Source: an uncultured Cytophagaceae bacterium (GTDB lineage Bacteria; Bacteroidota; Bacteroidia; Cytophagales; Microscillaceae). From it: DNA of 64,000 nt. Both the position numbers and the translations under genes were made by a program. Each line of letters opens with the position of its first letter. The stretch's first letter is position 1. This document shows positions 1 through 64,000 of the stretch, one piece after another. The stretch is from assembly GCA_964551015.1 (NCBI GenBank), contig CAZKBP010000003.1:85327-149326 (forward strand), read 5' to 3'. The notes below the pieces were generated by a model. The model had not been told where the DNA came from. It did no database searches and worked only from the letters and a program-made list of their open reading frames with translations.

Positions 1-1397
1 TGGTAAAGTGACTGCTAGAGGTAAAACAACCCTGGTCTTGGTAAAGGGGAATCGCTAGATCTTCCCAGACAGGATTCGCGTCGGTAGCGTTGAGCGTACG
101 GCGCAACCAAGCCACATCCTGATCAAAAACCGTGGGGCTATCATTCTGAGCCACGGCGTAAACCACGTCTGGGTCACTAGGAGCACAGGCTAGTTCCACT
201 CGGTCAGCATCTGTACCATTTAGGTTACTGAAATCAAACTGTACCCAACTGCCACTCAGCCCTGTTTCTGAATAGAAAATACGCCCTCCTCCTTGCCGAT
301 TAGAATTCTTCTGGGTGCCAATCCAAATACGATTATTAGCATCTAGCTCTATATCAGTAGGTTCGTAGGGATTGCCTCCCATGCTAGGGGGCAAAGTCGG
401 TAGCACTTGACTAAAATTAATTCCTCCATCCATAGAACGGTACAATCCTACACCCTGGGTGAATCTTCCTTGATTGAAGCGGCGCCCCACGGCTACGAGC
501 AAACTACTCTGTCCGCCTCCTTCATTTCTTACCAAGATATCATTGACATAATGAAATTCTTCGTCAGTATCAAAAAAGCCATTGGCGGCGGTGAGATGTG
601 TCCAAGTATTCCCAGCGTTGGTAGTTTTCCAAAGACCTGCTCCACGAGTTGCGCTGGGGCCTCCCGCTGTAAAACTCTCACCCGTGCCGACATACCAAGT
701 ATTATCATCGTTTGGGTCGGCAGCAATTGCGGTAATAGAAATATTATCCCAAACGGCGTCCACGTGTGTCCAAGGTTTGTCTAGGGTGATATCATCGGTG
801 TACCATAGCCCGCCTTGTATGCCCCCCGCCCAGACTTTCTTGTGCTCTGGGTCGGTAGGGTCAAAAAGTATAGCACGCACCCGGCCAGCCACGTTATTGG
901 GGCCTCGCTCTTGCCACCTGATATTGGCAATGGCATTCTTATCTTTAATTTGTTTGGATACTTTCTCCAAGGCTTTCAGTTTGCGCTGGTAGGGAACATA
1001 GCCTAATTGAGGGTCAAGCGTGCGAAGATAGTCTTGCTCCCAGGCTAGGTCAGGGCGATCTTTCTTGGGGATATTTTTCCAAGCTTGGTAGCTGTCAATA
1101 TCTCGTTGGTTGTAAGGATGATCTTGGAGGAATTTCGAGAAGGCTCGTCTAGCTTGCATCTTAGCCAGACTGTCTCTTTGGAAAGAAGATAAGACCACAG
1201 GCTTATCCTCGATGGGCGAATCGAGGGGAGAAGCAGATGGAAGTCTCTGATTTTTGGGTCGGAAGGAGTGGAGCACTTCTTTTTTCTCAACGGTATCATT
1301 GAGGAGGGGTGAATAGAGAGATTGATAAATGAAGAAAAAGGCAAAGGCTAGCCCACATACCCAGAACAACCCGCGTGATAGGTAATATTTGTTCATC
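1..1397 (-). CDS. Secreted/membrane-anchored BNR (Asp-box) repeat beta-propeller protein, partial (C-terminus runs off the window start)
   Basis: Manual reverse-strand translation from ATG at 1397 (MNKYYLSRGLFWVCGLAFAFFFIYQS...) is open to position 1. The N-terminus is a hydrophobic signal/anchor. BNR-like S/T-x-D/N-x-G-x-T-W motifs are present (LWKTTNAGNTW, TWYVGTGES, YRSMDGGINF, IFYSETG). It is not in the ORF track because there is no stop in the window. Confidence 0.55.
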
Positions 1398-1731
1398 TGT
1401 TAGTTTGAATTTTGATGTCTGAATTTTAGCGAAGTTCACAAAATCGGAGGTACAAGAACCGAGAGGGGGCATTGGCTTTCTCTGCTGCATCCCCCCTAAA
1501 TTCAGCTTAAAAGTAACCAAAAGAAGCGATTAGGACAAGGAAGAAATAAGAGTATCTTTAAAATTTATCTTCGGGTAACAGAAGCCCACTTTTAGAACCT
1601 GATTTCGTGAAATTCCTTGACCATGGCTTCGGAAATTCGTGCAGAGTTGCATTTGATTAGGAACAAAATTGACGCCTATCGAGGCTTGATTTTGAATCCA
1701 TGCCAAGACTTCTGTGGCTAATCAAATTCTT

Positions 1732-3435
1732 TTACCATAGTTCTAAAAAATGAGTTACGGAAACATACGTGGAAGCAAACAAAAGATGAGGGAAAATACC
1801 GATCAAAAAAGTGATAAAGGATAAAACCGACAGCATAAGCCACTCTCTTTGTGTCAAATCTGTCATGCGCCCACCCCAAGTAGATTCATTTCTAAGCCAA
1901 TATTTCCCCAAAAACATTCGCTGGATTGTCCAGAGAAAATAAGCAGCCCCGAGTACAATTCCAAAAGTAGAAGCTGCCGCAATCCAATTAGGAATATGTA
2001 TGGCTGAAAATCCTCCAATTAAAGTGAATAACTCACCGATAAAACCAGAGAATCCCGGTAATCCTAAGGAAGCAAAAAAAGCAATCATCACGAAGAAGGT
2101 AAAATAAGGCATCTTTTGCTGTAAACCCCGATAACTGTCAATGTTGCGATCCTGAGTGCGGTCGTAGAGCACCCCTACCAACAAAAACAAAAGGGCAGAC
2201 AGCACTCCGTGGCTAAACATTTGAAAAATAGCCCCTTGCACCCCTTCGTGGGTTAGAGAAGCAATGCCTAACAAGACAAAACCCATGTGAGACACAGATG
2301 AGTAAGCCACCATCTTTTTTAAGTCCTGCATCGCTAGTGCATTCAAAGCACCATACAAAATAGAAATCATCCCCAGCAGGGCAATCAAAACAGCATACTG
2401 ACTGGCTCCCTCTGGAAAGATAGGATAGGCAATTCTCAAGAGGCCATATCCACCAATTTTTAATAAAATACCCGCCAATACGACCGAAATAGGCGTAGGC
2501 GCTTCCACGTGCGCATCTGGCAGCCAAGTGTGTAGAGGTACGATCGGTAGCTTGATAGCAAAACCTATGAAAAGTGCCAAAAAAGCCATCAAACGAAAAG
2601 AACTGCCTCCCAACCCTGCTTCGGGAGCTAAGAGTGAATTAGGCAGGTAATTGCCCGGATCTTGCATAGCCGGAATGCTGAAGGTTCTAACCAAATGCTC
2701 TGTGGCTATTTCACCCGCTTCTAATTTTTTCTGTACTTCCAAAATGGCTTCTAGTCTAGGTTGATCTCCTGCTTGGATGACCCCAGCGCGGATGCCCGTT
2801 TCTATGGGGTCTATCACCGCTAGATAAAGACCAATCATCACGATCAAAATAAGCAGAGAACCCACCAGTGTGTAAATAAAAAATTTGATAGAAGCATATT
2901 CTCTTCGCTCACCTCCCCAGATTCCAATCAAGAAATACATTGGGAGAAGCATAAATTCGAAAAAGAGGTAAAACAAGAAAAAGTCCAAAGCCACGAAGCA
3001 CCCCATGATGCTGGTACTCAGAAGTAAATACAGCGCAAAATAGCCCTTTTCGTGCTTCTGAATTGTCCAGGAAGAGATCGCACCGATCAGCATAACCATA
3101 CCTGTGAGCAAAATCAGACAGGCATTAAAACCATCTACCCCCAAGAAATAATCAATAGACAAGCTTCCCAGGCTTCCTAAGTCAAGCGTGATCCAATCCT
3201 GATGTTCTAGTAATTGATAATGCTCACGATTGAAAATAGTCACATCGCTCATCGGGCCGGTATCCAAGCCTAGATACATCCCCAAAGCAAGGCCACATTG
3301 AAATAAACAGGCCATCAAGGTGATCCACTTGAAGAGCTTTTTGTAGCGAATCGGTAGCAAAAGCACCACGAGGCAAGCTAGCAGCGGCACAAAAATGAGC
3401 AGGGAGAGTACATAAGGAGGCATAGGCTTCAGCAA
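1732..3435 (-). CDS. Complex I antiporter-like subunit (NuoM/NdhD/MnhD family, Proton_antipo_M) with an internal soluble insertion. It is an orphan with no nuo neighbours
   Basis: 567-aa polytopic membrane ORF carrying the family hallmark HTWLPDAHVEAPTPISVVLAGILLKIGGYGLLRI. A ~80-aa hydrophilic insertion (DPIETGIRAGVIQAGDQPRLEAILEVQKKLEAGEIATEHL...) lies between TM segments. Confidence 0.75.
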   Translation of the reverse strand: MLKPMPPYVLSLLIFVPLLACLVVLLLPIRYKKLFKWITLMACLFQCGLALGMYLGLDTGPMSDVTIFNREHYQLLEHQDWITLDLGSLGSLSIDYFLGVDGFNACLILLTGMVMLIGAISSWTIQKHEKGYFALYLLLSTSIMGCFVALDFFLFYLFFEFMLLPMYFLIGIWGGERREYASIKFFIYTLVGSLLILIVMIGLYLAVIDPIETGIRAGVIQAGDQPRLEAILEVQKKLEAGEIATEHLVRTFSIPAMQDPGNYLPNSLLAPEAGLGGSSFRLMAFLALFIGFAIKLPIVPLHTWLPDAHVEAPTPISVVLAGILLKIGGYGLLRIAYPIFPEGASQYAVLIALLGMISILYGALNALAMQDLKKMVAYSSVSHMGFVLLGIASLTHEGVQGAIFQMFSHGVLSALLFLLVGVLYDRTQDRNIDSYRGLQQKMPYFTFFVMIAFFASLGLPGFSGFIGELFTLIGGFSAIHIPNWIAAASTFGIVLGAAYFLWTIQRMFLGKYWLRNESTWGGRMTDLTQREWLMLSVLSFITFLIGIFPHLLFASTYVSVTHFLELW

Positions 3436-3738
3436 ATTAGCGGGGGTAAAAATAGTAGAAGAATCTGGATTTCAAAAATTTGCTTTTTTATACCCAAATC
3501 TAAATTTCAACCAATATCACTTTTTTATCGTATAAAAGAAAGCTTCTACCATCTACTGAAGCAAGCCTCAAAGACACCATTCCAAATCAAATAGCAGCAA
3601 GACTATTTTCGGTTAGCCCCGAAGTCCAAACCAATAAAAATCAGGGATGAAATAAGAATATCCACTATAAAAGGATAGAATTCTCCTATATTTGAATACA
3701 ACAATCGGTATCTAGATCAAGACCAATACCCCGAGACT

Positions 3739-4494
3739 ATGAAAGAAACGATTATTAATGAACTTGAAAAATTAGAAAAAGAACAAGATATCAAAGTGCT
3801 ATATGCTTGTGAATCAGGTAGCAGAGCTTGGGGCTTCCCCTCTCCAGACAGTGACTATGATGTACGCTTTATCTACGCGCAGTCGCCTCGTCGCTATCTC
3901 TCTATCTATGACCGCAAGGATGCCATTGATTTATTCTTGGCCAAAGACCTGGATTTAATTGGTTGGGATATTCGCAAAGCCCTGCGCCTCTTTCATAAAT
4001 CTAATGCTTCTCCTTTCGAATGGATGCAATCTTCTATTGTCTACAAAAAGACAGGTGATTTTTTGGAAAAACTGCGTGCCCTCGCTCCCGAATATTTTTC
4101 GCCCAGAGCCGGCTTGCATCATTACTTGGGGATGACCAAGCATACTTATCTGGGGCATCTCCAAGGGGAAAAGGTTAATCTTAAGAAGTACTTTTATGCC
4201 ATTCGCCCGCTACTTTGTGCCAAATGGATTCTTGCTCACGAGATTAACCCACCGCTTGAATTCAAGAAATTGCTCGAGGTGGTAGCTGATAATAAGGAAT
4301 TTATGGAAAATATCGAGGGCTTGCTCAAACGCAAAGAAGTGAGTGCCGAAACCGAAGAGGTAACGCCCATTCCCTTTTTCCATGATTTTATTGAGCGCGA
4401 AATGCAAACGTGCGAAGAACACGAAACGGATTTCCCCAAAATCAAACCCGATGCCGAACCGCTCAACGAATTGTTCCGCCACGCGGTGATGTAG
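3739..4494 (+). CDS. Pol-beta/MNT-fold nucleotidyltransferase domain protein (PF10127-like predicted nucleotidyltransferase)
   Basis: N-terminal motif ESGSRAWGFPSPDSDYDVRFIY matches the GS-x(n)-[DE]-x-[DE] minimal nucleotidyltransferase signature. Length is 251 aa. Confidence 0.55.
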   Translation: MKETIINELEKLEKEQDIKVLYACESGSRAWGFPSPDSDYDVRFIYAQSPRRYLSIYDRKDAIDLFLAKDLDLIGWDIRKALRLFHKSNASPFEWMQSSIVYKKTGDFLEKLRALAPEYFSPRAGLHHYLGMTKHTYLGHLQGEKVNLKKYFYAIRPLLCAKWILAHEINPPLEFKKLLEVVADNKEFMENIEGLLKRKEVSAETEEVTPIPFFHDFIEREMQTCEEHETDFPKIKPDAEPLNELFRHAVM

Positions 4495-4608
4495 CACAGG
4501 GCTCGTGGCTTGGAGTTTGCCTTCTAAGAAAACTCAACCCAAAAAGCGGTTTGTTCTCCGCTGCTCTCATGCCCTTGGATTTTTTCTAAGGGCAGGTTTA
4601 CTTTATTC

Positions 4609-5187
4609 TTATCCAAACTCTATCCAAACGCCTTGTTTTCCTAGACTTGCTCGGAGTTGCTCTCGATTCTCCTCTGAAATTGGATTTCTGGCTAGCTTTA
4701 GTCTTTTGAGTTGTGTTAATTGCTTCATTTCTGTGGGTAAATCCGTGAGCGGGTTATCTTCCAGTACCAATTCCTCTAATTGATTCAATCGAGCAATTTG
4801 TGGCGGAATGGTTTGGATTTGATTGTGATGTAGGCGTAGCTTCTTAAGTTGTGTCAAGGTAAGAATTTCTTCTGGAAAAGCACTTAGCTGATTATAAGCT
4901 AAATCTAACATTAATAAGCTTTCTGCTTTTGAGAAAGAAGCAGGCAGTTTTTGCAAGCTACATCTTCGCAAGTACAAAAAGCGAAAAGAGCGAATCAACC
5001 GCTCAAAGTCCCGCTCGAGACAGAGTAGGGTCAGATGAGGTCTGGCGGTGATAAACTTCCGTACCTCCTCCGAAAATCCTCCTCCTTCACAAATAGATAA
5101 AGCCAAGACCTGATTTGCCTGATTTTCGGAGTTTAGTAATTGAATAAGTTTGAGGCTATGCATGGGGTGGCAGGTTAGGAGATGCAA
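4609..5187 (-). CDS. Leucine-rich repeat (LRR) protein
   Basis: Tandem LxxLxLxxNxL repeats (LDLAYNQLSAFPEEILTLTQLKKLRLHHNQIQTIPPQIARLNQLEELVLEDNPLTDLP). Confidence 0.8.
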   Translation of the reverse strand: MHLLTCHPMHSLKLIQLLNSENQANQVLALSICEGGGFSEEVRKFITARPHLTLLCLERDFERLIRSFRFLYLRRCSLQKLPASFSKAESLLMLDLAYNQLSAFPEEILTLTQLKKLRLHHNQIQTIPPQIARLNQLEELVLEDNPLTDLPTEMKQLTQLKRLKLARNPISEENREQLRASLGKQGVWIEFG

Positions 5188-5231
5188 ATTACACGGTTTC
5201 AGTTTTTAGTATAATCCAAAACGGGCTGCCT

Positions 5232-6227
5232 TCAACTAAAAACCCTGAGTCGCTCCACCTCGATTTCCTTCGCACATTTGAAATGACCTTCGGGGCAGGC
5301 TCGATGGCCGTGTAATCCGCAGGGACGACAAGCCAGCTTTTCTCGAGTTTCAATTACGGTTGATTGCTCGGACAAAGGCCCGAACCCAAAAGCAGGAATC
5401 GTAGAACAATACACGGCACACACCGGGGCATTCATCGCTGAGGCCAAATGCATGGGGGCAGAATCATTGACGTAGTTCATGTGGGCATCTTTCATCAACG
5501 CAGCCGAGGCCAAGAGGGACAATTCACCCGCTAAGTTATGCACCTTGGGATGCTGGGCTTGTTCTCGGATAGCCTCACAGGCCTCCCAATCGTCTGGCCC
5601 TCCCAGGAGATAAACTAGCCAATTTTGAGGGAGCGTATTGATGAAAGCAATCCATTGCTGGGCAGGCCACTGTTTGGTAAACCAGACCGAAGTAGGAGCA
5701 ATACAAATATAGGTTTGTGTTTTGTATACTTGTGCTTTAATCTGATCTGCTGGCTGAGGATAAAGCACGGGGCGTATTTTTTTCACCGGAGTCAGATGGG
5801 AGAGGAGCGCCAGATTTCGCTCTACTTCGTGCTTCCCTTCTTCAAAGGAGTGCTTGACTTGGCGATGGAAAAATCTCGAGAATGGATTTTTATCAAAACC
5901 CACCGTTTGTTTGGCTCCTGATAAAATGGTCATCAGACCGCTCGAGCCGAAACGCTGTAAGTTGATGACCAAATCGTAGCGTTTTTGGCGAATCTTACGA
6001 ATAATTTGAAGTAGATTGAAAAGCTTTTTTTCTTTTTTATTCCAAACCAATACTTCCTTTAAATGGGGATGTCCTTCCAATAAGCCTTCATTTCCTTTTC
6101 TCAGCAAGAAATCAATCTGAGCCTCAGGATAATCCTGACGGATCTGCTCGATCAATACCGTAGCCAAGATCACATCTCCGATGAAAGCAGTTTGAATAAT
6201 CAGAACACGACGCAAAGAAGAGCGCAT
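5232..6227 (-). CDS. Glycosyltransferase family 9 (ADP-heptose:LPS heptosyltransferase-like)
   Basis: Starts MRSSLRRVLIIQTAFIGDVILATVLIEQIR, the typical GT9 N-terminus. The C-terminal part has the LGGPDDWE...VNDSAPMHLASAMNAPVCAVY donor-binding region. The ATG at 6227 is used here. The track ORF extends upstream to 6617 through non-protein-like sequence. Confidence 0.8.
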   Translation of the reverse strand: MRSSLRRVLIIQTAFIGDVILATVLIEQIRQDYPEAQIDFLLRKGNEGLLEGHPHLKEVLVWNKKEKKLFNLLQIIRKIRQKRYDLVINLQRFGSSGLMTILSGAKQTVGFDKNPFSRFFHRQVKHSFEEGKHEVERNLALLSHLTPVKKIRPVLYPQPADQIKAQVYKTQTYICIAPTSVWFTKQWPAQQWIAFINTLPQNWLVYLLGGPDDWEACEAIREQAQHPKVHNLAGELSLLASAALMKDAHMNYVNDSAPMHLASAMNAPVCAVYCSTIPAFGFGPLSEQSTVIETREKLACRPCGLHGHRACPEGHFKCAKEIEVERLRVFS

Positions 6228-6480
6228 AAACCAACATTTACATTCACGCAAAAATAAGAGGAATCTAAGACAGGAGCAGAAAGGAATTCCAGAAAATGTA
6301 AAAAAAGATTGCCTGAGTTTGGTTGAACTTGCTCTGAAAGTGAAAAAAATGAACGACTCACGAAATAATAGACAATTCACACGCAGGTAAGATAAGGCAT
6401 TTTTTGGCCTAAACCTTGTGTTACTCAATTGTCGTTTATCTCTAAAATTGCCAGACCACCCTATAAACACATGTTGAGCT

Positions 6481-6936
6481 ATGAAAAGAATGAACGCCCT
6501 AAAATTTATTGTATCCTTGGCCTTAGGAGGAATCCTACTTTTATGCCATACCTCTTGTGAACAGTCCCAAGATTTTGAGCAATTAGCCGTACCAAGCCGT
6601 GCCCACGTGGCTCTCAAGAGAGTAGAGCAAAGTTTTCGAGGAACACAGCATTACTATCTTACGGTTTATTTCTTTACACAACCCGATGAGGAAGAAAAAA
6701 TCAAATCGCGCCTACAAATCGACAAAGCGCAAATCGTAAGCGTGACGAAGAGCGACGAACGCTCACTGCACCAAGTGATTGATAATATTTTGAGAAAATC
6801 TTCCACCCCTGGGAAAATTACCCGTGCTGAACTCAAAGTAGATCAAGGCATTTACCAAAAATATGAACCTGGAGATGCGATTCTTATCCATTACGAAATG
6901 GATAATCCAGAGCATATTGCCCTTTTAAATCGCTAA
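6481..6936 (+). CDS. Hypothetical secreted/lipoprotein
   Basis: Signal peptide MKRMNALKFIVSLALGGILLLCHTSC. No recognisable family. Confidence 0.4.
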   Translation: MKRMNALKFIVSLALGGILLLCHTSCEQSQDFEQLAVPSRAHVALKRVEQSFRGTQHYYLTVYFFTQPDEEEKIKSRLQIDKAQIVSVTKSDERSLHQVIDNILRKSSTPGKITRAELKVDQGIYQKYEPGDAILIHYEMDNPEHIALLNR

Positions 6937-6983
6937 GTAAATTTCAAACTGGCAGGCTTCAAAAACCTGCCAGAATTTTTTGA

Positions 6984-7919
6984 TTATTTTTCTCCCTTCT
7001 TCCAATAAGTCTGATAGCCTAAAAATCCTAAGCCCAAGATCAACCACAAAGGCCAGATTTTTAATAAAACTAATACAAATTCTCGCAGAGCCGTAGCTCC
7101 CAAAGAGATGGCCTCCCAAGCTCTTACTCCAAAAGCAGGGCGAAAAGCCTCTACGGATTGATAACGGGGAAGCAACTCCTGATGAACTTCCTCATGCTGA
7201 TAGAATTTCAATTGAATAGTACTGTAAGCCACTTGGTCTTCTAGCTTCAAATTTTGCAAACGAGCTTGATCGGAGGATATTTGTTTGTCCAGCAATCGGT
7301 CTTCGGCTTGACTGATATCGTTGAGCTTTTCACCTTTTTCCCCGATGGCTTGTACATAGCGATTTTGGCTTTGATCCATGCGCTGGCTCCGCCATTGATT
7401 TGCCAGAAGCTGAAAACTCACATCCTCGGCCTCAATTGTGCGATGATGTAGAAAACTCACCAAAGGCTGTAAGGCTCTCAGCAAGCTATCCAAATGATGG
7501 TTGGGCACCCGCAGGGTCATGTCATTTTCTACCCGATAGTATTCTCTTTGCAAGAGCGAATCTTGACTTATGGGGTTGGTTTCAGTGCGTGTCATCTGTG
7601 TGTAAAGATGAGTATGCGCTACAAAACCCTCGTAACGTGCGGTTAGGTCTTCAATCTCTAAAGTAGCTCTCTGCACATTCTCGACTTTAAACTCTAAATT
7701 GGCCGTGCGTACAAATTTTCTACCCGACTGATTTTCAAGATTCATACGGGCCGTCGTGGTCAAAGCCTGTGCTTCTTGTTCTGAAGCAGGAGCTTCTTCT
7801 TTACCCGAGGAGTACGCAACGGTTTCTTCGCTGGTGGCGTAATCCTCCAAATGACCATTACAGGCCACTGCCAAGAACATCCATAGGCCACAATAGGTTA
7901 AAATTTTAAGTGATTTCAT
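6984..7919 (-). CDS. Lipoprotein with coiled-coil region and C-terminal TM helix (DUF4349-like architecture)
   Basis: Internal start MKSLKILTYCGLWMFLAVACNG carries a lipobox. There is a long helical middle and a C-terminal hydrophobic LVLLKIWPLWLILGLGFLGY. The track ORF has a 33-aa upstream extension, which is not used. Confidence 0.5.
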   Translation of the reverse strand: MKSLKILTYCGLWMFLAVACNGHLEDYATSEETVAYSSGKEEAPASEQEAQALTTTARMNLENQSGRKFVRTANLEFKVENVQRATLEIEDLTARYEGFVAHTHLYTQMTRTETNPISQDSLLQREYYRVENDMTLRVPNHHLDSLLRALQPLVSFLHHRTIEAEDVSFQLLANQWRSQRMDQSQNRYVQAIGEKGEKLNDISQAEDRLLDKQISSDQARLQNLKLEDQVAYSTIQLKFYQHEEVHQELLPRYQSVEAFRPAFGVRAWEAISLGATALREFVLVLLKIWPLWLILGLGFLGYQTYWKKGEK

Positions 7920-8005
7920 GGGAATCGTGTTTTTTATTTGGTTTTGCTTAGGATTACTGCAAATGGAATGAAGTATTACAAAAAATGATTTGAATTTAGA
8001 TATTC

Positions 8006-8713
8006 GTGTATATGACAAAATTTATAAGAATCGCCCTGATATTGACCTTTGGCCTAAATGCTTGTGGGGAAAAGGAGCAGCGAGCAGCCAAAGATTTTGA
8101 TTTTATGAGCCAGTATATTGAAGGTTATGCCGTAATCCGCTTGGGCGAACAATGGGGATACGCCAATCAAGATACACAGGTCATCGTACCACCTCGCTAC
8201 GAGATGGCGATTGAATTTCACGAGGGCAGAGCTTCCGTCAAAAAAAATAAAAAATGGGGCTTTGTAGACACCACGGGCAGAGAAATCATCCCCCCGCAGT
8301 ATGACCTGACTGGAAATTTTCAGGAAGGACGTGCTTTTTTCGTCAAAGACAATCAATACGGTTATCTCAATCCTCAGGGCCAAGAAATTATTCCCGCCCA
8401 ATACGCTTACGCCGAAGACTTCCAAGATGGCCTCGCCAAAGTAAGCAAAAACGGCAGAACGGCCTATATCAACCCAGCGGGTGGATATGTGATTCCTCTG
8501 GAATATGAGCAAGTCTGGAGCTTCCGCCAAGGCCTGGCCAAAGTCAAAAAAGGAGACAAATACGGCTATCTCGACCGCCAGGGACAGCCTGTGATTCCCG
8601 TCATCTATGATGATTTAAAAGATTTTTTTGGTGATGAAGCTCGTGCCGTCAAAGACGGAAGAGTTATGTTTTTTAATCGGGAGGGCGAGTGTGTGGAGGG
8701 CTGTGGAGAGTAA
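8006..8713 (+). CDS. WG-containing repeat (KWG/WG_beta_rep) lipoprotein
   Basis: Repeated units of form GYAxxxxQ-(V/I)IPPxYDxxxxFxEGRA(x)VKKNxKWGFVD, at least five copies. N-terminal lipoprotein signal ILTFGLNACG. Confidence 0.85.
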   Translation: MYMTKFIRIALILTFGLNACGEKEQRAAKDFDFMSQYIEGYAVIRLGEQWGYANQDTQVIVPPRYEMAIEFHEGRASVKKNKKWGFVDTTGREIIPPQYDLTGNFQEGRAFFVKDNQYGYLNPQGQEIIPAQYAYAEDFQDGLAKVSKNGRTAYINPAGGYVIPLEYEQVWSFRQGLAKVKKGDKYGYLDRQGQPVIPVIYDDLKDFFGDEARAVKDGRVMFFNREGECVEGCGE

Positions 8714-8805
8714 ATGCCAAATCACAAGCTAGAAAATTACCAATTTCCGAGTTTGCTCATCCGATAATTTGTAATTTGCGATTATAATCTGCGATTCCTC
8801 ACGAA

Positions 8806-9654
8806 ATGAAACATATCCTCATCACGGGTGCCTCGACAGGTATTGGCTTGGCACTAGCGCAAGAATTCCATAGGCACGGTTATTTTATCTTTGGGAGTGT
8901 CCGCAAAGAAGCGGATGCCGAGCGCCTGCAAGCGGCGATGCCTGAGCGATTTATGCCTCTGCTCTTTGATGTAACGGACGCCGAAGCTATACAGCAAGCT
9001 GAAAGCCAAGTGCGCGAGCAAGTAGGTCAGGTGGGCTTAGCCGGCTTGATTAACAATGCGGGCATTGCCACGGGTGGCCCTTTGATGCATTTGCCCGTTG
9101 CCGAGACTCGTCGTCTGATCGAGGTGAATGCGCTGGGCATGATGCAGGTAACCCAGACTTTCTTGCCTTTGCTGGGAGCAGGTAAAAACTCGCCCTATCC
9201 ACCGGGCAAAATCCTGCAAATTAGTTCTGTGTCGGGAGAGTTGGCAATGCCCTTCACGGGGCCTTATTCGGCTTCTAAATTCGCAATGGAAGCCCTTTCG
9301 CATAGTCTCAGACGAGAATTACAGATGTATGGCATCAATGTCATCATCATCGGCCCTGGCCCCATCAAGACACCCATCTGGGACAAAGCCCAGCAAGAAG
9401 ACGCCAGTCGCTTCGCTGATACAGATTATGCCAAAGTGATGGAGCGGTTTAAAAAATTTGCCATCGAGCGGGGTCAAGCCAGTGCCATGCCCGCCGAAGA
9501 ACTTGCTCGCCGTGTTTATAAAATTTTCCACAAGCAGAAGCCTAAGGTGCGCTATGCCATCACCCCCAATTATTTTAATAATTGGTTCCTGCCACGCTAT
9601 GTCCTGCCAGCACGGATGCTAGATCGGGCGGTGCGGAAGATGATTGGGTTTTGA
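8806..9654 (+). CDS. Short-chain dehydrogenase/reductase (SDR) family oxidoreductase
   Basis: ITGASTGIGLA Rossmann motif, NNAG, and catalytic YSASK. Confidence 0.9.
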   Translation: MKHILITGASTGIGLALAQEFHRHGYFIFGSVRKEADAERLQAAMPERFMPLLFDVTDAEAIQQAESQVREQVGQVGLAGLINNAGIATGGPLMHLPVAETRRLIEVNALGMMQVTQTFLPLLGAGKNSPYPPGKILQISSVSGELAMPFTGPYSASKFAMEALSHSLRRELQMYGINVIIIGPGPIKTPIWDKAQQEDASRFADTDYAKVMERFKKFAIERGQASAMPAEELARRVYKIFHKQKPKVRYAITPNYFNNWFLPRYVLPARMLDRAVRKMIGF

Positions 9655-9759
9655 AGAATTGTAAATCTCAAGAAATATCGGCTTAGCACTTTCCTAAGTC
9701 GCTATTTTATAAGTTTTTACGGCTGCGATCACCTTAAAGAAAATCTGCAATCCGCTACT

Positions 9760-10542
9760 CTACACGCGCAAATCCACGCCCAGAGCCAACAAAATCAGAA
9801 TCGCCAAACCCAGCACGATACGATAATATCCAAAAGCTTTGAAGCCGTATTTGGTTAAGAAATTAATAAAAAAGCGAATGGCAAGCATTGCCACGACGAA
9901 GGCGACCACATTCCCAAAAATCAAAACCCATAGATCAGAAACGTGGATTTCATCGTAATCTTTAAGGAGCTTGTAGCCTGAAGCGGCAAACATCGTGGGT
10001 ACAGCGAGGAAAAACGAAAATTCAGCGGCCTGCCTGCGTGTCCAGCGTTGGGTCATTCCGCCGATGATGGTGGCCGCCGAGCGAGAAACTCCCGGGATCA
10101 TGGCGATACATTGAAACAAGCCCACTTTAAAAGCTGCTGGGAAACTAACGGGCTGATCCGGGCCGTGCTCGGCATTGGGGAAGAGGCGATCAATAAACAC
10201 GAGAATAATACCGCCGAGTAGGAGGGAAGTAGCCACCACGGCTACATCCTCGAGGAGGCTATCAATAAAATCACCCAGAAGCAAACCAAAGAAAGCCGCC
10301 GGGAGGAAAGCCACAAACAATTTAATGTAAAAATCTACGGAATTGAAGAAACGCTTCCAGTACAAAACCACCACCGAAAGAATGGCTCCAAACTGGATAT
10401 TGACCTCAAATATTTTGGTAAAGGTTTTATCATTAATACCCATGATAGAGGAGGCAATAATCATATGTCCCGTGGAAGAAATAGGTAAAAATTCCGTGAT
10501 TCCTTCTACCACGGCCAGAATAAGGGCTTCAATAAAATTCAT
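9760..10542 (-). CDS. uppP: Undecaprenyl-diphosphate phosphatase
   Basis: [29 protein letters not shown] plus [13 protein letters not shown], the canonical UppP/BacA motifs. Length is 260 aa. Confidence 0.92.
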
Positions 10543-10560
10543 AACTAAGAGCTAAGGGTT

Positions 10561-10821
10561 TTATGATGACTTTTTGTCCTTTAGCTCTTTACGTGGTTTG
10601 TAGAGAATAGCTGCAAATTGAACCAAAAATCCTAAAAAAACTAGGATTGGCCCCAAAGTAAGCCCCAAAAATCCAAATCCGAAGGTTTCTGTATCCTGAC
10701 TCATCACGGCAAAGCCCACGATCAACAAGGCAATGCCACCTAACATAATCCAGTAATTTTCTTTGGAAAAAGCGAGTTTATCTTTTTGTTCTGACATATT
10801 TTTCGGTCTTAATTCAACCAC
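10561..10821 (-). CDS. Small membrane protein, DUF3098-like (commonly adjacent to uppP in Bacteroidota)
   Basis: 86 aa with two TM helices (WIMLGGIALLIVGFAVM, LGLTLGPILVFLGFLVQFAAIL). The true start may be the internal Met at 10797 (MSEQKDK...). Confidence 0.6.
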   Translation of the reverse strand: MVELRPKNMSEQKDKLAFSKENYWIMLGGIALLIVGFAVMSQDTETFGFGFLGLTLGPILVFLGFLVQFAAILYKPRKELKDKKSS

Positions 10822-11063
10822 AAATCTAGCAAAAGAATCAGGAACTCGCTGTTAAAAAATCATAAATTCCCCACTAAGTCAAGCGAATTTCCCAAAAAAT
10901 GCCTTACCTTAACTAGAGGTAGGCAACTATCTGTGCATGCATGTACGTGAAGATACAATGACTACAAGGTAATTTGGCGAATTTGCCTTGACAAGACACG
11001 AAGTAGGATTTCTTCGTAAAACAAGCGAACCTTTCTTGTGTTTTTACGGATAAAGTTATTAAT

Positions 11064-11660
11064 TTGGATAAAAAAACAACATTCTTCATGGGTTTATTAA
11101 ATAAAATTCTGTTTACTGTAAGGGGCGAACATAAAATATATTTTCATCAAGGACACCAAAGGCTTCAACAAAGAGATTTCGAGGGAGCCATTGAAGCTTT
11201 CAATCAGGCCATTGCCTGCAAACCTCACTACGAAGCTTATCATAATCGAGCAACGGCTCATTACAAACTACAAAACTACCCCGAAGCGATCCGTGATTAT
11301 CACGAAGCTACTAATTTAGACCCAAATACCCCCGAGGCGTATTTGGGTCTGGGCATTGTCTACACGAAAATGGGTCAATACCCCGAAGCGATTGAGAGCT
11401 ACACCCAAGCGATTCGCCTGAATCCTTGCCATACCATGGCTTACACTAACCGAGGCTTTGCCCGGATGAAACTCCATCAATTTGAGGAGGCCATTGCCGA
11501 TTTTGACGAGGCAATTCGTGCTAATCCTTACAACGCGGCCGCTTACAACAACCGAGGAGCCATTTATTTTGAGCTAGGTGAGGAGGCAAAAGCTAATCAG
11601 GATTGGCAAAAAGCCAAAGAGCTGGGACTCGCCAGATCTGAGGTGATGCAAGATTTCTGA
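11064..11660 (+). CDS. Tetratricopeptide repeat (TPR) protein
   Basis: Multiple 34-aa TPR units (AYHNRATAHYKLQNYPEAIRDYHEATNLDPNTPEAYLGLGIVY...). Confidence 0.85.
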   Translation: MDKKTTFFMGLLNKILFTVRGEHKIYFHQGHQRLQQRDFEGAIEAFNQAIACKPHYEAYHNRATAHYKLQNYPEAIRDYHEATNLDPNTPEAYLGLGIVYTKMGQYPEAIESYTQAIRLNPCHTMAYTNRGFARMKLHQFEEAIADFDEAIRANPYNAAAYNNRGAIYFELGEEAKANQDWQKAKELGLARSEVMQDF

Positions 11661-11807
11661 GAAAAACGAGTGATTGAAATCCTATACCGTTTCTATTGAA
11701 GACCGTATTACTTCCCTTCGGAAATGATCGGTCTTATTTTTTAGATCACTAGACATTCTTTCCTATTTTTGCGATTCATTTCATGGTAAAAACAAAAGCG
11801 AATCCAA

Positions 11808-12482
11808 GTGAAAAATACATCTTTGATTATAAATATAGTGCTGGGTCTTGCGGTCTTGATTTTGTACATACTTCATTTTACCGCCAACGGAGCCAGTACG
11901 GCACAGGAAGAACCTACCAAAGTAGCTTCAGAAACCCCTGAAAAAGAAACAAAACCTAAAACTTCTGAAAAACAGAAAGCGAAATCTACTCAAAATAACA
12001 GCGAACTTCGCTTTGCCTATGTCAATTCGGATTCACTCCAATTAAATTATGACTATTACAAAGCCATAGAAAAACAACTGGAAAGCAAACGCCAATACAT
12101 CGAGTCTGACCTCAAACGCCGTCAGGAATCTCTTCAGGGTGAGGCCATGAGTTTTCAGCAATCTATTCAGAATCAGAGCATCACCGAGCAACAAGCCTTA
12201 GAAATGCGTGATAACCTCTTGAAAAAAGAACAAGAATTCATGCAATACGGACAGACCCAAGAAGCCAGCCTGCTCAAAGAAGAACAAAATGCGAACAAAA
12301 AACTTAACGAGAATATCTCCAAATATCTCGCGCAATTTGCTGCGGAAAATGATTATGATTTCATCTTCAGCTATTCCAGTTCGGCCTTAGCCGTGGGCGT
12401 CCTCCACGCAGATGATCGCTATGATATTACCAAAGATGTACTCGAAGGCCTAAACGCCGAGTACCAAGCTGATAAGAAGTGA
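11808..12482 (+). CDS. OmpH/Skp-family periplasmic chaperone
   Basis: N-terminal anchor, long coiled-coil middle and FAYVNSDSL...YDFIFSYSS ends typical of OmpH (Skp). Confidence 0.7.
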   Translation: MKNTSLIINIVLGLAVLILYILHFTANGASTAQEEPTKVASETPEKETKPKTSEKQKAKSTQNNSELRFAYVNSDSLQLNYDYYKAIEKQLESKRQYIESDLKRRQESLQGEAMSFQQSIQNQSITEQQALEMRDNLLKKEQEFMQYGQTQEASLLKEEQNANKKLNENISKYLAQFAAENDYDFIFSYSSSALAVGVLHADDRYDITKDVLEGLNAEYQADKK

Positions 12483-12563
12483 TTTTGAAGCAAAAGGGAA
12501 AATAAATAAGAATTTCTCTTGGTTTGTTGATAAAAAATCTGAATTTTATCCGAAAAAGAAAAC

Positions 12564-13376
12564 ATGAAAGATTTTAAGAACCAAGTAGTTTGGATTACAG
12601 GAGCTTCTTCGGGTATCGGTGAAGCTCTTTGCCAGGCCTTTGCTAAGGAAGGAGCTAAAATTATACTTTCTTCTCGTCGGGAAGCAGAATTGCGAAGAGT
12701 AGCTGAGGCTTGCACAGGTGCGGCCGATACGTTTATCTTACCCTTAGATTTAGCCCAAAGCGATACCCTCCCCGAAAAAGTAAAAGTTGCTCTCGATCAT
12801 TTTGGACACATAGATTTACTTATCAATAATGGCGGAATTAGCCAACGCAGTCTGGCCAAAGATACAAACATGCAGGTCTATCGCCAGATTATGGAAGTGG
12901 ATTACTTTGGTACAGTCGCCTTGACTCAGGCACTTCTTCCGCATATGCTCAAACGAGGCAGTGGACATTTATCCGTAGTAAGTAGCATAGCAGGCAAACT
13001 TGGGGTGCCCCTTCGCACTGCCTATTCAGGAGCCAAATTCGCCGTGAATGGTTATTTCGAGGCGCTACGGGTAGAAACGCTCCAAGCTGGACTCAAAGTA
13101 AGCATTATTTGTCCCGGTTCCATCAATACAAATGTCTCTAAGAATGCCCTGACCGGAGATGGCTCTGCACAGGGAGCCACTGATAACTCCATCGCCAATG
13201 GGGTCGCCCCTGAGGAATGTGCCCGTCAAATCCTCGAGGGCCTCAAAGCCGAAGAATTGGAAATCCTCATTGGTAACGAGATGGAACTGGGTGCTGTCCA
13301 ACTCCGTCAGTCCGACCACAACCAACTCAATCAAATGCTCCAGCAGTATTTACAAGATTACAAATTGCAAGATTAG
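12564..13376 (+). CDS. SDR family oxidoreductase
   Basis: VWITGASSGIGEA, NNGGIS, and catalytic YSGAKFAVNGY. Confidence 0.9.
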   Translation: MKDFKNQVVWITGASSGIGEALCQAFAKEGAKIILSSRREAELRRVAEACTGAADTFILPLDLAQSDTLPEKVKVALDHFGHIDLLINNGGISQRSLAKDTNMQVYRQIMEVDYFGTVALTQALLPHMLKRGSGHLSVVSSIAGKLGVPLRTAYSGAKFAVNGYFEALRVETLQAGLKVSIICPGSINTNVSKNALTGDGSAQGATDNSIANGVAPEECARQILEGLKAEELEILIGNEMELGAVQLRQSDHNQLNQMLQQYLQDYKLQD

Positions 13377-13537
13377 GGATTTAGGAATAGATAGTAATCC
13401 CCATCCATTTCTGTGATGTATACACTTGAATGAGAGTGGACTTTCCGCTGGAATACTCCGAAAGCCCTCTGTGTCTCCGTGTCTCTGTGTTTGAATAAGC
13501 TATCCAGATGTATGCACGGAGAATAAGGATTGATGTA

Positions 13538-13566
13538 AGACTCGATGCTAAATTTGCATCGAGTCT
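13538..13566. terminator. Perfect hairpin (11-bp stem AGACTCGATGC / GCATCGAGTCT, 7-nt loop) between convergent genes, a putative bidirectional terminator
   Basis: Seen directly in the sequence between the SDR gene (ends 13376, +) and pruA (ends 13599, -). Confidence 0.5.
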
Positions 13567-13598
13567 ACTCCTCTCCGAATCTTTAATCTTCCTAGCAA

Positions 13599-15224
13599 TT
13601 ATCCTAAAAAAGGATAACGAAAATCTGTAGGCGGTACAAATGTCTCCTTGATGGTGCGCGGACTCACCCAGCGTAATAGATTGAGCATGGAACCTGCTTT
13701 ATCATTTGTGCCTGAGGCTCTGGCTCCGCCAAAAGGCTGCTGACCGACCACGGCTCCCGTGGGTTTATCATTGATGTAGAAATTACCTGCCGCTTGGCTA
13801 AGCTTGTTCGTGGCCAGATTAATGGCATAACGATCTTGAGCAAATATGGCTCCCGTCAAAGCATAAGGAGAGGTCTGATCTAGTAATTCTAAGGTCTGCT
13901 CGAAATTTTCCTCGTGATACACATAGACCGTGAGCACGGGGCCAAAGATTTCCTCGACCATCGTGGTGGATTGCGGGTCTTTGCTTTCTAAAATAGTAGG
14001 CTCGATAAAATAACCCTTGGATTTGTCATAATTTCCACCAGCGATCACTTCTACTCCGGGCGTTTCCTTGGCCTGATCGATGTAGCGGGCGATTTTGTCA
14101 AAAGCACGCTCATCAATGACGGCATTCACAAAGTTGCTAAAATCTTCGGTACCGCCCATTTTGATATGCTTCAAATCCTCGAGCATGTGGTTTTTGACCT
14201 GTTCCCAGAGATTAGAAGGCAGGTAAGCGCGAGAAGCGGCTGAGCATTTTTGTCCTTGAAATTCAAAAGCACCCCGAATCAAGCCCGTGGCGAGTGCCTT
14301 GGCATCGGCAGATTTGTGCGCGATCACGAAGTCCTTCCCTCCCGTTTCGCCCACGATGCGGGGATAGCCTTTGTACTTATCAATATTTTCTCCAATGGTG
14401 CGCCACAACTGCTTGAATACACCCGTACTGCCCGTAAAGTGCAATCCCGCAAAATCAGGATGCTCGAAGACGATTTTTCCTACCTCGGGACCATCTACAT
14501 AAATCAAATTAATCACGCCGTCGGGTAGCCCTGCTTCTCGGAGAATTTCCATGAAAACCCTGGCCGAGTAAATCTGTGTGTAAGCTGGTTTCCAAATCAC
14601 GGTATTGCCCATCAAAGCTGGAGCTGTGGGTAAATTCCCTCCAATAGCGGTGAAATTAAAAGGCGTAATGGCTAAAAGAAATCCTTCCAAGGGGCGGTAC
14701 TCCAAGCGATTCCACACGCCGGGAGAAGATTCAGGCTGCTCGGCATAGATTTCTGAAAGATAATAAGCATTAAAGCGCAGGAAGTCAATCAGTTCACAGG
14801 CCGCGTCGATCTCTGCTTGGAAAGCATTCTTGGATTGACCGAGCATGGTCGCGGCGTTTATTTTAGCCCGATAAGGCCCGGCGATGAGGTCAGCCGCTTT
14901 GAGGAAAATACTCGCGCGTTGCTCCCAAGGCAAGTTTGCCCATTCCTCTTTTACACTCAGGCAGGCATTGATGGCTTGGTGGACGTGGGTTTCGTCGCCC
15001 TCGTAAAAATAGCCCAAAGTATGTTGGTGGTCGTGAGGCGGAGCGAGGCGCATTTTTTGGTCGCCCATCACTTCTTCATTGCCGATGTACATCGGGATAT
15101 CGATTTCCTGTGAGCGCATCTCCGCGAGCGTGGCTTGGAGCATTTCTCTCTCGGGTGAGCCGGGGGCATAGCTTAGGATTGGTTCATTTTCGGGTATTGG
15201 TATCTGAAAAAATGCGTTTGCCAT
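13599..15224 (-). CDS. pruA: L-glutamate gamma-semialdehyde (1-pyrroline-5-carboxylate) dehydrogenase
   Basis: 541-aa aldehyde dehydrogenase. N-terminus MANAFFQIPIPENEPILSYAPGSPER, FTGSTGVFK and EIFGPVL are typical of ALDH4/RocA/PruA. Confidence 0.85.
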   Translation of the reverse strand: MANAFFQIPIPENEPILSYAPGSPEREMLQATLAEMRSQEIDIPMYIGNEEVMGDQKMRLAPPHDHQHTLGYFYEGDETHVHQAINACLSVKEEWANLPWEQRASIFLKAADLIAGPYRAKINAATMLGQSKNAFQAEIDAACELIDFLRFNAYYLSEIYAEQPESSPGVWNRLEYRPLEGFLLAITPFNFTAIGGNLPTAPALMGNTVIWKPAYTQIYSARVFMEILREAGLPDGVINLIYVDGPEVGKIVFEHPDFAGLHFTGSTGVFKQLWRTIGENIDKYKGYPRIVGETGGKDFVIAHKSADAKALATGLIRGAFEFQGQKCSAASRAYLPSNLWEQVKNHMLEDLKHIKMGGTEDFSNFVNAVIDERAFDKIARYIDQAKETPGVEVIAGGNYDKSKGYFIEPTILESKDPQSTTMVEEIFGPVLTVYVYHEENFEQTLELLDQTSPYALTGAIFAQDRYAINLATNKLSQAAGNFYINDKPTGAVVGQQPFGGARASGTNDKAGSMLNLLRWVSPRTIKETFVPPTDFRYPFLG

Positions 15225-15410
15225 TGTTTTTATAGATTAAATGATATTCGGTTCAAAAATAATGATGCAAAAATGCGTAATTAAAAAGAGGATTGAAAAT
15301 TTGGGAGATTTAGAGCAGATAGAATTTAGCAGGGAATATTTATTTTTGGGTGAAATGTGTTGAGAAAAGTCTTATTAACAAAGTTTAATTTTTAAGCAAA
15401 ATTTGGTAGA

Positions 15411-16247
15411 TTGCAAAAAAAAGAAATCAGTAACTCAAAACAACCCTTATCCGAGGTATTTGGCTTTCCTATTTCTAACGATTCAGAGGAAGTAAAGAAA
15501 AGTAGGCAAAAAAGATTATGTCCTTTTAATCGTACTTCCAATATCTGTACTAAAGACAAAGCAGAAAGTCCGTTGGGAGTCTGTAGTATCTATTATTCAG
15601 ACAAACCTGTAATTAATTGTCCTATCAGGTTTCAAGAAGGAGATTTGATATTCAGGAAAGCAGCAGATTTTTTCTTTGAACAAGATGAAGGATGGGATAT
15701 TTTGTCAGAAATCAGATTAAAAGACAAGGACGGTAAAACGGCTGGAAATATTGACTACGTGTTAGTTTTGAGGGATAAGAATGGAAAGCTTATAGATTTT
15801 GCTTCCTTAGAAATCCAATCTGTTTATATTACAGGCAATTTAAGGAAGCCCTTTGAAAAGTATATAGAACAGCAGAACCCTGCCTTTGAATGGAACGAAA
15901 GGTATAATTATCCTAAACCTGACTATCTTTCCTCTTCTCGTAAGAGGCTGATTCCACAAATGTTGCAAAAAGGAGGTATTTTTAAAAACTGGAAAAAAAA
16001 GCAGGCAGTTGCTTTACAAAAATCTTTCTATGAAACTTTACCAGCCTTACCCGAAGTAGCAGCAAACCAAGCGGACATTGCTTGGTTTTTGTATGATTTA
16101 TCTTTCAACGAAAAAATCCAGAGGTACGATCTCAAATGGCAGCATACGATCTACACACGATTTGAGGAATCTTTATTAAGAATAACCACACCTTTGCCCG
16201 GGAAGATAGAAGATTTTGTAGCCTTGCTCGAGAAGAAACTTACCTAA
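15411..16247 (+). CDS. Type II restriction endonuclease, NotI-family-like (Cys4 metal-binding N-terminal module)
   Basis: Motifs CPF-x8-C-x11-C-x11-CP and LEIQSV resemble the NotI Fe-Cys4 cluster and catalytic E-x-Q strand, recalled from memory. It sits 15 bp upstream of a Dam-family MTase and is AT-rich relative to flanks. Confidence 0.55.
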   Translation: MQKKEISNSKQPLSEVFGFPISNDSEEVKKSRQKRLCPFNRTSNICTKDKAESPLGVCSIYYSDKPVINCPIRFQEGDLIFRKAADFFFEQDEGWDILSEIRLKDKDGKTAGNIDYVLVLRDKNGKLIDFASLEIQSVYITGNLRKPFEKYIEQQNPAFEWNERYNYPKPDYLSSSRKRLIPQMLQKGGIFKNWKKKQAVALQKSFYETLPALPEVAANQADIAWFLYDLSFNEKIQRYDLKWQHTIYTRFEESLLRITTPLPGKIEDFVALLEKKLT

Positions 16248-16262
16248 GTAAACAACATAGTA

Positions 16263-17153
16263 TTGATGACTCAACAACTTGAAATATTCCCTTCGGAGAA
16301 CCCCAATTCTCAGAAAGAAAATAGTAAAAAAGTAGTTAATGTAGCCTCTGTTCCTCAGCGGAGTCCCTTCCGTTATCCAGGAGGAAAGACTTGGTTTGTT
16401 CCTTTTTTCAGGCAGTGGATGAGCCAATTCCAAGCTCAGGAAATACAATTGATAGAGCCATTTGCTGGAGGGGGAATCGTAAGCTTAACCACAGCTTTTG
16501 AAAATTTAGCCAAACAGATCATCATGGCAGAACTAGACGAAGAGGTAGCAGCAGTCTGGCAGACTATCTTAAGCGAAGAAAACGAGTGGTTAGCAAAAGC
16601 GATTTATCACTTCGAACTCAATCTGGCAAACGTCCAATCTGAGCTAGCCAAGCCCAATAAATCTGTAAAAGAAAAAGCCTTCTGTACCATTCTCAAAAAC
16701 CGGATTCTACACGGGGGGATTCTAGCAAAAGGCTCGGGTCTTATCAAAAAAGGAGAAAATGGGAAAGGGCTTTCTTCTCGTTGGTATCCCAAGACATTGA
16801 GAGACCGTATTCTGGCGATCAATCAGGTCCATCATAAGATGGAGTTTACTAAGGCAGATGCCTTTGATGTCATTGTACAACACAGAGATAACCTTCAAGC
16901 TGTTTTCTTTATCGATCCCCCTTACACCGTAGCAGGCCGAAGATTATATACACACTTCGAGATTGACCATGAGAAGCTCTTCCGAGCCCTGCGTCAAATC
17001 GAAGGATATTTCCTAATGACCTATGATGATACCGAGGAAGTAAGAGCTTGGGCCGAAAAATACGAATTTCCCTATCAATCTATCCCCATGAAAACTACAC
17101 ATCATCGCCAGAAGTACGAATTGGTTATTTCAAACAAATTCACTACAAATTGA
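16263..17153 (+). CDS. DNA N6-adenine methyltransferase, Dam/D12 class
   Basis: SPFRYPGGKTWFVPFF (Dam FxGxG/AdoMet motif), IEPFAGGGIVSL, and FFIDPPYTVA (DPPY catalytic motif IV), in the Dam-family order. Confidence 0.85.
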   Translation: MMTQQLEIFPSENPNSQKENSKKVVNVASVPQRSPFRYPGGKTWFVPFFRQWMSQFQAQEIQLIEPFAGGGIVSLTTAFENLAKQIIMAELDEEVAAVWQTILSEENEWLAKAIYHFELNLANVQSELAKPNKSVKEKAFCTILKNRILHGGILAKGSGLIKKGENGKGLSSRWYPKTLRDRILAINQVHHKMEFTKADAFDVIVQHRDNLQAVFFIDPPYTVAGRRLYTHFEIDHEKLFRALRQIEGYFLMTYDDTEEVRAWAEKYEFPYQSIPMKTTHHRQKYELVISNKFTTN

Positions 17154-17314
17154 GCCACGGCGATTATAACCACCACCACAAAATAAAATCCCTCCCTAAA
17201 CGACTTTATCCAACAAAACCTTTATTAAATTTTTCGACCAAAAACAAGGAATTGCGCAAATATTTGAGTACCTTGCATAACCAAGTATCAATATCAAATC
17301 TAATCAAAAACAAC

Positions 17315-17959
17315 ATGAGCAAAAGATCTGTAATGGCCGACGATGTAATTGACAGTCACGTACTGTGGGCCATGGGGGCAGGGGCGATTCCGCTTCCTTT
17401 CATTGATGCCGCCGCGGTTACGGCCATTCAATTGAATATGTTCAAGGAGCTATGTATGATCTATCAGGTAGATTATAATGAGTCTTTCGCTAAGAATTTA
17501 ATCAGCTCCATCGCGGGGGCTTCTTTAGCCAAGATTGGTGCAAGTTTTATCAAAGCTATCCCCGGCGTGGGAAGTTTGTTGGGAGGTGTACCCATGGTGG
17601 TACTTTCGGGTGCTTCTACCTACGGGATGGGTCAGGTATTTAAACAACACCTAGAGATTGGAGGGATGATGTCTACCTTTAGCTTCGATAATGCCCAAAA
17701 AATATACAACGAAGCCTACGAGCGAGGCAAAGAATATGTAGATGATCTCCGTCGTCGTACCATGGGCGAGGAACCCAAAAAGGAGCCTGCCACTGAGAAC
17801 GGAAATGCAGGTGGAACCCAAACAAAAGCCCAAACCGCTACCACCAACGGCACAGACATCGTTGAGAAATTACGCACCCTCAAAGACCTCAAAGACCAAG
17901 GCTTGCTGACCGATGAAGAGTACCAAGCCAAAAAATCCAAATTGTTGGATGAATTATAG
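17315..17959 (+). CDS. DUF697/EcsC-like domain protein with C-terminal SHOCT domain
   Basis: Gly/Ala-rich HVLWAMGAGAIPLPFIDAAAVTAIQLNMFKELCMIYQ block. C-terminus IVEKLRTLKDLKDQGLLTDEEYQAKKSKLLDEL matches the SHOCT signature. Start is taken at the internal ATG (MSKRSVM). The track extension overlaps the MTase gene. Confidence 0.5.
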   Translation: MSKRSVMADDVIDSHVLWAMGAGAIPLPFIDAAAVTAIQLNMFKELCMIYQVDYNESFAKNLISSIAGASLAKIGASFIKAIPGVGSLLGGVPMVVLSGASTYGMGQVFKQHLEIGGMMSTFSFDNAQKIYNEAYERGKEYVDDLRRRTMGEEPKKEPATENGNAGGTQTKAQTATTNGTDIVEKLRTLKDLKDQGLLTDEEYQAKKSKLLDEL

Positions 17960-18094
17960 AATTATAGAGAGAGTATTCAGGAGCTGGGAGAGGTCTGTTG
18001 TCTTCTCCTGACTCCTATCTCCTCATCTAACTCCTAGCTTCTCCCTTCCTCCATTTTCCTAAAATATTCTGTATCTTTACCCAAAAAAGACTGC

Positions 18095-21000
18095 ATGCTA
18101 GGGAATATTATCGCTAAAATACTAGCGGGCTCGGTAGTAGGATACGTAACCAATTATCTGGCGATTCAAATGCTGTTTAAAGAGTATTTGAAAATTCGCT
18201 GGAAACGCCCTAAGATTCGCTTTGGCCTCGGTGGTGTCATCGTCAAAGAACGCAAGGAGTTCGAGGCACAAATCTCTCGCTTAGTCGAGAGCGACGTGAT
18301 TCACCACCAAGCTGTGGAGGCCGAACTCAAAAAAGCCAATTTCGAGCAGGCTCTGCAACAAATCCTGCAAAATCTCTTTCAAAAGCAACTGCCTCAGGTC
18401 GTTTCGTCTGATTTGAAGTTACAAGATATTCCCTGCTTGGAAAGTTCTTTTCAGCAAGTCAAAACCCGTTTGGTTCACTCGCTTGAACAGTCATCTCATC
18501 GTTTTTATAAGCCTGTACTGGCGCAGAGTCCTGTATTGGATATGCTCTCTGATCCACAGATTGAGTACATGGCAGGGCAAACGACGCAGCTACTCCAGAA
18601 CTTCCTCGAAGAAGAACCACTGATAGATCAACTTTTTCAAGGTTGGTTACGAGATTTGAGTCAGCATCGCTTTTCTGATTTTATGCCTGCTTCCCTCTGG
18701 CAGAGTTTGGGTCAAAATATAGATACATTTAGTGAGAATTTGCATCAATCTCTCAGGTACAATTATGCCCCGCAGATTGATGACGTTTTAGAAAAATCGC
18801 AGGAATCTCTGGCGACAGCCCAATTGATTCAAAAACTCTCTCATCAAGTGGCCGACCGTAAGCTCTACGAAATTTTTTCACAAGAAAATGTAGATAACGT
18901 ACCCAAGGCTATTTTGGGCAATATCCAAAATTTGTTTCAATCTGATGTCAGTGAAGATATTATCCAAACTTTGCTTCGGTTCTTGCTCAATGTGCTCAAA
19001 GAAGAAAATGCCACGGTCTATGAGCTACTTTCGGATGATCTGAAGCAAAACTTTGAGCGCTTCTTAGAAAATAAGCTTCCCGATATACTCGCTACTCTGA
19101 TTCCTTGGATTAGGCAAAAAAAGAAACGTCTAGAGCAGCTCATTCAGGATAGCTTCCGCGAAAACACTTCTTCCATCGGGCAATTGCTTGTCGCTATATT
19201 TATCGGGAATATTGGAAAATATATCGGGATTGAGCAGAAACTAATTGACCTAATCGAAAAGCAAGATGTGCAAGAATTGGCTAAGAAAGCTTCTGATTAC
19301 TTGCAGGAATATTTACGGAAAAATACCATCGGTGATCTGATTAAACGCTTCCAAGAAGATCGGATTCTACAAACCCTGACGCCCGTTTTACAACAAAATA
19401 TTGAAAAGGCCATTCAAAACCTTCGCTTGGACGGTACCATTCATAATCTCTTTGACAAACCCGTGCGCACTTGGTTTTCAGAAGAGCGAATCGCGCAGGC
19501 TCTGAATCATTTGTTGGATCAAGCCTTGCATCGCCATCTTAAAGAAAACTGGATTTTTACCGAAAAATCCACACGGTTTTTTCAAGAAAAACTCCGCAAC
19601 CGTTGGGAAGATTTACTGAATACGCCGCTCCAAAAATGGCTGCCCGCTGATAAACAAGCAAAAATGAGCGAGAATTTATTAGCAGAAATTCAAACCTACC
19701 TGCTTGGAAATCAAGAAGAAATTCAACGTTTTTTTGCCCGAACCCTAGAAAAATATCTCCAAGAAAAGCACTGGGATACGCTGATCCGACCCGATAGTGA
19801 GCAACTGAAAAATTTAGTGCAAACGGGACTTGAGCAGCTTTTAGATCGGCAATTTGCTCGGGTCAAAGAGAAACCTTTGCACGATTACATTCAGCAGGTA
19901 AATCAAATTCCGGGTTTAGATGAGCAATTGAGCCGATCCATTAAAGCGTATTTGCTCGAGCATTTACCCCAATTGATGGAAGGACGCATCGAGCAATTGG
20001 TCAAAGAAAATTTAGCCAAGCAGCCCGACACGCGTCTACGGGATATGGTACACAAGGCCATGGGAGAAGAGCTAAGGCCATTGAGTTTTTTTGGTGGTTT
20101 TCTGGGTACAATTACGGGTGCTTTGCTCTTGGGCATACCCGAAATGGACGCGGCGGCGGCTACCTTGGCCGTGTCGGGAATCGCCTATGGCATCACGGGC
20201 TGGGGAACCAACTGGCTGGCTATCAAGATGCTGTTTCGACCTTATAATCCAGTCAAAATTTTTGGCACCAAGCAAAATCTGCCTTTCACCCCCGGCGTGG
20301 TAGCCAAGCATAAAGCGCGCTTTGCTAAGAGTATGGGGCGGTTTTTGGGAGATCGCTTACTGAATCAGGAAAATCTCCAAGAAAATTTCGCAAAAAATCA
20401 ACCCAAACTCGAGCAAGGCTTCCGAGAGCTATTTTCCAAAGATGATTATGCTTTTATCCAAAAAAATCTGAGCCAGAATCAGGAGAAATTAGCCCAACAG
20501 CTCACCGAAAGTTTATGCAAATACCTAGATCAAAACTCCGCCCAACTTGCCCAAAACTTAGCTCAGGGAATCGAGGAATATCAAGGCCAAGATTTGCGTA
20601 AGCTAGATAGTAGTCGCTTGGAAAAACGACTGCTAGATTATCTGGATTCTCAGGAAGTTAGAGTCAATTTAGCGAATTTTCTTTCAGAGCAAATTCAGAA
20701 AGCCCGACAAAGCAAGCAATCACTTCAAGAGGTGCTACCCAAGCAACTATTGGAAAATATTTCCCAGAGCTTGACCAAACTGGTGGAGCAGGAAATTATT
20801 CGCCTCGAAGATCGCCTCGAGAATCAGGACATCCTAGAACTACTAGACTCACAGATATTGGAAGAGCGTATCGCGGGTTTTCTTGAAAATAATTTGGAAG
20901 AAATCCTGAACCGAGAACAGGAAGATAAGCTCAAAGAGCAGATTTTTGATTTCTTGAAAAATCGGGTTACCAGCGATGATGTCAAAAAACGGATTTATGG

Positions 21001-22246
21001 CTTTATTGATGATAAACTCAAGGATGAATTTGCTCCCGGCAAAAATATCAAAGACTTCTTTGGCGGACGGTTGATGGAATTGCTCGAGAAAAATCTCAAT
21101 CAAATCTTGGAGCGCGTGATTCAGATGGCCATCAATTGGCTCCAAGCCAATAAAGAAAAGATCGCCAATCAAGTCTATGAGGATGCTTATGCCCAAAATA
21201 GCCTCGCCTGGACTTATAAAAACTCCATCAAAGCCACTACTCAAGATTTGATCGAGCGAGGAGTTCCTAATTTTCTGAAAACCGAGTTTGGAAGTTTGGA
21301 AGAGATGATCCACGAAAAAGTGCAAGAGGTTGGAAATTCTCCCTTTAATACCACTAATTTTATCGCCTTAGATAGCGATAGCCTCAAGCGTCGCGTGGAG
21401 CAAATCTTGACCAACACCAAATTATTGCGCAAAACTCGGCAATTGACCAACCTGATATTAGAAGAACGCATTTTCAAAATCCGCTTGAACGCTCTGTTCA
21501 AGGATGATCCACATCAATTGATGCTGCATCTCAAAACCCTGCTTGATCCAGAGATTCATGTGATCCAAGACCACCTCCGAGAGCGACTACACGATGAAAA
21601 TCAATTGAAGGCATTTAGCCAGCCGCTGGCGCACTTGCTCAACGAAGTATTAGAGCGAGAGTTTTTAGGAATCAAGGCCGCCCGTGTTTTGGCAACGGTC
21701 GACCAAGAAGAAGCCCAGCAACTCTGCCAGCAGTTAGTAGAAAAGGTATTGGATGCCCCCGTTTTACAAACTCAGAGAGCGCAGATTCTCCAAAGGGCCA
21801 TGGATCGCTTTAAGAGCCAAAAATTAGAAGAAATATTAGATATAGCATTACTTCAGAAAGACCTGCCCAAAGCCTTTGAGCAAGCCTTTGCTCACCCCCA
21901 AGTTAGGGCACAGAGTCAAGAGGCCATTCAAGCATTGTTGGAGACATTGACTGGCCATTTGAATCAAGATTTATCACCAGAGACGAAGGATTTTACCATT
22001 GATATGGCCGCCAAGGCTATTTTTGGGGCTTTGGAAACACATATTCTCACCCTGATTAACTCCATTAATTTTAAAGAAATCGTGGTGGGCGAGATCGAGA
22101 CGATGCATGCCCAGGAGCTGGAAAATTTGTTCTATGGTTTTGCTCGTAAATACTTCAAATATTTGATTGGTTATGGCTTTGTCTTCGGGATTATTTTCGG
22201 CCTGGCGATTGATTTTGGGCTTTTGAATTTATTAGATATTTTTTAG
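18095..22246 (+). CDS. Giant tandem-DUF445 membrane-anchored coiled-coil protein (1383 aa)
   Basis: Two copies of the DUF445 N-terminal signature (GYVTNYLAIQMLFKEY at aa 16-31; GWGTNWLAIKMLFRPYNPVKIFG at aa ~697). Each is followed by a ~650-aa Q/L/E-rich helical region and a G-rich C-terminal hydrophobic segment (FFGGFLGTITGALLLGI; GYGFVFGIIFGLAI). Confidence 0.65.
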   Translation: MLGNIIAKILAGSVVGYVTNYLAIQMLFKEYLKIRWKRPKIRFGLGGVIVKERKEFEAQISRLVESDVIHHQAVEAELKKANFEQALQQILQNLFQKQLPQVVSSDLKLQDIPCLESSFQQVKTRLVHSLEQSSHRFYKPVLAQSPVLDMLSDPQIEYMAGQTTQLLQNFLEEEPLIDQLFQGWLRDLSQHRFSDFMPASLWQSLGQNIDTFSENLHQSLRYNYAPQIDDVLEKSQESLATAQLIQKLSHQVADRKLYEIFSQENVDNVPKAILGNIQNLFQSDVSEDIIQTLLRFLLNVLKEENATVYELLSDDLKQNFERFLENKLPDILATLIPWIRQKKKRLEQLIQDSFRENTSSIGQLLVAIFIGNIGKYIGIEQKLIDLIEKQDVQELAKKASDYLQEYLRKNTIGDLIKRFQEDRILQTLTPVLQQNIEKAIQNLRLDGTIHNLFDKPVRTWFSEERIAQALNHLLDQALHRHLKENWIFTEKSTRFFQEKLRNRWEDLLNTPLQKWLPADKQAKMSENLLAEIQTYLLGNQEEIQRFFARTLEKYLQEKHWDTLIRPDSEQLKNLVQTGLEQLLDRQFARVKEKPLHDYIQQVNQIPGLDEQLSRSIKAYLLEHLPQLMEGRIEQLVKENLAKQPDTRLRDMVHKAMGEELRPLSFFGGFLGTITGALLLGIPEMDAAAATLAVSGIAYGITGWGTNWLAIKMLFRPYNPVKIFGTKQNLPFTPGVVAKHKARFAKSMGRFLGDRLLNQENLQENFAKNQPKLEQGFRELFSKDDYAFIQKNLSQNQEKLAQQLTESLCKYLDQNSAQLAQNLAQGIEEYQGQDLRKLDSSRLEKRLLDYLDSQEVRVNLANFLSEQIQKARQSKQSLQEVLPKQLLENISQSLTKLVEQEIIRLEDRLENQDILELLDSQILEERIAGFLENNLEEILNREQEDKLKEQIFDFLKNRVTSDDVKKRIYGFIDDKLKDEFAPGKNIKDFFGGRLMELLEKNLNQILERVIQMAINWLQANKEKIANQVYEDAYAQNSLAWTYKNSIKATTQDLIERGVPNFLKTEFGSLEEMIHEKVQEVGNSPFNTTNFIALDSDSLKRRVEQILTNTKLLRKTRQLTNLILEERIFKIRLNALFKDDPHQLMLHLKTLLDPEIHVIQDHLRERLHDENQLKAFSQPLAHLLNEVLEREFLGIKAARVLATVDQEEAQQLCQQLVEKVLDAPVLQTQRAQILQRAMDRFKSQKLEEILDIALLQKDLPKAFEQAFAHPQVRAQSQEAIQALLETLTGHLNQDLSPETKDFTIDMAAKAIFGALETHILTLINSINFKEIVVGEIETMHAQELENLFYGFARKYFKYLIGYGFVFGIIFGLAIDFGLLNLLDIF

Positions 22247-22526
22247 GCGTTCAGGACAAGAGAGTATTGAGAGCCAAAAGTCAAGGGCTGCCTCATTAAC
22301 AAAATATTATTTTAAATAATGTTTTGGAAATAGCATTTTAATAAGATTAACCAAATAATAAATATTTCTTGATCTAAAATATTTTTTGTATTATTCAGAG
22401 ATATTTACCTTTGAAGTGCTTCTTTTTTATAAATATACGGCTAATTTCTAGCGCGTGCTGAACGAAACCCAAAAAAAGAATGTTTCGTATAGCTAAGTAT
22501 TTTTAAACTCAAAAAAAGGAGGGCTT

Positions 22527-23099
22527 ATGCTTAATTTTAAAGAAGTTATTTCCGTATCCTTGGTGCTTTTTTCGGTCATTGACATCATAGGTTCTATTCC
22601 TATTATCATCGAGCTTCGACAAAAATCAGGTCATATTCAATCAGAAAAAGCAACCCTGGTAGCGGGCTTGATTATGTTTGTCTTTTTGTATCTGGGAGAG
22701 TCTATTCTGAAATTGTTCGGCTTGGATGTAGCCTCATTTGCCATCGCGGGAGCCTTGGTATTGTTATTTATTGGTTTGGAAATGGTATTAGGGATTCACT
22801 TATTTCATAATGAGCCACAAAGCTCAGGCAACTCCAGCTCAATCGTGCCTTTGGCTTTTCCTTTGATCGCAGGAGCAGGAACGATGACCACGATTATTTC
22901 TTTGAGAGCTGAGTATCAGCAGGTAAATGTATTAATTGGTATTCTGCTCAATTTAGTTTTAGTGTATGTCGTTTTGAAAACTTCTAATTGGATAGAGAGA
23001 AAAATTGGTCAGGCAGGTACGGAGGTATTGCGAAAGGTCTTTGGGGTAATCTTATTGGCGATTGCCGTGAAATTATTTAAAGTAAATCTGACTTTTTAA
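22527..23099 (+). CDS. MarC family (UPF0056) integral membrane protein
   Basis: 190 aa, 6 TM, with typical MarC N-terminus FSVIDIIGSIPIII. Confidence 0.75.
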   Translation: MLNFKEVISVSLVLFSVIDIIGSIPIIIELRQKSGHIQSEKATLVAGLIMFVFLYLGESILKLFGLDVASFAIAGALVLLFIGLEMVLGIHLFHNEPQSSGNSSSIVPLAFPLIAGAGTMTTIISLRAEYQQVNVLIGILLNLVLVYVVLKTSNWIERKIGQAGTEVLRKVFGVILLAIAVKLFKVNLTF

Positions 23100-23156
23100 C
23101 GAAAATTAAGAGCTGAGAAGGTAAGCCTCTCACTTGTCGGGAAGAATTGTGTTATT

Positions 23157-23199
23157 CATCGGAGGCTCCGGAGAAGTACTCGTGGAGCCGTCCGATGAA
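23157..23199. terminator. Long imperfect hairpin (TCATCGGAGGCTCC...GGAGCCGTCCGATGA) between convergent genes
   Basis: Seen in the sequence. No strong U-tract on either strand. Confidence 0.4.
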
Positions 23200-23206
23200 T
23201 ATCAAA

Positions 23207-25417
23207 CTAGATCAAATCAGGTATTTTTAGCCCTAGCACCACCACGTCGTCGGTTTGGTCATGCTCTCCTTTCCATTGATTAAATTCCTGACTGAAGATT
23301 TCTTCTTGTTGATCCATAGGGTATTGACTGCTGTGCTGGATGAGTTCGATAAAACGGGTTTTCATGTATTTTTTCCGCTTCTGCTCGGAATCGTGATTAC
23401 CCCCTAATTGATCTTGAAAACCATCCGAAACGAGATAAAAGCTTTCTCCCCCTTGTAAATCAATGTATTTGTTTTTGAACTCTTTATTCTTGTTCCTGAG
23501 TGTACTCCCGATGGAAATATTTGAGCCTTTGATGTAGAAAATTTCCCCGTCCCGCACGTAATAGAGAGGATTCTTGGCTCCGGCAAAAACTGCTTTTTTC
23601 TCTCTTAGATTGATCCTGAGCAAGGCCATGTCCATACCATCTCCATCCCGCCGATTGCCTTCTTTTTCTTGATTATTGGTTTTTAGAGTAGCTTTCACCC
23701 GGTCGTTGAGAACGGTCAAAATCTCGGCTGGATCCAAAATATTATCCTCATTGACAATATTATTGAGCAGAGAGTTACCCATTACGGTCATAAAAGCCCC
23801 GGGTACGCCGTGTCCCGTACAGTCGGCGGCGGTGATGACAATATCATCTTCTTTTTGAGTATGCCAATAAAAATCTCCGGATACAATATCTTTGGGGGCA
23901 TAAAAGATAAACATCTCAGCAAAATTCTCCGAGATTTGCTCAATACTAGGTAAGATGGACTGTTGAATCGTGAAAGCGTAACGGATACTATCGGTGATTT
24001 TCTCGTTTTGAGTTTTGAGTTGATTATTTTTGGACTCGATTTGGCGGTTTTTCTGATCCATGATGATCGCGGATTGCTCGAGCATTTGATTTTTGTCGTC
24101 AAGCATTTGATTCTTTTCATCGAGCATCTCGTTTTTCTCAGCTAGCTGATCTTTTTGCTGACGGACGCGCCGGTTATTGATGTAAAGAATCGCGGCGATA
24201 GCCACCGCAGCACTACCTACTAGTATGAAAATAAGGAGGTTACGGTTGGCAATATCTTCTTTTCTCTTGGCAATTTCGGCCAATAAGCTGGCATTTTTCT
24301 TGGCTAACTGGAGAGAGTCTTTGACCTCTTGCGTGGCTTGTCTTTCTTGCAGCACATCTCTTTGTAATACCAGAATCAGGCTCAAAGCTTTTTCTTTGGC
24401 GATGTCTAGGTCTTTTTGGTATTTGGTAAATTCTTCCTCTAGTTGCTTCAATCGCGCCACTAATCTTTTTCTTTCTTCGGGGCTAATCGGCTCATCTCCT
24501 TCCAAAATCTTTCGAATTTCTTCTCGTTCGCGCGTATTTTCTCCCAGTCTTTTTTCCACAAAACGGACTTCACTAAAAATGGCTTCTCGTTGGTCATCGA
24601 TAATGGTAACTGGCCCTTGATCTAGGGGTTCATCTTGGGAGAGTGGCTCTCGCACCGAGATAAGCATCATGTTGATTCCCGTGTAATTGAGGTTGGTAAC
24701 ATTGTACCCCTCGACGGCATACTGGCTAAAGTCATAGGCTTCCCCTCCTGTGCTGAACTCTCCATTTTCGTTGGTAGTATAAGGCTTATTATCTACATAC
24801 ACGCGCGCATCGGCAACGGGCTGATTGGATGGATCGACAATTTTGACTCGGAAAACTTTACGGGGGGGCACATCTAACAAGACATAGAAAAGACCGTCTT
24901 TCTTGCGGACAATATAGTTATGGCTACTTTTGAGGCGAGGGTCAAAAACTTTAAAATCTGTGGTATCTACTTCTACTCCTTCGGGAACATTGAAGGAAAA
25001 AAAGCCTTGGGCATCCGTTTTGACTGGAGCTAAACCCCTGACCCCAATGATGAGTACGTTGACGCCTGGCAAGGGCACTTGCTTATCACTGAGAACTCTG
25101 CCTCGAATTTGTGTAGGAGGAGTCATGACAATTTTTACCTCTTTCCCATCGTAGCGCCAATCTTGGAGCATCATCCCTTCTTTATTAGCGTTGATAAATT
25201 TGGGGCCATCGGTGGTAATATTGCTCACCGAAAACTCACCGCTGGCACTGGTGTAGACATATTGGCTACCATCTACAGATACCTTCGCGTTTTGGACGGG
25301 CTGAGATTTTTGGTCTACGACTTTTCCTTTGATGGCTTTCTGCGCTGGACAAACCAGAGGTAAGCATATAAAAGACCATAAGACTATCAAGAAGGATAGC
25401 CGGGCTTCCCTTTTCAT
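23207..25417 (-). CDS. Single-pass membrane sensor PP2C-type (SpoIIE/RsbU-like) Ser/Thr phosphatase, paralog A. Extracytoplasmic CarboxypepD_reg-like repeats
   Basis: Signal peptide, then three beta-sandwich repeats (IKGKVVDQKSQPVQNAKVSV; QIRGRVLSDKQVPLPGVNVLI; FRVKIVDPSNQPVADARVYV). Coiled coil, a TM helix LLIFILVGSAAVAIAAILYI, and a C-terminal SpoIIE domain (ITDSIRYAFTIQ..., DIVSGDFYWH, ADCTGHGVPGAFMT, GMDMAL, SDGFQDQ) follow. The ATG for MKREARL is at 25417. The track ORF begins at a TTG 27 nt upstream. Confidence 0.8.
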   Translation of the reverse strand: MKREARLSFLIVLWSFICLPLVCPAQKAIKGKVVDQKSQPVQNAKVSVDGSQYVYTSASGEFSVSNITTDGPKFINANKEGMMLQDWRYDGKEVKIVMTPPTQIRGRVLSDKQVPLPGVNVLIIGVRGLAPVKTDAQGFFSFNVPEGVEVDTTDFKVFDPRLKSSHNYIVRKKDGLFYVLLDVPPRKVFRVKIVDPSNQPVADARVYVDNKPYTTNENGEFSTGGEAYDFSQYAVEGYNVTNLNYTGINMMLISVREPLSQDEPLDQGPVTIIDDQREAIFSEVRFVEKRLGENTREREEIRKILEGDEPISPEERKRLVARLKQLEEEFTKYQKDLDIAKEKALSLILVLQRDVLQERQATQEVKDSLQLAKKNASLLAEIAKRKEDIANRNLLIFILVGSAAVAIAAILYINNRRVRQQKDQLAEKNEMLDEKNQMLDDKNQMLEQSAIIMDQKNRQIESKNNQLKTQNEKITDSIRYAFTIQQSILPSIEQISENFAEMFIFYAPKDIVSGDFYWHTQKEDDIVITAADCTGHGVPGAFMTVMGNSLLNNIVNEDNILDPAEILTVLNDRVKATLKTNNQEKEGNRRDGDGMDMALLRINLREKKAVFAGAKNPLYYVRDGEIFYIKGSNISIGSTLRNKNKEFKNKYIDLQGGESFYLVSDGFQDQLGGNHDSEQKRKKYMKTRFIELIQHSSQYPMDQQEEIFSQEFNQWKGEHDQTDDVVVLGLKIPDLI

Positions 25418-25702
25418 ATAGATTATATTGCTGGAAACTCTCAATCTGGAACTAATAAATTTTGGTACGATTTTACTTTTAAGTAGTTGTCCATCCTGAG
25501 TGCTTGGGGTGAGCCTCTATTTCAGGGCTTGATCGCCAAATTTCCCCAGTATTTTAATGTCCAAGTACCTAAAATTAGGCTTAATATCTTTGTATGCCAT
25601 TTTTATACCAAAAAATTAGTAAAAAGTATTCTCTGGTATAAGTATGGGCAATATATAGAGAAGTTTGTGGATTTCCTATGCTTCGGCTCGGGTTACCGAT
25701 GG

Positions 25703-27583
25703 CTACAGTTTGATACCAACTATCGTGATATCATCCCGAGAGCGGGTATCCTGCCGATGCGCTTTGAGGGTGTCGAGTAATAGTGTTTTTTGCTCAGACA
25801 GGGGATAAGATTGGATTTGATCCAGTAAATCTTGAAAACGGGCACTGCCAAACTTTTTTCGCTCTGGATCGGGCGAGTCAATGTAACCATCTGTGGTCAG
25901 GTAGAGAATCGAGCCCTTGGGGAGGCGCACTTGATGATTGGTAAAAGCTTGTATGTGCTGACGAATACCACCGATGTATTTGCTATCACCCGAGAATTTT
26001 TTGAGAGTTTGATTTTCGGTATAATAAAATGGGCGTTTGGCTCCGGCAAAAGTAACATCAAAGTGATCTTCACCTGCTTTTTGGATTGTGCAGAAACAAA
26101 CATCCATGCCATCACGGTTATTTGTTTCACCTTGACGAAGTCTTTTGTAAACACCTTGATGGAGCATTTCTAGGACAGAAGAAGGGTCAGTTATGTGTTT
26201 TTCGTTGACGATTTCGTTGAGCAAATCCGTGCCAATAGTAGACATAAAAGCCCCGGGCACACCGTGCCCCGTACAGTCTACCACGGCGATCAGGGTTTTA
26301 TCCTCAGAGCGATTGAGCCAATAAAAATCACCAGAAACAATATCTTTGGGGCGGTAAATGATAAAATGTTCATCAAAAAAGCTTGAGAAGCGGCCATCCT
26401 CAGGAAGCATCGCCTCTTGAATGGTCAAAGCGTAGCGAATACTGTCGGTGATTTTGCGATTTTGTTCTTCGAGGGCAGAGTTTTTATCTTTGATCTCCCT
26501 GTTTTTCTGATCCATGATGCGGGTAGATTCTTCCAAGAGATCATTTTGGCGATTAATTTCCGTGATTTTCTCTGTGAGTTCATTGCGGGCTTTGCGAATT
26601 TCCTCAATTCTTTTTTTGCGCCGCTGGCTGTAATAGTAAAGCATAAAGGCCAATGAGCTTAGGAAGATGATAATAGCCGTGAGGATGGTAAGTTGAGTCC
26701 TCTGGTTGGCAGCCGCGGCTTCTTTTTCTTTTTCTACCTTGGCTTTCTCGAGTTTTTCTCGGGCTACAATTTCCTTGGCCAGTTTGGCCTCTGTCAAAAG
26801 TTTGCTGGTGATTAGGCTGTCTTGGCTGACTTGGTCGCGGAGTGTGCGAATACGCTCAATGAGTTCCTTTTCTTCTTCTGGTTTCAGCCCTAATTCTTTA
26901 ATTCTGAGGGCTTGTTCTTCGCGAATTTCACTAAGTTGTTGTTTATATTCGTTCAGTTTGCGTTTAGCCTTCGGATCTTCTACATATTTGATCTCGGTGG
27001 TTTTCTCTATCTTGGTAATGGTTTTGGGGGGAGGAGGGGGAGGAGCCAGCTTGATTTTTTCATAAGCCTCATCCAAGATTTTAAGAGCGACAGAGATTCC
27101 TTTATCGTCAATTTGTTCAGGAACAATTTCATAAAGCCAGCGATCAATCGGCTTTACAAAATTAATATCACTACCACCGGGAGTCGCATATCCTTCTTTT
27201 TCGGTGATGATTAAGATCGGTTTATTGGCTACTTTCTGAAATACACCACTGATGAGTAATCGGCTCGTGCTGCTAATATAGAGGATGGGGCATTGCTCTA
27301 TTTCGTTGATGCTGGTGAAATGCTTTACGACGATTTTCTTGTTTTTTACCTGTTGGTTGGTCAATACGGAGCTAATTTCGTCTACGGTAGAGGCATCCCC
27401 GATGATTCCCACTACAAAATCGTGCCCGATCGCATAACTAGGCCAAACCAAGTTTCGAGCAAAACGATTGATGTAGTTGGCTTTGATTTTAAGATCATCT
27501 TGGTTCTGAGCCTGACCTTTTGGGCACAAAACCAGCCAGACGACTATCCATCTTGCCATAAATTTTAAAAACATCCTCTTCAT
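25703..27583 (-). CDS. Single-pass membrane sensor PP2C-type (SpoIIE-like) phosphatase, paralog B. Extracytoplasmic DUF4154/YfiR-like domain
   Basis: The N-terminal periplasmic domain (VVGIIGDASTVDEISSVL...ILYISSTSRL) resembles YfiR/DUF4154. A poly-Pro linker, a TM helix LTILTAIIIFLSSLAFMLYYY and a SpoIIE domain (ITDSIRYALTIQ, DIVSGDFYWL, VDCTGHGVPGAFMS, TDGYIDS) follow. Confidence 0.8.
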   Translation of the reverse strand: MKRMFLKFMARWIVVWLVLCPKGQAQNQDDLKIKANYINRFARNLVWPSYAIGHDFVVGIIGDASTVDEISSVLTNQQVKNKKIVVKHFTSINEIEQCPILYISSTSRLLISGVFQKVANKPILIITEKEGYATPGGSDINFVKPIDRWLYEIVPEQIDDKGISVALKILDEAYEKIKLAPPPPPPKTITKIEKTTEIKYVEDPKAKRKLNEYKQQLSEIREEQALRIKELGLKPEEEKELIERIRTLRDQVSQDSLITSKLLTEAKLAKEIVAREKLEKAKVEKEKEAAAANQRTQLTILTAIIIFLSSLAFMLYYYSQRRKKRIEEIRKARNELTEKITEINRQNDLLEESTRIMDQKNREIKDKNSALEEQNRKITDSIRYALTIQEAMLPEDGRFSSFFDEHFIIYRPKDIVSGDFYWLNRSEDKTLIAVVDCTGHGVPGAFMSTIGTDLLNEIVNEKHITDPSSVLEMLHQGVYKRLRQGETNNRDGMDVCFCTIQKAGEDHFDVTFAGAKRPFYYTENQTLKKFSGDSKYIGGIRQHIQAFTNHQVRLPKGSILYLTTDGYIDSPDPERKKFGSARFQDLLDQIQSYPLSEQKTLLLDTLKAHRQDTRSRDDITIVGIKL

Positions 27584-27787
27584 AGATTCTTCATAATTGC
27601 CTAAGGACTTGGTGTGAATGATCCTTAGAATCTTTTACCGTTGAAAATCTGTGAGATACCAGACTGGACGACAGACGCTGGACAATTGTCCAAGGATTAG
27701 GCAGTACTGCAATTTATAAAATCCATTTCTTTTATGATCAACAAAAGCTCGATTTATACCTGTGCTCTGGTAGTAAACTATTTATTT

Positions 27788-30007
27788 TTAAAGTTTAATC
27801 CCCATCACTAACACATCGTCAGTCTGAGAATTCTCCCCTTTCCAAGTTCTAAATTCTTTTTCTAGGGCTTGACATTGCTCAGACAAGGGTAAGGAGCTAA
27901 TTTCTAAAAGGAAGTCTTTGTATCTTGTTTTCATGTATTTTTTTCGGTTTTTTACTTCGCCTCCAAATTGATCCTGAAAGCCATCCGACTGTAAGTAAAA
28001 AACCTCTCCTCCTTCTATTTCTATTTCGTGAGATTTAAACTGATGGTTTTTCTTAAATTTAGTACTACCAATCGGGATATTTGTTCCTTTAATCTGATGT
28101 AGGACGTTATTTTTGACGTAATAAAGAGGGTTTTTAGCTCCAGCAAATATCACTTTCTGGGTGTAGCGATTGATATTAATCAAAGTCATATCCATTCCGT
28201 CGTGGCTGGTATCTCGTTCTTGTTGATGGAGGGTTTCTTGCACCTTGGCATCCAGCAGCGTCAGAATCTCAGATGGCTCTGTGATATAATTTTCATTGAC
28301 AATTTGGTTCAACAAAGAATTGCCCAACATAGTCATAAATGCCCCCGGTACGCCGTGCCCCGTGCAATCAACCGCCGCGATGATGGTTTCAGCCCCCTTA
28401 TGGCTATACCAATAAAAATCTCCACTCACGATATCACGTGGTGCGAAGAAGATAAAGCCATCATTAACATGGCGCATGATCTCCTGTGGCTTGTCCAAGA
28501 TCGCGTTTTGGATTCGTTCAGCACTATAAATACTGGATCTGATTTGATTATAAGTCCGCTCCAGTTCTTTGGTTTTTTGGCTTAGCGAATCTCTCTGTAC
28601 CTTGATCTCTTCGTTTTGCTGATGTATTTCTTCTACCTTTTCGGCGAGTTGATCTTTGGTAATTTCTATTTCGCTTTTTTGCTTTTTAATAACACGATTG
28701 TAAAGGAAGAAGGTCGTGGCGAGAATGAGTAAAAGCACGATGATCGTGGAGAGAATGATTAGGTTGTCTCGAAAGCGAGATTCGGCTCTTTCCTTTTCTT
28801 CTTGAATTTGCTGTTTCTCAGATTCTACTTCCTTGACTTTTTGTTCGGCAACGAGCCGGAGTGAATCTTTTTGAAAGATGATAGATTCTAAGGCACTTAA
28901 TTCCAAACGGGACTCCTGCCGTAACTGCTCGAAGAGAGAGTCATTTTCGTGGAAAGTCTGTGTGAGTTCGCTGACATAGCCATGTAAGGCGTTTCTTTGC
29001 TGAGGGGTAAAATTAGCCTTATTGAGTAGGCGATTGCTCAATTGGCGAAGTTCTCTTTGAAAACGTGCCGAACGGGTAATCTGCTCCTCGCGATCTTCGC
29101 GTAACTCCTCCGTGATTTTATTGATATCATCCTGTATACTAGGCTGATTAGCATTGGGCAATGGAACTTTTACAGGAGATTGAGTCGCCTTAGTCCCTTG
29201 CTCTTCTACTTGGAAGGTAAAACGGTTTTCTCCTTCTTTGAAATCTGATTGGAGAATACGATAACCTTGCACTTGTACGGCACTATCACCACTCAAAACC
29301 TCCGGAGAAATCTTAAGATCTCCTTGGCCATTGGCCCGATAGCTTTGTCCACTGATACGAAGACTGGCGTTAGGTACAGGTTGACCCTGACGATTTCTGA
29401 CAGAGATAAGATAAGTGCTGGGCTGAGGAGAAGTAGAGCTGGGTTCCAACCTGATGATAACCGAGGTAGCATTTTGTTTGAACATCACCTGACCGGGTGG
29501 GATAGGATTCCCATTTACTTGAAAATGGCTATTACTTCCTACCTGTGTCTGTGGTGAAAGTTGGATTTCAAATCTTCCATTTGCATCGGTTACCACAGGT
29601 TTTTGATCATTCTGCCCCAAGAGTACGATCTTATTGTTGGCTAATGCCTGTTTATCATGATGAACCAACACCCCCCGAAGAATAGTAGCAGGCTGCATCA
29701 AAATGACCAGTCTGGGACTTGTCTTAATTTCTTTGATTTTTAGATTTCTACGTCGAGGATCATAGATTCGGATATCACTAACTTGCAAGGGGCGATTAGG
29801 TTGTGCGAGTTCAAATTTGAAGCGACCGTTGTAATCAGTGGTGGTTACTGTACTACCACGAACCGAAATCTGAAGATTTGACACGGGTTTGTTAGCTTCA
29901 TCGACAATCGTTCCAAAAGTAGACTTTTGTGCCAGAAGCAACATGGGACTCATTAGGACGAGCCACGCGAAGAGCAATATGCTGGATTTGGTGCTTATTT
30001 TCATCAC
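27788..30007 (-). CDS. Single-pass membrane sensor PP2C-type (SpoIIE-like) phosphatase, paralog C. Extracytoplasmic beta-sandwich repeats
   Basis: Signal peptide, CarboxypepD_reg-like repeats (FGTIVDEANKPVSNLQISVRGS; LRGVLVHHDKQALANNKIVLLG), coiled coil, a TM helix LIILSTIIVLLLILATTFFLY, and a SpoIIE domain (DIVSGDFYWY, VDCTGHGVPGAFMT, SDGFQDQ). Confidence 0.8.
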   Translation of the reverse strand: MMKISTKSSILLFAWLVLMSPMLLLAQKSTFGTIVDEANKPVSNLQISVRGSTVTTTDYNGRFKFELAQPNRPLQVSDIRIYDPRRRNLKIKEIKTSPRLVILMQPATILRGVLVHHDKQALANNKIVLLGQNDQKPVVTDANGRFEIQLSPQTQVGSNSHFQVNGNPIPPGQVMFKQNATSVIIRLEPSSTSPQPSTYLISVRNRQGQPVPNASLRISGQSYRANGQGDLKISPEVLSGDSAVQVQGYRILQSDFKEGENRFTFQVEEQGTKATQSPVKVPLPNANQPSIQDDINKITEELREDREEQITRSARFQRELRQLSNRLLNKANFTPQQRNALHGYVSELTQTFHENDSLFEQLRQESRLELSALESIIFQKDSLRLVAEQKVKEVESEKQQIQEEKERAESRFRDNLIILSTIIVLLLILATTFFLYNRVIKKQKSEIEITKDQLAEKVEEIHQQNEEIKVQRDSLSQKTKELERTYNQIRSSIYSAERIQNAILDKPQEIMRHVNDGFIFFAPRDIVSGDFYWYSHKGAETIIAAVDCTGHGVPGAFMTMLGNSLLNQIVNENYITEPSEILTLLDAKVQETLHQQERDTSHDGMDMTLININRYTQKVIFAGAKNPLYYVKNNVLHQIKGTNIPIGSTKFKKNHQFKSHEIEIEGGEVFYLQSDGFQDQFGGEVKNRKKYMKTRYKDFLLEISSLPLSEQCQALEKEFRTWKGENSQTDDVLVMGIKL

Positions 30008-30282
30008 GGAAGAAAAGAGGCATTAATCTGCCAAGTATTAGTCAAACTGTTACTATTATCATACCAAAACTACGCCAAAGCATAAATTATCTCCAAAGAA
30101 GGATGGAAGCCACTCAGCAGCAGTGAGGAGAAGGCGAGGGAAATTGTACAAGAAGTGCTGTCCAAAAAAGGGAATTTAGTTCTAAAATGGGAGCCGAAAG
30201 GCCGACAACTCTTCCATTATAAATAACATCCAGTAAGATCATGCCCCGTCCGAGATAAACTTTCTTACATTTATAGAGAGAA

Positions 30283-30305
30283 AATTTCGATTATAAATCG
30301 AATTT
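30283..30305. promoter_or_regulatory. Imperfect 23-bp palindrome AATTTCGATT-ATA-AATCGAATTT, a candidate dimeric-regulator operator about 230 bp upstream of the MoxR-like operon
   Basis: 10-bp inverted arms with one mismatch and a 3-bp spacer, seen directly. Confidence 0.35.
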
Positions 30306-30456
30306 ATTAACTTACAATAAGAAGTTAATCTATCAGTTGAGTTGTTCTTTTTTGAAAAACATCACGAAGCTTCAAATCAGCTCAATTAGCAAAGCAGAGA
30401 CACCTGACCATCATTGGATTTATTAAATTCTAATTTTTTACACTACCCAAACTACT

Positions 30457-30477
30457 TTGAGGGGTATATACCCTCAA
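30457..30477. promoter_or_regulatory. Near-perfect palindrome TTGAGGG-GTATATA-CCCTCAA immediately upstream of the MoxR-like gene
   Basis: 7-bp perfect inverted arms around a TATATA core, 55-75 bp upstream of the ATG at 30532. Confidence 0.4.
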
Positions 30478-30531
30478 GGTGGTGGAGTTCGTAAGCCAAG
30501 CCGATTTAAAATTAATCATTCTCTTGCCCAT

Positions 30532-31500
30532 ATGAGTATCTTTGGGATTGCTACTTCTGATTTGATTCAGCCCAGATATGAGGCTAATCCTGCGCATTAC
30601 ACTCCTAGTGAGGAACTTAGCATGGCGGTCAAAGTGGCCATCAAGCTCAAACAACCGCTTTTATTAACTGGAGAACCTGGCACTGGAAAAACCCAGTTGG
30701 CTTATGCCATTGCTTATGATTTGCACCGACATCATCCAGATTTTCTAGCAGACCCTTTAGTATTTCACACCAAAACTACCTCTCAGGCCAGCGATCTTTT
30801 CTATACCTATGATGCAGTGCGGCATTTTCACGATGCGAATATCAAGAAAATAGAAGAAAAAGCATTAAATCCTATTTCCGACTACATTCAGTTACAAGCT
30901 CTAGGTCAGGCCATTGCCATGAGTAATCCCCGTGAAGTAATTCGGGGAGATTATGTCCCCAAGGCACTATCGGGAGCGAAGAGTTCTGTGGTACTTATTG
31001 ATGAAATTGACAAGGCTCCCCGAGATTTTCCCAATGATATTCTCCACGAAATAGAAAATTTTGAATTTGAGATTCAAGAAGCGGATCATTATCGGATTCG
31101 CAGAGGAGAAGAAAAGCAAATCATTGTCATTATGACCAGTAATTCTGAGAAAAATCTCCCCGATGCTTTTCTGCGACGCTGTGTTTTTTTTCATATTCCT
31201 TTTCCTGACGAGAGGCAACTGTTGGAAATCGTGCGCAAGCAGCCCTGGAACGATGTGCGCTATGCCAGTGAAGAACTGATCGCGCATTTTCTCGAGATTC
31301 GGGAACTGATTAAAAAGAAAAAGCCTGCTACCTCCGAGCTACTCACTTGGCTGAGAATTTTAGAATTAGAAGGTTTTTTAGAAGAAGGCTTTTCGTGGCA
31401 GGAACTCAAAAGCCGAAAGCAAGAAGTGCTGCGTTACAGCTATTCGGTATTAGCCAAAACCAGTGAAGATTTGATGACAATTAAACATAAACTCTATTAA
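30532..31500 (+). CDS. AAA+ ATPase, MoxR-like
   Basis: Walker A LLLTGEPGTGKTQLAYAIA, Walker B VVLIDEIDKAPRD, and sensor region IVIMTSNSEKNLPDAFLRRCVFF. Start is taken at the ATG (MSIFGIATSD). The TTG at 30457 in the track lies inside the palindrome. Confidence 0.75.
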   Translation: MSIFGIATSDLIQPRYEANPAHYTPSEELSMAVKVAIKLKQPLLLTGEPGTGKTQLAYAIAYDLHRHHPDFLADPLVFHTKTTSQASDLFYTYDAVRHFHDANIKKIEEKALNPISDYIQLQALGQAIAMSNPREVIRGDYVPKALSGAKSSVVLIDEIDKAPRDFPNDILHEIENFEFEIQEADHYRIRRGEEKQIIVIMTSNSEKNLPDAFLRRCVFFHIPFPDERQLLEIVRKQPWNDVRYASEELIAHFLEIRELIKKKKPATSELLTWLRILELEGFLEEGFSWQELKSRKQEVLRYSYSVLAKTSEDLMTIKHKLY

Positions 31501-31575
31501 ATTTTTTGCTAAACCCTGATTCCAAGATAGAAAATACTCACTAATCCTAAAAGCAAAGGATAAAGCAATTGCCTT

Positions 31576-34500
31576 ATGGAAAAAATCAAACTACCCCTCG
31601 ATAAGCTTCTTCTCAAACTAGAAAAAGAGGGATTTTATCTCGATCACCATACGCGCCTACGCCTGCAAAAGACTCTCCATGCTTTCGGACCAGAGCTAGC
31701 TCAACAGCCCGAGAAATTGAAAGCAGTTCTATCCCCCATTCTAGCCAAGAATCAACTCGAGCAGGAGCGGTTTTATCAATGCTTCGATGAATATTATCAG
31801 GAAATCATCGCCAGCCCACCAGAGGCAGATAGGGAAACCCTGCCCCAGCGATCTACTTCATTGGGAGACTTATTGGCTTTGGCCTTATCTATTTTGCTGG
31901 TATTTATCGTTTCTTTCTGGACTTCCGAGCCCAAGCCCCAACCTCAAGCTAGCCATGAAGACAAATCGCTGGATTCACTCGAACTAGCACCCAAACCCCA
32001 GCCTGTGCCGCTTGCTCCCAGCGATTCTCATCAGGAAGCAGTTCAAAATCAGGAAATCAAAATCGAGCTGAATAAATTTGCTCGGGCTGGAGAAACTTTG
32101 AAAATCTATAACAAAACGCTTCACCGCGAACAATGGGATTTTATATGGAACTTTGGGACAAGCTCCAAAAGAGATGTCAATTTAACCAACAATGCCTCTA
32201 CCGTAGAACATACTTATTTCAAAGCTGGAACCTACCATATCCAACTCACCGCGCGTCATAAGCATACGCACGAAGAAAAAATTATTACCCAGCGCGTGTA
32301 TGTGGATTATGATGGCAAACCGATTCTCGCCATCGAGCCACAAAAAGTCTACGCGGGCGATACGGTGATATTTAGTGATTATTCGCCATTTGCCGAAGAA
32401 TCTTTCCTCACGATTCACGGGGAACCTTATCCGACTACGGTTCAATTTCTAGGAGCGCATCGGAGCTATCAATATGTTTACGAGCAACCTGGTTATTATG
32501 CTGTTGAGCTAAAAGTCTTCCAAAAGGGTGAGGTATTGCGTCGTCGTGCCTCCATTGAGGTATTAGATAAGAAAACGACCCCTCCTCTGGTGATTAATAC
32601 CACCCAAGAGGCGAGCCAAGACCAGTTACTTTCGTCCGCAGAGCAGGAAGCGTTGGAAGAAGTTCAGAACAATACGTATAGGTTTTTCACGGCACGTTTT
32701 TATCTGTTTTGTCTGGGCACTTTCGTGCTAATTTGGGGGCTGATAGAATTAGCACTGCAGGTTTATCGGAGAGGCTCGAGAAGCAATCCCGTGGCGATTT
32801 CAAGTGCTAATCACTTGGCGAGTTTATCGCAGTTTCCGAAGGAAAGCCCTTTTTTGGTGGATAAATCTATCTACACGGCCGCCCAAGCATTGAAAAAACG
32901 AAAAATTACTACTACTTCCAAGCTGAATATGAAGGCCAGTATTCGAGCCACCTCTCAAAAAGGTGGGCTTCCGCAGTTGTTATTCGCGCATCAACCACAA
33001 AGTCGTGAATATCTTATTTTGATAGATCGCTCGGTGCGTCATCGTCAGCAAACGCGCTGGTTTGAGCATTTGATTGATCTTCTAAAAAAAGAAGAAGTAG
33101 CGATTGAGAAATATTATTTTGAGCGGCTACCAAATGTATGGTATACCTCTCCTACTTCAGAAGGCAGGGCGGCCGATACCTTGATGGGGCAATATCAGCA
33201 CCATACGCTCTTGATCTTTGCCGAGGGAGAAGCTTGGGTCAATGCCGATTCCAGTCAGTGGCAGGAGTGGGCAAAAAATTTTCTGGAACATTGGCCAGAG
33301 AAGGTCTGGATGAGTCCAAAGTTGCTGACCGAATGGGGAACAACCGAAAGAGTTTTAGAAAGCCTCTGTCCGCTCTTACCGGCACACGAAGCCGGACAAT
33401 CACTACTTGTGGAGGCACTGACCGAGTCTCAGCCCAGAAACTTTTGGGAATTGAAAGAAAACTTGGAAAAAGCACTACAGGGAGAGGCAATGGGTTCTAT
33501 TGATTCCGATAGAAAAGAACTCACGAAAGCTCATACAGCTGCAAATACCTCCTTTGATCTTGAGCAATTAACCTATTATCTAGAAGATACGAACAAGCCT
33601 TTTACCACCAATCAAGCAATTTACCTAGAAAAATCGCCTCTTGTAGCTTGGGTTTGTGCCTTGGCCGTTTATCCTTATCCTAATTGGACAATGACCGTCG
33701 AGATTGGTCAAAAAATACAAGCCAAATTAGGTCTTAAAGTCTTGGTCAACTCCGAAAACCTACTGAAACTAAGCAGTCTTCCTTGGTTCAATGAACCACG
33801 TCTGCCTGAACACATTGAACAAGCACTACTCCGAGAACTCAGCCAGATGCCCCCAGAAATTGAGCAGGCCGCCCGCGAAGCCGTGTTGGAAGTGATCGAG
33901 AGAGAAGAAAAGAAAGCCGAGAAAAACACTTCGCAAAGTCGGCATTGGCAAGTACAAAGAACCATTCAAGAAGCCCTGCTCGACCCAGTAGACCGACAAG
34001 CTTGGCGCAAATTGCGAAAGTGGTCTGATTTGAAATGGATTGACAGTGAAGTCTTGAACCGAAGTATTCAAGAGCGCTTCCGCTGGCGGTATTATCTGCC
34101 TTGGCTGCGCTTGGCCGTGGGGCTTTTGGTGGGTTTTGCCCTGCTACCGCAAAGTCCAGAAAATACCGTATTTGCCGATTCTTGGTCGCAAACCTTAGGA
34201 CTGATTGAGCTAGAGATAGACGAAACCCCCACCCCACAAGCCGCCAAAATCATCGAGTATGATGCCAACTATAAAATTCATACCCTCGATCCAATCCGTG
34301 TGCAGACCCAGGAGGAGAAAGAAATCGTGGGTTTAGTATACGAAACGCCCATGACTCTGGATGAGGGCGGAGGCTTGGTTGCTTCTTTATTTTCCAAGGT
34401 TGAGCAGCACGAGGGGGTATGGACATTTTGGTTAGCTCCGGGCACCTATTTTCACGATCATCCCGCTTTTTTTCAAGGAAGGGGAAGGGAGATCAACGCA

Positions 34501-34980
34501 CAAGACTTTAAATACTCTTTCAAAAGGCTAATAGAGGCAAAAATAGACGATCCCAAAGTACAAAGATTGCAAGGGCTTCTGCACGATTTTGAGTATGCTT
34601 TTATCTTACATCACGAACAAGCTTTTAAAATGCAATTTGCAGAAAATATTTCCAAAGAGGAGATGATGGAGTTATTTTCACTTCCTCAAACCTCGGTTGT
34701 GGCTTCGGAAGTAGTAGATTGGCACAAAGCTGACTTCTCCAAATACGCCGTAGGTACAGGCGATTATAAACTGGATTTTTGGCAGAGAGATTATCACCAG
34801 CGCTACGTGCTCGTGAAAAAAGAAGAAAGTTCTGAAGAGCTTCGTGAGATTGCATGCGGATTTTCTGAGGGCCAAACCCATTCTTATTCAGGCTGGGTAT
34901 TTTACTTGATGTTTTGGGGAGGAATATTGGCGATAGGTGCTTTATTTCTTGTCTTCACTAGGGCAATTTCAGCATTTTAA
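31576..34980 (+). CDS. Large multi-domain integral membrane protein (1134 aa) co-transcribed with the MoxR-like ATPase. It has PKD-like ectodomains, a degenerate vWA-like cytoplasmic domain, and an SBP_bac_5-like C-terminal ectodomain fragment
   Basis: Four hydrophobic helices (aa ~98-115, ~375-395, ~860-880, C-terminal ~1105-1125). Two PKD-like segments (WDFIWNFGTSSKRDVNLTNNASTVEHTYFKAGTYHIQLTA; GDTVIFSDYSP...YVYEQPGYYAVELKV). A vWA-like beta1/beta4 pattern (EYLILIDRSVRH...HTLLIFAEGEAWVN). A block GVWTFWLAPGTYFHDHPAFFQGRGREINAQDFKYSFKRLIE resembles the N-terminal lobe of family-5 solute-binding proteins. Confidence 0.55.
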   Translation: MEKIKLPLDKLLLKLEKEGFYLDHHTRLRLQKTLHAFGPELAQQPEKLKAVLSPILAKNQLEQERFYQCFDEYYQEIIASPPEADRETLPQRSTSLGDLLALALSILLVFIVSFWTSEPKPQPQASHEDKSLDSLELAPKPQPVPLAPSDSHQEAVQNQEIKIELNKFARAGETLKIYNKTLHREQWDFIWNFGTSSKRDVNLTNNASTVEHTYFKAGTYHIQLTARHKHTHEEKIITQRVYVDYDGKPILAIEPQKVYAGDTVIFSDYSPFAEESFLTIHGEPYPTTVQFLGAHRSYQYVYEQPGYYAVELKVFQKGEVLRRRASIEVLDKKTTPPLVINTTQEASQDQLLSSAEQEALEEVQNNTYRFFTARFYLFCLGTFVLIWGLIELALQVYRRGSRSNPVAISSANHLASLSQFPKESPFLVDKSIYTAAQALKKRKITTTSKLNMKASIRATSQKGGLPQLLFAHQPQSREYLILIDRSVRHRQQTRWFEHLIDLLKKEEVAIEKYYFERLPNVWYTSPTSEGRAADTLMGQYQHHTLLIFAEGEAWVNADSSQWQEWAKNFLEHWPEKVWMSPKLLTEWGTTERVLESLCPLLPAHEAGQSLLVEALTESQPRNFWELKENLEKALQGEAMGSIDSDRKELTKAHTAANTSFDLEQLTYYLEDTNKPFTTNQAIYLEKSPLVAWVCALAVYPYPNWTMTVEIGQKIQAKLGLKVLVNSENLLKLSSLPWFNEPRLPEHIEQALLRELSQMPPEIEQAAREAVLEVIEREEKKAEKNTSQSRHWQVQRTIQEALLDPVDRQAWRKLRKWSDLKWIDSEVLNRSIQERFRWRYYLPWLRLAVGLLVGFALLPQSPENTVFADSWSQTLGLIELEIDETPTPQAAKIIEYDANYKIHTLDPIRVQTQEEKEIVGLVYETPMTLDEGGGLVASLFSKVEQHEGVWTFWLAPGTYFHDHPAFFQGRGREINAQDFKYSFKRLIEAKIDDPKVQRLQGLLHDFEYAFILHHEQAFKMQFAENISKEEMMELFSLPQTSVVASEVVDWHKADFSKYAVGTGDYKLDFWQRDYHQRYVLVKKEESSEELREIACGFSEGQTHSYSGWVFYLMFWGGILAIGALFLVFTRAISAF

Positions 34981-35140
34981 GCATTCAATTTCAAATTTAA
35001 CCCCTTGATAAGCCTCTTTGATCAAACCACATCAGAATGGCATATCCATGCACAGAATGGAAGCAGGGACAATTTGTAAAGTATGACTTGCAACCTTGAA
35101 TCTGTAACTTGCCACTTGAAACACCTGTAACTCCATAAAA

Positions 35141-35680
35141 ATGTCTCTAAAGCAAAAATACGCCCGCGAATCTCTGGTTACAATGACCGAAATGGTACTC
35201 CCCAACGACACCAACACCCTCAACAATCTGATGGGAGGGCGGATGATGCACCTGATGGATATTGCGGGAGCCATTTCTGCCCAAAGGCATTCCAATCGGA
35301 TCGTAGTTACAGCCTCAGTCGACAATGTATCCTTTTCGGAACCCATTTCTCTGGGCGATGTCCTGACGATTAAGGCGCAAGTAACAAGGGCTTTCAACTC
35401 CTCCATGGAAGTACATATCGAGGTTATTGCCGAAAATATTCCCGCCGGAAAGAAAAAATGTACCAATCGAGCATTCTTCACCTTCGTAGCCGTAGACCAA
35501 TCGGGGAACCCGATCACGGTGCCGGAAGTCATTCCCGAAACCGAAGATGAGCAGGAATGGTACGCTGGAGCCTTACGTCGCCGACAATTAAGACTCATTC
35601 TAGCTAAGCGCATCCAACCCGATGAAGCTACGGAGTTGAAGTCCCTATTTATGGGGGGTGAGCTCCCCAATAATACTTAG
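35141..35680 (+). CDS. Acyl-CoA thioesterase (hotdog fold, YciA/BFIT-like)
   Basis: TEMVLPNDTNTLNNLMGGRMMHLMDIAGAISAQRH...VVTASVDNVSF is the typical acyl-CoA thioester hydrolase core. Confidence 0.8.
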   Translation: MSLKQKYARESLVTMTEMVLPNDTNTLNNLMGGRMMHLMDIAGAISAQRHSNRIVVTASVDNVSFSEPISLGDVLTIKAQVTRAFNSSMEVHIEVIAENIPAGKKKCTNRAFFTFVAVDQSGNPITVPEVIPETEDEQEWYAGALRRRQLRLILAKRIQPDEATELKSLFMGGELPNNT

Positions 35681-35942
35681 TTTTTAGAGAATTTTGGCAA
35701 AAACCTTTTTTTTCGTCGATACCTGTCCTAGCTTTGTCCTAGCGATTTAAGCAAAAATCTGACATCACCTCATAACTTCACAGCATTTTATTCGTAAGCT
35801 AGGGTATAAGTAAAGCTTATTCACAGCTACCGTCCCTCAACCGGACTTTTCTTTACATTTCTGTTTTGATCCCATCCCGATTTCTTGGTTTGACCAGAGA
35901 AGCTGTAACGATATAGTTTCCTACTAACTTTATTAAAACGCT

Positions 35943-37967
35943 ATGTTTTTTCAAAAACTACTCCCACAATTATGGATCGCCTGTTTGTTATCAAGTGCGA
36001 TATTTAACCCGACTTTTGCACAAGAAAAAAAATTTGGTAAAGTCAGCAAAGAAGAATTAAAGATGAGTAACTATGCGCCTGACCCAGAAGCAGAAGCCGT
36101 AGTACTCTTTGATGTAGGACAATCTACTTTCGAGATTAGTCCTAATGTTGGATTTCAAATTGTTCATACCCGCCATACCCGCATCAAGATTTTTAATAAA
36201 TCTGGTTATGAACACGCAAACATATCCATTCCTTTCTATGACGCAGGTTCTGATAATAGAGAGCGTGTCAGTAATATCAAGGGCTACACCTACGCCTTAG
36301 AGAATGGAGAAGTTCAAAAATACAAATTGGATAAGAGTGCTATTTTCGAGGAAGAAATTAATGAAAACTGGCGACTCGAAAAATTCACCATGCCCAATGT
36401 TGCCGAGGGCGTGATTATAGAGTTTGAGTACAAGGTCACTTCCGACTTTGTCGAGAATCTGAGAGAATGGTATTTTCAGAATACGATCCCCGTGATGTGG
36501 AGTGAATACGTGACGCGCGTACCCGAATATTTTGCCTACAAAAGAATTACACAGGGGTTTGTTCCTTTTACGGTTGATGAAAATGAAACCCAACATGGTT
36601 CTATGGTTGGGGGCGGTACTAACGCAAATTTTACGCTGTACGTGAATCGTTTGGTAGCAGAAAATGTCCCCGCTTTTCGAAATGAAAAATATATTACCAC
36701 CGCGGAGGATTATCTCTCTAAAATCGATTTCCAACTGACCTCGATGATCTCACCCAACGGTAGAGTTACGAATTATTCTGAAGATTGGAAAACCCTCAGC
36801 AAAGGACTTAGAGAAAGCGAAAGTTTTGGTGTGCAACTCCGGAAAAGAGGATTGGTCAAAGACGAAGCTGCGCTCTTCCAAGAAAAGTTTAGAGATCTTG
36901 GTGAGCGTGCAGAGGCAGTTTATGAATATATCAAAAGAAATATCACCTGGGATGGGAAGTATAGGATATATGCGAGTGAAGGACTTCGTAAGGCTCTTAA
37001 TGATAAAAAAGGAAACAGTGCGGAGGTGAATCTATTATTGACTTCCATGCTCTCGGAAGCAGGGATCGAAGCTTACCCCGTGCTACTCAGTACACGCTCC
37101 CACGGCAGGGTCAATCCACTTTATCCTTCTTTATCAAAGTTTAATTACGTCATTACCTATGCCAAGATCGGAGAGAAAGGAGTGCTCCTAGATGCTACCG
37201 ATCACTATACTTCTTTTGGTAGTTTACCTTATCGCTGCTTGAATGGAGATGGATTAGTAATCACAGAAGAAAGTTTTGGTTGGGTTCCCTTGCAAGGGAA
37301 TGCTTCTAGCACACACTCCTATAATCTGATGCTGAAAATGGATGAGAATGGCCAAATGAAAGGAGAGATGCAAGTAATCGAGAAAGGATACGCGGCCATC
37401 AGTATGCGTAAGGGCATCGAGAAAAATGATGAAGAAACCTACATAAGCGAACGCTGGAACATGGACGAGGGAGGCTTCAAGATAAGCAAATATGAATTTA
37501 AGAATTTAGGAGAAATGGAGGAAGGAATTTCGCTGACGCTTGATATCGAGACCGCTCAGACCAAGGCGGGCAATCTGATTTACCTCGATCCTATTTTGGA
37601 GAAAAGCTTTGAAGAAAATCCCTTCAAACAAGAAGAAAGAAAATTCCCCGTTGACTTTGGTTATCCTTTTAATTATAGCTATTTCTTAACGATCGAGCTG
37701 CCCAAAGGCTACAAGCTGGAAGAACTTCCCCAAAATGGCATGTTCAGTCTGCCTGACAAGGCTGGACGCTTCTCTTACATTGTCGGTCAGAGTGGAAATA
37801 ATCTTCAAGTGCGCAACACACTTAGTATTAATAAGCCTTATTTCTCGCCAAATGAATATGCCGCACTCAAAAAATTCTTCGAGTTAGCCGTCAGTAAAAT
37901 TAATGAGCAGATCGTACTCAAAAAAGCCACAGGTGGCGTAGAAACCAGCTCAGCTGGCCAAGAATAA
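35943..37967 (+). CDS. DUF3857 + transglutaminase-like (Cys-to-Ser, likely inactive) + DUF3858 domain protein
   Basis: Signal peptide. The transglutaminase-like core has Ser in place of the nucleophile Cys (KGNSAEVNLLLTSMLSEAGIEAYPVLLSTRSHG). Confidence 0.6.
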   Translation: MFFQKLLPQLWIACLLSSAIFNPTFAQEKKFGKVSKEELKMSNYAPDPEAEAVVLFDVGQSTFEISPNVGFQIVHTRHTRIKIFNKSGYEHANISIPFYDAGSDNRERVSNIKGYTYALENGEVQKYKLDKSAIFEEEINENWRLEKFTMPNVAEGVIIEFEYKVTSDFVENLREWYFQNTIPVMWSEYVTRVPEYFAYKRITQGFVPFTVDENETQHGSMVGGGTNANFTLYVNRLVAENVPAFRNEKYITTAEDYLSKIDFQLTSMISPNGRVTNYSEDWKTLSKGLRESESFGVQLRKRGLVKDEAALFQEKFRDLGERAEAVYEYIKRNITWDGKYRIYASEGLRKALNDKKGNSAEVNLLLTSMLSEAGIEAYPVLLSTRSHGRVNPLYPSLSKFNYVITYAKIGEKGVLLDATDHYTSFGSLPYRCLNGDGLVITEESFGWVPLQGNASSTHSYNLMLKMDENGQMKGEMQVIEKGYAAISMRKGIEKNDEETYISERWNMDEGGFKISKYEFKNLGEMEEGISLTLDIETAQTKAGNLIYLDPILEKSFEENPFKQEERKFPVDFGYPFNYSYFLTIELPKGYKLEELPQNGMFSLPDKAGRFSYIVGQSGNNLQVRNTLSINKPYFSPNEYAALKKFFELAVSKINEQIVLKKATGGVETSSAGQE

Positions 37968-38000
37968 CATACTTAGCGAAATAAAATACGAGCAAATCTG

Positions 38001-39986
38001 ATGAAATACTTTCATATTCTTATATGCCTGTGCCTGCAGCTTGGATGGATCGCATCCGCGCAGGCGAATGACGAACCTTCATACGCGGTCTTTAATATCT
38101 CCAAGCATTTGCTAAAAGATGCGAATGCCGTACTCCGAATCGATCAAAATTACTTGGAAGTGATCTCCGAAGGACGTGCCAAATATCGCTCTAAATGGGC
38201 CATCACGATCCTGAACAAAAAAGCAGATCATTATGCCGAACTCAAACTGGTCTATGACAAACTAAGAGAGATTGACTTGATGAAAGGAACTCTCTACGAT
38301 CAATTTGGTAAGGAAATCCGAAAGCTCAAAAAATCAGATATTAAAGACGAAAGTGCAGTTTCTTCCTACTCAATTTATGAAGATACCCGTGTAAAAATCG
38401 CCTCACTTGCGCATCATAGCTATCCTTACACCGTGGAATTTGAGATCGAGCTAGATTATAAAGGAGTCCTTGCTTATCCGAGATGGCAGCCCCAAGGAAG
38501 CTCAGATATTTCGGTAGAAAGCTCCGAAATGCAGGTAGATATGCCTCAGGGATTACCCCTTAGGTTTAGAGAAATGGCCGCGCACTTGATTAATCAAGAG
38601 CAAAGTTCACAAGCAGGTAATACGAGCGAAGCAGGAAAACCAAGTCAGGTCGTCAATATCCAGAAACAAGAAGACCGGGTATTGTATTCTTGGAAGGTTC
38701 GTAATCTGGTGTCTATTGACCGGGAACCCTTTGCCCCTGACTGGCGCGAAACCGTACCCACGGTCTATTTAGCTCCTTCTCGTTTCGAGGTAGAAGGCTA
38801 TAAGGGCGAAATGAGCACTTGGGAAGAGTTTGGTAAATGGCGCTATCAACTTATTCAAGACCAAGACCAATTGCCTCATTCTACCATTCAAAGAATGAAA
38901 GACTTGACCGCTGGTATTCAAGACCCTTTGGAGAAAATTCGTAAAATTTACGAATACCTGCAATCTAAGACTAGATATGTCAGTATTCAAGAAGGCATTG
39001 GAGGGTGGCAGCCTTTTCCAGCTAATTATGTGGATGAAAAAGGCTATGGCGACTGCAAAGCCTTATCAAATTACACCAAGGCACTACTCAAGTCCGTAGA
39101 TATTAAAGCCCATTACACGGTAGTAAAAGCTGGATCAGATGAGCTTCCTATTCTCTCCGATTTTCCCTCAAATCAATTCAATCACGTGATCTTATGCGTG
39201 CCCTTGCCCCAAGATACTGTTTGGCTCGAATGTACCAGTCAGACCCAAGCTTTTGGTTACGTGAGTGATTTTACAGGAGATCGAGATGTGCTGCTGATTA
39301 CTCCCGAAGGTGGAAAACTGGTGCATACCCCCGTGTACGGTCAGGATGATAACTTACAACACCGAGAAGCCACTGTGAAAATCTTAGAAAGTGGTAATGC
39401 GGAGGCTCAAATCAAGACACGCTATCAAGCACTTCAAGAAAGAGGTAGAGGTGATTTGGTAGAAGCCTCTCAAGAAGATCAGAAGAAATGGCTCTATCGT
39501 GCCTTGGACATTCCCAACTTCCAAATCGAGGACTTCAAACTGACCCGATATAAGGAAAGAATTCCTTACGTGGAAGAAGAACTGTCGCTTACGATTCCTA
39601 AATGTGCTTCCAAAAGTGGCAGTCGACTCTTCCTGACGCCTAACCTCATGGAGCGTTGGGACTATGTGCCCGAGCGAAATGAAAACCGCAAGCTGGAGGT
39701 AGTTTTAGATGGTGATTATGACTTTAGCGATCGAGACGTGATTCGCTATGAATTGCCCGCAGGTTATGAAATCGAGTACCAGCCCGAACCCGTTGTGATT
39801 CAGAGTCCTTTTGGCGAATACAAAGCCTCTACCAGTTGGGAAGGAAATGTGCTGACCTACACCCGCGAGTGTAAGATGAACCGAGGACGCTTTGCCCCCT
39901 CGAGCTACGGTGATTTAGTTGAATTTTTCAAACAAATTGCCCAAGCTGATAAGGATAAGGTCGTTTTCGTACAAAAATCTAATTGA
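38001..39986 (+). CDS. DUF3857 + transglutaminase-like (catalytic Cys present) + DUF3858 domain protein
   Basis: Core GYGDCKALSNYTKALLKSVDIKAHYTVVKAG with downstream FNHVILCV and DRDV matches the transglutaminase-like Cys-His-Asp arrangement. It is paralogous to the upstream gene. Confidence 0.65.
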   Translation: MKYFHILICLCLQLGWIASAQANDEPSYAVFNISKHLLKDANAVLRIDQNYLEVISEGRAKYRSKWAITILNKKADHYAELKLVYDKLREIDLMKGTLYDQFGKEIRKLKKSDIKDESAVSSYSIYEDTRVKIASLAHHSYPYTVEFEIELDYKGVLAYPRWQPQGSSDISVESSEMQVDMPQGLPLRFREMAAHLINQEQSSQAGNTSEAGKPSQVVNIQKQEDRVLYSWKVRNLVSIDREPFAPDWRETVPTVYLAPSRFEVEGYKGEMSTWEEFGKWRYQLIQDQDQLPHSTIQRMKDLTAGIQDPLEKIRKIYEYLQSKTRYVSIQEGIGGWQPFPANYVDEKGYGDCKALSNYTKALLKSVDIKAHYTVVKAGSDELPILSDFPSNQFNHVILCVPLPQDTVWLECTSQTQAFGYVSDFTGDRDVLLITPEGGKLVHTPVYGQDDNLQHREATVKILESGNAEAQIKTRYQALQERGRGDLVEASQEDQKKWLYRALDIPNFQIEDFKLTRYKERIPYVEEELSLTIPKCASKSGSRLFLTPNLMERWDYVPERNENRKLEVVLDGDYDFSDRDVIRYELPAGYEIEYQPEPVVIQSPFGEYKASTSWEGNVLTYTRECKMNRGRFAPSSYGDLVEFFKQIAQADKDKVVFVQKSN

Positions 39987-39997
39987 AATAAGCTAGG

Positions 39998-40038
39998 AAC
40001 TCCCTGAAGGCCAGTAATGGTCAGGGAGTTTTTTTTAT
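39998..40038 (+). terminator. Rho-independent terminator (stem AACTCCCTGA/TCAGGGAGTT followed by T8)
   Basis: Seen directly. It lies 12 nt after the stop of the transglutaminase gene. Confidence 0.8.
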
Positions 40039-40337
40039 GGATAATTGAATATGAACCAGGCGCATTTTAAAAAACTGCACCGCACCGTGAACAAATTAAT
40101 TTTCAAAGATTCTTACCTATATTCAGGCAATCAGTTACCAATCAGCAGCAGACTCGAGATCAATATGCCCATCGTAGATACTTGGGCTCATCCCTATCTG
40201 TGGGAGTTTTTCAAGTAGTCCGTGGCAAAATATCAAACAAGTATTGTCCTAAAGAAAAAGCAGTAAGCGTAGTGGTTTTGCGGTACATGTATTTATCTTT
40301 GAATTCAAACTAAGAAAAGATTTAGAGAAAAAACAGC

Positions 40338-42113
40338 ATGCTTGCTATTCTTCTAGTCTGGGCTTATATCACGTTTACGGCCTACGTGGCAGGTTACCTA
40401 GCCCTCAAAGTCGCCAGCTATTACTGGAAAAAAGGCAAAAATTTTTACAATTTCCCACTCATTATCCTCTGTGGCTTAGCTACGCTCTCGATGCTAGCCA
40501 ACTACCTGTCGCTCTGGATGCCGATTCATCTAGAAGCTGGAATTTTGCTGTTGAGCTTCAGTGTGGGCACTCTCCTGATTTTCAGAAAAGAGATCACGCG
40601 TAAAATTTATCAATATTTTACTCACATCCACTGGCTGACATCGGGCTTGTGGATATGTATCCTGCTGTTCGCGGTTTTACAGTCCATACCGATTAGTTAT
40701 AATACGCCTGACGAGGCAGGATACTATATTCAAACCTTACTCTGGATCGAGCGTTATCCCGCTATTCCGGGACTAGGAAACCTATCCGTTTGTTTTACCT
40801 ACAATTCTTCTTGGCATACCCTAAGTTGTTTTTATCGCTTTGAGTACTTAGGCTTTCGGGATTTCAATGATCTAAATGGCTATCTATACGTGGTGGTAGG
40901 GCTGTATGCTTTGGAAGGCTTCGATGCAATCCTTCGTAAGCGAGCGGATTGGATAGATTTTGTAAAGATTAGCTACTTAATACTGGCTTATTTTTTTCTC
41001 AGAGCCACGGTTCTTTCTATTTCGGCAGATGTGGCCGTTGCTTTTCACCTGTGGGTCATTCTTACGCTGGTACTAAGGCTGGCTTATCAGCGGAGTATCT
41101 CCGATAATCAAGAAGCTCACGAAGTGTATCTCTATCATTTGCTAGTTTTTATTCTCACCATAAAGCTCTCTGCGATTACGATGTTCTTAGGAGTATTGAT
41201 CTTTTGTGGACATTGGTTCTACAAAAAATGCTATTTTCGTCTCGCGTATGGCGGAGTGGTTTTGATTGTCTTTATGTTTCCTTACCTGACCCGCAATGTT
41301 ATAAGTTCAGGATATCTGCTGAGTCCCCTCACGCTGATTGATGTTTTTGAGGTAGATTGGAAGTTACCCAAAAATTCAGGCTTGATTGGTCAGGATTACC
41401 TTTTATCCCCGTTTCTAACTGGTACAACCCACCATCGCAAATTAATAAAAGACGAAGAGGGGAGGGTCAAAGCCGATTCTTCATATATGTCATTTTGGGA
41501 ATGGCTTATGGATGTACAGGAAAATTTGTATGGATTCTGGAAGTTGTGGGGACTGGGGGTATTAGGCTCTATACCGTTTTGGTTATTGATTTCTTTCAAT
41601 TATTTGCCCGGTGTGCGGCGAGGGGCAAAACCTTCTCTGTTTTTTTATATGTTGCTGGTTCTCCTATGGAGTACTTATTTGCTTTGGGCAATTACGTTAC
41701 CAAGCTGGCTTCACGGGGAAATTCGCTCTGGCTTGGGTATTAGCCTTTTTGGTATTAGTGCAGGTCTAGGTTGGCTCATCTGGAGGGTAAATGCCTACTT
41801 TAATCGAGTAACCCGTTGGGTTTGCCTAGCTCTTTGTATATTATTAATCATTAAAAAGCCATACAACATAGAGAATAAAGCACAGATTTTTTCTCAAAAT
41901 TTGTTACTACCACCCCACTATCCCGTCGCACCAACTCAGGCAATTTGGCTGGACGGTGTTCAGCTTAATCAAGTCATAGATCAAGATGACGTGCGTTGCT
42001 GGGGAGCAGATGTGCCCTGTGTGCCCTATCTATACGAAGGTTTGGAGTTGAGAGGGGAACAAATCGAGGAGGGCTTTCGAACTCGTCGCAAAAAGGCTCA
42101 CAAGAACCTGTGA
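40338..42113 (+). CDS. Polytopic integral membrane protein of unknown function (at least 12 predicted TM helices; GT-C glycosyltransferase-like topology is possible)
   Basis: 591 aa, highly hydrophobic throughout, with a Cys-containing hydrophilic C-terminal tail. No confident family assignment. Confidence 0.4.
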   Translation: MLAILLVWAYITFTAYVAGYLALKVASYYWKKGKNFYNFPLIILCGLATLSMLANYLSLWMPIHLEAGILLLSFSVGTLLIFRKEITRKIYQYFTHIHWLTSGLWICILLFAVLQSIPISYNTPDEAGYYIQTLLWIERYPAIPGLGNLSVCFTYNSSWHTLSCFYRFEYLGFRDFNDLNGYLYVVVGLYALEGFDAILRKRADWIDFVKISYLILAYFFLRATVLSISADVAVAFHLWVILTLVLRLAYQRSISDNQEAHEVYLYHLLVFILTIKLSAITMFLGVLIFCGHWFYKKCYFRLAYGGVVLIVFMFPYLTRNVISSGYLLSPLTLIDVFEVDWKLPKNSGLIGQDYLLSPFLTGTTHHRKLIKDEEGRVKADSSYMSFWEWLMDVQENLYGFWKLWGLGVLGSIPFWLLISFNYLPGVRRGAKPSLFFYMLLVLLWSTYLLWAITLPSWLHGEIRSGLGISLFGISAGLGWLIWRVNAYFNRVTRWVCLALCILLIIKKPYNIENKAQIFSQNLLLPPHYPVAPTQAIWLDGVQLNQVIDQDDVRCWGADVPCVPYLYEGLELRGEQIEEGFRTRRKKAHKNL

Positions 42114-42229
42114 ACCCGCGTATAAACTTGCAGTTTTGAACGCAATGAAGTAATTTGCACCATGATTACAATCAATACAAAACGTGTGATCACTTCCCTC
42201 TGTCTTATCAAGATTTAATTTAAAATTTT

Positions 42230-42973
42230 ATGGCCGGACATAGTAAATGGGCAAACATCAAGCATCGCAAGGGTGCTCAGGATGCCAAACGAGGAAAAAT
42301 TTTTACCAAAATGATCAAAGAAATCATGGTCGCTGCTAAAACAGGCAACCCTGACCCGGATATGAACCCTCGCCTCCGACTAGCAATCCAAAATGCCAAA
42401 TCAGCCAACGTACCCAAAGATAACATCGAGCGTGCCGTCAAAAAAGCCACTGGTGAAGAAGCCACCGATTATATCGAGACCACTTACGAGGGTTATGCCC
42501 CCAATGGGGTGGCTGTTTTTGTAGAATGTGCTACCGATAATCTCAACCGTACCGTGTCTAGTGTACGCAGCATCTTTTCTAAAAACGGTGGAAACCTCGC
42601 CACCAATGGCTCCGTTGATTTCCTTTTCGAGACCAAGGGGGTTTTCTTTATCAAGAAACCCGAAGCCTTAGATATGGAGGAGTTTGAACTGGAAATGATT
42701 GAGGCAGGTGCTGAATCTATTGAAACCGAAGAAGAATATATCACCGTCAGTACCGCTAAGGACGACTTTGGCAATGTGCAAAAGAAACTAGACGAGATCA
42801 ATCTAGAAACCGAAGATGCTGGGCTGCAAAAAATCCCCACTACCACGGTGAGCCTTGGCGATGAAGATTTTGTCCAAGTCATGAAGCTGATCGAGAAGCT
42901 AGAAGATGATGACGATGTCCAAAAAGTCTATCACAATCTCGAGGTTCAAGAATCACAAATGGACTTGGTTTAG
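42230..42973 (+). CDS. yebC: YebC/PmpR family DNA-binding transcriptional regulator
   Basis: MAGHSKWANIKHRKGAQDAKRGKIFTKMIKEI is a near-invariant YebC N-terminus. Length is 247 aa. Confidence 0.95.
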   Translation: MAGHSKWANIKHRKGAQDAKRGKIFTKMIKEIMVAAKTGNPDPDMNPRLRLAIQNAKSANVPKDNIERAVKKATGEEATDYIETTYEGYAPNGVAVFVECATDNLNRTVSSVRSIFSKNGGNLATNGSVDFLFETKGVFFIKKPEALDMEEFELEMIEAGAESIETEEEYITVSTAKDDFGNVQKKLDEINLETEDAGLQKIPTTTVSLGDEDFVQVMKLIEKLEDDDDVQKVYHNLEVQESQMDLV

Positions 42974-43093
42974 ATAGAAATGGCAAATTAGGAATTACTT
43001 TTAATTAGATTATAAAAAGATAAAAGAGTGGAGGTCTCGGCGAATAGCAGGGTTCTTTCACTCTTTCATTTTTTAATTCTTTCAGTCTTTCAC

Positions 43094-44173
43094 TCAGACC
43101 TCAACGGGTTCTTCTACCCGAGGCTCTTTCTTAGGATAAAGCAAAGAGGCTACAATACTAACCGCGAGGATAACCAGAATAATATAAAGAGAATATTGAT
43201 TCTTGAAGCAGATGCTTTTGAGCCAGTCGTTGGCAATCATCTTAAAACCAATAAAAATAAGCAACGCCGCCAATCCTGCCTTGAGATAGTGGAAAAGGTG
43301 CATAATATTAGACAAGAAGAAAAACATAGAGCGCAAGCCCATGATCGCGAAAATATTGGAAAAAAACACGATGTAAGGATCGCGTGTTACCCCAAATACA
43401 GCCGGCACAGAGTCTACAGCGAAGAGCAAATCTGTAAACTCGATAATTAACACCACTACGAAAAGGGGCGTAATCATCAGCATTCCCTTACGACGTACAA
43501 AGAAACGATCATTTACATAACGAGGAAAAACCGAAAAATATCTAGAGGCTAGCTTGACTACTGGGTGCTTGACCGGATCAATCTTGTCTTCTTCATTTTG
43601 AAAAAACATCTTGAGCCCTGAATAAATCAACAACCCTCCGAAGATGTACAGTATCCAGTGAAAACGCTGGATCAAGGCCGCCCCCAGAAAGATAAAGACA
43701 AAGCGCATAATCACCGCGCCCAAGATACCCCATAAAAGTACTTTCTTGTGATAACTCTCCCGCACCCCGAAGGAGGCAAAAATCAAAATAATCACGAAAA
43801 TGTTATCTACCGAAAGAGAATACTCCAAAAGCCAACCCGTAATAAACTCGAGCGCCATGTTATTGCGATAACTCTGTAAGCTTTTGTCGTAATTATCAGG
43901 AGAGAGATACTGTAGTTCAGAGCGGTTGTCTACGTATTTGTCAACAATTTGCGTGAGATCGTCGTAGTTTTCAATGCCGTGGATGAGATGCCCGTAGCTT
44001 TTGATCAAAAAATAAAAAATGATAGCCATCCCCACCCAGACCATACTCCAGGTAGCCGCTTCTTTGAAGGAGACCACATGACTCTTGCGATTAAAGACTC
44101 CTAGATCCAGCAGCAGCATACCCACTATGAAGCCCAGAAATGCTACGAAAAATAATAGTTCGTTCGGATTCAT
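43094..44173 (-). CDS. TerC family integral membrane protein
   Basis: EYSLSVDNIFVIILIF and IEFTDLLFAVDSVPAV paired TerC motifs. Length is 359 aa. Confidence 0.9.
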   Translation of the reverse strand: MNPNELLFFVAFLGFIVGMLLLDLGVFNRKSHVVSFKEAATWSMVWVGMAIIFYFLIKSYGHLIHGIENYDDLTQIVDKYVDNRSELQYLSPDNYDKSLQSYRNNMALEFITGWLLEYSLSVDNIFVIILIFASFGVRESYHKKVLLWGILGAVIMRFVFIFLGAALIQRFHWILYIFGGLLIYSGLKMFFQNEEDKIDPVKHPVVKLASRYFSVFPRYVNDRFFVRRKGMLMITPLFVVVLIIEFTDLLFAVDSVPAVFGVTRDPYIVFFSNIFAIMGLRSMFFFLSNIMHLFHYLKAGLAALLIFIGFKMIANDWLKSICFKNQYSLYIILVILAVSIVASLLYPKKEPRVEEPVEV

Positions 44174-44767
44174 ATAATATAGACCGTTGGCTTTTAATCA
44201 ACAAACTTTATTCCAAGGAAGGTATTTTGGAAATGGAAATGAGTCTGAAGTTCCTGAGGGGGTAGCCAAAAGGATAACATGGGATGTAAGCAGATGAGAA
44301 TTTGTTTCATAAATATTATATCAGAATGTTCTTCTTTTAAGATCAGTCGGTTAGCTCGTGCGTTCCAACGTATGGCATCCGGCTTGATGACAAGTGATTG
44401 CCTATTTGTTACCGATGAGTCAACTTAACAAATATTATACGCTTTCTGGCTTTGATTTGTTTTTTATTAGAAAAAGCATTTAAAAAATTATCTTGATACT
44501 ATCCACTCGCCTTAATTGAAGCTCCACCAAGGCTTTATAACCGCAAAGCTGGCTAGGGGCACTTAGAATTATCCTCAGTGCGCGTAAGCACATTTTAAAA
44601 ATCTCGAAAAAATGAACAAATCAAACCCTCGTAATATCTACTGCTTTTCTAGTAAATAGCTTACATATCCTCACAAAGCCAAGGAATAAAGCGGAAAGCA
44701 ATAGCGTTATTCTAATTTTTTTAATAAACTTGCAGCCAAAGTTTAATTCTACAGCCAATACGATTCC

Positions 44768-45769
44768 ATGGAACAAGTTTTTATGATAGTAGGCTTCCTC
44801 TTTGCGGCCTACGCTGTTGTGGGAAACGATGCCATCCAAACTTTGGGAACTTTCTTAAGTTCTAACGGTAAACGCCCTTGGTGGGTACTTTGGCTTTATG
44901 CCTCTGGAATTGCATTGGCAGTATTGGCTTACGGATGGGCTACAGAAGGGGGAGATGTTTCTTACGGGCGTTTGGAGAAAGTGCCTGTTCCCGAGGTGCT
45001 AGAGTGGTGGTTTGTCTTGCCTCCCTTGGTATTATTAATCATCACCCGATACGGGATTCCAGTGAGTACTACTTTCCTCATCCTGAGTGTTTTTTCACTA
45101 GCGGATTCCGAAGGGTTAAGTGCGCTTGAGATCGTCCAGGGCGTCTTTTCTACGGATGCTTTTATTGGCAAAATGCTTTTGAAGTCCGTCTCTGGTTATA
45201 TTGTCGCGTTTCTAGCGGCTTTTCTTATCTACCTGCTCATTTCTCGGCTGATAGAAAGGTACTTCATTGATACCTACAAAGGAGAGCTACCCGGCATAGG
45301 TTGGGTGGCACTGCAATGGATTTCCACGGGCTTCTTATGGAGTCAATGGCTTATTCAAGATATGGCCAATATCTTCGTTTACCTGCCTCGTCCTCTCAAT
45401 TTTTCTTATTTTCTTTTCTCCGCCGTGGTGTTTGTGGCGCTACAGGGCTTTATCTTCTACAACCGTGGGGGCGAAATCCAGAAAATCGTTACCACCAAGA
45501 CCAACACGACCGATATTCGCTCGGCTACCATCGTAGATTTTATCTATGGAATCATTCTTTTGATCTTCAAAGAGTGGAGCAAAATCCCTATGAGTACCAC
45601 CTGGGTCTTTGTCGGATTATTGGCTGGTCGTGAATTTTCTATCAATCTTTTATTGCGTCGCCAGAGTATCTCCGCCGTGGCACGAGTGGTTACCTCCGAT
45701 TTTATCAAAATTATGATTGGACTAGCCGTGAGTATCCTATTGATGGTCTTGATTAGCTTTTTGCGCTAG
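44768..45769 (+). CDS. Divergent PiT/PHO4-family-like transporter (two internal repeats)
   Basis: Repeat 1 VVGNDAIQTLGT...GIPVSTTFLI and repeat 2 ...KIPMSTTWVFVGLLAG resemble the PiT GANDVANA...PVSTTH duplicated signature, but are degenerate. Confidence 0.45.
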   Translation: MEQVFMIVGFLFAAYAVVGNDAIQTLGTFLSSNGKRPWWVLWLYASGIALAVLAYGWATEGGDVSYGRLEKVPVPEVLEWWFVLPPLVLLIITRYGIPVSTTFLILSVFSLADSEGLSALEIVQGVFSTDAFIGKMLLKSVSGYIVAFLAAFLIYLLISRLIERYFIDTYKGELPGIGWVALQWISTGFLWSQWLIQDMANIFVYLPRPLNFSYFLFSAVVFVALQGFIFYNRGGEIQKIVTTKTNTTDIRSATIVDFIYGIILLIFKEWSKIPMSTTWVFVGLLAGREFSINLLLRRQSISAVARVVTSDFIKIMIGLAVSILLMVLISFLR

Positions 45770-46366
45770 TCTTTGGCGGTAAAGCCAGATGATGATGACT
45801 AGCCCCACTAGGCATCCAATGCTCAGGAAAATGCTGAGTAATCGGTAAAAGGCAAGCTGTCTTTTTGACTTTTCCAGTTCATTTGCCACACGCTTGCGTG
45901 CTTGCAAGAGCGCAATATTTTGTTCTTCTGCTTGATTAATCTTGATCTGTTTCTTCTGTAGCTCTAAATAAGCTTCCGCTAGTTCGTTTGACCAATTGGG
46001 CGTATAAGAAATGCTAACCCTAAACACGTCTGCTCGCTCGAGTCCTAATTGGGCAAAGGCTTTTTTAGAAAGATCAATCACGCTTCCTTCCAACCTTGAT
46101 TTCCCGACGGTTTTGACCATCACGAAAGTGTTATTTTTAGGATTTTCCACTCGAATGTAGGTGCCTACTTCTAAAGAAGGATGAAGCGCCACAAATTCGT
46201 CTTCGGGCAAATCTTCACGGGAACGTGCCGTACCTAGCTCGACAACTCTATAACGGTTGGTGAGGCTATCATAAACGACCTGACCTCCCAAGCTTTGAGC
46301 TGGCAAATCCATCACGATGCCTAGCGAGATAATATTTATACAGGCAATCAAAAATTTTCTCATCAT
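45737..46366 (-). CDS. RlpA-like double-psi beta-barrel (DPBB) domain protein with C-terminal TM anchor
   Basis: ALHPSLEVGTYIRVENPKNNTFVMVKTVGKSRLEGSVIDLSKKAFAQLG resembles the RlpA/DPBB core. The C-terminus has hydrophobic LLSIFLSIGCLVGLVIIIWL. It overlaps the upstream gene's 3' end by ~33 bp, convergently. Confidence 0.4.
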   Translation of the reverse strand: MMRKFLIACINIISLGIVMDLPAQSLGGQVVYDSLTNRYRVVELGTARSREDLPEDEFVALHPSLEVGTYIRVENPKNNTFVMVKTVGKSRLEGSVIDLSKKAFAQLGLERADVFRVSISYTPNWSNELAEAYLELQKKQIKINQAEEQNIALLQARKRVANELEKSKRQLAFYRLLSIFLSIGCLVGLVIIIWLYRQRLAQKANQDHQ

Positions 46367-46471
46367 CTAAATAACAGCAACAAAAAAGCAAGAAGGTTTT
46401 CAAAGCCCAAATTTTTTTGGTTCTTTTCGATAAGATTCTTTTATTTCAATTCTCAATAAAAAATATTCTAT

Positions 46472-47479
46472 ATGAAATCAGTTGTATTGCAAGAAGATCC
46501 CCAAGCAAAACTAGTAGTCAAAGATAGCCCCATCCCCGAGCTGAAAGCAGGCGAAGCCTTGGTGAAGATAAAAGCCGCCGCCCTCAACCACCGCGACCAA
46601 TGGTGTCGCGTGGGGATGTACCCGGGTTTACGCTATCCTTCTATTTTAGGTTCGGATGGTTGTGGCGTAGTAGAGAAGGTACAAGATAGCCAAGATGAGG
46701 CTTGGGTCGGTCAGGAAGTCATCATGAACCCTAATGTCAACTGGGGAGACAGCCCTGCACATCAATCTGCCCAATATACCATCTTAGGAATGCCTACCAA
46801 TGGCACCATGGCCGAATATTTAGCCATTCCTGTGCATCGTTTACACCAGAAACCAGCGCATTTGAGTGCCGAAGCTGCCGCTGCTCTTCCCCTAGCCGGA
46901 CTCACGGCCTACCGAGTCGCTTTCTACAAAGGAGAAATCAGTGAAGGCTACGATGTACTCATCACGGGGATTGGCGGAGGAGTAGCCCTCTTTGCCTTGC
47001 AATTCGCCCTGGCAGCGGGCGCCCAAGTCGTGGTCACCTCAGGAAGCGAAGAGAAAATAGAAAAAGCCAAAGAAATCGGAGCCAGTCAGGGTGTGAATTA
47101 TAAAGAAGAAAAATGGTACAAAGCCTTACAAAAAGAATATCCCAATGGTTTTCAGACCATTATCGATAGTGCAGGAGGGCAGGATTTTGGTGAAGTAGCC
47201 AAGATGATCGGCCCCGCGGGAAATATGGTGGTTTATGGAACCACGGCGGGGCAACCTTCGCCCATCAATCTCCCTCGACTTTTCTTCTCTCAAGGTGCCA
47301 TCAAAGGCAGTACCATGGGCAATGACCAAGAGTTTAAGGACATGGTGGAGTTTGTGGCTAAACACAAAATTGAACCCATCGTGAGTTCAGTGCGCCCGAT
47401 AGATGAGGCCGTTTCTGCCTTTGACGAAATGGACGCCGGCAAGCAGTTTGGTAAGCTAGTACTTCGTATCAGTGAGTAA
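46472..47479 (+). CDS. Zinc-type/MDR alcohol dehydrogenase (quinone oxidoreductase-like)
   Basis: GSDGCGVV, and the ITGIGGGVALFALQFALAAGAQVV nucleotide-binding motif. Confidence 0.85.
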   Translation: MKSVVLQEDPQAKLVVKDSPIPELKAGEALVKIKAAALNHRDQWCRVGMYPGLRYPSILGSDGCGVVEKVQDSQDEAWVGQEVIMNPNVNWGDSPAHQSAQYTILGMPTNGTMAEYLAIPVHRLHQKPAHLSAEAAAALPLAGLTAYRVAFYKGEISEGYDVLITGIGGGVALFALQFALAAGAQVVVTSGSEEKIEKAKEIGASQGVNYKEEKWYKALQKEYPNGFQTIIDSAGGQDFGEVAKMIGPAGNMVVYGTTAGQPSPINLPRLFFSQGAIKGSTMGNDQEFKDMVEFVAKHKIEPIVSSVRPIDEAVSAFDEMDAGKQFGKLVLRISE

Positions 47480-47662
47480 AATCAGCGCCACCAAACTTTT
47501 CGCAAGAACTGTCGTATTGTAAAAGGCAGTTCTTTTTCTTTTGGTAAGAATAAACCGCCATTGCCTCCACCTTCAACTAGGCATTTATCTCTCAATCTCA
47601 CTTAATTTTATCATTAGCAAAGCTTTGCTAATAGATCATCTATTTTCTAAAAAAAAACAATT

Positions 47663-48244
47663 ATGAAAAATCTATTATTGATTAGTTGGCTATTCATTTT
47701 TGTGAATGCTACTTTTTTGCAAGCTCAAGCCCAAGAAAAAGACGTAATAATAACAGTAGATAAGGTTCCCGAACCCCAAGGAGGGATGAAAGCTTTCTAC
47801 CAGTTCATCAGCAGGGAGCTTCAATATCCTAAATTAGCACGTCGAATCGGGATTGAGGGACGAGTCATCGTGCAAATGGTCGTTGAAAAAGATGGTAGTA
47901 TCAGCAATCTACAGCTCCTTACGAGCATCGGAGGAGGTTGCGACGAAGAGGCGCTACGTGCTGTAGCTGCTTCACCCAAATGGATACCCGGTGAACATAA
48001 AGGCAACAAAGTGGCCGTGAGAATGGCCGTACCGATTATGTTCAAATTGGACGGAGAAAATCAAAACCCACTTCTAGTGGTCAATGACCAGGTAATTGGG
48101 CGTTTAGAAGATAGCCGGGATTATCTAGCTCAACTCAAAGCAGATGATATCATCGCGGTGAGTCGTTTAAATCAGAAAGAAACGAAAAAGCGATACCAAG
48201 AGAAGGCAAAAGATGGAGCAGTTATTATCTTGGTGGCAAGATAA
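47663..48244 (+). CDS. TonB C-terminal domain (energy transducer TonB family) protein
   Basis: PEPQGGMKAFYQFISRELQYPKLARRIGIEGRVIVQMVVEKDGSISNLQLL is the TonB_C fold signature. Confidence 0.75.
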   Translation: MKNLLLISWLFIFVNATFLQAQAQEKDVIITVDKVPEPQGGMKAFYQFISRELQYPKLARRIGIEGRVIVQMVVEKDGSISNLQLLTSIGGGCDEEALRAVAASPKWIPGEHKGNKVAVRMAVPIMFKLDGENQNPLLVVNDQVIGRLEDSRDYLAQLKADDIIAVSRLNQKETKKRYQEKAKDGAVIILVAR

Positions 48245-48371
48245 AGATTTTGACCCAAAGCCTGTTCCCCGACAGTATCTCCTTGACCATTATTTGGACT
48301 GAAATTTCTGTAAAGAAATACTAGCCTTCTACGGTATTTTTCACTATCTTGAGTAAAAACCATAATAGTCT

Positions 48372-49145
48372 ATGAAAAAATACTACCTCTTATTGATTTG
48401 CGGACTATTTTTATGTCCGATGGGAGTACAGGCACAACTAGAGTTGGGTCTGGGCTATGATTACGCACAACCCCTAGGAGGGATGTCTCTCAACATCACG
48501 CAAGTACACGGGCTAAGCCTCTACGGGCGGTACCATCTGCCCAACTCGCCCATCGCCTTGGGGGCTGAGATCAACTATGGTCATTATGGTCATCAGAAAA
48601 GTCGCCAATTTTACACCTTCAATGACGGAAGTCAAGTAGAAACAGATGTGCACGTCAATAATAACATCGCTTCCCTCAACCTGACCGCCCAGATTGATCT
48701 GCTCCAAAAAGGAGCCGTCATTCCTTATTTCTTAGTCAAAAGTGGGGCAAGCTTTTTCTACACCGATCTGAGAATTGACGATCCCACTGACCGCTCCGAC
48801 TGTGAGGTACTCGAGCAGGATTTATTGCAATCTGACTGGTCGGTTACGGCTTCTACTGGTTTAGGCTTTCGCTGGGATTTGGCCTCGCTGGTTTCTAAAT
48901 GGAATCAAAACACATTTTTTGTAAATTTTCAGGCTGAATATCAGGTCGGCTCCACTGTGAATTATATGAGTGTGGATCGCCCTAATCGGCAGAACCGCCC
49001 CCGAGGAGACGTAGAAGCTAGTTTTGTAAATAGCCAAACGCAGGTAGTCCATCGGCATCACGTAGGTCATGTTTATCAAAGTTCGCTCGAGATGCTGCGC
49101 TTTCGTTTGGGGATGAGCGTGAACATCAATAACCTGTGCAATTGA
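48372..49145 (+). CDS. Outer-membrane beta-barrel protein (porin-family-like)
   Basis: Signal peptide MKKYYLLLICGLFLCPMGVQAQ. Alternating amphipathic strands end in ...RFRLGMSVNINNL. Confidence 0.5.
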   Translation: MKKYYLLLICGLFLCPMGVQAQLELGLGYDYAQPLGGMSLNITQVHGLSLYGRYHLPNSPIALGAEINYGHYGHQKSRQFYTFNDGSQVETDVHVNNNIASLNLTAQIDLLQKGAVIPYFLVKSGASFFYTDLRIDDPTDRSDCEVLEQDLLQSDWSVTASTGLGFRWDLASLVSKWNQNTFFVNFQAEYQVGSTVNYMSVDRPNRQNRPRGDVEASFVNSQTQVVHRHHVGHVYQSSLEMLRFRLGMSVNINNLCN

Positions 49146-49272
49146 TCTTACAGAAATAATTAGTTTTCTTATTTTTTTATGAAAATTCCTTGATTTGTCT
49201 GGTGAGTCAAGGAATTTTCTTTTATATTGAATGGAAATAATACACTAATTTTCCATTTAAATCCAAAAAAGA

Positions 49273-50172
49273 ATGAGAACCTCCTTTCAAACCACCAACG
49301 GAACGGGGCTAAACTACCAATCCCCTCCCATGATTCTCTGGCAAAAAGCTAAAAAATACGGAATTTGGAACCCCGCCGATCTGGATTTCTCCCAAGATGC
49401 TCAAGACTGGCAAACGCTCAACGATGAAGAAAAAAAGTATATTTCCCGCCTTGTTTCACAATTTCAAGCGGGTGAGGAAGCTGTAACGCTTGATCTCTTG
49501 CCCCTCATCATGACCGTAGCCAAAGAAGGAAGGCTGGAGGAAGAAATGTTCTTGACCTCCTTCTTGTGGGAAGAAGCCAAACACGTGGAAGGCTTCAATC
49601 GCTTTATCCACGAAGTAATCCAACCCCAAGGAGATTTGAGTGAATATTTGATGCCTTCTTATCAAAAGATTTTTTATGAAATGTTGCCCGACGCGCTCAA
49701 CGCGCTACTAGTGGATGCCTCCCCTGTGAACCAAGCCAGGGCTTCGGTAACCTACAACATGGTGGTAGAAGGCGTACTGGCCGAAACCGGATACCACTCG
49801 ATGTTCATGCTTTTGACTGATCATCAGATTATGCCCGGCCTTTCAGAATTTGCCAATAAACTCAAACAAGATGAATCTCGCCACGTAGCCTATGGGGTAT
49901 TTCTGATCTCTCGCTTGGTAGCTGAACACGGGGATGAGGTTTGGCAGGCCGTAGAGGAACAGATGCACATGGTCATGCAGCCTGCTATGTCCTTGATCGA
50001 GGAAAGTTATGCCGAATACGAAGTCATTCCTTTTAATGTAGACCCTGAGTTTTATAAGGCATATGCCCAAGACCAGTTTGAGAAACGCTGGGCTAGGATT
50101 GAAAGAGCCCGCCACCAAACCTTAGATGAGATTTATAAAGTAGCCAAAGAAGCTGAGCCTGTATCTTCCTGA
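49273..50172 (+). CDS. Ferritin-like di-metal carboxylate protein, RNR-R2-like (R2-like ligand-binding oxidase family candidate)
   Basis: Two E-x-x-H metal-ligand motifs (WEEAKHVEGF; QDESRHVAYG) with R2-type spacing. Length is 299 aa. No RNR large-subunit gene is nearby. Confidence 0.65.
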   Translation: MRTSFQTTNGTGLNYQSPPMILWQKAKKYGIWNPADLDFSQDAQDWQTLNDEEKKYISRLVSQFQAGEEAVTLDLLPLIMTVAKEGRLEEEMFLTSFLWEEAKHVEGFNRFIHEVIQPQGDLSEYLMPSYQKIFYEMLPDALNALLVDASPVNQARASVTYNMVVEGVLAETGYHSMFMLLTDHQIMPGLSEFANKLKQDESRHVAYGVFLISRLVAEHGDEVWQAVEEQMHMVMQPAMSLIEESYAEYEVIPFNVDPEFYKAYAQDQFEKRWARIERARHQTLDEIYKVAKEAEPVSS

Positions 50173-50216
50173 TTAGATAACTTCCAAAAGCCTGAGTACT
50201 TCACTTGGGCTTTTAT

Positions 50217-53200
50217 TTACGGTAAAAGAATAATTTTTTTGAAAATTTTCCCCACGCGTAGAGAGTAAACTCCTGCTTCTAAGCTATTTAAGTCAAGCCT
50301 AAACTTGGCATACCCCTCAGAAATTTGCCCTTTCTTGCTCACCATACCCTGCGCATTGTAGAGTTGCCAAGAGATGGGCTGATTAATTTTTCCAGAAAAG
50401 GCTAAATGGACTACGCGATGACTCGGATTAGGGAACACGAGCAAATCGCTCTCTTCCAGGGCTGCCAAATCCAAATTGCCCTTGGGATGTTGAAAACGAT
50501 TTGAAGAAGACTCAATCGTGAAATTAATCAAAGCAGAATCTGCCTGATAAATTTCCTTACTATCTTCTCCCTGTAAGAAAGCCAAAAGAAAGAAATTTCC
50601 TACCTCCAGCGTGAGATAGGGAGACCAGGCGATAGTGGTGTCCAAAGACAAACTGTCCAAATCTTCTCTGGTGAAGCGAAAGGCACCCGCGGCATTAGGA
50701 ATTAACTTCCGAACCACATTGTTGAAAGTGTCCCTGACCTGCACTTGTACCACTGCTAGCTGTAAGACCAGAGGCTCCGCGATTGAGGCTGTATCTCTAC
50801 GTAAGATCTTCAAATGGGCAGCTAATTCGCTATTACTCTCCCCTAATTCAGGGAGCACTTCTACATCAAAAAGGGGACGAGCCAGCGTTCGTTGGTTCTG
50901 AAAAGCAACTCCCCAATCCGCCAACGGGCGAAGGTCAGGATCGCTAAGCCCGTCTATTACGGTACGAGGTAGTTCGGCTACACCGTACTGCAAAGCACGA
51001 GCGCTGACCTCGCCCCGGTTATCTTGGTTAAAAATCAGATCTGTGTCTTCATTTTCAGGAAAATTAACGTGATAGCGAATATCCACCGTATTGGTAGAAG
51101 TACCATCTTGGACAATATTTTCCAGAGCCTGAGTTTCTGCCTGTAAAGCCTCCGAAGAGGCTAAAAAGCGACTATTGGTAAAATGCTCCATCACCACTAA
51201 GCGGTCCCTTTCGGATACCGTGAAATTATCAAAAGCAAAACCATTGGGACTTTCTATCACGTTACCGTCATTGCTACCAAAGGCCATGCGAAATCTAACC
51301 ACTTGGTCGCTCTGTGAAGCTAAATCAGCCACGATTTGATCCAAATCATAGGCCGCCGAGGTACCAGTCGTATCCTGACCTGACCAGCCTACATTAAAGG
51401 TGTTGGCAGAGCCACGGGGAAGGTCTGGATTACCGATAATGCCCTCGGAGTTGTACCAGTTTTTGCCATCGAGCACCCTTCTGGTGGTTCCGTCTACCCG
51501 ACCGAGTACTTTCCATTCACCTGTTTCTGTATTATCGGTGTTATATAAGATCACCACTCCATCTGCACGAGGGTCAGTGTCTACCCAATAGTCCAGAGAA
51601 AGCATGGGGCGACGCAAGCTACCAAAATCATAGCAGGGACTTTCTATATAAGATTGTTCCTGATTGGCGTAGCTGATCTCAGAATTAGCCAAATTCAGAT
51701 CTGTAATCCAGAGGGAATCATTGAGATTCGCCAGACGAGGTGCATTCGGAAATCCGTGTCGCCAACTCACGCTGACGGTATCTCCGGGAAACCATCCGCC
51801 ACTGCTTTGATTAAAATTTTCTGTATTAGGAAAATTACGGATAGTAGGAAATACATTGACCAATTTAGTCACAGTACTATCGCAGTCATCGGTGCGCACC
51901 GTAAGACTTACTCGGTATGCACCAGGTTGGTTATAAATGTGTGGGATCATCTCAGGGCCACTCATATAGCTGGTATCTTGACCGTCTCCAAAATCAATCG
52001 TAGAGGAGGTGATGTTGCCTATATCTACGGTGGAAGAGTCAATAAAAATGACTGGATCATTTACGCATAAATTTTCAAAGGTAAAAATTGGCTCTGGGCG
52101 AGGATTGATGTTAATTTGATCGCTAAATAGAAAGGTGCAACCGTTGTCTAAGTCCCTGACGATTAGGTTAATATCAAAAGCCCCCGAGGCCAGATAACGA
52201 TGTGCCGGATTTTGCTTTTCTGATGCACGACCGTCGCCGAAGTCCCAAATCCATTCCCAATTCGCAGGAGAAGCACCACCCGTGGGAGTAGCGGTAAACT
52301 GGGTAAGATCGCCCAGGCAAGCTTCGGCCACGGTGACATCTACGACCGGAGAAGCTATTACGGTTACATCCAGTTCAGTTTCGCTACAGCACCCGCCTTG
52401 TGTATAAAGATAGCGGATGGTATGATCTCCTAACGAAACCATACCTGGATCAAAAATCTGATCTTCGGTCACAAGTGTATCGTCTATATAAAATTCACCC
52501 CCGAAAGGAAGGCCGAGCAGAGCGGCAGGCGTATCATCACTGCAAAATTCCTGGCCATTGCTAAGGCTGAAAATAAATGGGGAGATAGACCCTCTCAGGA
52601 AAAAATCTTGATTTGCCACCAAGATCCCGTTTTCCCTTACCTCCAAATTATAAACTTGGTTGGGCGCAAGGTCAAGTTCACTCGGGTCTAAAAGAAACTC
52701 ATTCTCATTTCTGGGGAGGGCTGAGCCATTCAGTAAAACACTGGCATTATCTACATCAGAGACTACACCTGCTACAATGGTAATGTCGTAAGTCTCATTG
52801 GCACAGGTATTGCCACTCTCACTCTGTCTCTGTGTAATCTGACAAATTTCGTCGGGGAGATTAAGTACTCGATCCGAACGCACGATCGTAATAGTACCCG
52901 TGATAGTAGTTTTGCCATCCGAAAAATTGACTGTTACCCGAATTTGATCTCCTTCAAAAGGACGATACTTGAAGACATTGGTCCTTGTATCCGTGTCACT
53001 TTCATCACTGCCTTCTCCCATTACTGAAAAGTCGTAACTGCTTTGGCCGGGAGGCAAGGCCACAAAAGCTACCTCTTCACTAGCTTGATCCGCACCATCT
53101 GGGAAATTTACCAACAAATTGGCATTGTTGCCTTCCACAAAAACATCCCCCGCAACCAAGAAAGCGGGCGGGGAGTCATCATCTAGGATGGTATAGGTAA

Positions 53201-53969
53201 ATTGCGAAGTAGTCCCTACCTGATAATTTGTTCCAGATTCAATAGTTAAAACTACGGTTCGGTTATTTTCAGGATCATTGTTGCCGTTAATTCTTAGGGT
53301 GAAGGTTTTGGATAAGCCATCAGAACTATTGAATTCAAGTGTATTGCCTACATCTAAACCATTAAGAGCAAAATCAGCACCACCCGCTGTCCCACCTGTG
53401 CCGATATTTACTTGGAAAGTCCTAGCCGAGTTTAAATTTCTTGTCAAAGTGATTGTAATGTCTGTAGATCCATTGTCCCCTTCATTTCCAGAAGTCGTAC
53501 TGCCAGAAATGGTAATAATGGGAGGGGGGTCATCATCTTCCACAGTGAGGGTATGTTCGTCTCTGTTATTGGTAGTATTGACATTTGAGCCAGTGAGTGT
53601 GATGACCAAATCCTCGTCTGGTTCGTCTACGGGATCATCTATGATAGTTACAGTGAAACTTCCTCCATTTGCGCCCTCAGGAAGTGTAAGGGTATAATCA
53701 TTGGAGTTAGCGGGCACATTGGTGGCACCGGTGATTGTATATTCGTTACTATTCAAAGTACCTGAGACCTCGAAGGTGACCACAAAGCCCCCGGCAGGTG
53801 CTAGCCCATTAATTAGGTCAAGTTCGTAAGTAATGGTTTCAGCCGCTCCCTCATTGGTAGATGAGGGAATAGCAGGAGTGGTTTCAAAACGGACTTGTTG
53901 GCCTACTACCTCTAAGGTCGGGAGACAAAGGTTAGTGCTAAGTAATAAGACCCAAACAATATTTTTCAT
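50217..53969 (-). CDS. T9SS (Por) C-terminal-sorting-domain cargo protein with Calx-beta-like and PKD domains (1250 aa)
   Basis: C-terminus LVFPNPSHRVVHLAFSGK...WQLYNAQGMVSKKGQ...LEAGVYSLRVGKIFKKIILLP matches Por_Secre_tail. A PKD segment is NWEWIWDFGDGRASEKQNPAHRY. A Calx-beta-like segment is SFTVTIIDDPVDEPDEDLVITLTG. The signal peptide is MKNIVWVLLLSTNLCLPT. The track has a 20-aa upstream extension, which is not used. Confidence 0.8.
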   Translation of the reverse strand: MKNIVWVLLLSTNLCLPTLEVVGQQVRFETTPAIPSSTNEGAAETITYELDLINGLAPAGGFVVTFEVSGTLNSNEYTITGATNVPANSNDYTLTLPEGANGGSFTVTIIDDPVDEPDEDLVITLTGSNVNTTNNRDEHTLTVEDDDPPPIITISGSTTSGNEGDNGSTDITITLTRNLNSARTFQVNIGTGGTAGGADFALNGLDVGNTLEFNSSDGLSKTFTLRINGNNDPENNRTVVLTIESGTNYQVGTTSQFTYTILDDDSPPAFLVAGDVFVEGNNANLLVNFPDGADQASEEVAFVALPPGQSSYDFSVMGEGSDESDTDTRTNVFKYRPFEGDQIRVTVNFSDGKTTITGTITIVRSDRVLNLPDEICQITQRQSESGNTCANETYDITIVAGVVSDVDNASVLLNGSALPRNENEFLLDPSELDLAPNQVYNLEVRENGILVANQDFFLRGSISPFIFSLSNGQEFCSDDTPAALLGLPFGGEFYIDDTLVTEDQIFDPGMVSLGDHTIRYLYTQGGCCSETELDVTVIASPVVDVTVAEACLGDLTQFTATPTGGASPANWEWIWDFGDGRASEKQNPAHRYLASGAFDINLIVRDLDNGCTFLFSDQININPRPEPIFTFENLCVNDPVIFIDSSTVDIGNITSSTIDFGDGQDTSYMSGPEMIPHIYNQPGAYRVSLTVRTDDCDSTVTKLVNVFPTIRNFPNTENFNQSSGGWFPGDTVSVSWRHGFPNAPRLANLNDSLWITDLNLANSEISYANQEQSYIESPCYDFGSLRRPMLSLDYWVDTDPRADGVVILYNTDNTETGEWKVLGRVDGTTRRVLDGKNWYNSEGIIGNPDLPRGSANTFNVGWSGQDTTGTSAAYDLDQIVADLASQSDQVVRFRMAFGSNDGNVIESPNGFAFDNFTVSERDRLVVMEHFTNSRFLASSEALQAETQALENIVQDGTSTNTVDIRYHVNFPENEDTDLIFNQDNRGEVSARALQYGVAELPRTVIDGLSDPDLRPLADWGVAFQNQRTLARPLFDVEVLPELGESNSELAAHLKILRRDTASIAEPLVLQLAVVQVQVRDTFNNVVRKLIPNAAGAFRFTREDLDSLSLDTTIAWSPYLTLEVGNFFLLAFLQGEDSKEIYQADSALINFTIESSSNRFQHPKGNLDLAALEESDLLVFPNPSHRVVHLAFSGKINQPISWQLYNAQGMVSKKGQISEGYAKFRLDLNSLEAGVYSLRVGKIFKKIILLP

Positions 53970-54219
53970 GGTAGTAGAAGTAGATAATATTCTGGAAAAG
54001 TGTGGTAGATTATGCTTCTCAAAAAACAAGCTATTTCCTAAAGATTTCGTGTTTTTAATCCGAAGATTTTCTCTGCCAGGTCTGGCTGTTGTGTATGATA
54101 CAAACTTGGAGAGTTTTGCAAAGAAAAATTTGACAATTTCCTTTTTTGATGCGAATATGCATACGAAAGTAAAAAAAAAATCTCAAAACATAGGAGTTTT
54201 CCCTCAAAATTCTAGATAA

Positions 54220-55011
54220 ATGATTCGTCATACCATTATCTTTTTCTCTCTCTGGTTTTTATGTTTGGCCTGTGGTACAAATGAAGCTACTCGGGAGCCT
54301 GATAATGAGGTTGATAGCACCCGAGAAAAAAATCTAGTAAAAGCCGAAGCTCCTGACGCACAAGATGAGGTGCAACTGGGCTATACCTTACCCGGCCTAG
54401 ACCACGGGCTTTTACAATCTCCCATCAATATTGTCTCCAAGGCAGCCGAAGGGGGGATGCACGAGGTAGCGCTCCATTATCAATCATCCAAGGAAAAGGT
54501 AGCCAATTTGGGGCACACCGTAGAAGTGGATTATGATCCAGGGAGTACCGTCACTTTTGATGGAGCGACCTTTGATTTCAAGCAATTTCATTTTCATACG
54601 CCAGCCGAGCACCTAATTGATGGCATTACTTACCCCTTGGAGATGCACATGGTACATATCATGGAAAAAGACAGCATCACGTGGTATTTAGTGATTGGAA
54701 TTCACTTCAAAGAAGGAGATGAAAATGCTTTCTTATCAGAATTTTTAGATGCTATCCCCACCCAAGCCGGGCAAACCAATGAACTTCCCGAAAAGGAACT
54801 CAATGTGGAAGAACTGCTCATGCAGGATTATGATGATTATTATCATTATCGGGGCTCATTAACCACGCCTCCCTTCTCAGAAACCGTAGAATGGGTCATT
54901 CTCAAAAATATCTTCGAGGCTTCTCCCGAGCAAATCCAACGGATTAATAGCTTTGAAGGCAACAACGCCCGACATATTCAGGCACGCTACGGGAGAAAAA
55001 TAGAGGGTTGA
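54220..55011 (+). CDS. Alpha-class carbonic anhydrase (secreted/lipoprotein)
   Basis: SPINIV, then QFHFHTPAEHLIDGITYPLEMHMVH, the alpha-CA zinc-ligand His triad context. N-terminal signal with LACG. Confidence 0.9.
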   Translation: MIRHTIIFFSLWFLCLACGTNEATREPDNEVDSTREKNLVKAEAPDAQDEVQLGYTLPGLDHGLLQSPINIVSKAAEGGMHEVALHYQSSKEKVANLGHTVEVDYDPGSTVTFDGATFDFKQFHFHTPAEHLIDGITYPLEMHMVHIMEKDSITWYLVIGIHFKEGDENAFLSEFLDAIPTQAGQTNELPEKELNVEELLMQDYDDYYHYRGSLTTPPFSETVEWVILKNIFEASPEQIQRINSFEGNNARHIQARYGRKIEG

Positions 55012-55092
55012 TACCCGTTGAATCAATCAACAGGTAGCAGGCCAATCCCAATGGGTGTTTGTTTCATATAAAAACAACCTAATCCGAAAAAA

Positions 55093-55809
55093 ATGGACTT
55101 AAAAGCACAAAAAGTACTGATCGTAGGTGGAAGCACCGGAATGGGATTGGCTACGGCCAAAATGGCCGAAAAAGCCGGAGCTAAAGTTATCATTGCAGGC
55201 CATAACGAAGAAAAATCACAAAAAGCTTTGACCGAACTTTCTGATCAGGCACGGGCGGTGTATGTAGATGTAGTTCAGGAGGGTTCCATCCGAGAGATGC
55301 TAACAAAAACAGGCAAACTAGATCATATCTTCGTAACGGCCGCTCCCGGAGGTACTGGAGATTTTAAAGAGGCTCCCTTGGATATTCAGGAAACTTATAT
55401 CTACGGGAAGTTCTGGAGCCTCTATCTGCTCACCAAATTAGCCCTGCCGCAAATGCGTGAGGACGGATCGATTACCTTCATCACTGGGGGCTTTGCCCAA
55501 AGACCTGAGAAAGGAACGGTGCTCGTAACGGCCGCTTTCCAAGCCGTAGAAGGGTTTGCAAGAGCCTTGGCCGTGGAGTTGGCTCCCCTGCGCTTCAATG
55601 TGATCCGCCCCGGCCTGATTGATTCGGGTTTCTGGGATTTTTTAGAGGAAGAAGAAAGACAGCAATTTTTTGAGAAGACCATCAAAGGCATCCCCTCTGG
55701 CCGCAAGGGAGAATCTGAAGACATTGCACACGCTGCTCTTTTCTTGATGAGCAATTCTTACGTAAATGGACAGATCATAGAAGTGAACGGAGGGCAATAC
55801 CTCAGCTAA
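55093..55809 (+). CDS. SDR family oxidoreductase
   Basis: VLIVGGSTGMGLA glycine-rich motif. Length is 238 aa. Confidence 0.8.
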   Translation: MDLKAQKVLIVGGSTGMGLATAKMAEKAGAKVIIAGHNEEKSQKALTELSDQARAVYVDVVQEGSIREMLTKTGKLDHIFVTAAPGGTGDFKEAPLDIQETYIYGKFWSLYLLTKLALPQMREDGSITFITGGFAQRPEKGTVLVTAAFQAVEGFARALAVELAPLRFNVIRPGLIDSGFWDFLEEEERQQFFEKTIKGIPSGRKGESEDIAHAALFLMSNSYVNGQIIEVNGGQYLS

Positions 55810-55895
55810 GATCACAACAATTTGTTCATACTCCGTGCACAACTGCCTTAGACGCGGGTACGTTCTTTAGAAGATACTTAACCAAATGTTTTATC

Positions 55896-56768
55896 ATGAA
55901 AAAATATACACTTCTCTTTGGATTCTTGCTGAGTGTATGGAGTTGCCAGACCTCTCAGGAAATTGAACCCAACGCTCCTGTACCTGCCGAAACCATCTCA
56001 GCCGAATCACAATGGCAAACTTATCAAAGCCTAGAACAGGCGCTCGGGGTTGTCAACCAATCTTTATCCTCTCTCTACCAAGAAATTCGGAAAGGTAGCG
56101 GAGAAAAAAGCCTAGGAGCAGAATTTCCCTGTGGTTCCTTTTTCTTTTTTGTTAACTCGCAGGAAAACCCCGTTCCAGGCTTTGGGAGCTACGATTTTTA
56201 TAATTCGCTTACCTTACAGTTTGGCGAGCCTGACTGTCCGAACGATTTCCTCAAAAATGGTTCTATAGAACTGTATTTTGGAGGGCTTTTAGAAAATCGT
56301 TGGAAAGACTCACTGGTGCTCAATCAAATCCAACTGGCCGACCAAACCACCCTCAGTGCCTACCGGAGCAGTACCGTTTTGCCAGAACTGAGTGAGTCGG
56401 GTAGTGAGGTTTTTCAAGTTCTGACCGGAGCCGACATTACTCTATCTGGAGGAGAACGTTATGCTCTTACCTTGAAAGAGCAGATCACCTATCAGCATCG
56501 TTTTACGGCAGAAGAAATACAAACACGTGTTGTAGAAGCCGAAATCCAAGATTTTAATGCTAATCTGAGTTTTACGGTCAAAACTGCACAGCCACTACTG
56601 AGCCTAGCCCGTTGTAATCCGCCTCTGGCGTACCCAGTATCGGGTCGGCTGGATTTTGAGAATGATCTATTCTTCTTAAACTTCAGCATTGATTACGGAG
56701 ACGGCACTTGCGACAACCAGGCACTTTTGATTCCCTTCATAGGTAATCCGGTTGAGATTGATTTGTAG
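55896..56768 (+). CDS. Hypothetical lipoprotein
   Basis: Signal/lipobox MKKYTLLFGFLLSVWSC. No family recognised. Confidence 0.4.
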   Translation: MKKYTLLFGFLLSVWSCQTSQEIEPNAPVPAETISAESQWQTYQSLEQALGVVNQSLSSLYQEIRKGSGEKSLGAEFPCGSFFFFVNSQENPVPGFGSYDFYNSLTLQFGEPDCPNDFLKNGSIELYFGGLLENRWKDSLVLNQIQLADQTTLSAYRSSTVLPELSESGSEVFQVLTGADITLSGGERYALTLKEQITYQHRFTAEEIQTRVVEAEIQDFNANLSFTVKTAQPLLSLARCNPPLAYPVSGRLDFENDLFFLNFSIDYGDGTCDNQALLIPFIGNPVEIDL

Positions 56769-56936
56769 AACAGCAAGATGGGAATCTTGCCAACTTCAAA
56801 TGCGAAGTTTCCAAACTTCGCATAGCCTAGTTTATGGCTCTGCTAAGATTCCGATCTTGCCTCCCTTTGCGCCCCTTCCCAAAAAAATCCCTATCTTTGT
56901 ACTCGTCAAAAACCCTATAAATACAGGAGTATACAA

Positions 56937-59900
56937 GTGAAGCAATATAAAGAATATAAGGACTTTAGCTTTCCCGAATTAGAGCGTGAAACTCTGCGCT
57001 TTTGGGATGAACACCGCATCTTCGAGAAATCCATCAGCACCCGCGAAGGCAAACCCCGCTTTACCTTCTACGAGGGGCCACCCTCGGCCAACGGAATGCC
57101 CGGTATCCACCACGTCATGGCGCGTACCATCAAAGATATTTTCTGCCGCTTCAAGACTTTACAAGGCTTTCAGGTAAAACGCAAGGCAGGCTGGGACACC
57201 CACGGCTTGCCCATCGAGCTAAGCGTAGAAAAAGAACTCGGTATTACCAAAGACGACATTGGCAAGAAAATCTCCATCGAAGAGTATAACCAAAAATGTC
57301 GCGAAACGGTGATGAAATACACCGACGCCTGGAGCCAACTGACCAACCAAATGGGCTACTGGGTGGATATGAAAAATCCTTATATCACCTACCATAATGA
57401 CTACATTGAGACGGTTTGGCATCTATTAAAAGAACTTCACAACAAAGGACTTCTATACAAGGGCTACACCGTGCAGCCCTATTCGCCCAAGGCGGGTTCA
57501 GGCCTGAGTTCGCACGAACTCAATCAGCCGGGAACTTACCGAGATGTATCCGATACTTCCATCGTGGCGCAATTCAAGGTGAAGCGAAACGAACAATCTG
57601 AGTTTCTATTTGAAGATAAAGATGAAGACGTACGCATCTTGGCTTGGACTACCACGCCGTGGACTTTGCCCTCCAACTGTGCCCTGGCGATTGGAGAGAA
57701 CATCACTTACGTGAAAGTCAAAACTTTCAACCCTTATACTTTTGATCCGGTTTCGGTCGTGTTAGCCAAGGAACTGGTTGGTCGTTATTTCTCTCCCAAA
57801 AACAAGGATTTACCCCTTGAAGATTATAAGCAAGGCAACAAAAAAATCCCTTACCAAGTAGCTCAGGAATTCCCTGGCTCTGAATTGGTAGAGATTCGCT
57901 ATGAGCAGTTGATGCCTTTTGTAACTAATGAGGAATTAGAAAAAAATGCCTTCCGCGTGATTCCGGGCGATTTTGTCAGCACCGAAGACGGAACAGGCGT
58001 CGTACATACAGCTTCCCTCTTTGGGGCGGATGACTTTCGCGTAACCCAACAAAACAACGTGCCCGCCGTAACCGTCAAAGATGAAAATGGCAACGACGTG
58101 CCTCTCGTGGATAAGCAAGGTCGCTTCGTGAAGGAAGTAGGGGAATTTGGCGGCAAATACGTGAAAGCCGAGTACGAAGACGAGGAAACCCTGGCCGATC
58201 CAAACTACAAATCCACGGATGTACTGATTGCCATCAAGCTCAAGGGTGAAAACAAAGCCTTTAAAGTAGAAAAATATCTCCACTCTTACCCGCACTGCTG
58301 GCGTACAGATAAGCCCGTCTTGTATTACCCACTGGATTCTTGGTTTATCAAAACCACGGCCATGAAAGAAAGGCTCGTGGAACTCAACAGAACCATCAAC
58401 TGGAAGCCTGCCGCCACGGGAGAAGGCCGCTTTGGCAACTGGCTGGAAAATCTAGTGGATTGGAATCTCTCTCGCCAACGTTACTGGGGAATCCCTCTAC
58501 CCATCTGGCGTACCGAAGACGGACAGGAAGAAAAATGCATCGGTTCTATCACTGAACTCTACGAAGAGATCGAGGCCGCCAAGGAAGCCGGACTGATGCA
58601 AGAAAATCCAATTGGCTCCTACGAGTATATCAGCGAAGTCAAGAAAGATGAAGAAGGCAATGTAACGGATTCCAAAATCATTGATGCCTTTTTTAATCCC
58701 GATCGCTTTGACTTACACCGTCCTTATGTGGATGAAATCGTGCTCGTTTCCTCCCAAGGAGAAGCCATGTACCGCGAGACAGATTTGATCGATGTCTGGT
58801 TTGACTCGGGTTCTATGCCTTACGCCCAGTTCCATTATCCCTTTGAAAATCAGGAAGAATTCGAGCAAGCTTATCCGGCTGATTTTATTTCCGAAGGGGT
58901 GGACCAGACTCGGGGTTGGTTTTTTACCTTACACGCCATCGCGGGAATGCTCTTTGACTCGGTAGCCTTTAAAAATGTGGTTTCCACGGGATTAGTACTG
59001 GATAAAGACGGTCGTAAAATGTCCAAGCGACTGGGCAATGCCGTGAATCCTTTTGATACGCTAAACCAGTACGGGGCGGATGCCACGCGCTGGTACATGA
59101 TCTCGAATGCCAATCCTTGGGATAATTTGAAGTTTGATCTGGCAGGCATTGAAGAGGTGCTGCGCCGCTTCTTTGGCACGCTTAAAAATACCTATTCATT
59201 CTTCTCGCTTTATGCGAACTTGGATAATTTTTGCTACGAGCAAGAGGATATTCCCTTGGAAAAACGTACCGAAAGCGACCGCTGGATTATCTCCAAACTC
59301 AATAGCCTCATCAAGGCCGTGGAAGCGGCCTACGAGGACTACGAGCCGACCAAAGTCGCCCGCCTGATCCAAGATTTTACCATTGATGATCTCAGCAACT
59401 GGTACGTGCGCTTGAACCGCAAACGTTTCTGGAAAGCTGCTTATAATGAAGACAAGGCCGCTGCCTACCAGACGCTTTATGTCTGTCTAGAAACCATCGC
59501 TAAACTGGCTTCTCCCATTATGCCTTTTTATAGCGAACGCTTGTTCAAAGATCTAAATGAAATCAGCCAACGAGACGAGAGTGAATCTGTACACTTGAGC
59601 GTATTTCCCAAGGCAGACGAGGCCGCGATTGACTTAGAACTGGAAGCCAAAATGGGAGCCGCCCAGCGCATCTCTTCCCTCACGCACTCCTTGCGCAAGG
59701 GAGCCAATATCCGTGTGCGTCAGCCCTTGAAGCGTATCTTGGTGCCCGTTTTGGATGATAAATCTCAGGAGCAAATCTCCGCCGTGAAGGATTTGATTCT
59801 CTCCGAGGTCAATGTCAAGGATTTGGAGTTCATCGGGGATGATTCAGGGGTACTGGTCAAGAGCGTGAAGCCCAACTTCAAAGAACTCGGCCAGAAGTAC

Positions 59901-60407
59901 AAGAAAGAAGTCAAAAACGTGGTCAAAGTCATCAACGAACTTTCCAAGGAAGAAGTCAATCAGTTGGAAAAAACGGGAAGCCTCCAAAAAGAGGGTTACG
60001 ATCTAGTACCCGAAGATATTCTCATTACTTCCGAAGAGGTAGAAGGCTTCTCGGTAGCAAACGAGCAAGGCATGACTGTGGCCTTAGATATGGAAATTGA
60101 TGAAAACTTGCGTAAAGAAGGCTTGGCCCGTGACTTCGTGAATCGTGTCCAAAATCTCCGCAAGGACACGGGATTAGAAGTACAGGATAAAATCAAAATC
60201 TCAGTCCACACCAAAGACGATTTCGTGCAAGATGCCCTCCAGCAACACGAGGAGTACATCAATACCGAAACCCAAGCTCTAGCCTTAGAATTTACCCAAA
60301 ACCTCAAAGATGCTCAGAACTTTGAGATCGAGGAGTTTAACCTCGAGGTCAGCATCCAGCAAACCGAGGAAGAAGGTTCTAAGGGGATTTTGGGAGCGAT
60401 TAGTTAG
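56937..60407 (+). CDS. ileS: Isoleucine--tRNA ligase (type 2, long form)
   Basis: PPSANGMPGIHHV (HIGH-class motif), RKMSKRLGN (KMSKS), WCWRTD-like editing region HCWRTDKPV, and length 1156 aa. A GTG start is seen at 56937. Confidence 0.95.
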   Translation: MKQYKEYKDFSFPELERETLRFWDEHRIFEKSISTREGKPRFTFYEGPPSANGMPGIHHVMARTIKDIFCRFKTLQGFQVKRKAGWDTHGLPIELSVEKELGITKDDIGKKISIEEYNQKCRETVMKYTDAWSQLTNQMGYWVDMKNPYITYHNDYIETVWHLLKELHNKGLLYKGYTVQPYSPKAGSGLSSHELNQPGTYRDVSDTSIVAQFKVKRNEQSEFLFEDKDEDVRILAWTTTPWTLPSNCALAIGENITYVKVKTFNPYTFDPVSVVLAKELVGRYFSPKNKDLPLEDYKQGNKKIPYQVAQEFPGSELVEIRYEQLMPFVTNEELEKNAFRVIPGDFVSTEDGTGVVHTASLFGADDFRVTQQNNVPAVTVKDENGNDVPLVDKQGRFVKEVGEFGGKYVKAEYEDEETLADPNYKSTDVLIAIKLKGENKAFKVEKYLHSYPHCWRTDKPVLYYPLDSWFIKTTAMKERLVELNRTINWKPAATGEGRFGNWLENLVDWNLSRQRYWGIPLPIWRTEDGQEEKCIGSITELYEEIEAAKEAGLMQENPIGSYEYISEVKKDEEGNVTDSKIIDAFFNPDRFDLHRPYVDEIVLVSSQGEAMYRETDLIDVWFDSGSMPYAQFHYPFENQEEFEQAYPADFISEGVDQTRGWFFTLHAIAGMLFDSVAFKNVVSTGLVLDKDGRKMSKRLGNAVNPFDTLNQYGADATRWYMISNANPWDNLKFDLAGIEEVLRRFFGTLKNTYSFFSLYANLDNFCYEQEDIPLEKRTESDRWIISKLNSLIKAVEAAYEDYEPTKVARLIQDFTIDDLSNWYVRLNRKRFWKAAYNEDKAAAYQTLYVCLETIAKLASPIMPFYSERLFKDLNEISQRDESESVHLSVFPKADEAAIDLELEAKMGAAQRISSLTHSLRKGANIRVRQPLKRILVPVLDDKSQEQISAVKDLILSEVNVKDLEFIGDDSGVLVKSVKPNFKELGQKYKKEVKNVVKVINELSKEEVNQLEKTGSLQKEGYDLVPEDILITSEEVEGFSVANEQGMTVALDMEIDENLRKEGLARDFVNRVQNLRKDTGLEVQDKIKISVHTKDDFVQDALQQHEEYINTETQALALEFTQNLKDAQNFEIEEFNLEVSIQQTEEEGSKGILGAIS

Positions 60408-60453
60408 TCAGTACTTGAGCGTAATGTGATTGTGAACGAGCCGAAAATATTAT

Positions 60454-60870
60454 ATGGAGATATTATTTTGGTATTTTATCTGGCCTTTCGTCATTATCAT
60501 CTCTTTTACAGTCGGAGTTCTTAGCTTCTTTGAGAAGTTTCGGTTGAAAGCCTATAAGGTCTCAAAGAGTGAAGGTTTAGCTTATTTCATTTTATTTTAC
60601 AGCAGATTATTTATTGTGCTTTCTACTCTAGTATATTTTTCATCCCTTGAAGAATGTTTCCAGAATAAAGAATTGGGTCACTTGAATATTCAGGATTATT
60701 TTCATAATCTCTTTTTAACTGTTGACTATTTTATAGGTTGGGTATTCTTTTATTGGAGTATCCCTATAATCGCTATCAGCTTACTAATGTCTTCTATTGG
60801 GGTGTTAATCAAGCGTACTAACTGGAAAGTCTGCCTGAAACAGAAAGACAAAAATAGAAGCAGCATTTAG
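60454..60870 (+). CDS. Hypothetical small membrane protein (AT-rich ORF)
   Basis: 138 aa with 3-4 hydrophobic helices. Noticeably lower GC than flanks. No family recognised. Confidence 0.3.
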   Translation: MEILFWYFIWPFVIIISFTVGVLSFFEKFRLKAYKVSKSEGLAYFILFYSRLFIVLSTLVYFSSLEECFQNKELGHLNIQDYFHNLFLTVDYFIGWVFFYWSIPIIAISLLMSSIGVLIKRTNWKVCLKQKDKNRSSI

Positions 60871-61084
60871 CCAATATTACGAAGCACGTTTCCAAAAAAT
60901 GGAAGCCAACTTTGCCTCTATCGAGGAAGCGGTAAAACTCTACCAAATCTCCCCAAAAAACAAAACTGAATCAACTTAGAAAGCTTATTTTCCGTGGTAG
61001 TGATTGCTCTACCACGAGAAAAATTCTTCTCTTCCTGAGTACAAGCTATCAGGCAAATGCTTATCTTGGATGCGTTGATCGTTT

Positions 61085-62269
61085 ATGCTGATGAAATCAT
61101 ATTTTAAACACTACTTACTCCGGGGCAGAAACTTTGCCTGGCTGTTGCTAGGCTTGAGTGCTTGCTTAGCTATTGATGCGAACCATTTTCGCTTAGTAGC
61201 AGATTTTGAAGAAAACGAAAGAATCTATGTCGTTTACATTCCTCAGCCATACATAGAGGAATTGATTAGTCAATTAAGCCAATATGAGCAAATTGGAGTG
61301 TTCGTGCAATCGGCTCAGGAAATAGCTAAGGTTAGCCAAAGCTTAGAAAAAGCCCAGGCTCGTATAGAAAACCTACGTTTTAGCGTTGCGCCCAAGGTAG
61401 ATCAATGGATTCGGGATTCAGCGCCCGCCATTCTCAAAAACAAAAAAGGACAATTGCAGGCCGTGGAGTTTGTTTCTCCCAAAAAGGTCTTTGACCAAAA
61501 CGACCGTTACATCGCTCAGGGTTTAAAATTGCCGCTTAGGTCCAGCCAAATCAAGGCCGTGGGTGGAGCTCGTGAATCCAATGGAGAGGGCTTGGTGCTA
61601 GCCACCGAGGAATTTTACCAAAATATGGATTCAGTTTTTGATCGGGATCAAATAGAAGCAGATTTGAAGACTAATTATGGAATCAAAAAGGTGATTTGGC
61701 TAGAAAAGGGTTTGCTGGAAGATGGAATTTTTGAGAAAGGACCTATTTATGAAAATATTCACCCCTTAGGTTCGGGAGGGCACGTGGATGAATTTTGTCG
61801 TTTTGTGAACTCGCATACGGTGCTCTTGGCTGAGGTGGCCGTCGCCGATACCAGCAAACATCCTCTTTATAAAATGAATTATGAGCGTTTGGAAAAAAAC
61901 TATCAAATCCTGAAAGCCCAGCCTGAACCCAAATTAAAAATCATCCGCGCACCCGCCGCCGAATTAATTTTTCAGCAAATCAGGCATCCCAGAGATAAGA
62001 AAAACTATCAAATCGTATTGGCGGCTAGCTATCTGAATTTTGTCATTGGCAATCGGGTCATCCTCGCGGCAAAATACTATCAAGAGGGAATGCCTCTTTC
62101 GGTAAAAGCAAAGGACGAAGCCATTTACCAAATCTTGAAAACACAATTTCCAAAACATGAAATTGTACAGCTAGACCCCAGACGCTTGAATGCCCGTGGG
62201 GGTGGCTTTCATTGTGTTACTTTTAACTTGCCCACCAGCAAATCCAAGAAAAAAATCAAAAGAGGATAA
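61085..62269 (+). CDS. Agmatine deiminase (porphyranyl peptidylarginine deiminase superfamily)
   Basis: C-terminal catalytic motif ARGGGFHCVT, a GGG-x-HC signature of agmatine deiminases. An N-terminal signal-like segment is present. Confidence 0.8.
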   Translation: MLMKSYFKHYLLRGRNFAWLLLGLSACLAIDANHFRLVADFEENERIYVVYIPQPYIEELISQLSQYEQIGVFVQSAQEIAKVSQSLEKAQARIENLRFSVAPKVDQWIRDSAPAILKNKKGQLQAVEFVSPKKVFDQNDRYIAQGLKLPLRSSQIKAVGGARESNGEGLVLATEEFYQNMDSVFDRDQIEADLKTNYGIKKVIWLEKGLLEDGIFEKGPIYENIHPLGSGGHVDEFCRFVNSHTVLLAEVAVADTSKHPLYKMNYERLEKNYQILKAQPEPKLKIIRAPAAELIFQQIRHPRDKKNYQIVLAASYLNFVIGNRVILAAKYYQEGMPLSVKAKDEAIYQILKTQFPKHEIVQLDPRRLNARGGGFHCVTFNLPTSKSKKKIKRG

Positions 62270-62281
62270 TCTTGCTCTGTT

Positions 62282-62776
62282 TTAAAAAGAAAGCAAAGAG
62301 AATAAAGTCTGTAGCACCCAGAAGACTAGATAAATCATCAAAGCAATCGTCAATAAAAACAGCACCAAGAGGGTAATCAAAATCCCTAAGCCAGAGCCTC
62401 GATGTTTACCTTCTTGGTAATGCTCTTTGAAAATACGCAGGTTGCGCGCATTAGGCTTGTAGAAAAAATCAACCACATTCCCTAAAATCGGAATACTACC
62501 CAGCATCGTGTCTAGGGCTACATTCAGAAGCATCAAAATCACCAAACGCCCACTCGTGCCATAGCGCACCATGTGAAAGAGCATGTAAGCAGAAATAGCG
62601 AAGGAGGTCAAATCACCCACCCCCGGCAGCAGCCCCAGAATAGGATCAAGCCCAAAACGAAAATTTGTACCCGGCACTTCAAACTTGGTATCCATCCACC
62701 CCGACAAGCGGTCTAGCCATTGGAGGTCACTGGGCAGCTTTGTAGAAACTTGATGATTGGAATTAGATGCCTGCAT
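62282..62776 (-). CDS. DUF4112 family membrane protein
   Basis: FRFGLDPILGLLPGVGDLTSFAISAYML...LDTMLGSIPILGNVVDFFYKPNARN conserved DUF4112 core. Confidence 0.65.
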   Translation of the reverse strand: MQASNSNHQVSTKLPSDLQWLDRLSGWMDTKFEVPGTNFRFGLDPILGLLPGVGDLTSFAISAYMLFHMVRYGTSGRLVILMLLNVALDTMLGSIPILGNVVDFFYKPNARNLRIFKEHYQEGKHRGSGLGILITLLVLFLLTIALMIYLVFWVLQTLFSLLSF

Positions 62777-62883
62777 ATGCTGTTTGGTGGTAGCTTATCG
62801 TGAACAACGCTTGATTGAGAGACGAAGATAGGCTCTTTTCGTGAAAAATATTTTCATTGTCCTAAATTCTGCTTATTTTTCTT

Positions 62884-63330
62884 TTGAATCACAAAAAAGT
62901 TAAAACGATGGCAGAACTCAAAACCCAACCCAACGCAGATGATGTAGTCGTATTTTTGGATCAAGTAGAAAACGAAAAGCGACGCCAAGATAGCCTCAAG
63001 GTGCTTGAACTCATGAAAGAAATTACCCAAGAATCGCCTCAAATGTGGGGCAAAAGCATCGTGGGTTTTGGGAGTTATCATTACAAATACGCAAGCGGGC
63101 GAGAAGGAGATTGGTATCTCACGGGATTTTCGCCTCGTAAGCAGAGCCTCACCCTGTACATTATGGCGGGTTTTGAGCAGTACGATGCACTTTTGGCACA
63201 ACTGGGCAAATACAAAACGGGCAAATCTTGTCTTTACATCAACAAGCTAGAAGATGTTGATCTGGATGTACTGAAACAACTCATTTCGGCCTCCATCGAG
63301 TATATGAAAGAAAATTATCCAAATACATAA
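62884..63330 (+). CDS. DUF1801 (YdhG/YdeI-like) domain protein
   Basis: DDVVVFLDQVENEKRRQDSLKVLELMKEI...WGKSIVGFGSYHYKY pattern of DUF1801. The start may be the internal Met at 62908. Confidence 0.6.
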   Translation: MNHKKVKTMAELKTQPNADDVVVFLDQVENEKRRQDSLKVLELMKEITQESPQMWGKSIVGFGSYHYKYASGREGDWYLTGFSPRKQSLTLYIMAGFEQYDALLAQLGKYKTGKSCLYINKLEDVDLDVLKQLISASIEYMKENYPNT

Positions 63331-63420
63331 AAATCGTGTGAATCGAACAAATCCACACCGAGGCTGGTTATGTGTCTAATTAATTGCTTGATAAGTCTAC
63401 ACTACTGAAACTTCAAAAAA

Positions 63421-64000
63421 GTGAAAACAGTAAGCCATCACCCCTCCCATTCCTCTGAAGAATGGTTTAGTACTTGGTTTGACTCTCCTTACTATCACAT
63501 TCTTTATCAGAACCGAGATCAAAGAGAGGCACAAAACTTCATTAATAATCTGGCTGATTTTCTAAATTTTCAGCCTCGCCATCGCATCCTAGACTTGGCT
63601 TGCGGAAGAGGTCGCCACGCGGTTTATCTCAACCAAAAAGGCTTGCAAGTCACGGGCGTGGATTTGTCAGAAGAAAACATAGCCTTTGCCCGCCAATATG
63701 AAAATGCGAGTCTCAAGTTTCGCGTGCACGATATGCGGAAAGTTTTAGAAGAATGCTGCTTTGATTTTATCCTGAATCTTTTCACCAGCTTTGGCTACTT
63801 CGAGACAGATGAAGAAAATATCAATGTTATCCAAGCCACCAAGGTCAACCTTAAACCCGAAGGACGCTTCGTGATCGACTTTCTCAATCCTGAGAAAGTG
63901 ATTCGAGAAATGATTTCTTACGAAGAAAAAACCTTAGAAGGCATTCAGTTTCGTATCCGCAAGACTTTACAAGATAGGTATATTCTCAAAGACATACAGT
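63421..64000 (+). CDS. Class I SAM-dependent methyltransferase, partial (runs off window end)
   Basis: Manual translation from GTG at 63421. Motif I ILDLACGRGRHAVYL, and post-I VTGVDLSEENIAFAR. No in-frame stop before 64000. Confidence 0.6.
   Translation, partial: MKTVSHHPSHSSEEWFSTWFDSPYYHILYQNRDQREAQNFINNLADFLNFQPRHRILDLACGRGRHAVYLNQKGLQVTGVDLSEENIAFARQYENASLKFRVHDMRKVLEECCFDFILNLFTSFGYFETDEENINVIQATKVNLKPEGRFVIDFLNPEKVIREMISYEEKTLEGIQFRIRKTLQDRYILKDIQ

Follow-up and report, generated by a model that had tools for sequence, protein, structure and literature searches.

Three tandem sensor phosphatase genes in a Cytophagales bacterium: a seemingly old array of predicted SiaA-like proteins

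Three adjacent genes, here termed A, B and C, encode paralogous membrane sensor phosphatases of the PP2C type that carry differing extracytoplasmic sensors, a reading that is supported by Pfam domain matches and had been put forward in a preliminary description of this DNA. Among proteins that have been studied, the Pseudomonas biofilm regulator SiaA is the nearest to them, and by sequence comparison the phosphatase domains of A, B and C are judged to be specifically SiaA-like within the SpoIIE-type PP2C group. Ortholog and paralog identities indicate that the C-B-A array is an old and conserved juxtaposition rather than the product of a recent duplication with swapped sensors. By analogy with related phosphatases, the three proteins are rather likely to be type-I (N-out, C-in) receptor phosphatases that are dimeric, are controlled through their linkers by an outside ligand or partner, and dephosphorylate a SiaC-family protein, such that three signals would lead to one switch.

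The stretch of DNA analyzed (the window) spans 64 kb, and its open reading frames include three intact genes on the minus strand, all in the same orientation and located where the preliminary description had placed them:

23207..25417, minus strand: gene A, 736 aa, likely start ATG at 25417
25703..27583, minus strand: gene B, 626 aa
27788..30004, minus strand: gene C, 738 aa, likely start ATG at 30004

The product of gene A read from ATG 25417 is identical to a 736-aa database protein (P0121), and the database version of gene B (P0001) starts at M9. A profile search of the 64-kb window with the PP2C module matched exactly three genes, A, B and C. The three are themselves ordinary members of a very large PP2C family, with at least 8000 homologs in Cytophagales and other Bacteroidota, for which the literature searched holds essentially no experimental characterization in these groups.

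All three proteins follow a common plan, in which a cleavable signal peptide is followed by an outside sensor, a helical stalk that is likewise extracytoplasmic, a single transmembrane (TM) helix, a cytoplasmic heptad linker, and the SpoIIE/PP2C domain:

Gene A, residues 1-25: signal peptide
Gene A, residues 26-270 (24608-25342, minus strand): sensor, three CarboxypepD_reg-like sandwiches
Gene A, residues 271-391: helical stalk
Gene A, residues 394-413 (24179-24238, minus strand): TM
Gene A, residues 414-472 (24002-24178, minus strand): heptad linker
Gene A, residues 473-736 (23210-24001, minus strand): PP2C domain, judged SiaA-like
Gene B, residues 1-25: signal peptide
Gene B, residues 26-178 (27050-27508, minus strand): sensor, YfiR-like DUF4154
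Gene B, residues 179-186 (27026-27049, minus strand): poly-Pro
Gene B, residues 187-295: helical stalk
Gene B, residues 298-318 (26630-26692, minus strand): TM
Gene B, residues 319-376 (26456-26629, minus strand): heptad linker
Gene B, residues 377-626 (25706-26455, minus strand): PP2C domain, judged SiaA-like
Gene C, residues 1-25: signal peptide
Gene C, residues about 26-284 (29153-29929, minus strand): beta-sandwich sensor
Gene C, residues 285-412: helical stalk
Gene C, residues 415-435 (28700-28762, minus strand): TM
Gene C, residues 436-486 (28547-28699, minus strand): heptad linker
Gene C, residues 487-738 (27791-28546, minus strand): PP2C domain, judged SiaA-like

The topology was assigned on the basis of the N-terminal signal peptide, the one internal TM, and basic residues after the TM; the TM helix that had been predicted earlier for each protein was recovered in all three. 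The linkers are 51-59 residues long, contain no Pro or Gly, and hold one heptad register that runs into PP2C helix alpha1; in alignment, the linker of C is 7 residues shorter than those of A and B. The AF2 structure of B, a monomer model with a pTM of 0.45, has a helix at residues 235-336 that passes through the TM, followed by a helix at residues 341-392 that enters the PP2C domain. Across 92 family members, linker lengths modulo 7 are enriched for classes 0, 3 and 4; the signal is noisy and was not relied on, because the definition of the TM end is fuzzy and near-identical orthologs dominate.

The sensors of A and C were expected to consist of CarboxypepD_reg-like beta-sandwich repeats, and Pfam (PF13620) finds three such stretches in A (E 1.5e-18, 67.4 bits) and two in C (E 3.5e-13, 50.1 bits) against a cutoff of 32.3. 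The two sensors are mutually alignable (E 1e-8). When the N-terminal half of A was used to seed a search for homologs by words, coiled-coil words dominated and only 3 matches were returned; the A sensor orthogroup was found by an exhaustive search of representative genomes.

A YfiR/DUF4154-like domain had been proposed for the sensor of B, and the Pfam DUF4154 YfiR/HmsC profile (PF13689) matches it at E 1.5e-19 (70.9 bits versus a cutoff of 24.9). The NCBIfam YfiR_like profile matches B at E 4e-19 with 69 bits, under its equivalog cutoff of 125, and Foldseek aligns the AF2 model of B with YfiR (4YN7) at E 2.5e-7 and a TMt of 0.72. The poly-proline linker noted earlier is present as APPPPPPK, and disorder is predicted for the poly-Pro stretch (residues 181-202). 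In the YfiBNR system, YfiR (PDB 4YN7, 4XJY) occurs free in the periplasm and represses the diguanylate cyclase YfiN; its partners are this GGDEF protein and the OmpA-like lipoprotein YfiB (PMC4655355). Like YfiR, the B sensor has a DUF4154 match and the YfiR fold, and is periplasmic and coupled to an inner-membrane signaling enzyme; unlike free YfiR, the domain is fused in cis to the phosphatase by way of the poly-Pro tether, stalk and TM. The Cys pairs of YfiR, Cys71-Cys110 and Cys145-Cys152, have roles in stability and redox sensing (PMC4655355). Both conserved pairs are absent from B, whose mature sensor contains a single Cys, and no invariant or nearly invariant Cys was found in the B-type sensor across 27 orthologs. 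A search of the 64-kb window found no YfiB-like or YfiN-like (GGDEF) gene near B. Free DUF4154 genes lie just upstream of related phosphatase genes at two other loci (L078 and L095).

That all three proteins end in a SpoIIE/PP2C domain was confirmed by Pfam SpoIIE (PF07228, cutoff 25 bits), with E-values of 2.3e-19 for A (70.5 bits), 5.3e-24 for B (85.7 bits) and 3.5e-21 for C (76.4 bits). The DIVSGDFYW and DCTGHGVPGAFM motifs described earlier are present in A, B and C, and the metal-binding acidic motifs GDFY, DxxGHG, xDG and DD are invariant among them. The metal ligands of SiaA (D457, D474, G477, D600, G601 and D653; PMC7647112) align with GDFY, DCTGHG, (S/T)DG and DD of the array proteins, and their PP2C domains are judged catalytically intact. 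SiaA R652 is a proposed phosphothreonine contact; A and C differ from SiaA in that Thr replaces this residue, and the Arg is kept in B. The sequence ITDSIRYA[F/L]TIQ had been described as a juxtamembrane helix common to the three proteins. The motif is indeed found in A and B, but C has diverged to IRSSIYSAERIQ, and the juxtamembrane assignment does not hold, as the motif lies 51-59 residues past the TM, corresponds to PP2C helix alpha1, and aligns with KIGDSLDYASLIQ of SiaA.

SiaA (PA0172) belongs to the SiaABCD system of Pseudomonas aeruginosa (PMC7647112, PMC8457831). In phmmer searches of PDB sequences, no entry other than its PP2C domain (6K4E) is matched significantly by A, B and C (E 1.3e-42, 1.4e-38 and 1.4e-37, respectively). 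With the AF2 model of B, Foldseek matches SiaA-PP2C at E 1.3e-20 and a TMt of 0.88, and the next PP2C structures follow at E about 1e-10 and a TMt of about 0.75 or less. The NCBIfam SiaA profile (NF038263) matches B at E 1.6e-59 and gives the array proteins about 200-207 bits, far under its 700-bit equivalog cutoff and over profile positions about 343 to 657 only. SiaA and the array proteins are placed in the same PP2C subfamily, with about 33-40% identity over linker plus domain, and have in common the alpha1 motif K-I-x-D-S-[IL]-x-Y-A-x-x-I-Q-x-[AS]-I-L-P as well as the GDFY, DC[AT]GHGVPGA, FAGAK, (T/S)DGF/Y and DD motifs. The likeness does not extend to the rest of the protein: in SiaA, two TM segments are accompanied by a HAMP domain, whereas each array protein combines a signal peptide with a large folded outside sensor, a helical stalk, one TM, and a plain coiled-coil linker. 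No HAMP domain was matched by Pfam in A, B or C, and in the AF2 model (B) a plain helix connects the TM to the PP2C domain. Also unlike SiaABCD, no siaB, siaC or siaD gene adjoins the array.

With the phosphatases placed beside SiaA and not RsbU/SpoIIE, the partners to look for are SiaC (DUF1987) and SiaB-like DUF6272 proteins. No SiaB, SiaC or GGDEF gene was found in the 64-kb window, so the putative substrate is deduced from the subfamily and from the neighborhoods of relatives only. Relatives of A, B and C do resemble SiaA in adjoining SiaB-like and SiaC genes; one or both directly adjoin family members at L011, L023, L015/L016, L019, L020, L025, L051, L064, L081 and L082, and the family member at L019 is a DUF4154-SpoIIE gene. 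In a set of 83 small ORFs located no more than 1.5 kb from family PP2C genes, SiaC (8) and DUF6272 (6) are the most frequent families, with Response_reg third (4/83). A metagenome sample used for neighborhood statistics was seeded with the A orthogroup but retrieved with generic PP2C motif patterns, and it therefore represents generic family members rather than A orthologs; SiaB or SiaC is present at 7 of its 80 loci with a family member, many of the contigs being short. The gene next to SiaC in relatives encodes a class III cyclase in Leptospira and a TerB-ABC transporter in Bacteroidota, not a GGDEF protein. The TerB-ABC transporter, of roughly 1020 aa, adjoins SiaB-SiaC in three Bacteroidota loci and is a candidate output of a Bacteroidota Sia switch. 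Three-gene tandem arrays of other sensor-SpoIIE proteins also occur in Microscillaceae, where two (L011, L023) end with a SiaB-like gene and one (L012) is without it. Further sensors are found on the same SiaA-like PP2C domain with the alpha1 motif in other Cytophagales and Bacteroidota, namely in Reg_prop/Y_Y_Y-, HAMP-GAF-, TPR- and 7TMR-DISM-SpoIIE proteins, whose sensor domains are unlike those of A, B and C.

The membership of the domain in Pfam SpoIIE (PF07228) raises the alternative of an RsbU/SpoIIE-type switch, in which A, B and C would dephosphorylate a STAS anti-anti-sigma factor, opposed by an RsbW-like kinase, with the sigma factor encoded elsewhere. Most characterized bacterial PF07228 members act on STAS proteins (PMC11418112, PMC12143880), and SiaC is itself structurally related to STAS (PMC8457831). 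The array proteins share with RsbU, RsbP and SpoIIE of Bacillus subtilis a C-terminal PPM domain that follows an alpha-helical linker from an N-terminal regulatory module (PMC12143880), and the linker-dependent dimer control proposed for those proteins would extend to the array. However, sequence similarity to this group is too low for a phmmer match: PDB chains of RsbU, RsbP, RsbX and SpoIIE were not matched by C even at E<=5, against 1e-37 for SiaA. With Foldseek, the resemblance to RsbU, RsbP and SpoIIE is confined to the fold (E about 1e-9 to 1e-10). The array sensors are extracytoplasmic, unlike those of RsbU, RsbP and SpoIIE, and no RsbT/RsbV/RsbW-type genes are present. In agreement with the preliminary description, a scan of nearly all non-overlapping ORFs of at least 70 aa in the 64-kb window found no STAS, anti-sigma kinase (RsbW-like) or sigma factor gene, and none of STAS, HATPase_c_2 or sigma is among the families listed for the 83 small neighbors, which are headed by SiaC and DUF6272. 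Where STAS/RsbW-like partners had been suggested at the outset, the neighborhoods of relatives thus show SiaB/SiaC-type partners instead; substrates of the array are probably not STAS proteins, and an RsbU/SpoIIE-type switch is considered unlikely.

It is quite improbable that A, B and C work outside any partner switch, either as general Ser/Thr phosphatases that undo phosphorylation by Hanks-type kinases or on quite different substrates, for example response regulators or transporters. Such a role would fit the 73 of 80 metagenome loci with no partner gene, the rank of Response_reg among the small neighbors, and the missing equivalent of SiaA R652 in A and C, but the domain is of the SpoIIE/SiaA type and not the Hanks-paired PstP/Stp1 type, whose structures score far lower in Foldseek, and the recurrent neighbor, where one exists, is SiaB or SiaC.

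A SiaC-type substrate is preferred because the recurrent small neighbors of near relatives are SiaC and SiaB-like DUF6272 genes, and not STAS/RsbW. SiaA-PP2C is a homodimer through alpha1-alpha3 (PMC7647112), and the PPM dimers of RsbU and relatives are governed by coiled-coil linkers (PMC12143880). From these precedents and from the AF2 model of B we infer dimerization and linker signaling in A, B and C. Binding of an outside ligand or partner would alter linker and dimer geometry and, in turn, phosphatase activity. The phosphatases would act on a phospho-threonine of a partner-switch protein of the SiaC family (DUF1987) whose gene lies beyond the window, and a SiaB-like (DUF6272) kinase, with its gene likewise at another place in the genome, would phosphorylate that protein. 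In this way, a single switch could receive different signals from the envelope or surface through three receptors, and the earlier suggestion of many inputs with one output remains a reasonable reading. Mixed dimers might form among the three stalk-bearing receptors. As a more tentative proposal, C-B-A may serve as one bank of inputs to a Bacteroidota Sia switch, in which many receptor phosphatases, among them one with a cis-fused YfiR-like domain, would converge on SiaB and SiaC encoded elsewhere and the output would not be c-di-GMP synthesis. Sia-type switching is known only as a Pseudomonas biofilm/c-di-GMP pathway, and the observations made here suggest a widespread scheme in which many receptors provide input and the outputs differ.

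The nearest named relatives are found among Microscillaceae metagenome-assembled genomes (MAGs). One such MAG (L001/L002) has the order C-B-A-MarC with one-to-one orthologs; A, B and C are intact and syntenic there. The B-A pair is also kept in L007. Full-length identity of each gene to its own ortholog in another genome, with the same gene order, is 49-62%, a level at which synonymous sites are saturated; in the PP2C module the corresponding identity is 68-71% for each of the three, and in the sensors it is 47% (A), 63% (B) and 34% (C). Pairwise comparison of the three proteins bore out the shared module, but the paralogs are only about 32% identical over their full length and 52% (A-C), 41% (A-B) or 40% (B-C) in the PP2C module. 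At the DNA level the three genes are about 70% similar, in short patches only. A and C are collinear full-length paralogs, and B falls within a separate DUF4154-SpoIIE orthogroup that is found alone in other genomes, its PP2C domain being nearer to those solo proteins (63-71%) than to A or C. The array is taken to be old and conserved because ortholog identities exceed paralog identities, A and C are collinear, and the B orthogroup stands alone elsewhere. The tandem expansion with sensor shuffling proposed at first is therefore supported as to three paralogs with differing outside sensors, but was otherwise overstated. The adjacency of A, B and C, their common strand and their one C-terminal module would fit a tandem duplication of recent date whose copies then swapped sensor domains and are still diverging, partly redundant or decaying. 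Given these identities, the patchy DNA similarity and the intact ORFs in both genomes, such a history is very improbable, and gene conversion was rejected on the same ortholog, paralog and DNA comparisons.

The array is flanked by the following features:

22527..23099, plus strand: MarC-family membrane protein gene (Pfam MarC, E 3.7e-37), convergent with A
23150..23203, minus strand: inverted repeat TTCATCGGACGGCTCC...GGAGCCTCCGATGAA, read from the sequence, just past the A stop and between the convergent A and MarC genes
30005..30456, minus strand: upstream region of C (sequence), common with the divergent AAA gene

A position directly upstream of a MoxR operon had been proposed for the array, and this link was rejected. 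The AAA gene at 30457-31500 lies on the opposite strand, divergent from C; its product matches Pfam AAA and AAA_5, with no AAA_3, and in NCBIfam it matches the MadB family best, though weakly. The next gene encodes a PKD/SBP_bac_5 protein and not a DUF58 or VWA protein, and the syntenic locus L001 lacks the AAA gene.

A single exact -7 box of the Bacteroidota type (TAGTTTTG) occurs in the array. It precedes the ATG of C by 68 nt, and a TTTG stands another 21 nt upstream of it; since such boxes have a background rate of 0.5 per kb per strand, it is weak evidence for a promoter. A pattern scan found no exact -7 box in the C-B and B-A gaps, and matches in a sigma-70 promoter and terminator scan were no commoner than in shuffled sequence. 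MarC is the only neighbor whose position beside the array is conserved, with 80% identity in L001/L002. The inverted repeat between MarC and A was not called by a simple terminator scan, which demands a T-run; from its sequence, it is likely to mark the transcript end.

The ORF scan of the window revealed three long ORFs in 23207-30007, all on the minus strand and hence co-oriented, as the preliminary description had proposed. In array order, with residues numbered from the likely start codons, they are:

C, 27788-30004 (-), likely ATG at 30004, second strongly hydrophobic segment (TM) at residues 415-435
B, 25703-27583 (-), likely ATG at 27583, TM at residues 298-318
A, 23207-25417 (-), likely ATG at 25417, TM at residues 394-413

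The translations begin with a hydrophobic signal-peptide-like segment closing in AQ followed by K or N, and each has just one other strongly hydrophobic stretch; basic residues after each TM indicate that the N-terminal parts are directed outward and the C-terminal parts are cytoplasmic. Pfam searches support the earlier assignment of a C-terminal SpoIIE/PP2C phosphatase domain (the PP2C module) in all three proteins (E 2e-19 to 5e-24) and of differing sensors, A and C having repeats of the CarboxypepD_reg sandwich and B a DUF4154 (YfiR/HmsC) domain. The motifs DIVSGDFYW and DCTGHGVPGAFM are, as previously described, invariant across the three, and a PP2C-module profile matches exactly these three genes in the 64-kb window. 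The motif ITDSIRYA(F/L)TIQ, which had been described as juxtamembrane and common to all three, occurs in A and B only, C having IRSSIYSAERIQ in its place; it is positioned 51-59 residues past the TM and is therefore not juxtamembrane. This region aligns with KIGDSLDYASLIQRAILP of SiaA, corresponding to helix alpha1 of the PP2C domain.

A, B and C match the NCBIfam model 'biofilm regulation protein phosphatase SiaA' (E ~1e-59 to 1e-61) over the linker and PP2C domain, at a score far below the equivalog cutoff. Among all PDB sequences, each protein significantly matches one entry alone, 6K4E, the SiaA-PP2C of Pseudomonas aeruginosa (E 1.3e-42, 1.4e-38 and 1.4e-37), and C matched no RsbU, RsbP, RsbX or SpoIIE chain in PDB sequences even at a relaxed threshold of E<=5. 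An AlphaFold2 model of B (alignment of 27 orthologs, mean pLDDT 80.6) also has SiaA-PP2C as its best Foldseek match (E 1.3e-20, target TM-score 0.88), with the next PP2C structures at ~1e-10. All six metal ligands of SiaA (D457, D474, G477, D600, G601 and D653; PMC7647112) are matched by identical residues in all three proteins, and on this basis the enzymes look active. The catalytic module works as in SiaA, and the substrate class is probably the same. A, B and C are nevertheless not SiaA equivalogs, because they lack a HAMP domain, differ in membrane topology, have no adjoining siaBCD and score below the cutoff. They are three members of a known, already annotated and unstudied kind.

The sensor of B is well folded in the model (residues 26-175) and matches YfiR (E 2.5e-7, TM 0.72). 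It differs from YfiR in being fused in cis and in lacking the conserved YfiR cysteine pairs (PMC4655355). At two metagenome loci, free-standing YfiR-like DUF4154 genes (~180 aa) closely precede SiaA-like PP2C receptor genes:

L095:348-893
L078:2665-3201

Their position fits a functional coupling between the DUF4154 domain and SiaA-like phosphatases. Where B has the sensor fused, these loci encode it in trans, and L095 also holds a SiaC fragment.

Between sensor and TM, all three proteins carry a charged helical stalk of ~110-130 residues. The poly-proline linker reported for B is evident in the model as a disordered tether (residues 181-202), followed by a helix (235-336) that passes straight through the TM and a second helix (341-392) that leads into the PP2C domain. 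The segment from the TM to alpha1 (51-59 residues) is free of Pro and Gly and keeps a single heptad register, and in a three-way alignment the linker of C is exactly seven residues shorter than those of A and B. The homodimer interface seen in crystals of SiaA consists of alpha1-alpha3 (PMC7647112), and linker-controlled PPM phosphatase dimers have been described for RsbU and relatives (PMC12143880), which share the layout of A, B and C, the latter being a transmembrane version. By analogy, A, B and C would act as dimers under linker-mediated control.

With regard to partners, the reported absence of nearby STAS, anti-sigma kinase and sigma factor genes holds: Pfam, NCBIfam, tblastn and SiaB/SiaC profile searches found no STAS, RsbW-like, sigma, SiaB or SiaC gene in the 64-kb window, the Pfam and NCBIfam scans covering nearly all non-overlapping ORFs of at least 70 aa. 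Two ORFs of 136-138 aa, 582-992 (+) and 60454-60870 (+), have a size that would suit small regulatory proteins, and match no Pfam family and no SiaB or SiaC profile. In the Pseudomonas SiaABCD system, SiaC is a phospho-threonine switch protein that is phosphorylated by SiaB and dephosphorylated by SiaA (PMC7647112, PMC8457831). SiaB and/or SiaC occur at 7 of 80 sampled metagenome loci carrying a family member. Among 83 small ORFs no more than 1.5 kb from a family PP2C gene, the top Pfam families listed are SiaC (8), DUF6272, which is SiaB-like (6), and Response_reg (4); STAS, HATPase_c_2 and sigma families are absent from those listed. A DUF4154-SpoIIE gene is followed by SiaC in a Bacteroidetes locus (L019), SpoIIE genes occur together with SiaC in L020 and L025 (the latter also with a SiaB-like gene), and the SiaC proteins detected in the analysis conserve the LxYxNTSS context of the phospho-site. 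The best inference, and the weakest link in the argument, is that the three phosphatases act on a phosphorylated SiaC-type protein whose gene lies outside the window. The useful outcome is a reassignment from RsbU-like proteins with missing STAS partners to SiaA-like proteins with SiaB/SiaC partners expected elsewhere.

Related loci include the following:

L015:5465-13291 (Leptospira gomenensis; also L016), operon-like row of a 1786-aa PP2C protein, DUF6272 (SiaB-like), SiaC and a GAF-class III cyclase
L020:5619-8675, L025:7989-11054 and L026:6531-9596 (Bacteroidota), ~1020-aa TerB + ABC_tran + ABC2_membrane protein beside SiaB-like (DUF6272) and/or SiaC genes

The first is a Sia-like module in which a class III adenylate/guanylate cyclase replaces the diguanylate cyclase SiaD. 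The TerB-ABC protein may serve a Sia-type switch as an output other than c-di-GMP; in two of its three loci this group of genes is flanked by extra SpoIIE phosphatase genes.

Pairwise alignment confirms that A, B and C are paralogs, with ~32% full-length identity and PP2C-module identities of 52% (A-C), 41% (A-B) and 40% (B-C). A and C are collinear, their sensors aligning weakly (E 1e-8), and B falls into a separate DUF4154-SpoIIE orthogroup. A Microscillaceae MAG (L001, GCA_033765345.1) has one-to-one orthologs of the three genes and keeps their order, C'-B'-A'-MarC, MarC being the membrane protein gene at 22527-23099 (+), convergent with A. Identity to these orthologs is 53% (A), 62% (B) and 49% (C) over full length, 68-71% in the PP2C modules and 47% (A), 63% (B) and 34% (C) in the sensors. 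The sensors are less well conserved between the two genomes than the PP2C modules. A Logan contig (L002) has the same arrangement, a Cytophagales MAG (L007) lacks C and retains B-A as a pair, and more distant genomes (L003, L005, L008) have B alone. Judged from sequence, the array is old and maintained, because the orthologs are syntenic and DNA identity among the three genes is only ~70%, in short patches; the proposed tandem expansion with sensor-domain shuffling was overstated. All copies are intact, and neither recent duplication nor gene conversion nor decay is apparent.

Both sensor-SpoIIE architectures are common: a search with B returned at least 8000 candidate homologs, and DUF4154-SpoIIE and CarboxypepD_reg-SpoIIE are frequent among the matches listed. 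An exhaustive search with the A sensor gave 10 cluster representatives at E<=1e-30, mostly of 711-747 aa, and 62 at E<=1e-10; SpoIIE was present in 7 of 10 Pfam-scanned matches and absent from three short ones (276-500 aa). Other triple SpoIIE sensor arrays occur in Microscillaceae, with a conserved tandem order of Reg_prop/Y_Y_Y, HAMP-GAF and Reg_prop/Y_Y_Y:

L011:921-11704
L023:2789-13761
L012:3408-13309

The arrays of L011 and L023 end with a DUF6272 (SiaB-like) gene accompanied by an arginase-family gene; L012 lacks the SiaB-like gene. A protein that looks LRR-like from its sequence precedes the array.

C-B-A co-transcription is possible and weakly supported. The sole exact Bacteroidota-type -7 box (TAnnTTTG; background 0.5 per kb per strand) of the array is found 68 nt upstream of C, none occurs in the 204-bp and 285-bp intergenic gaps, and a strong hairpin follows A; generic scanning for promoters and terminators gave no more hits than shuffled sequence.

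The array had been placed directly upstream of a MoxR operon. The AAA gene concerned is divergent from C and matches AAA/AAA_5, not AAA_3, with a weak MadB-family match as its best NCBIfam hit. The next gene encodes a PKD/SBP_bac_5 protein, and no MoxR operon adjoins the array. This pair, earlier taken for the MoxR operon, is listed here with other genes of the window:

15411-17153 (+), NotI-family restriction endonuclease, then D12-class N6-adenine DNA methyltransferase, a probable type II restriction-modification pair
18095-22246 (+), 1383-aa protein with four DUF445 stretches, upstream of MarC
30457-34980 (+), 347-aa AAA ATPase (30457-31500), then 1134-aa PKD + SBP_bac_5-like protein
35943-39986 (+), two tandem paralogous DUF3857 + transglutaminase-core proteins (674 and 661 aa)
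50217-54029 (-), 1270-aa PKD/Calx-beta protein with Por_Secre_tail

The Por_Secre_tail marks the last of these as type IX secretion cargo, in keeping with the window being of Bacteroidota origin, and the four-DUF445 gene is the same neighbour in another Logan contig (L024).
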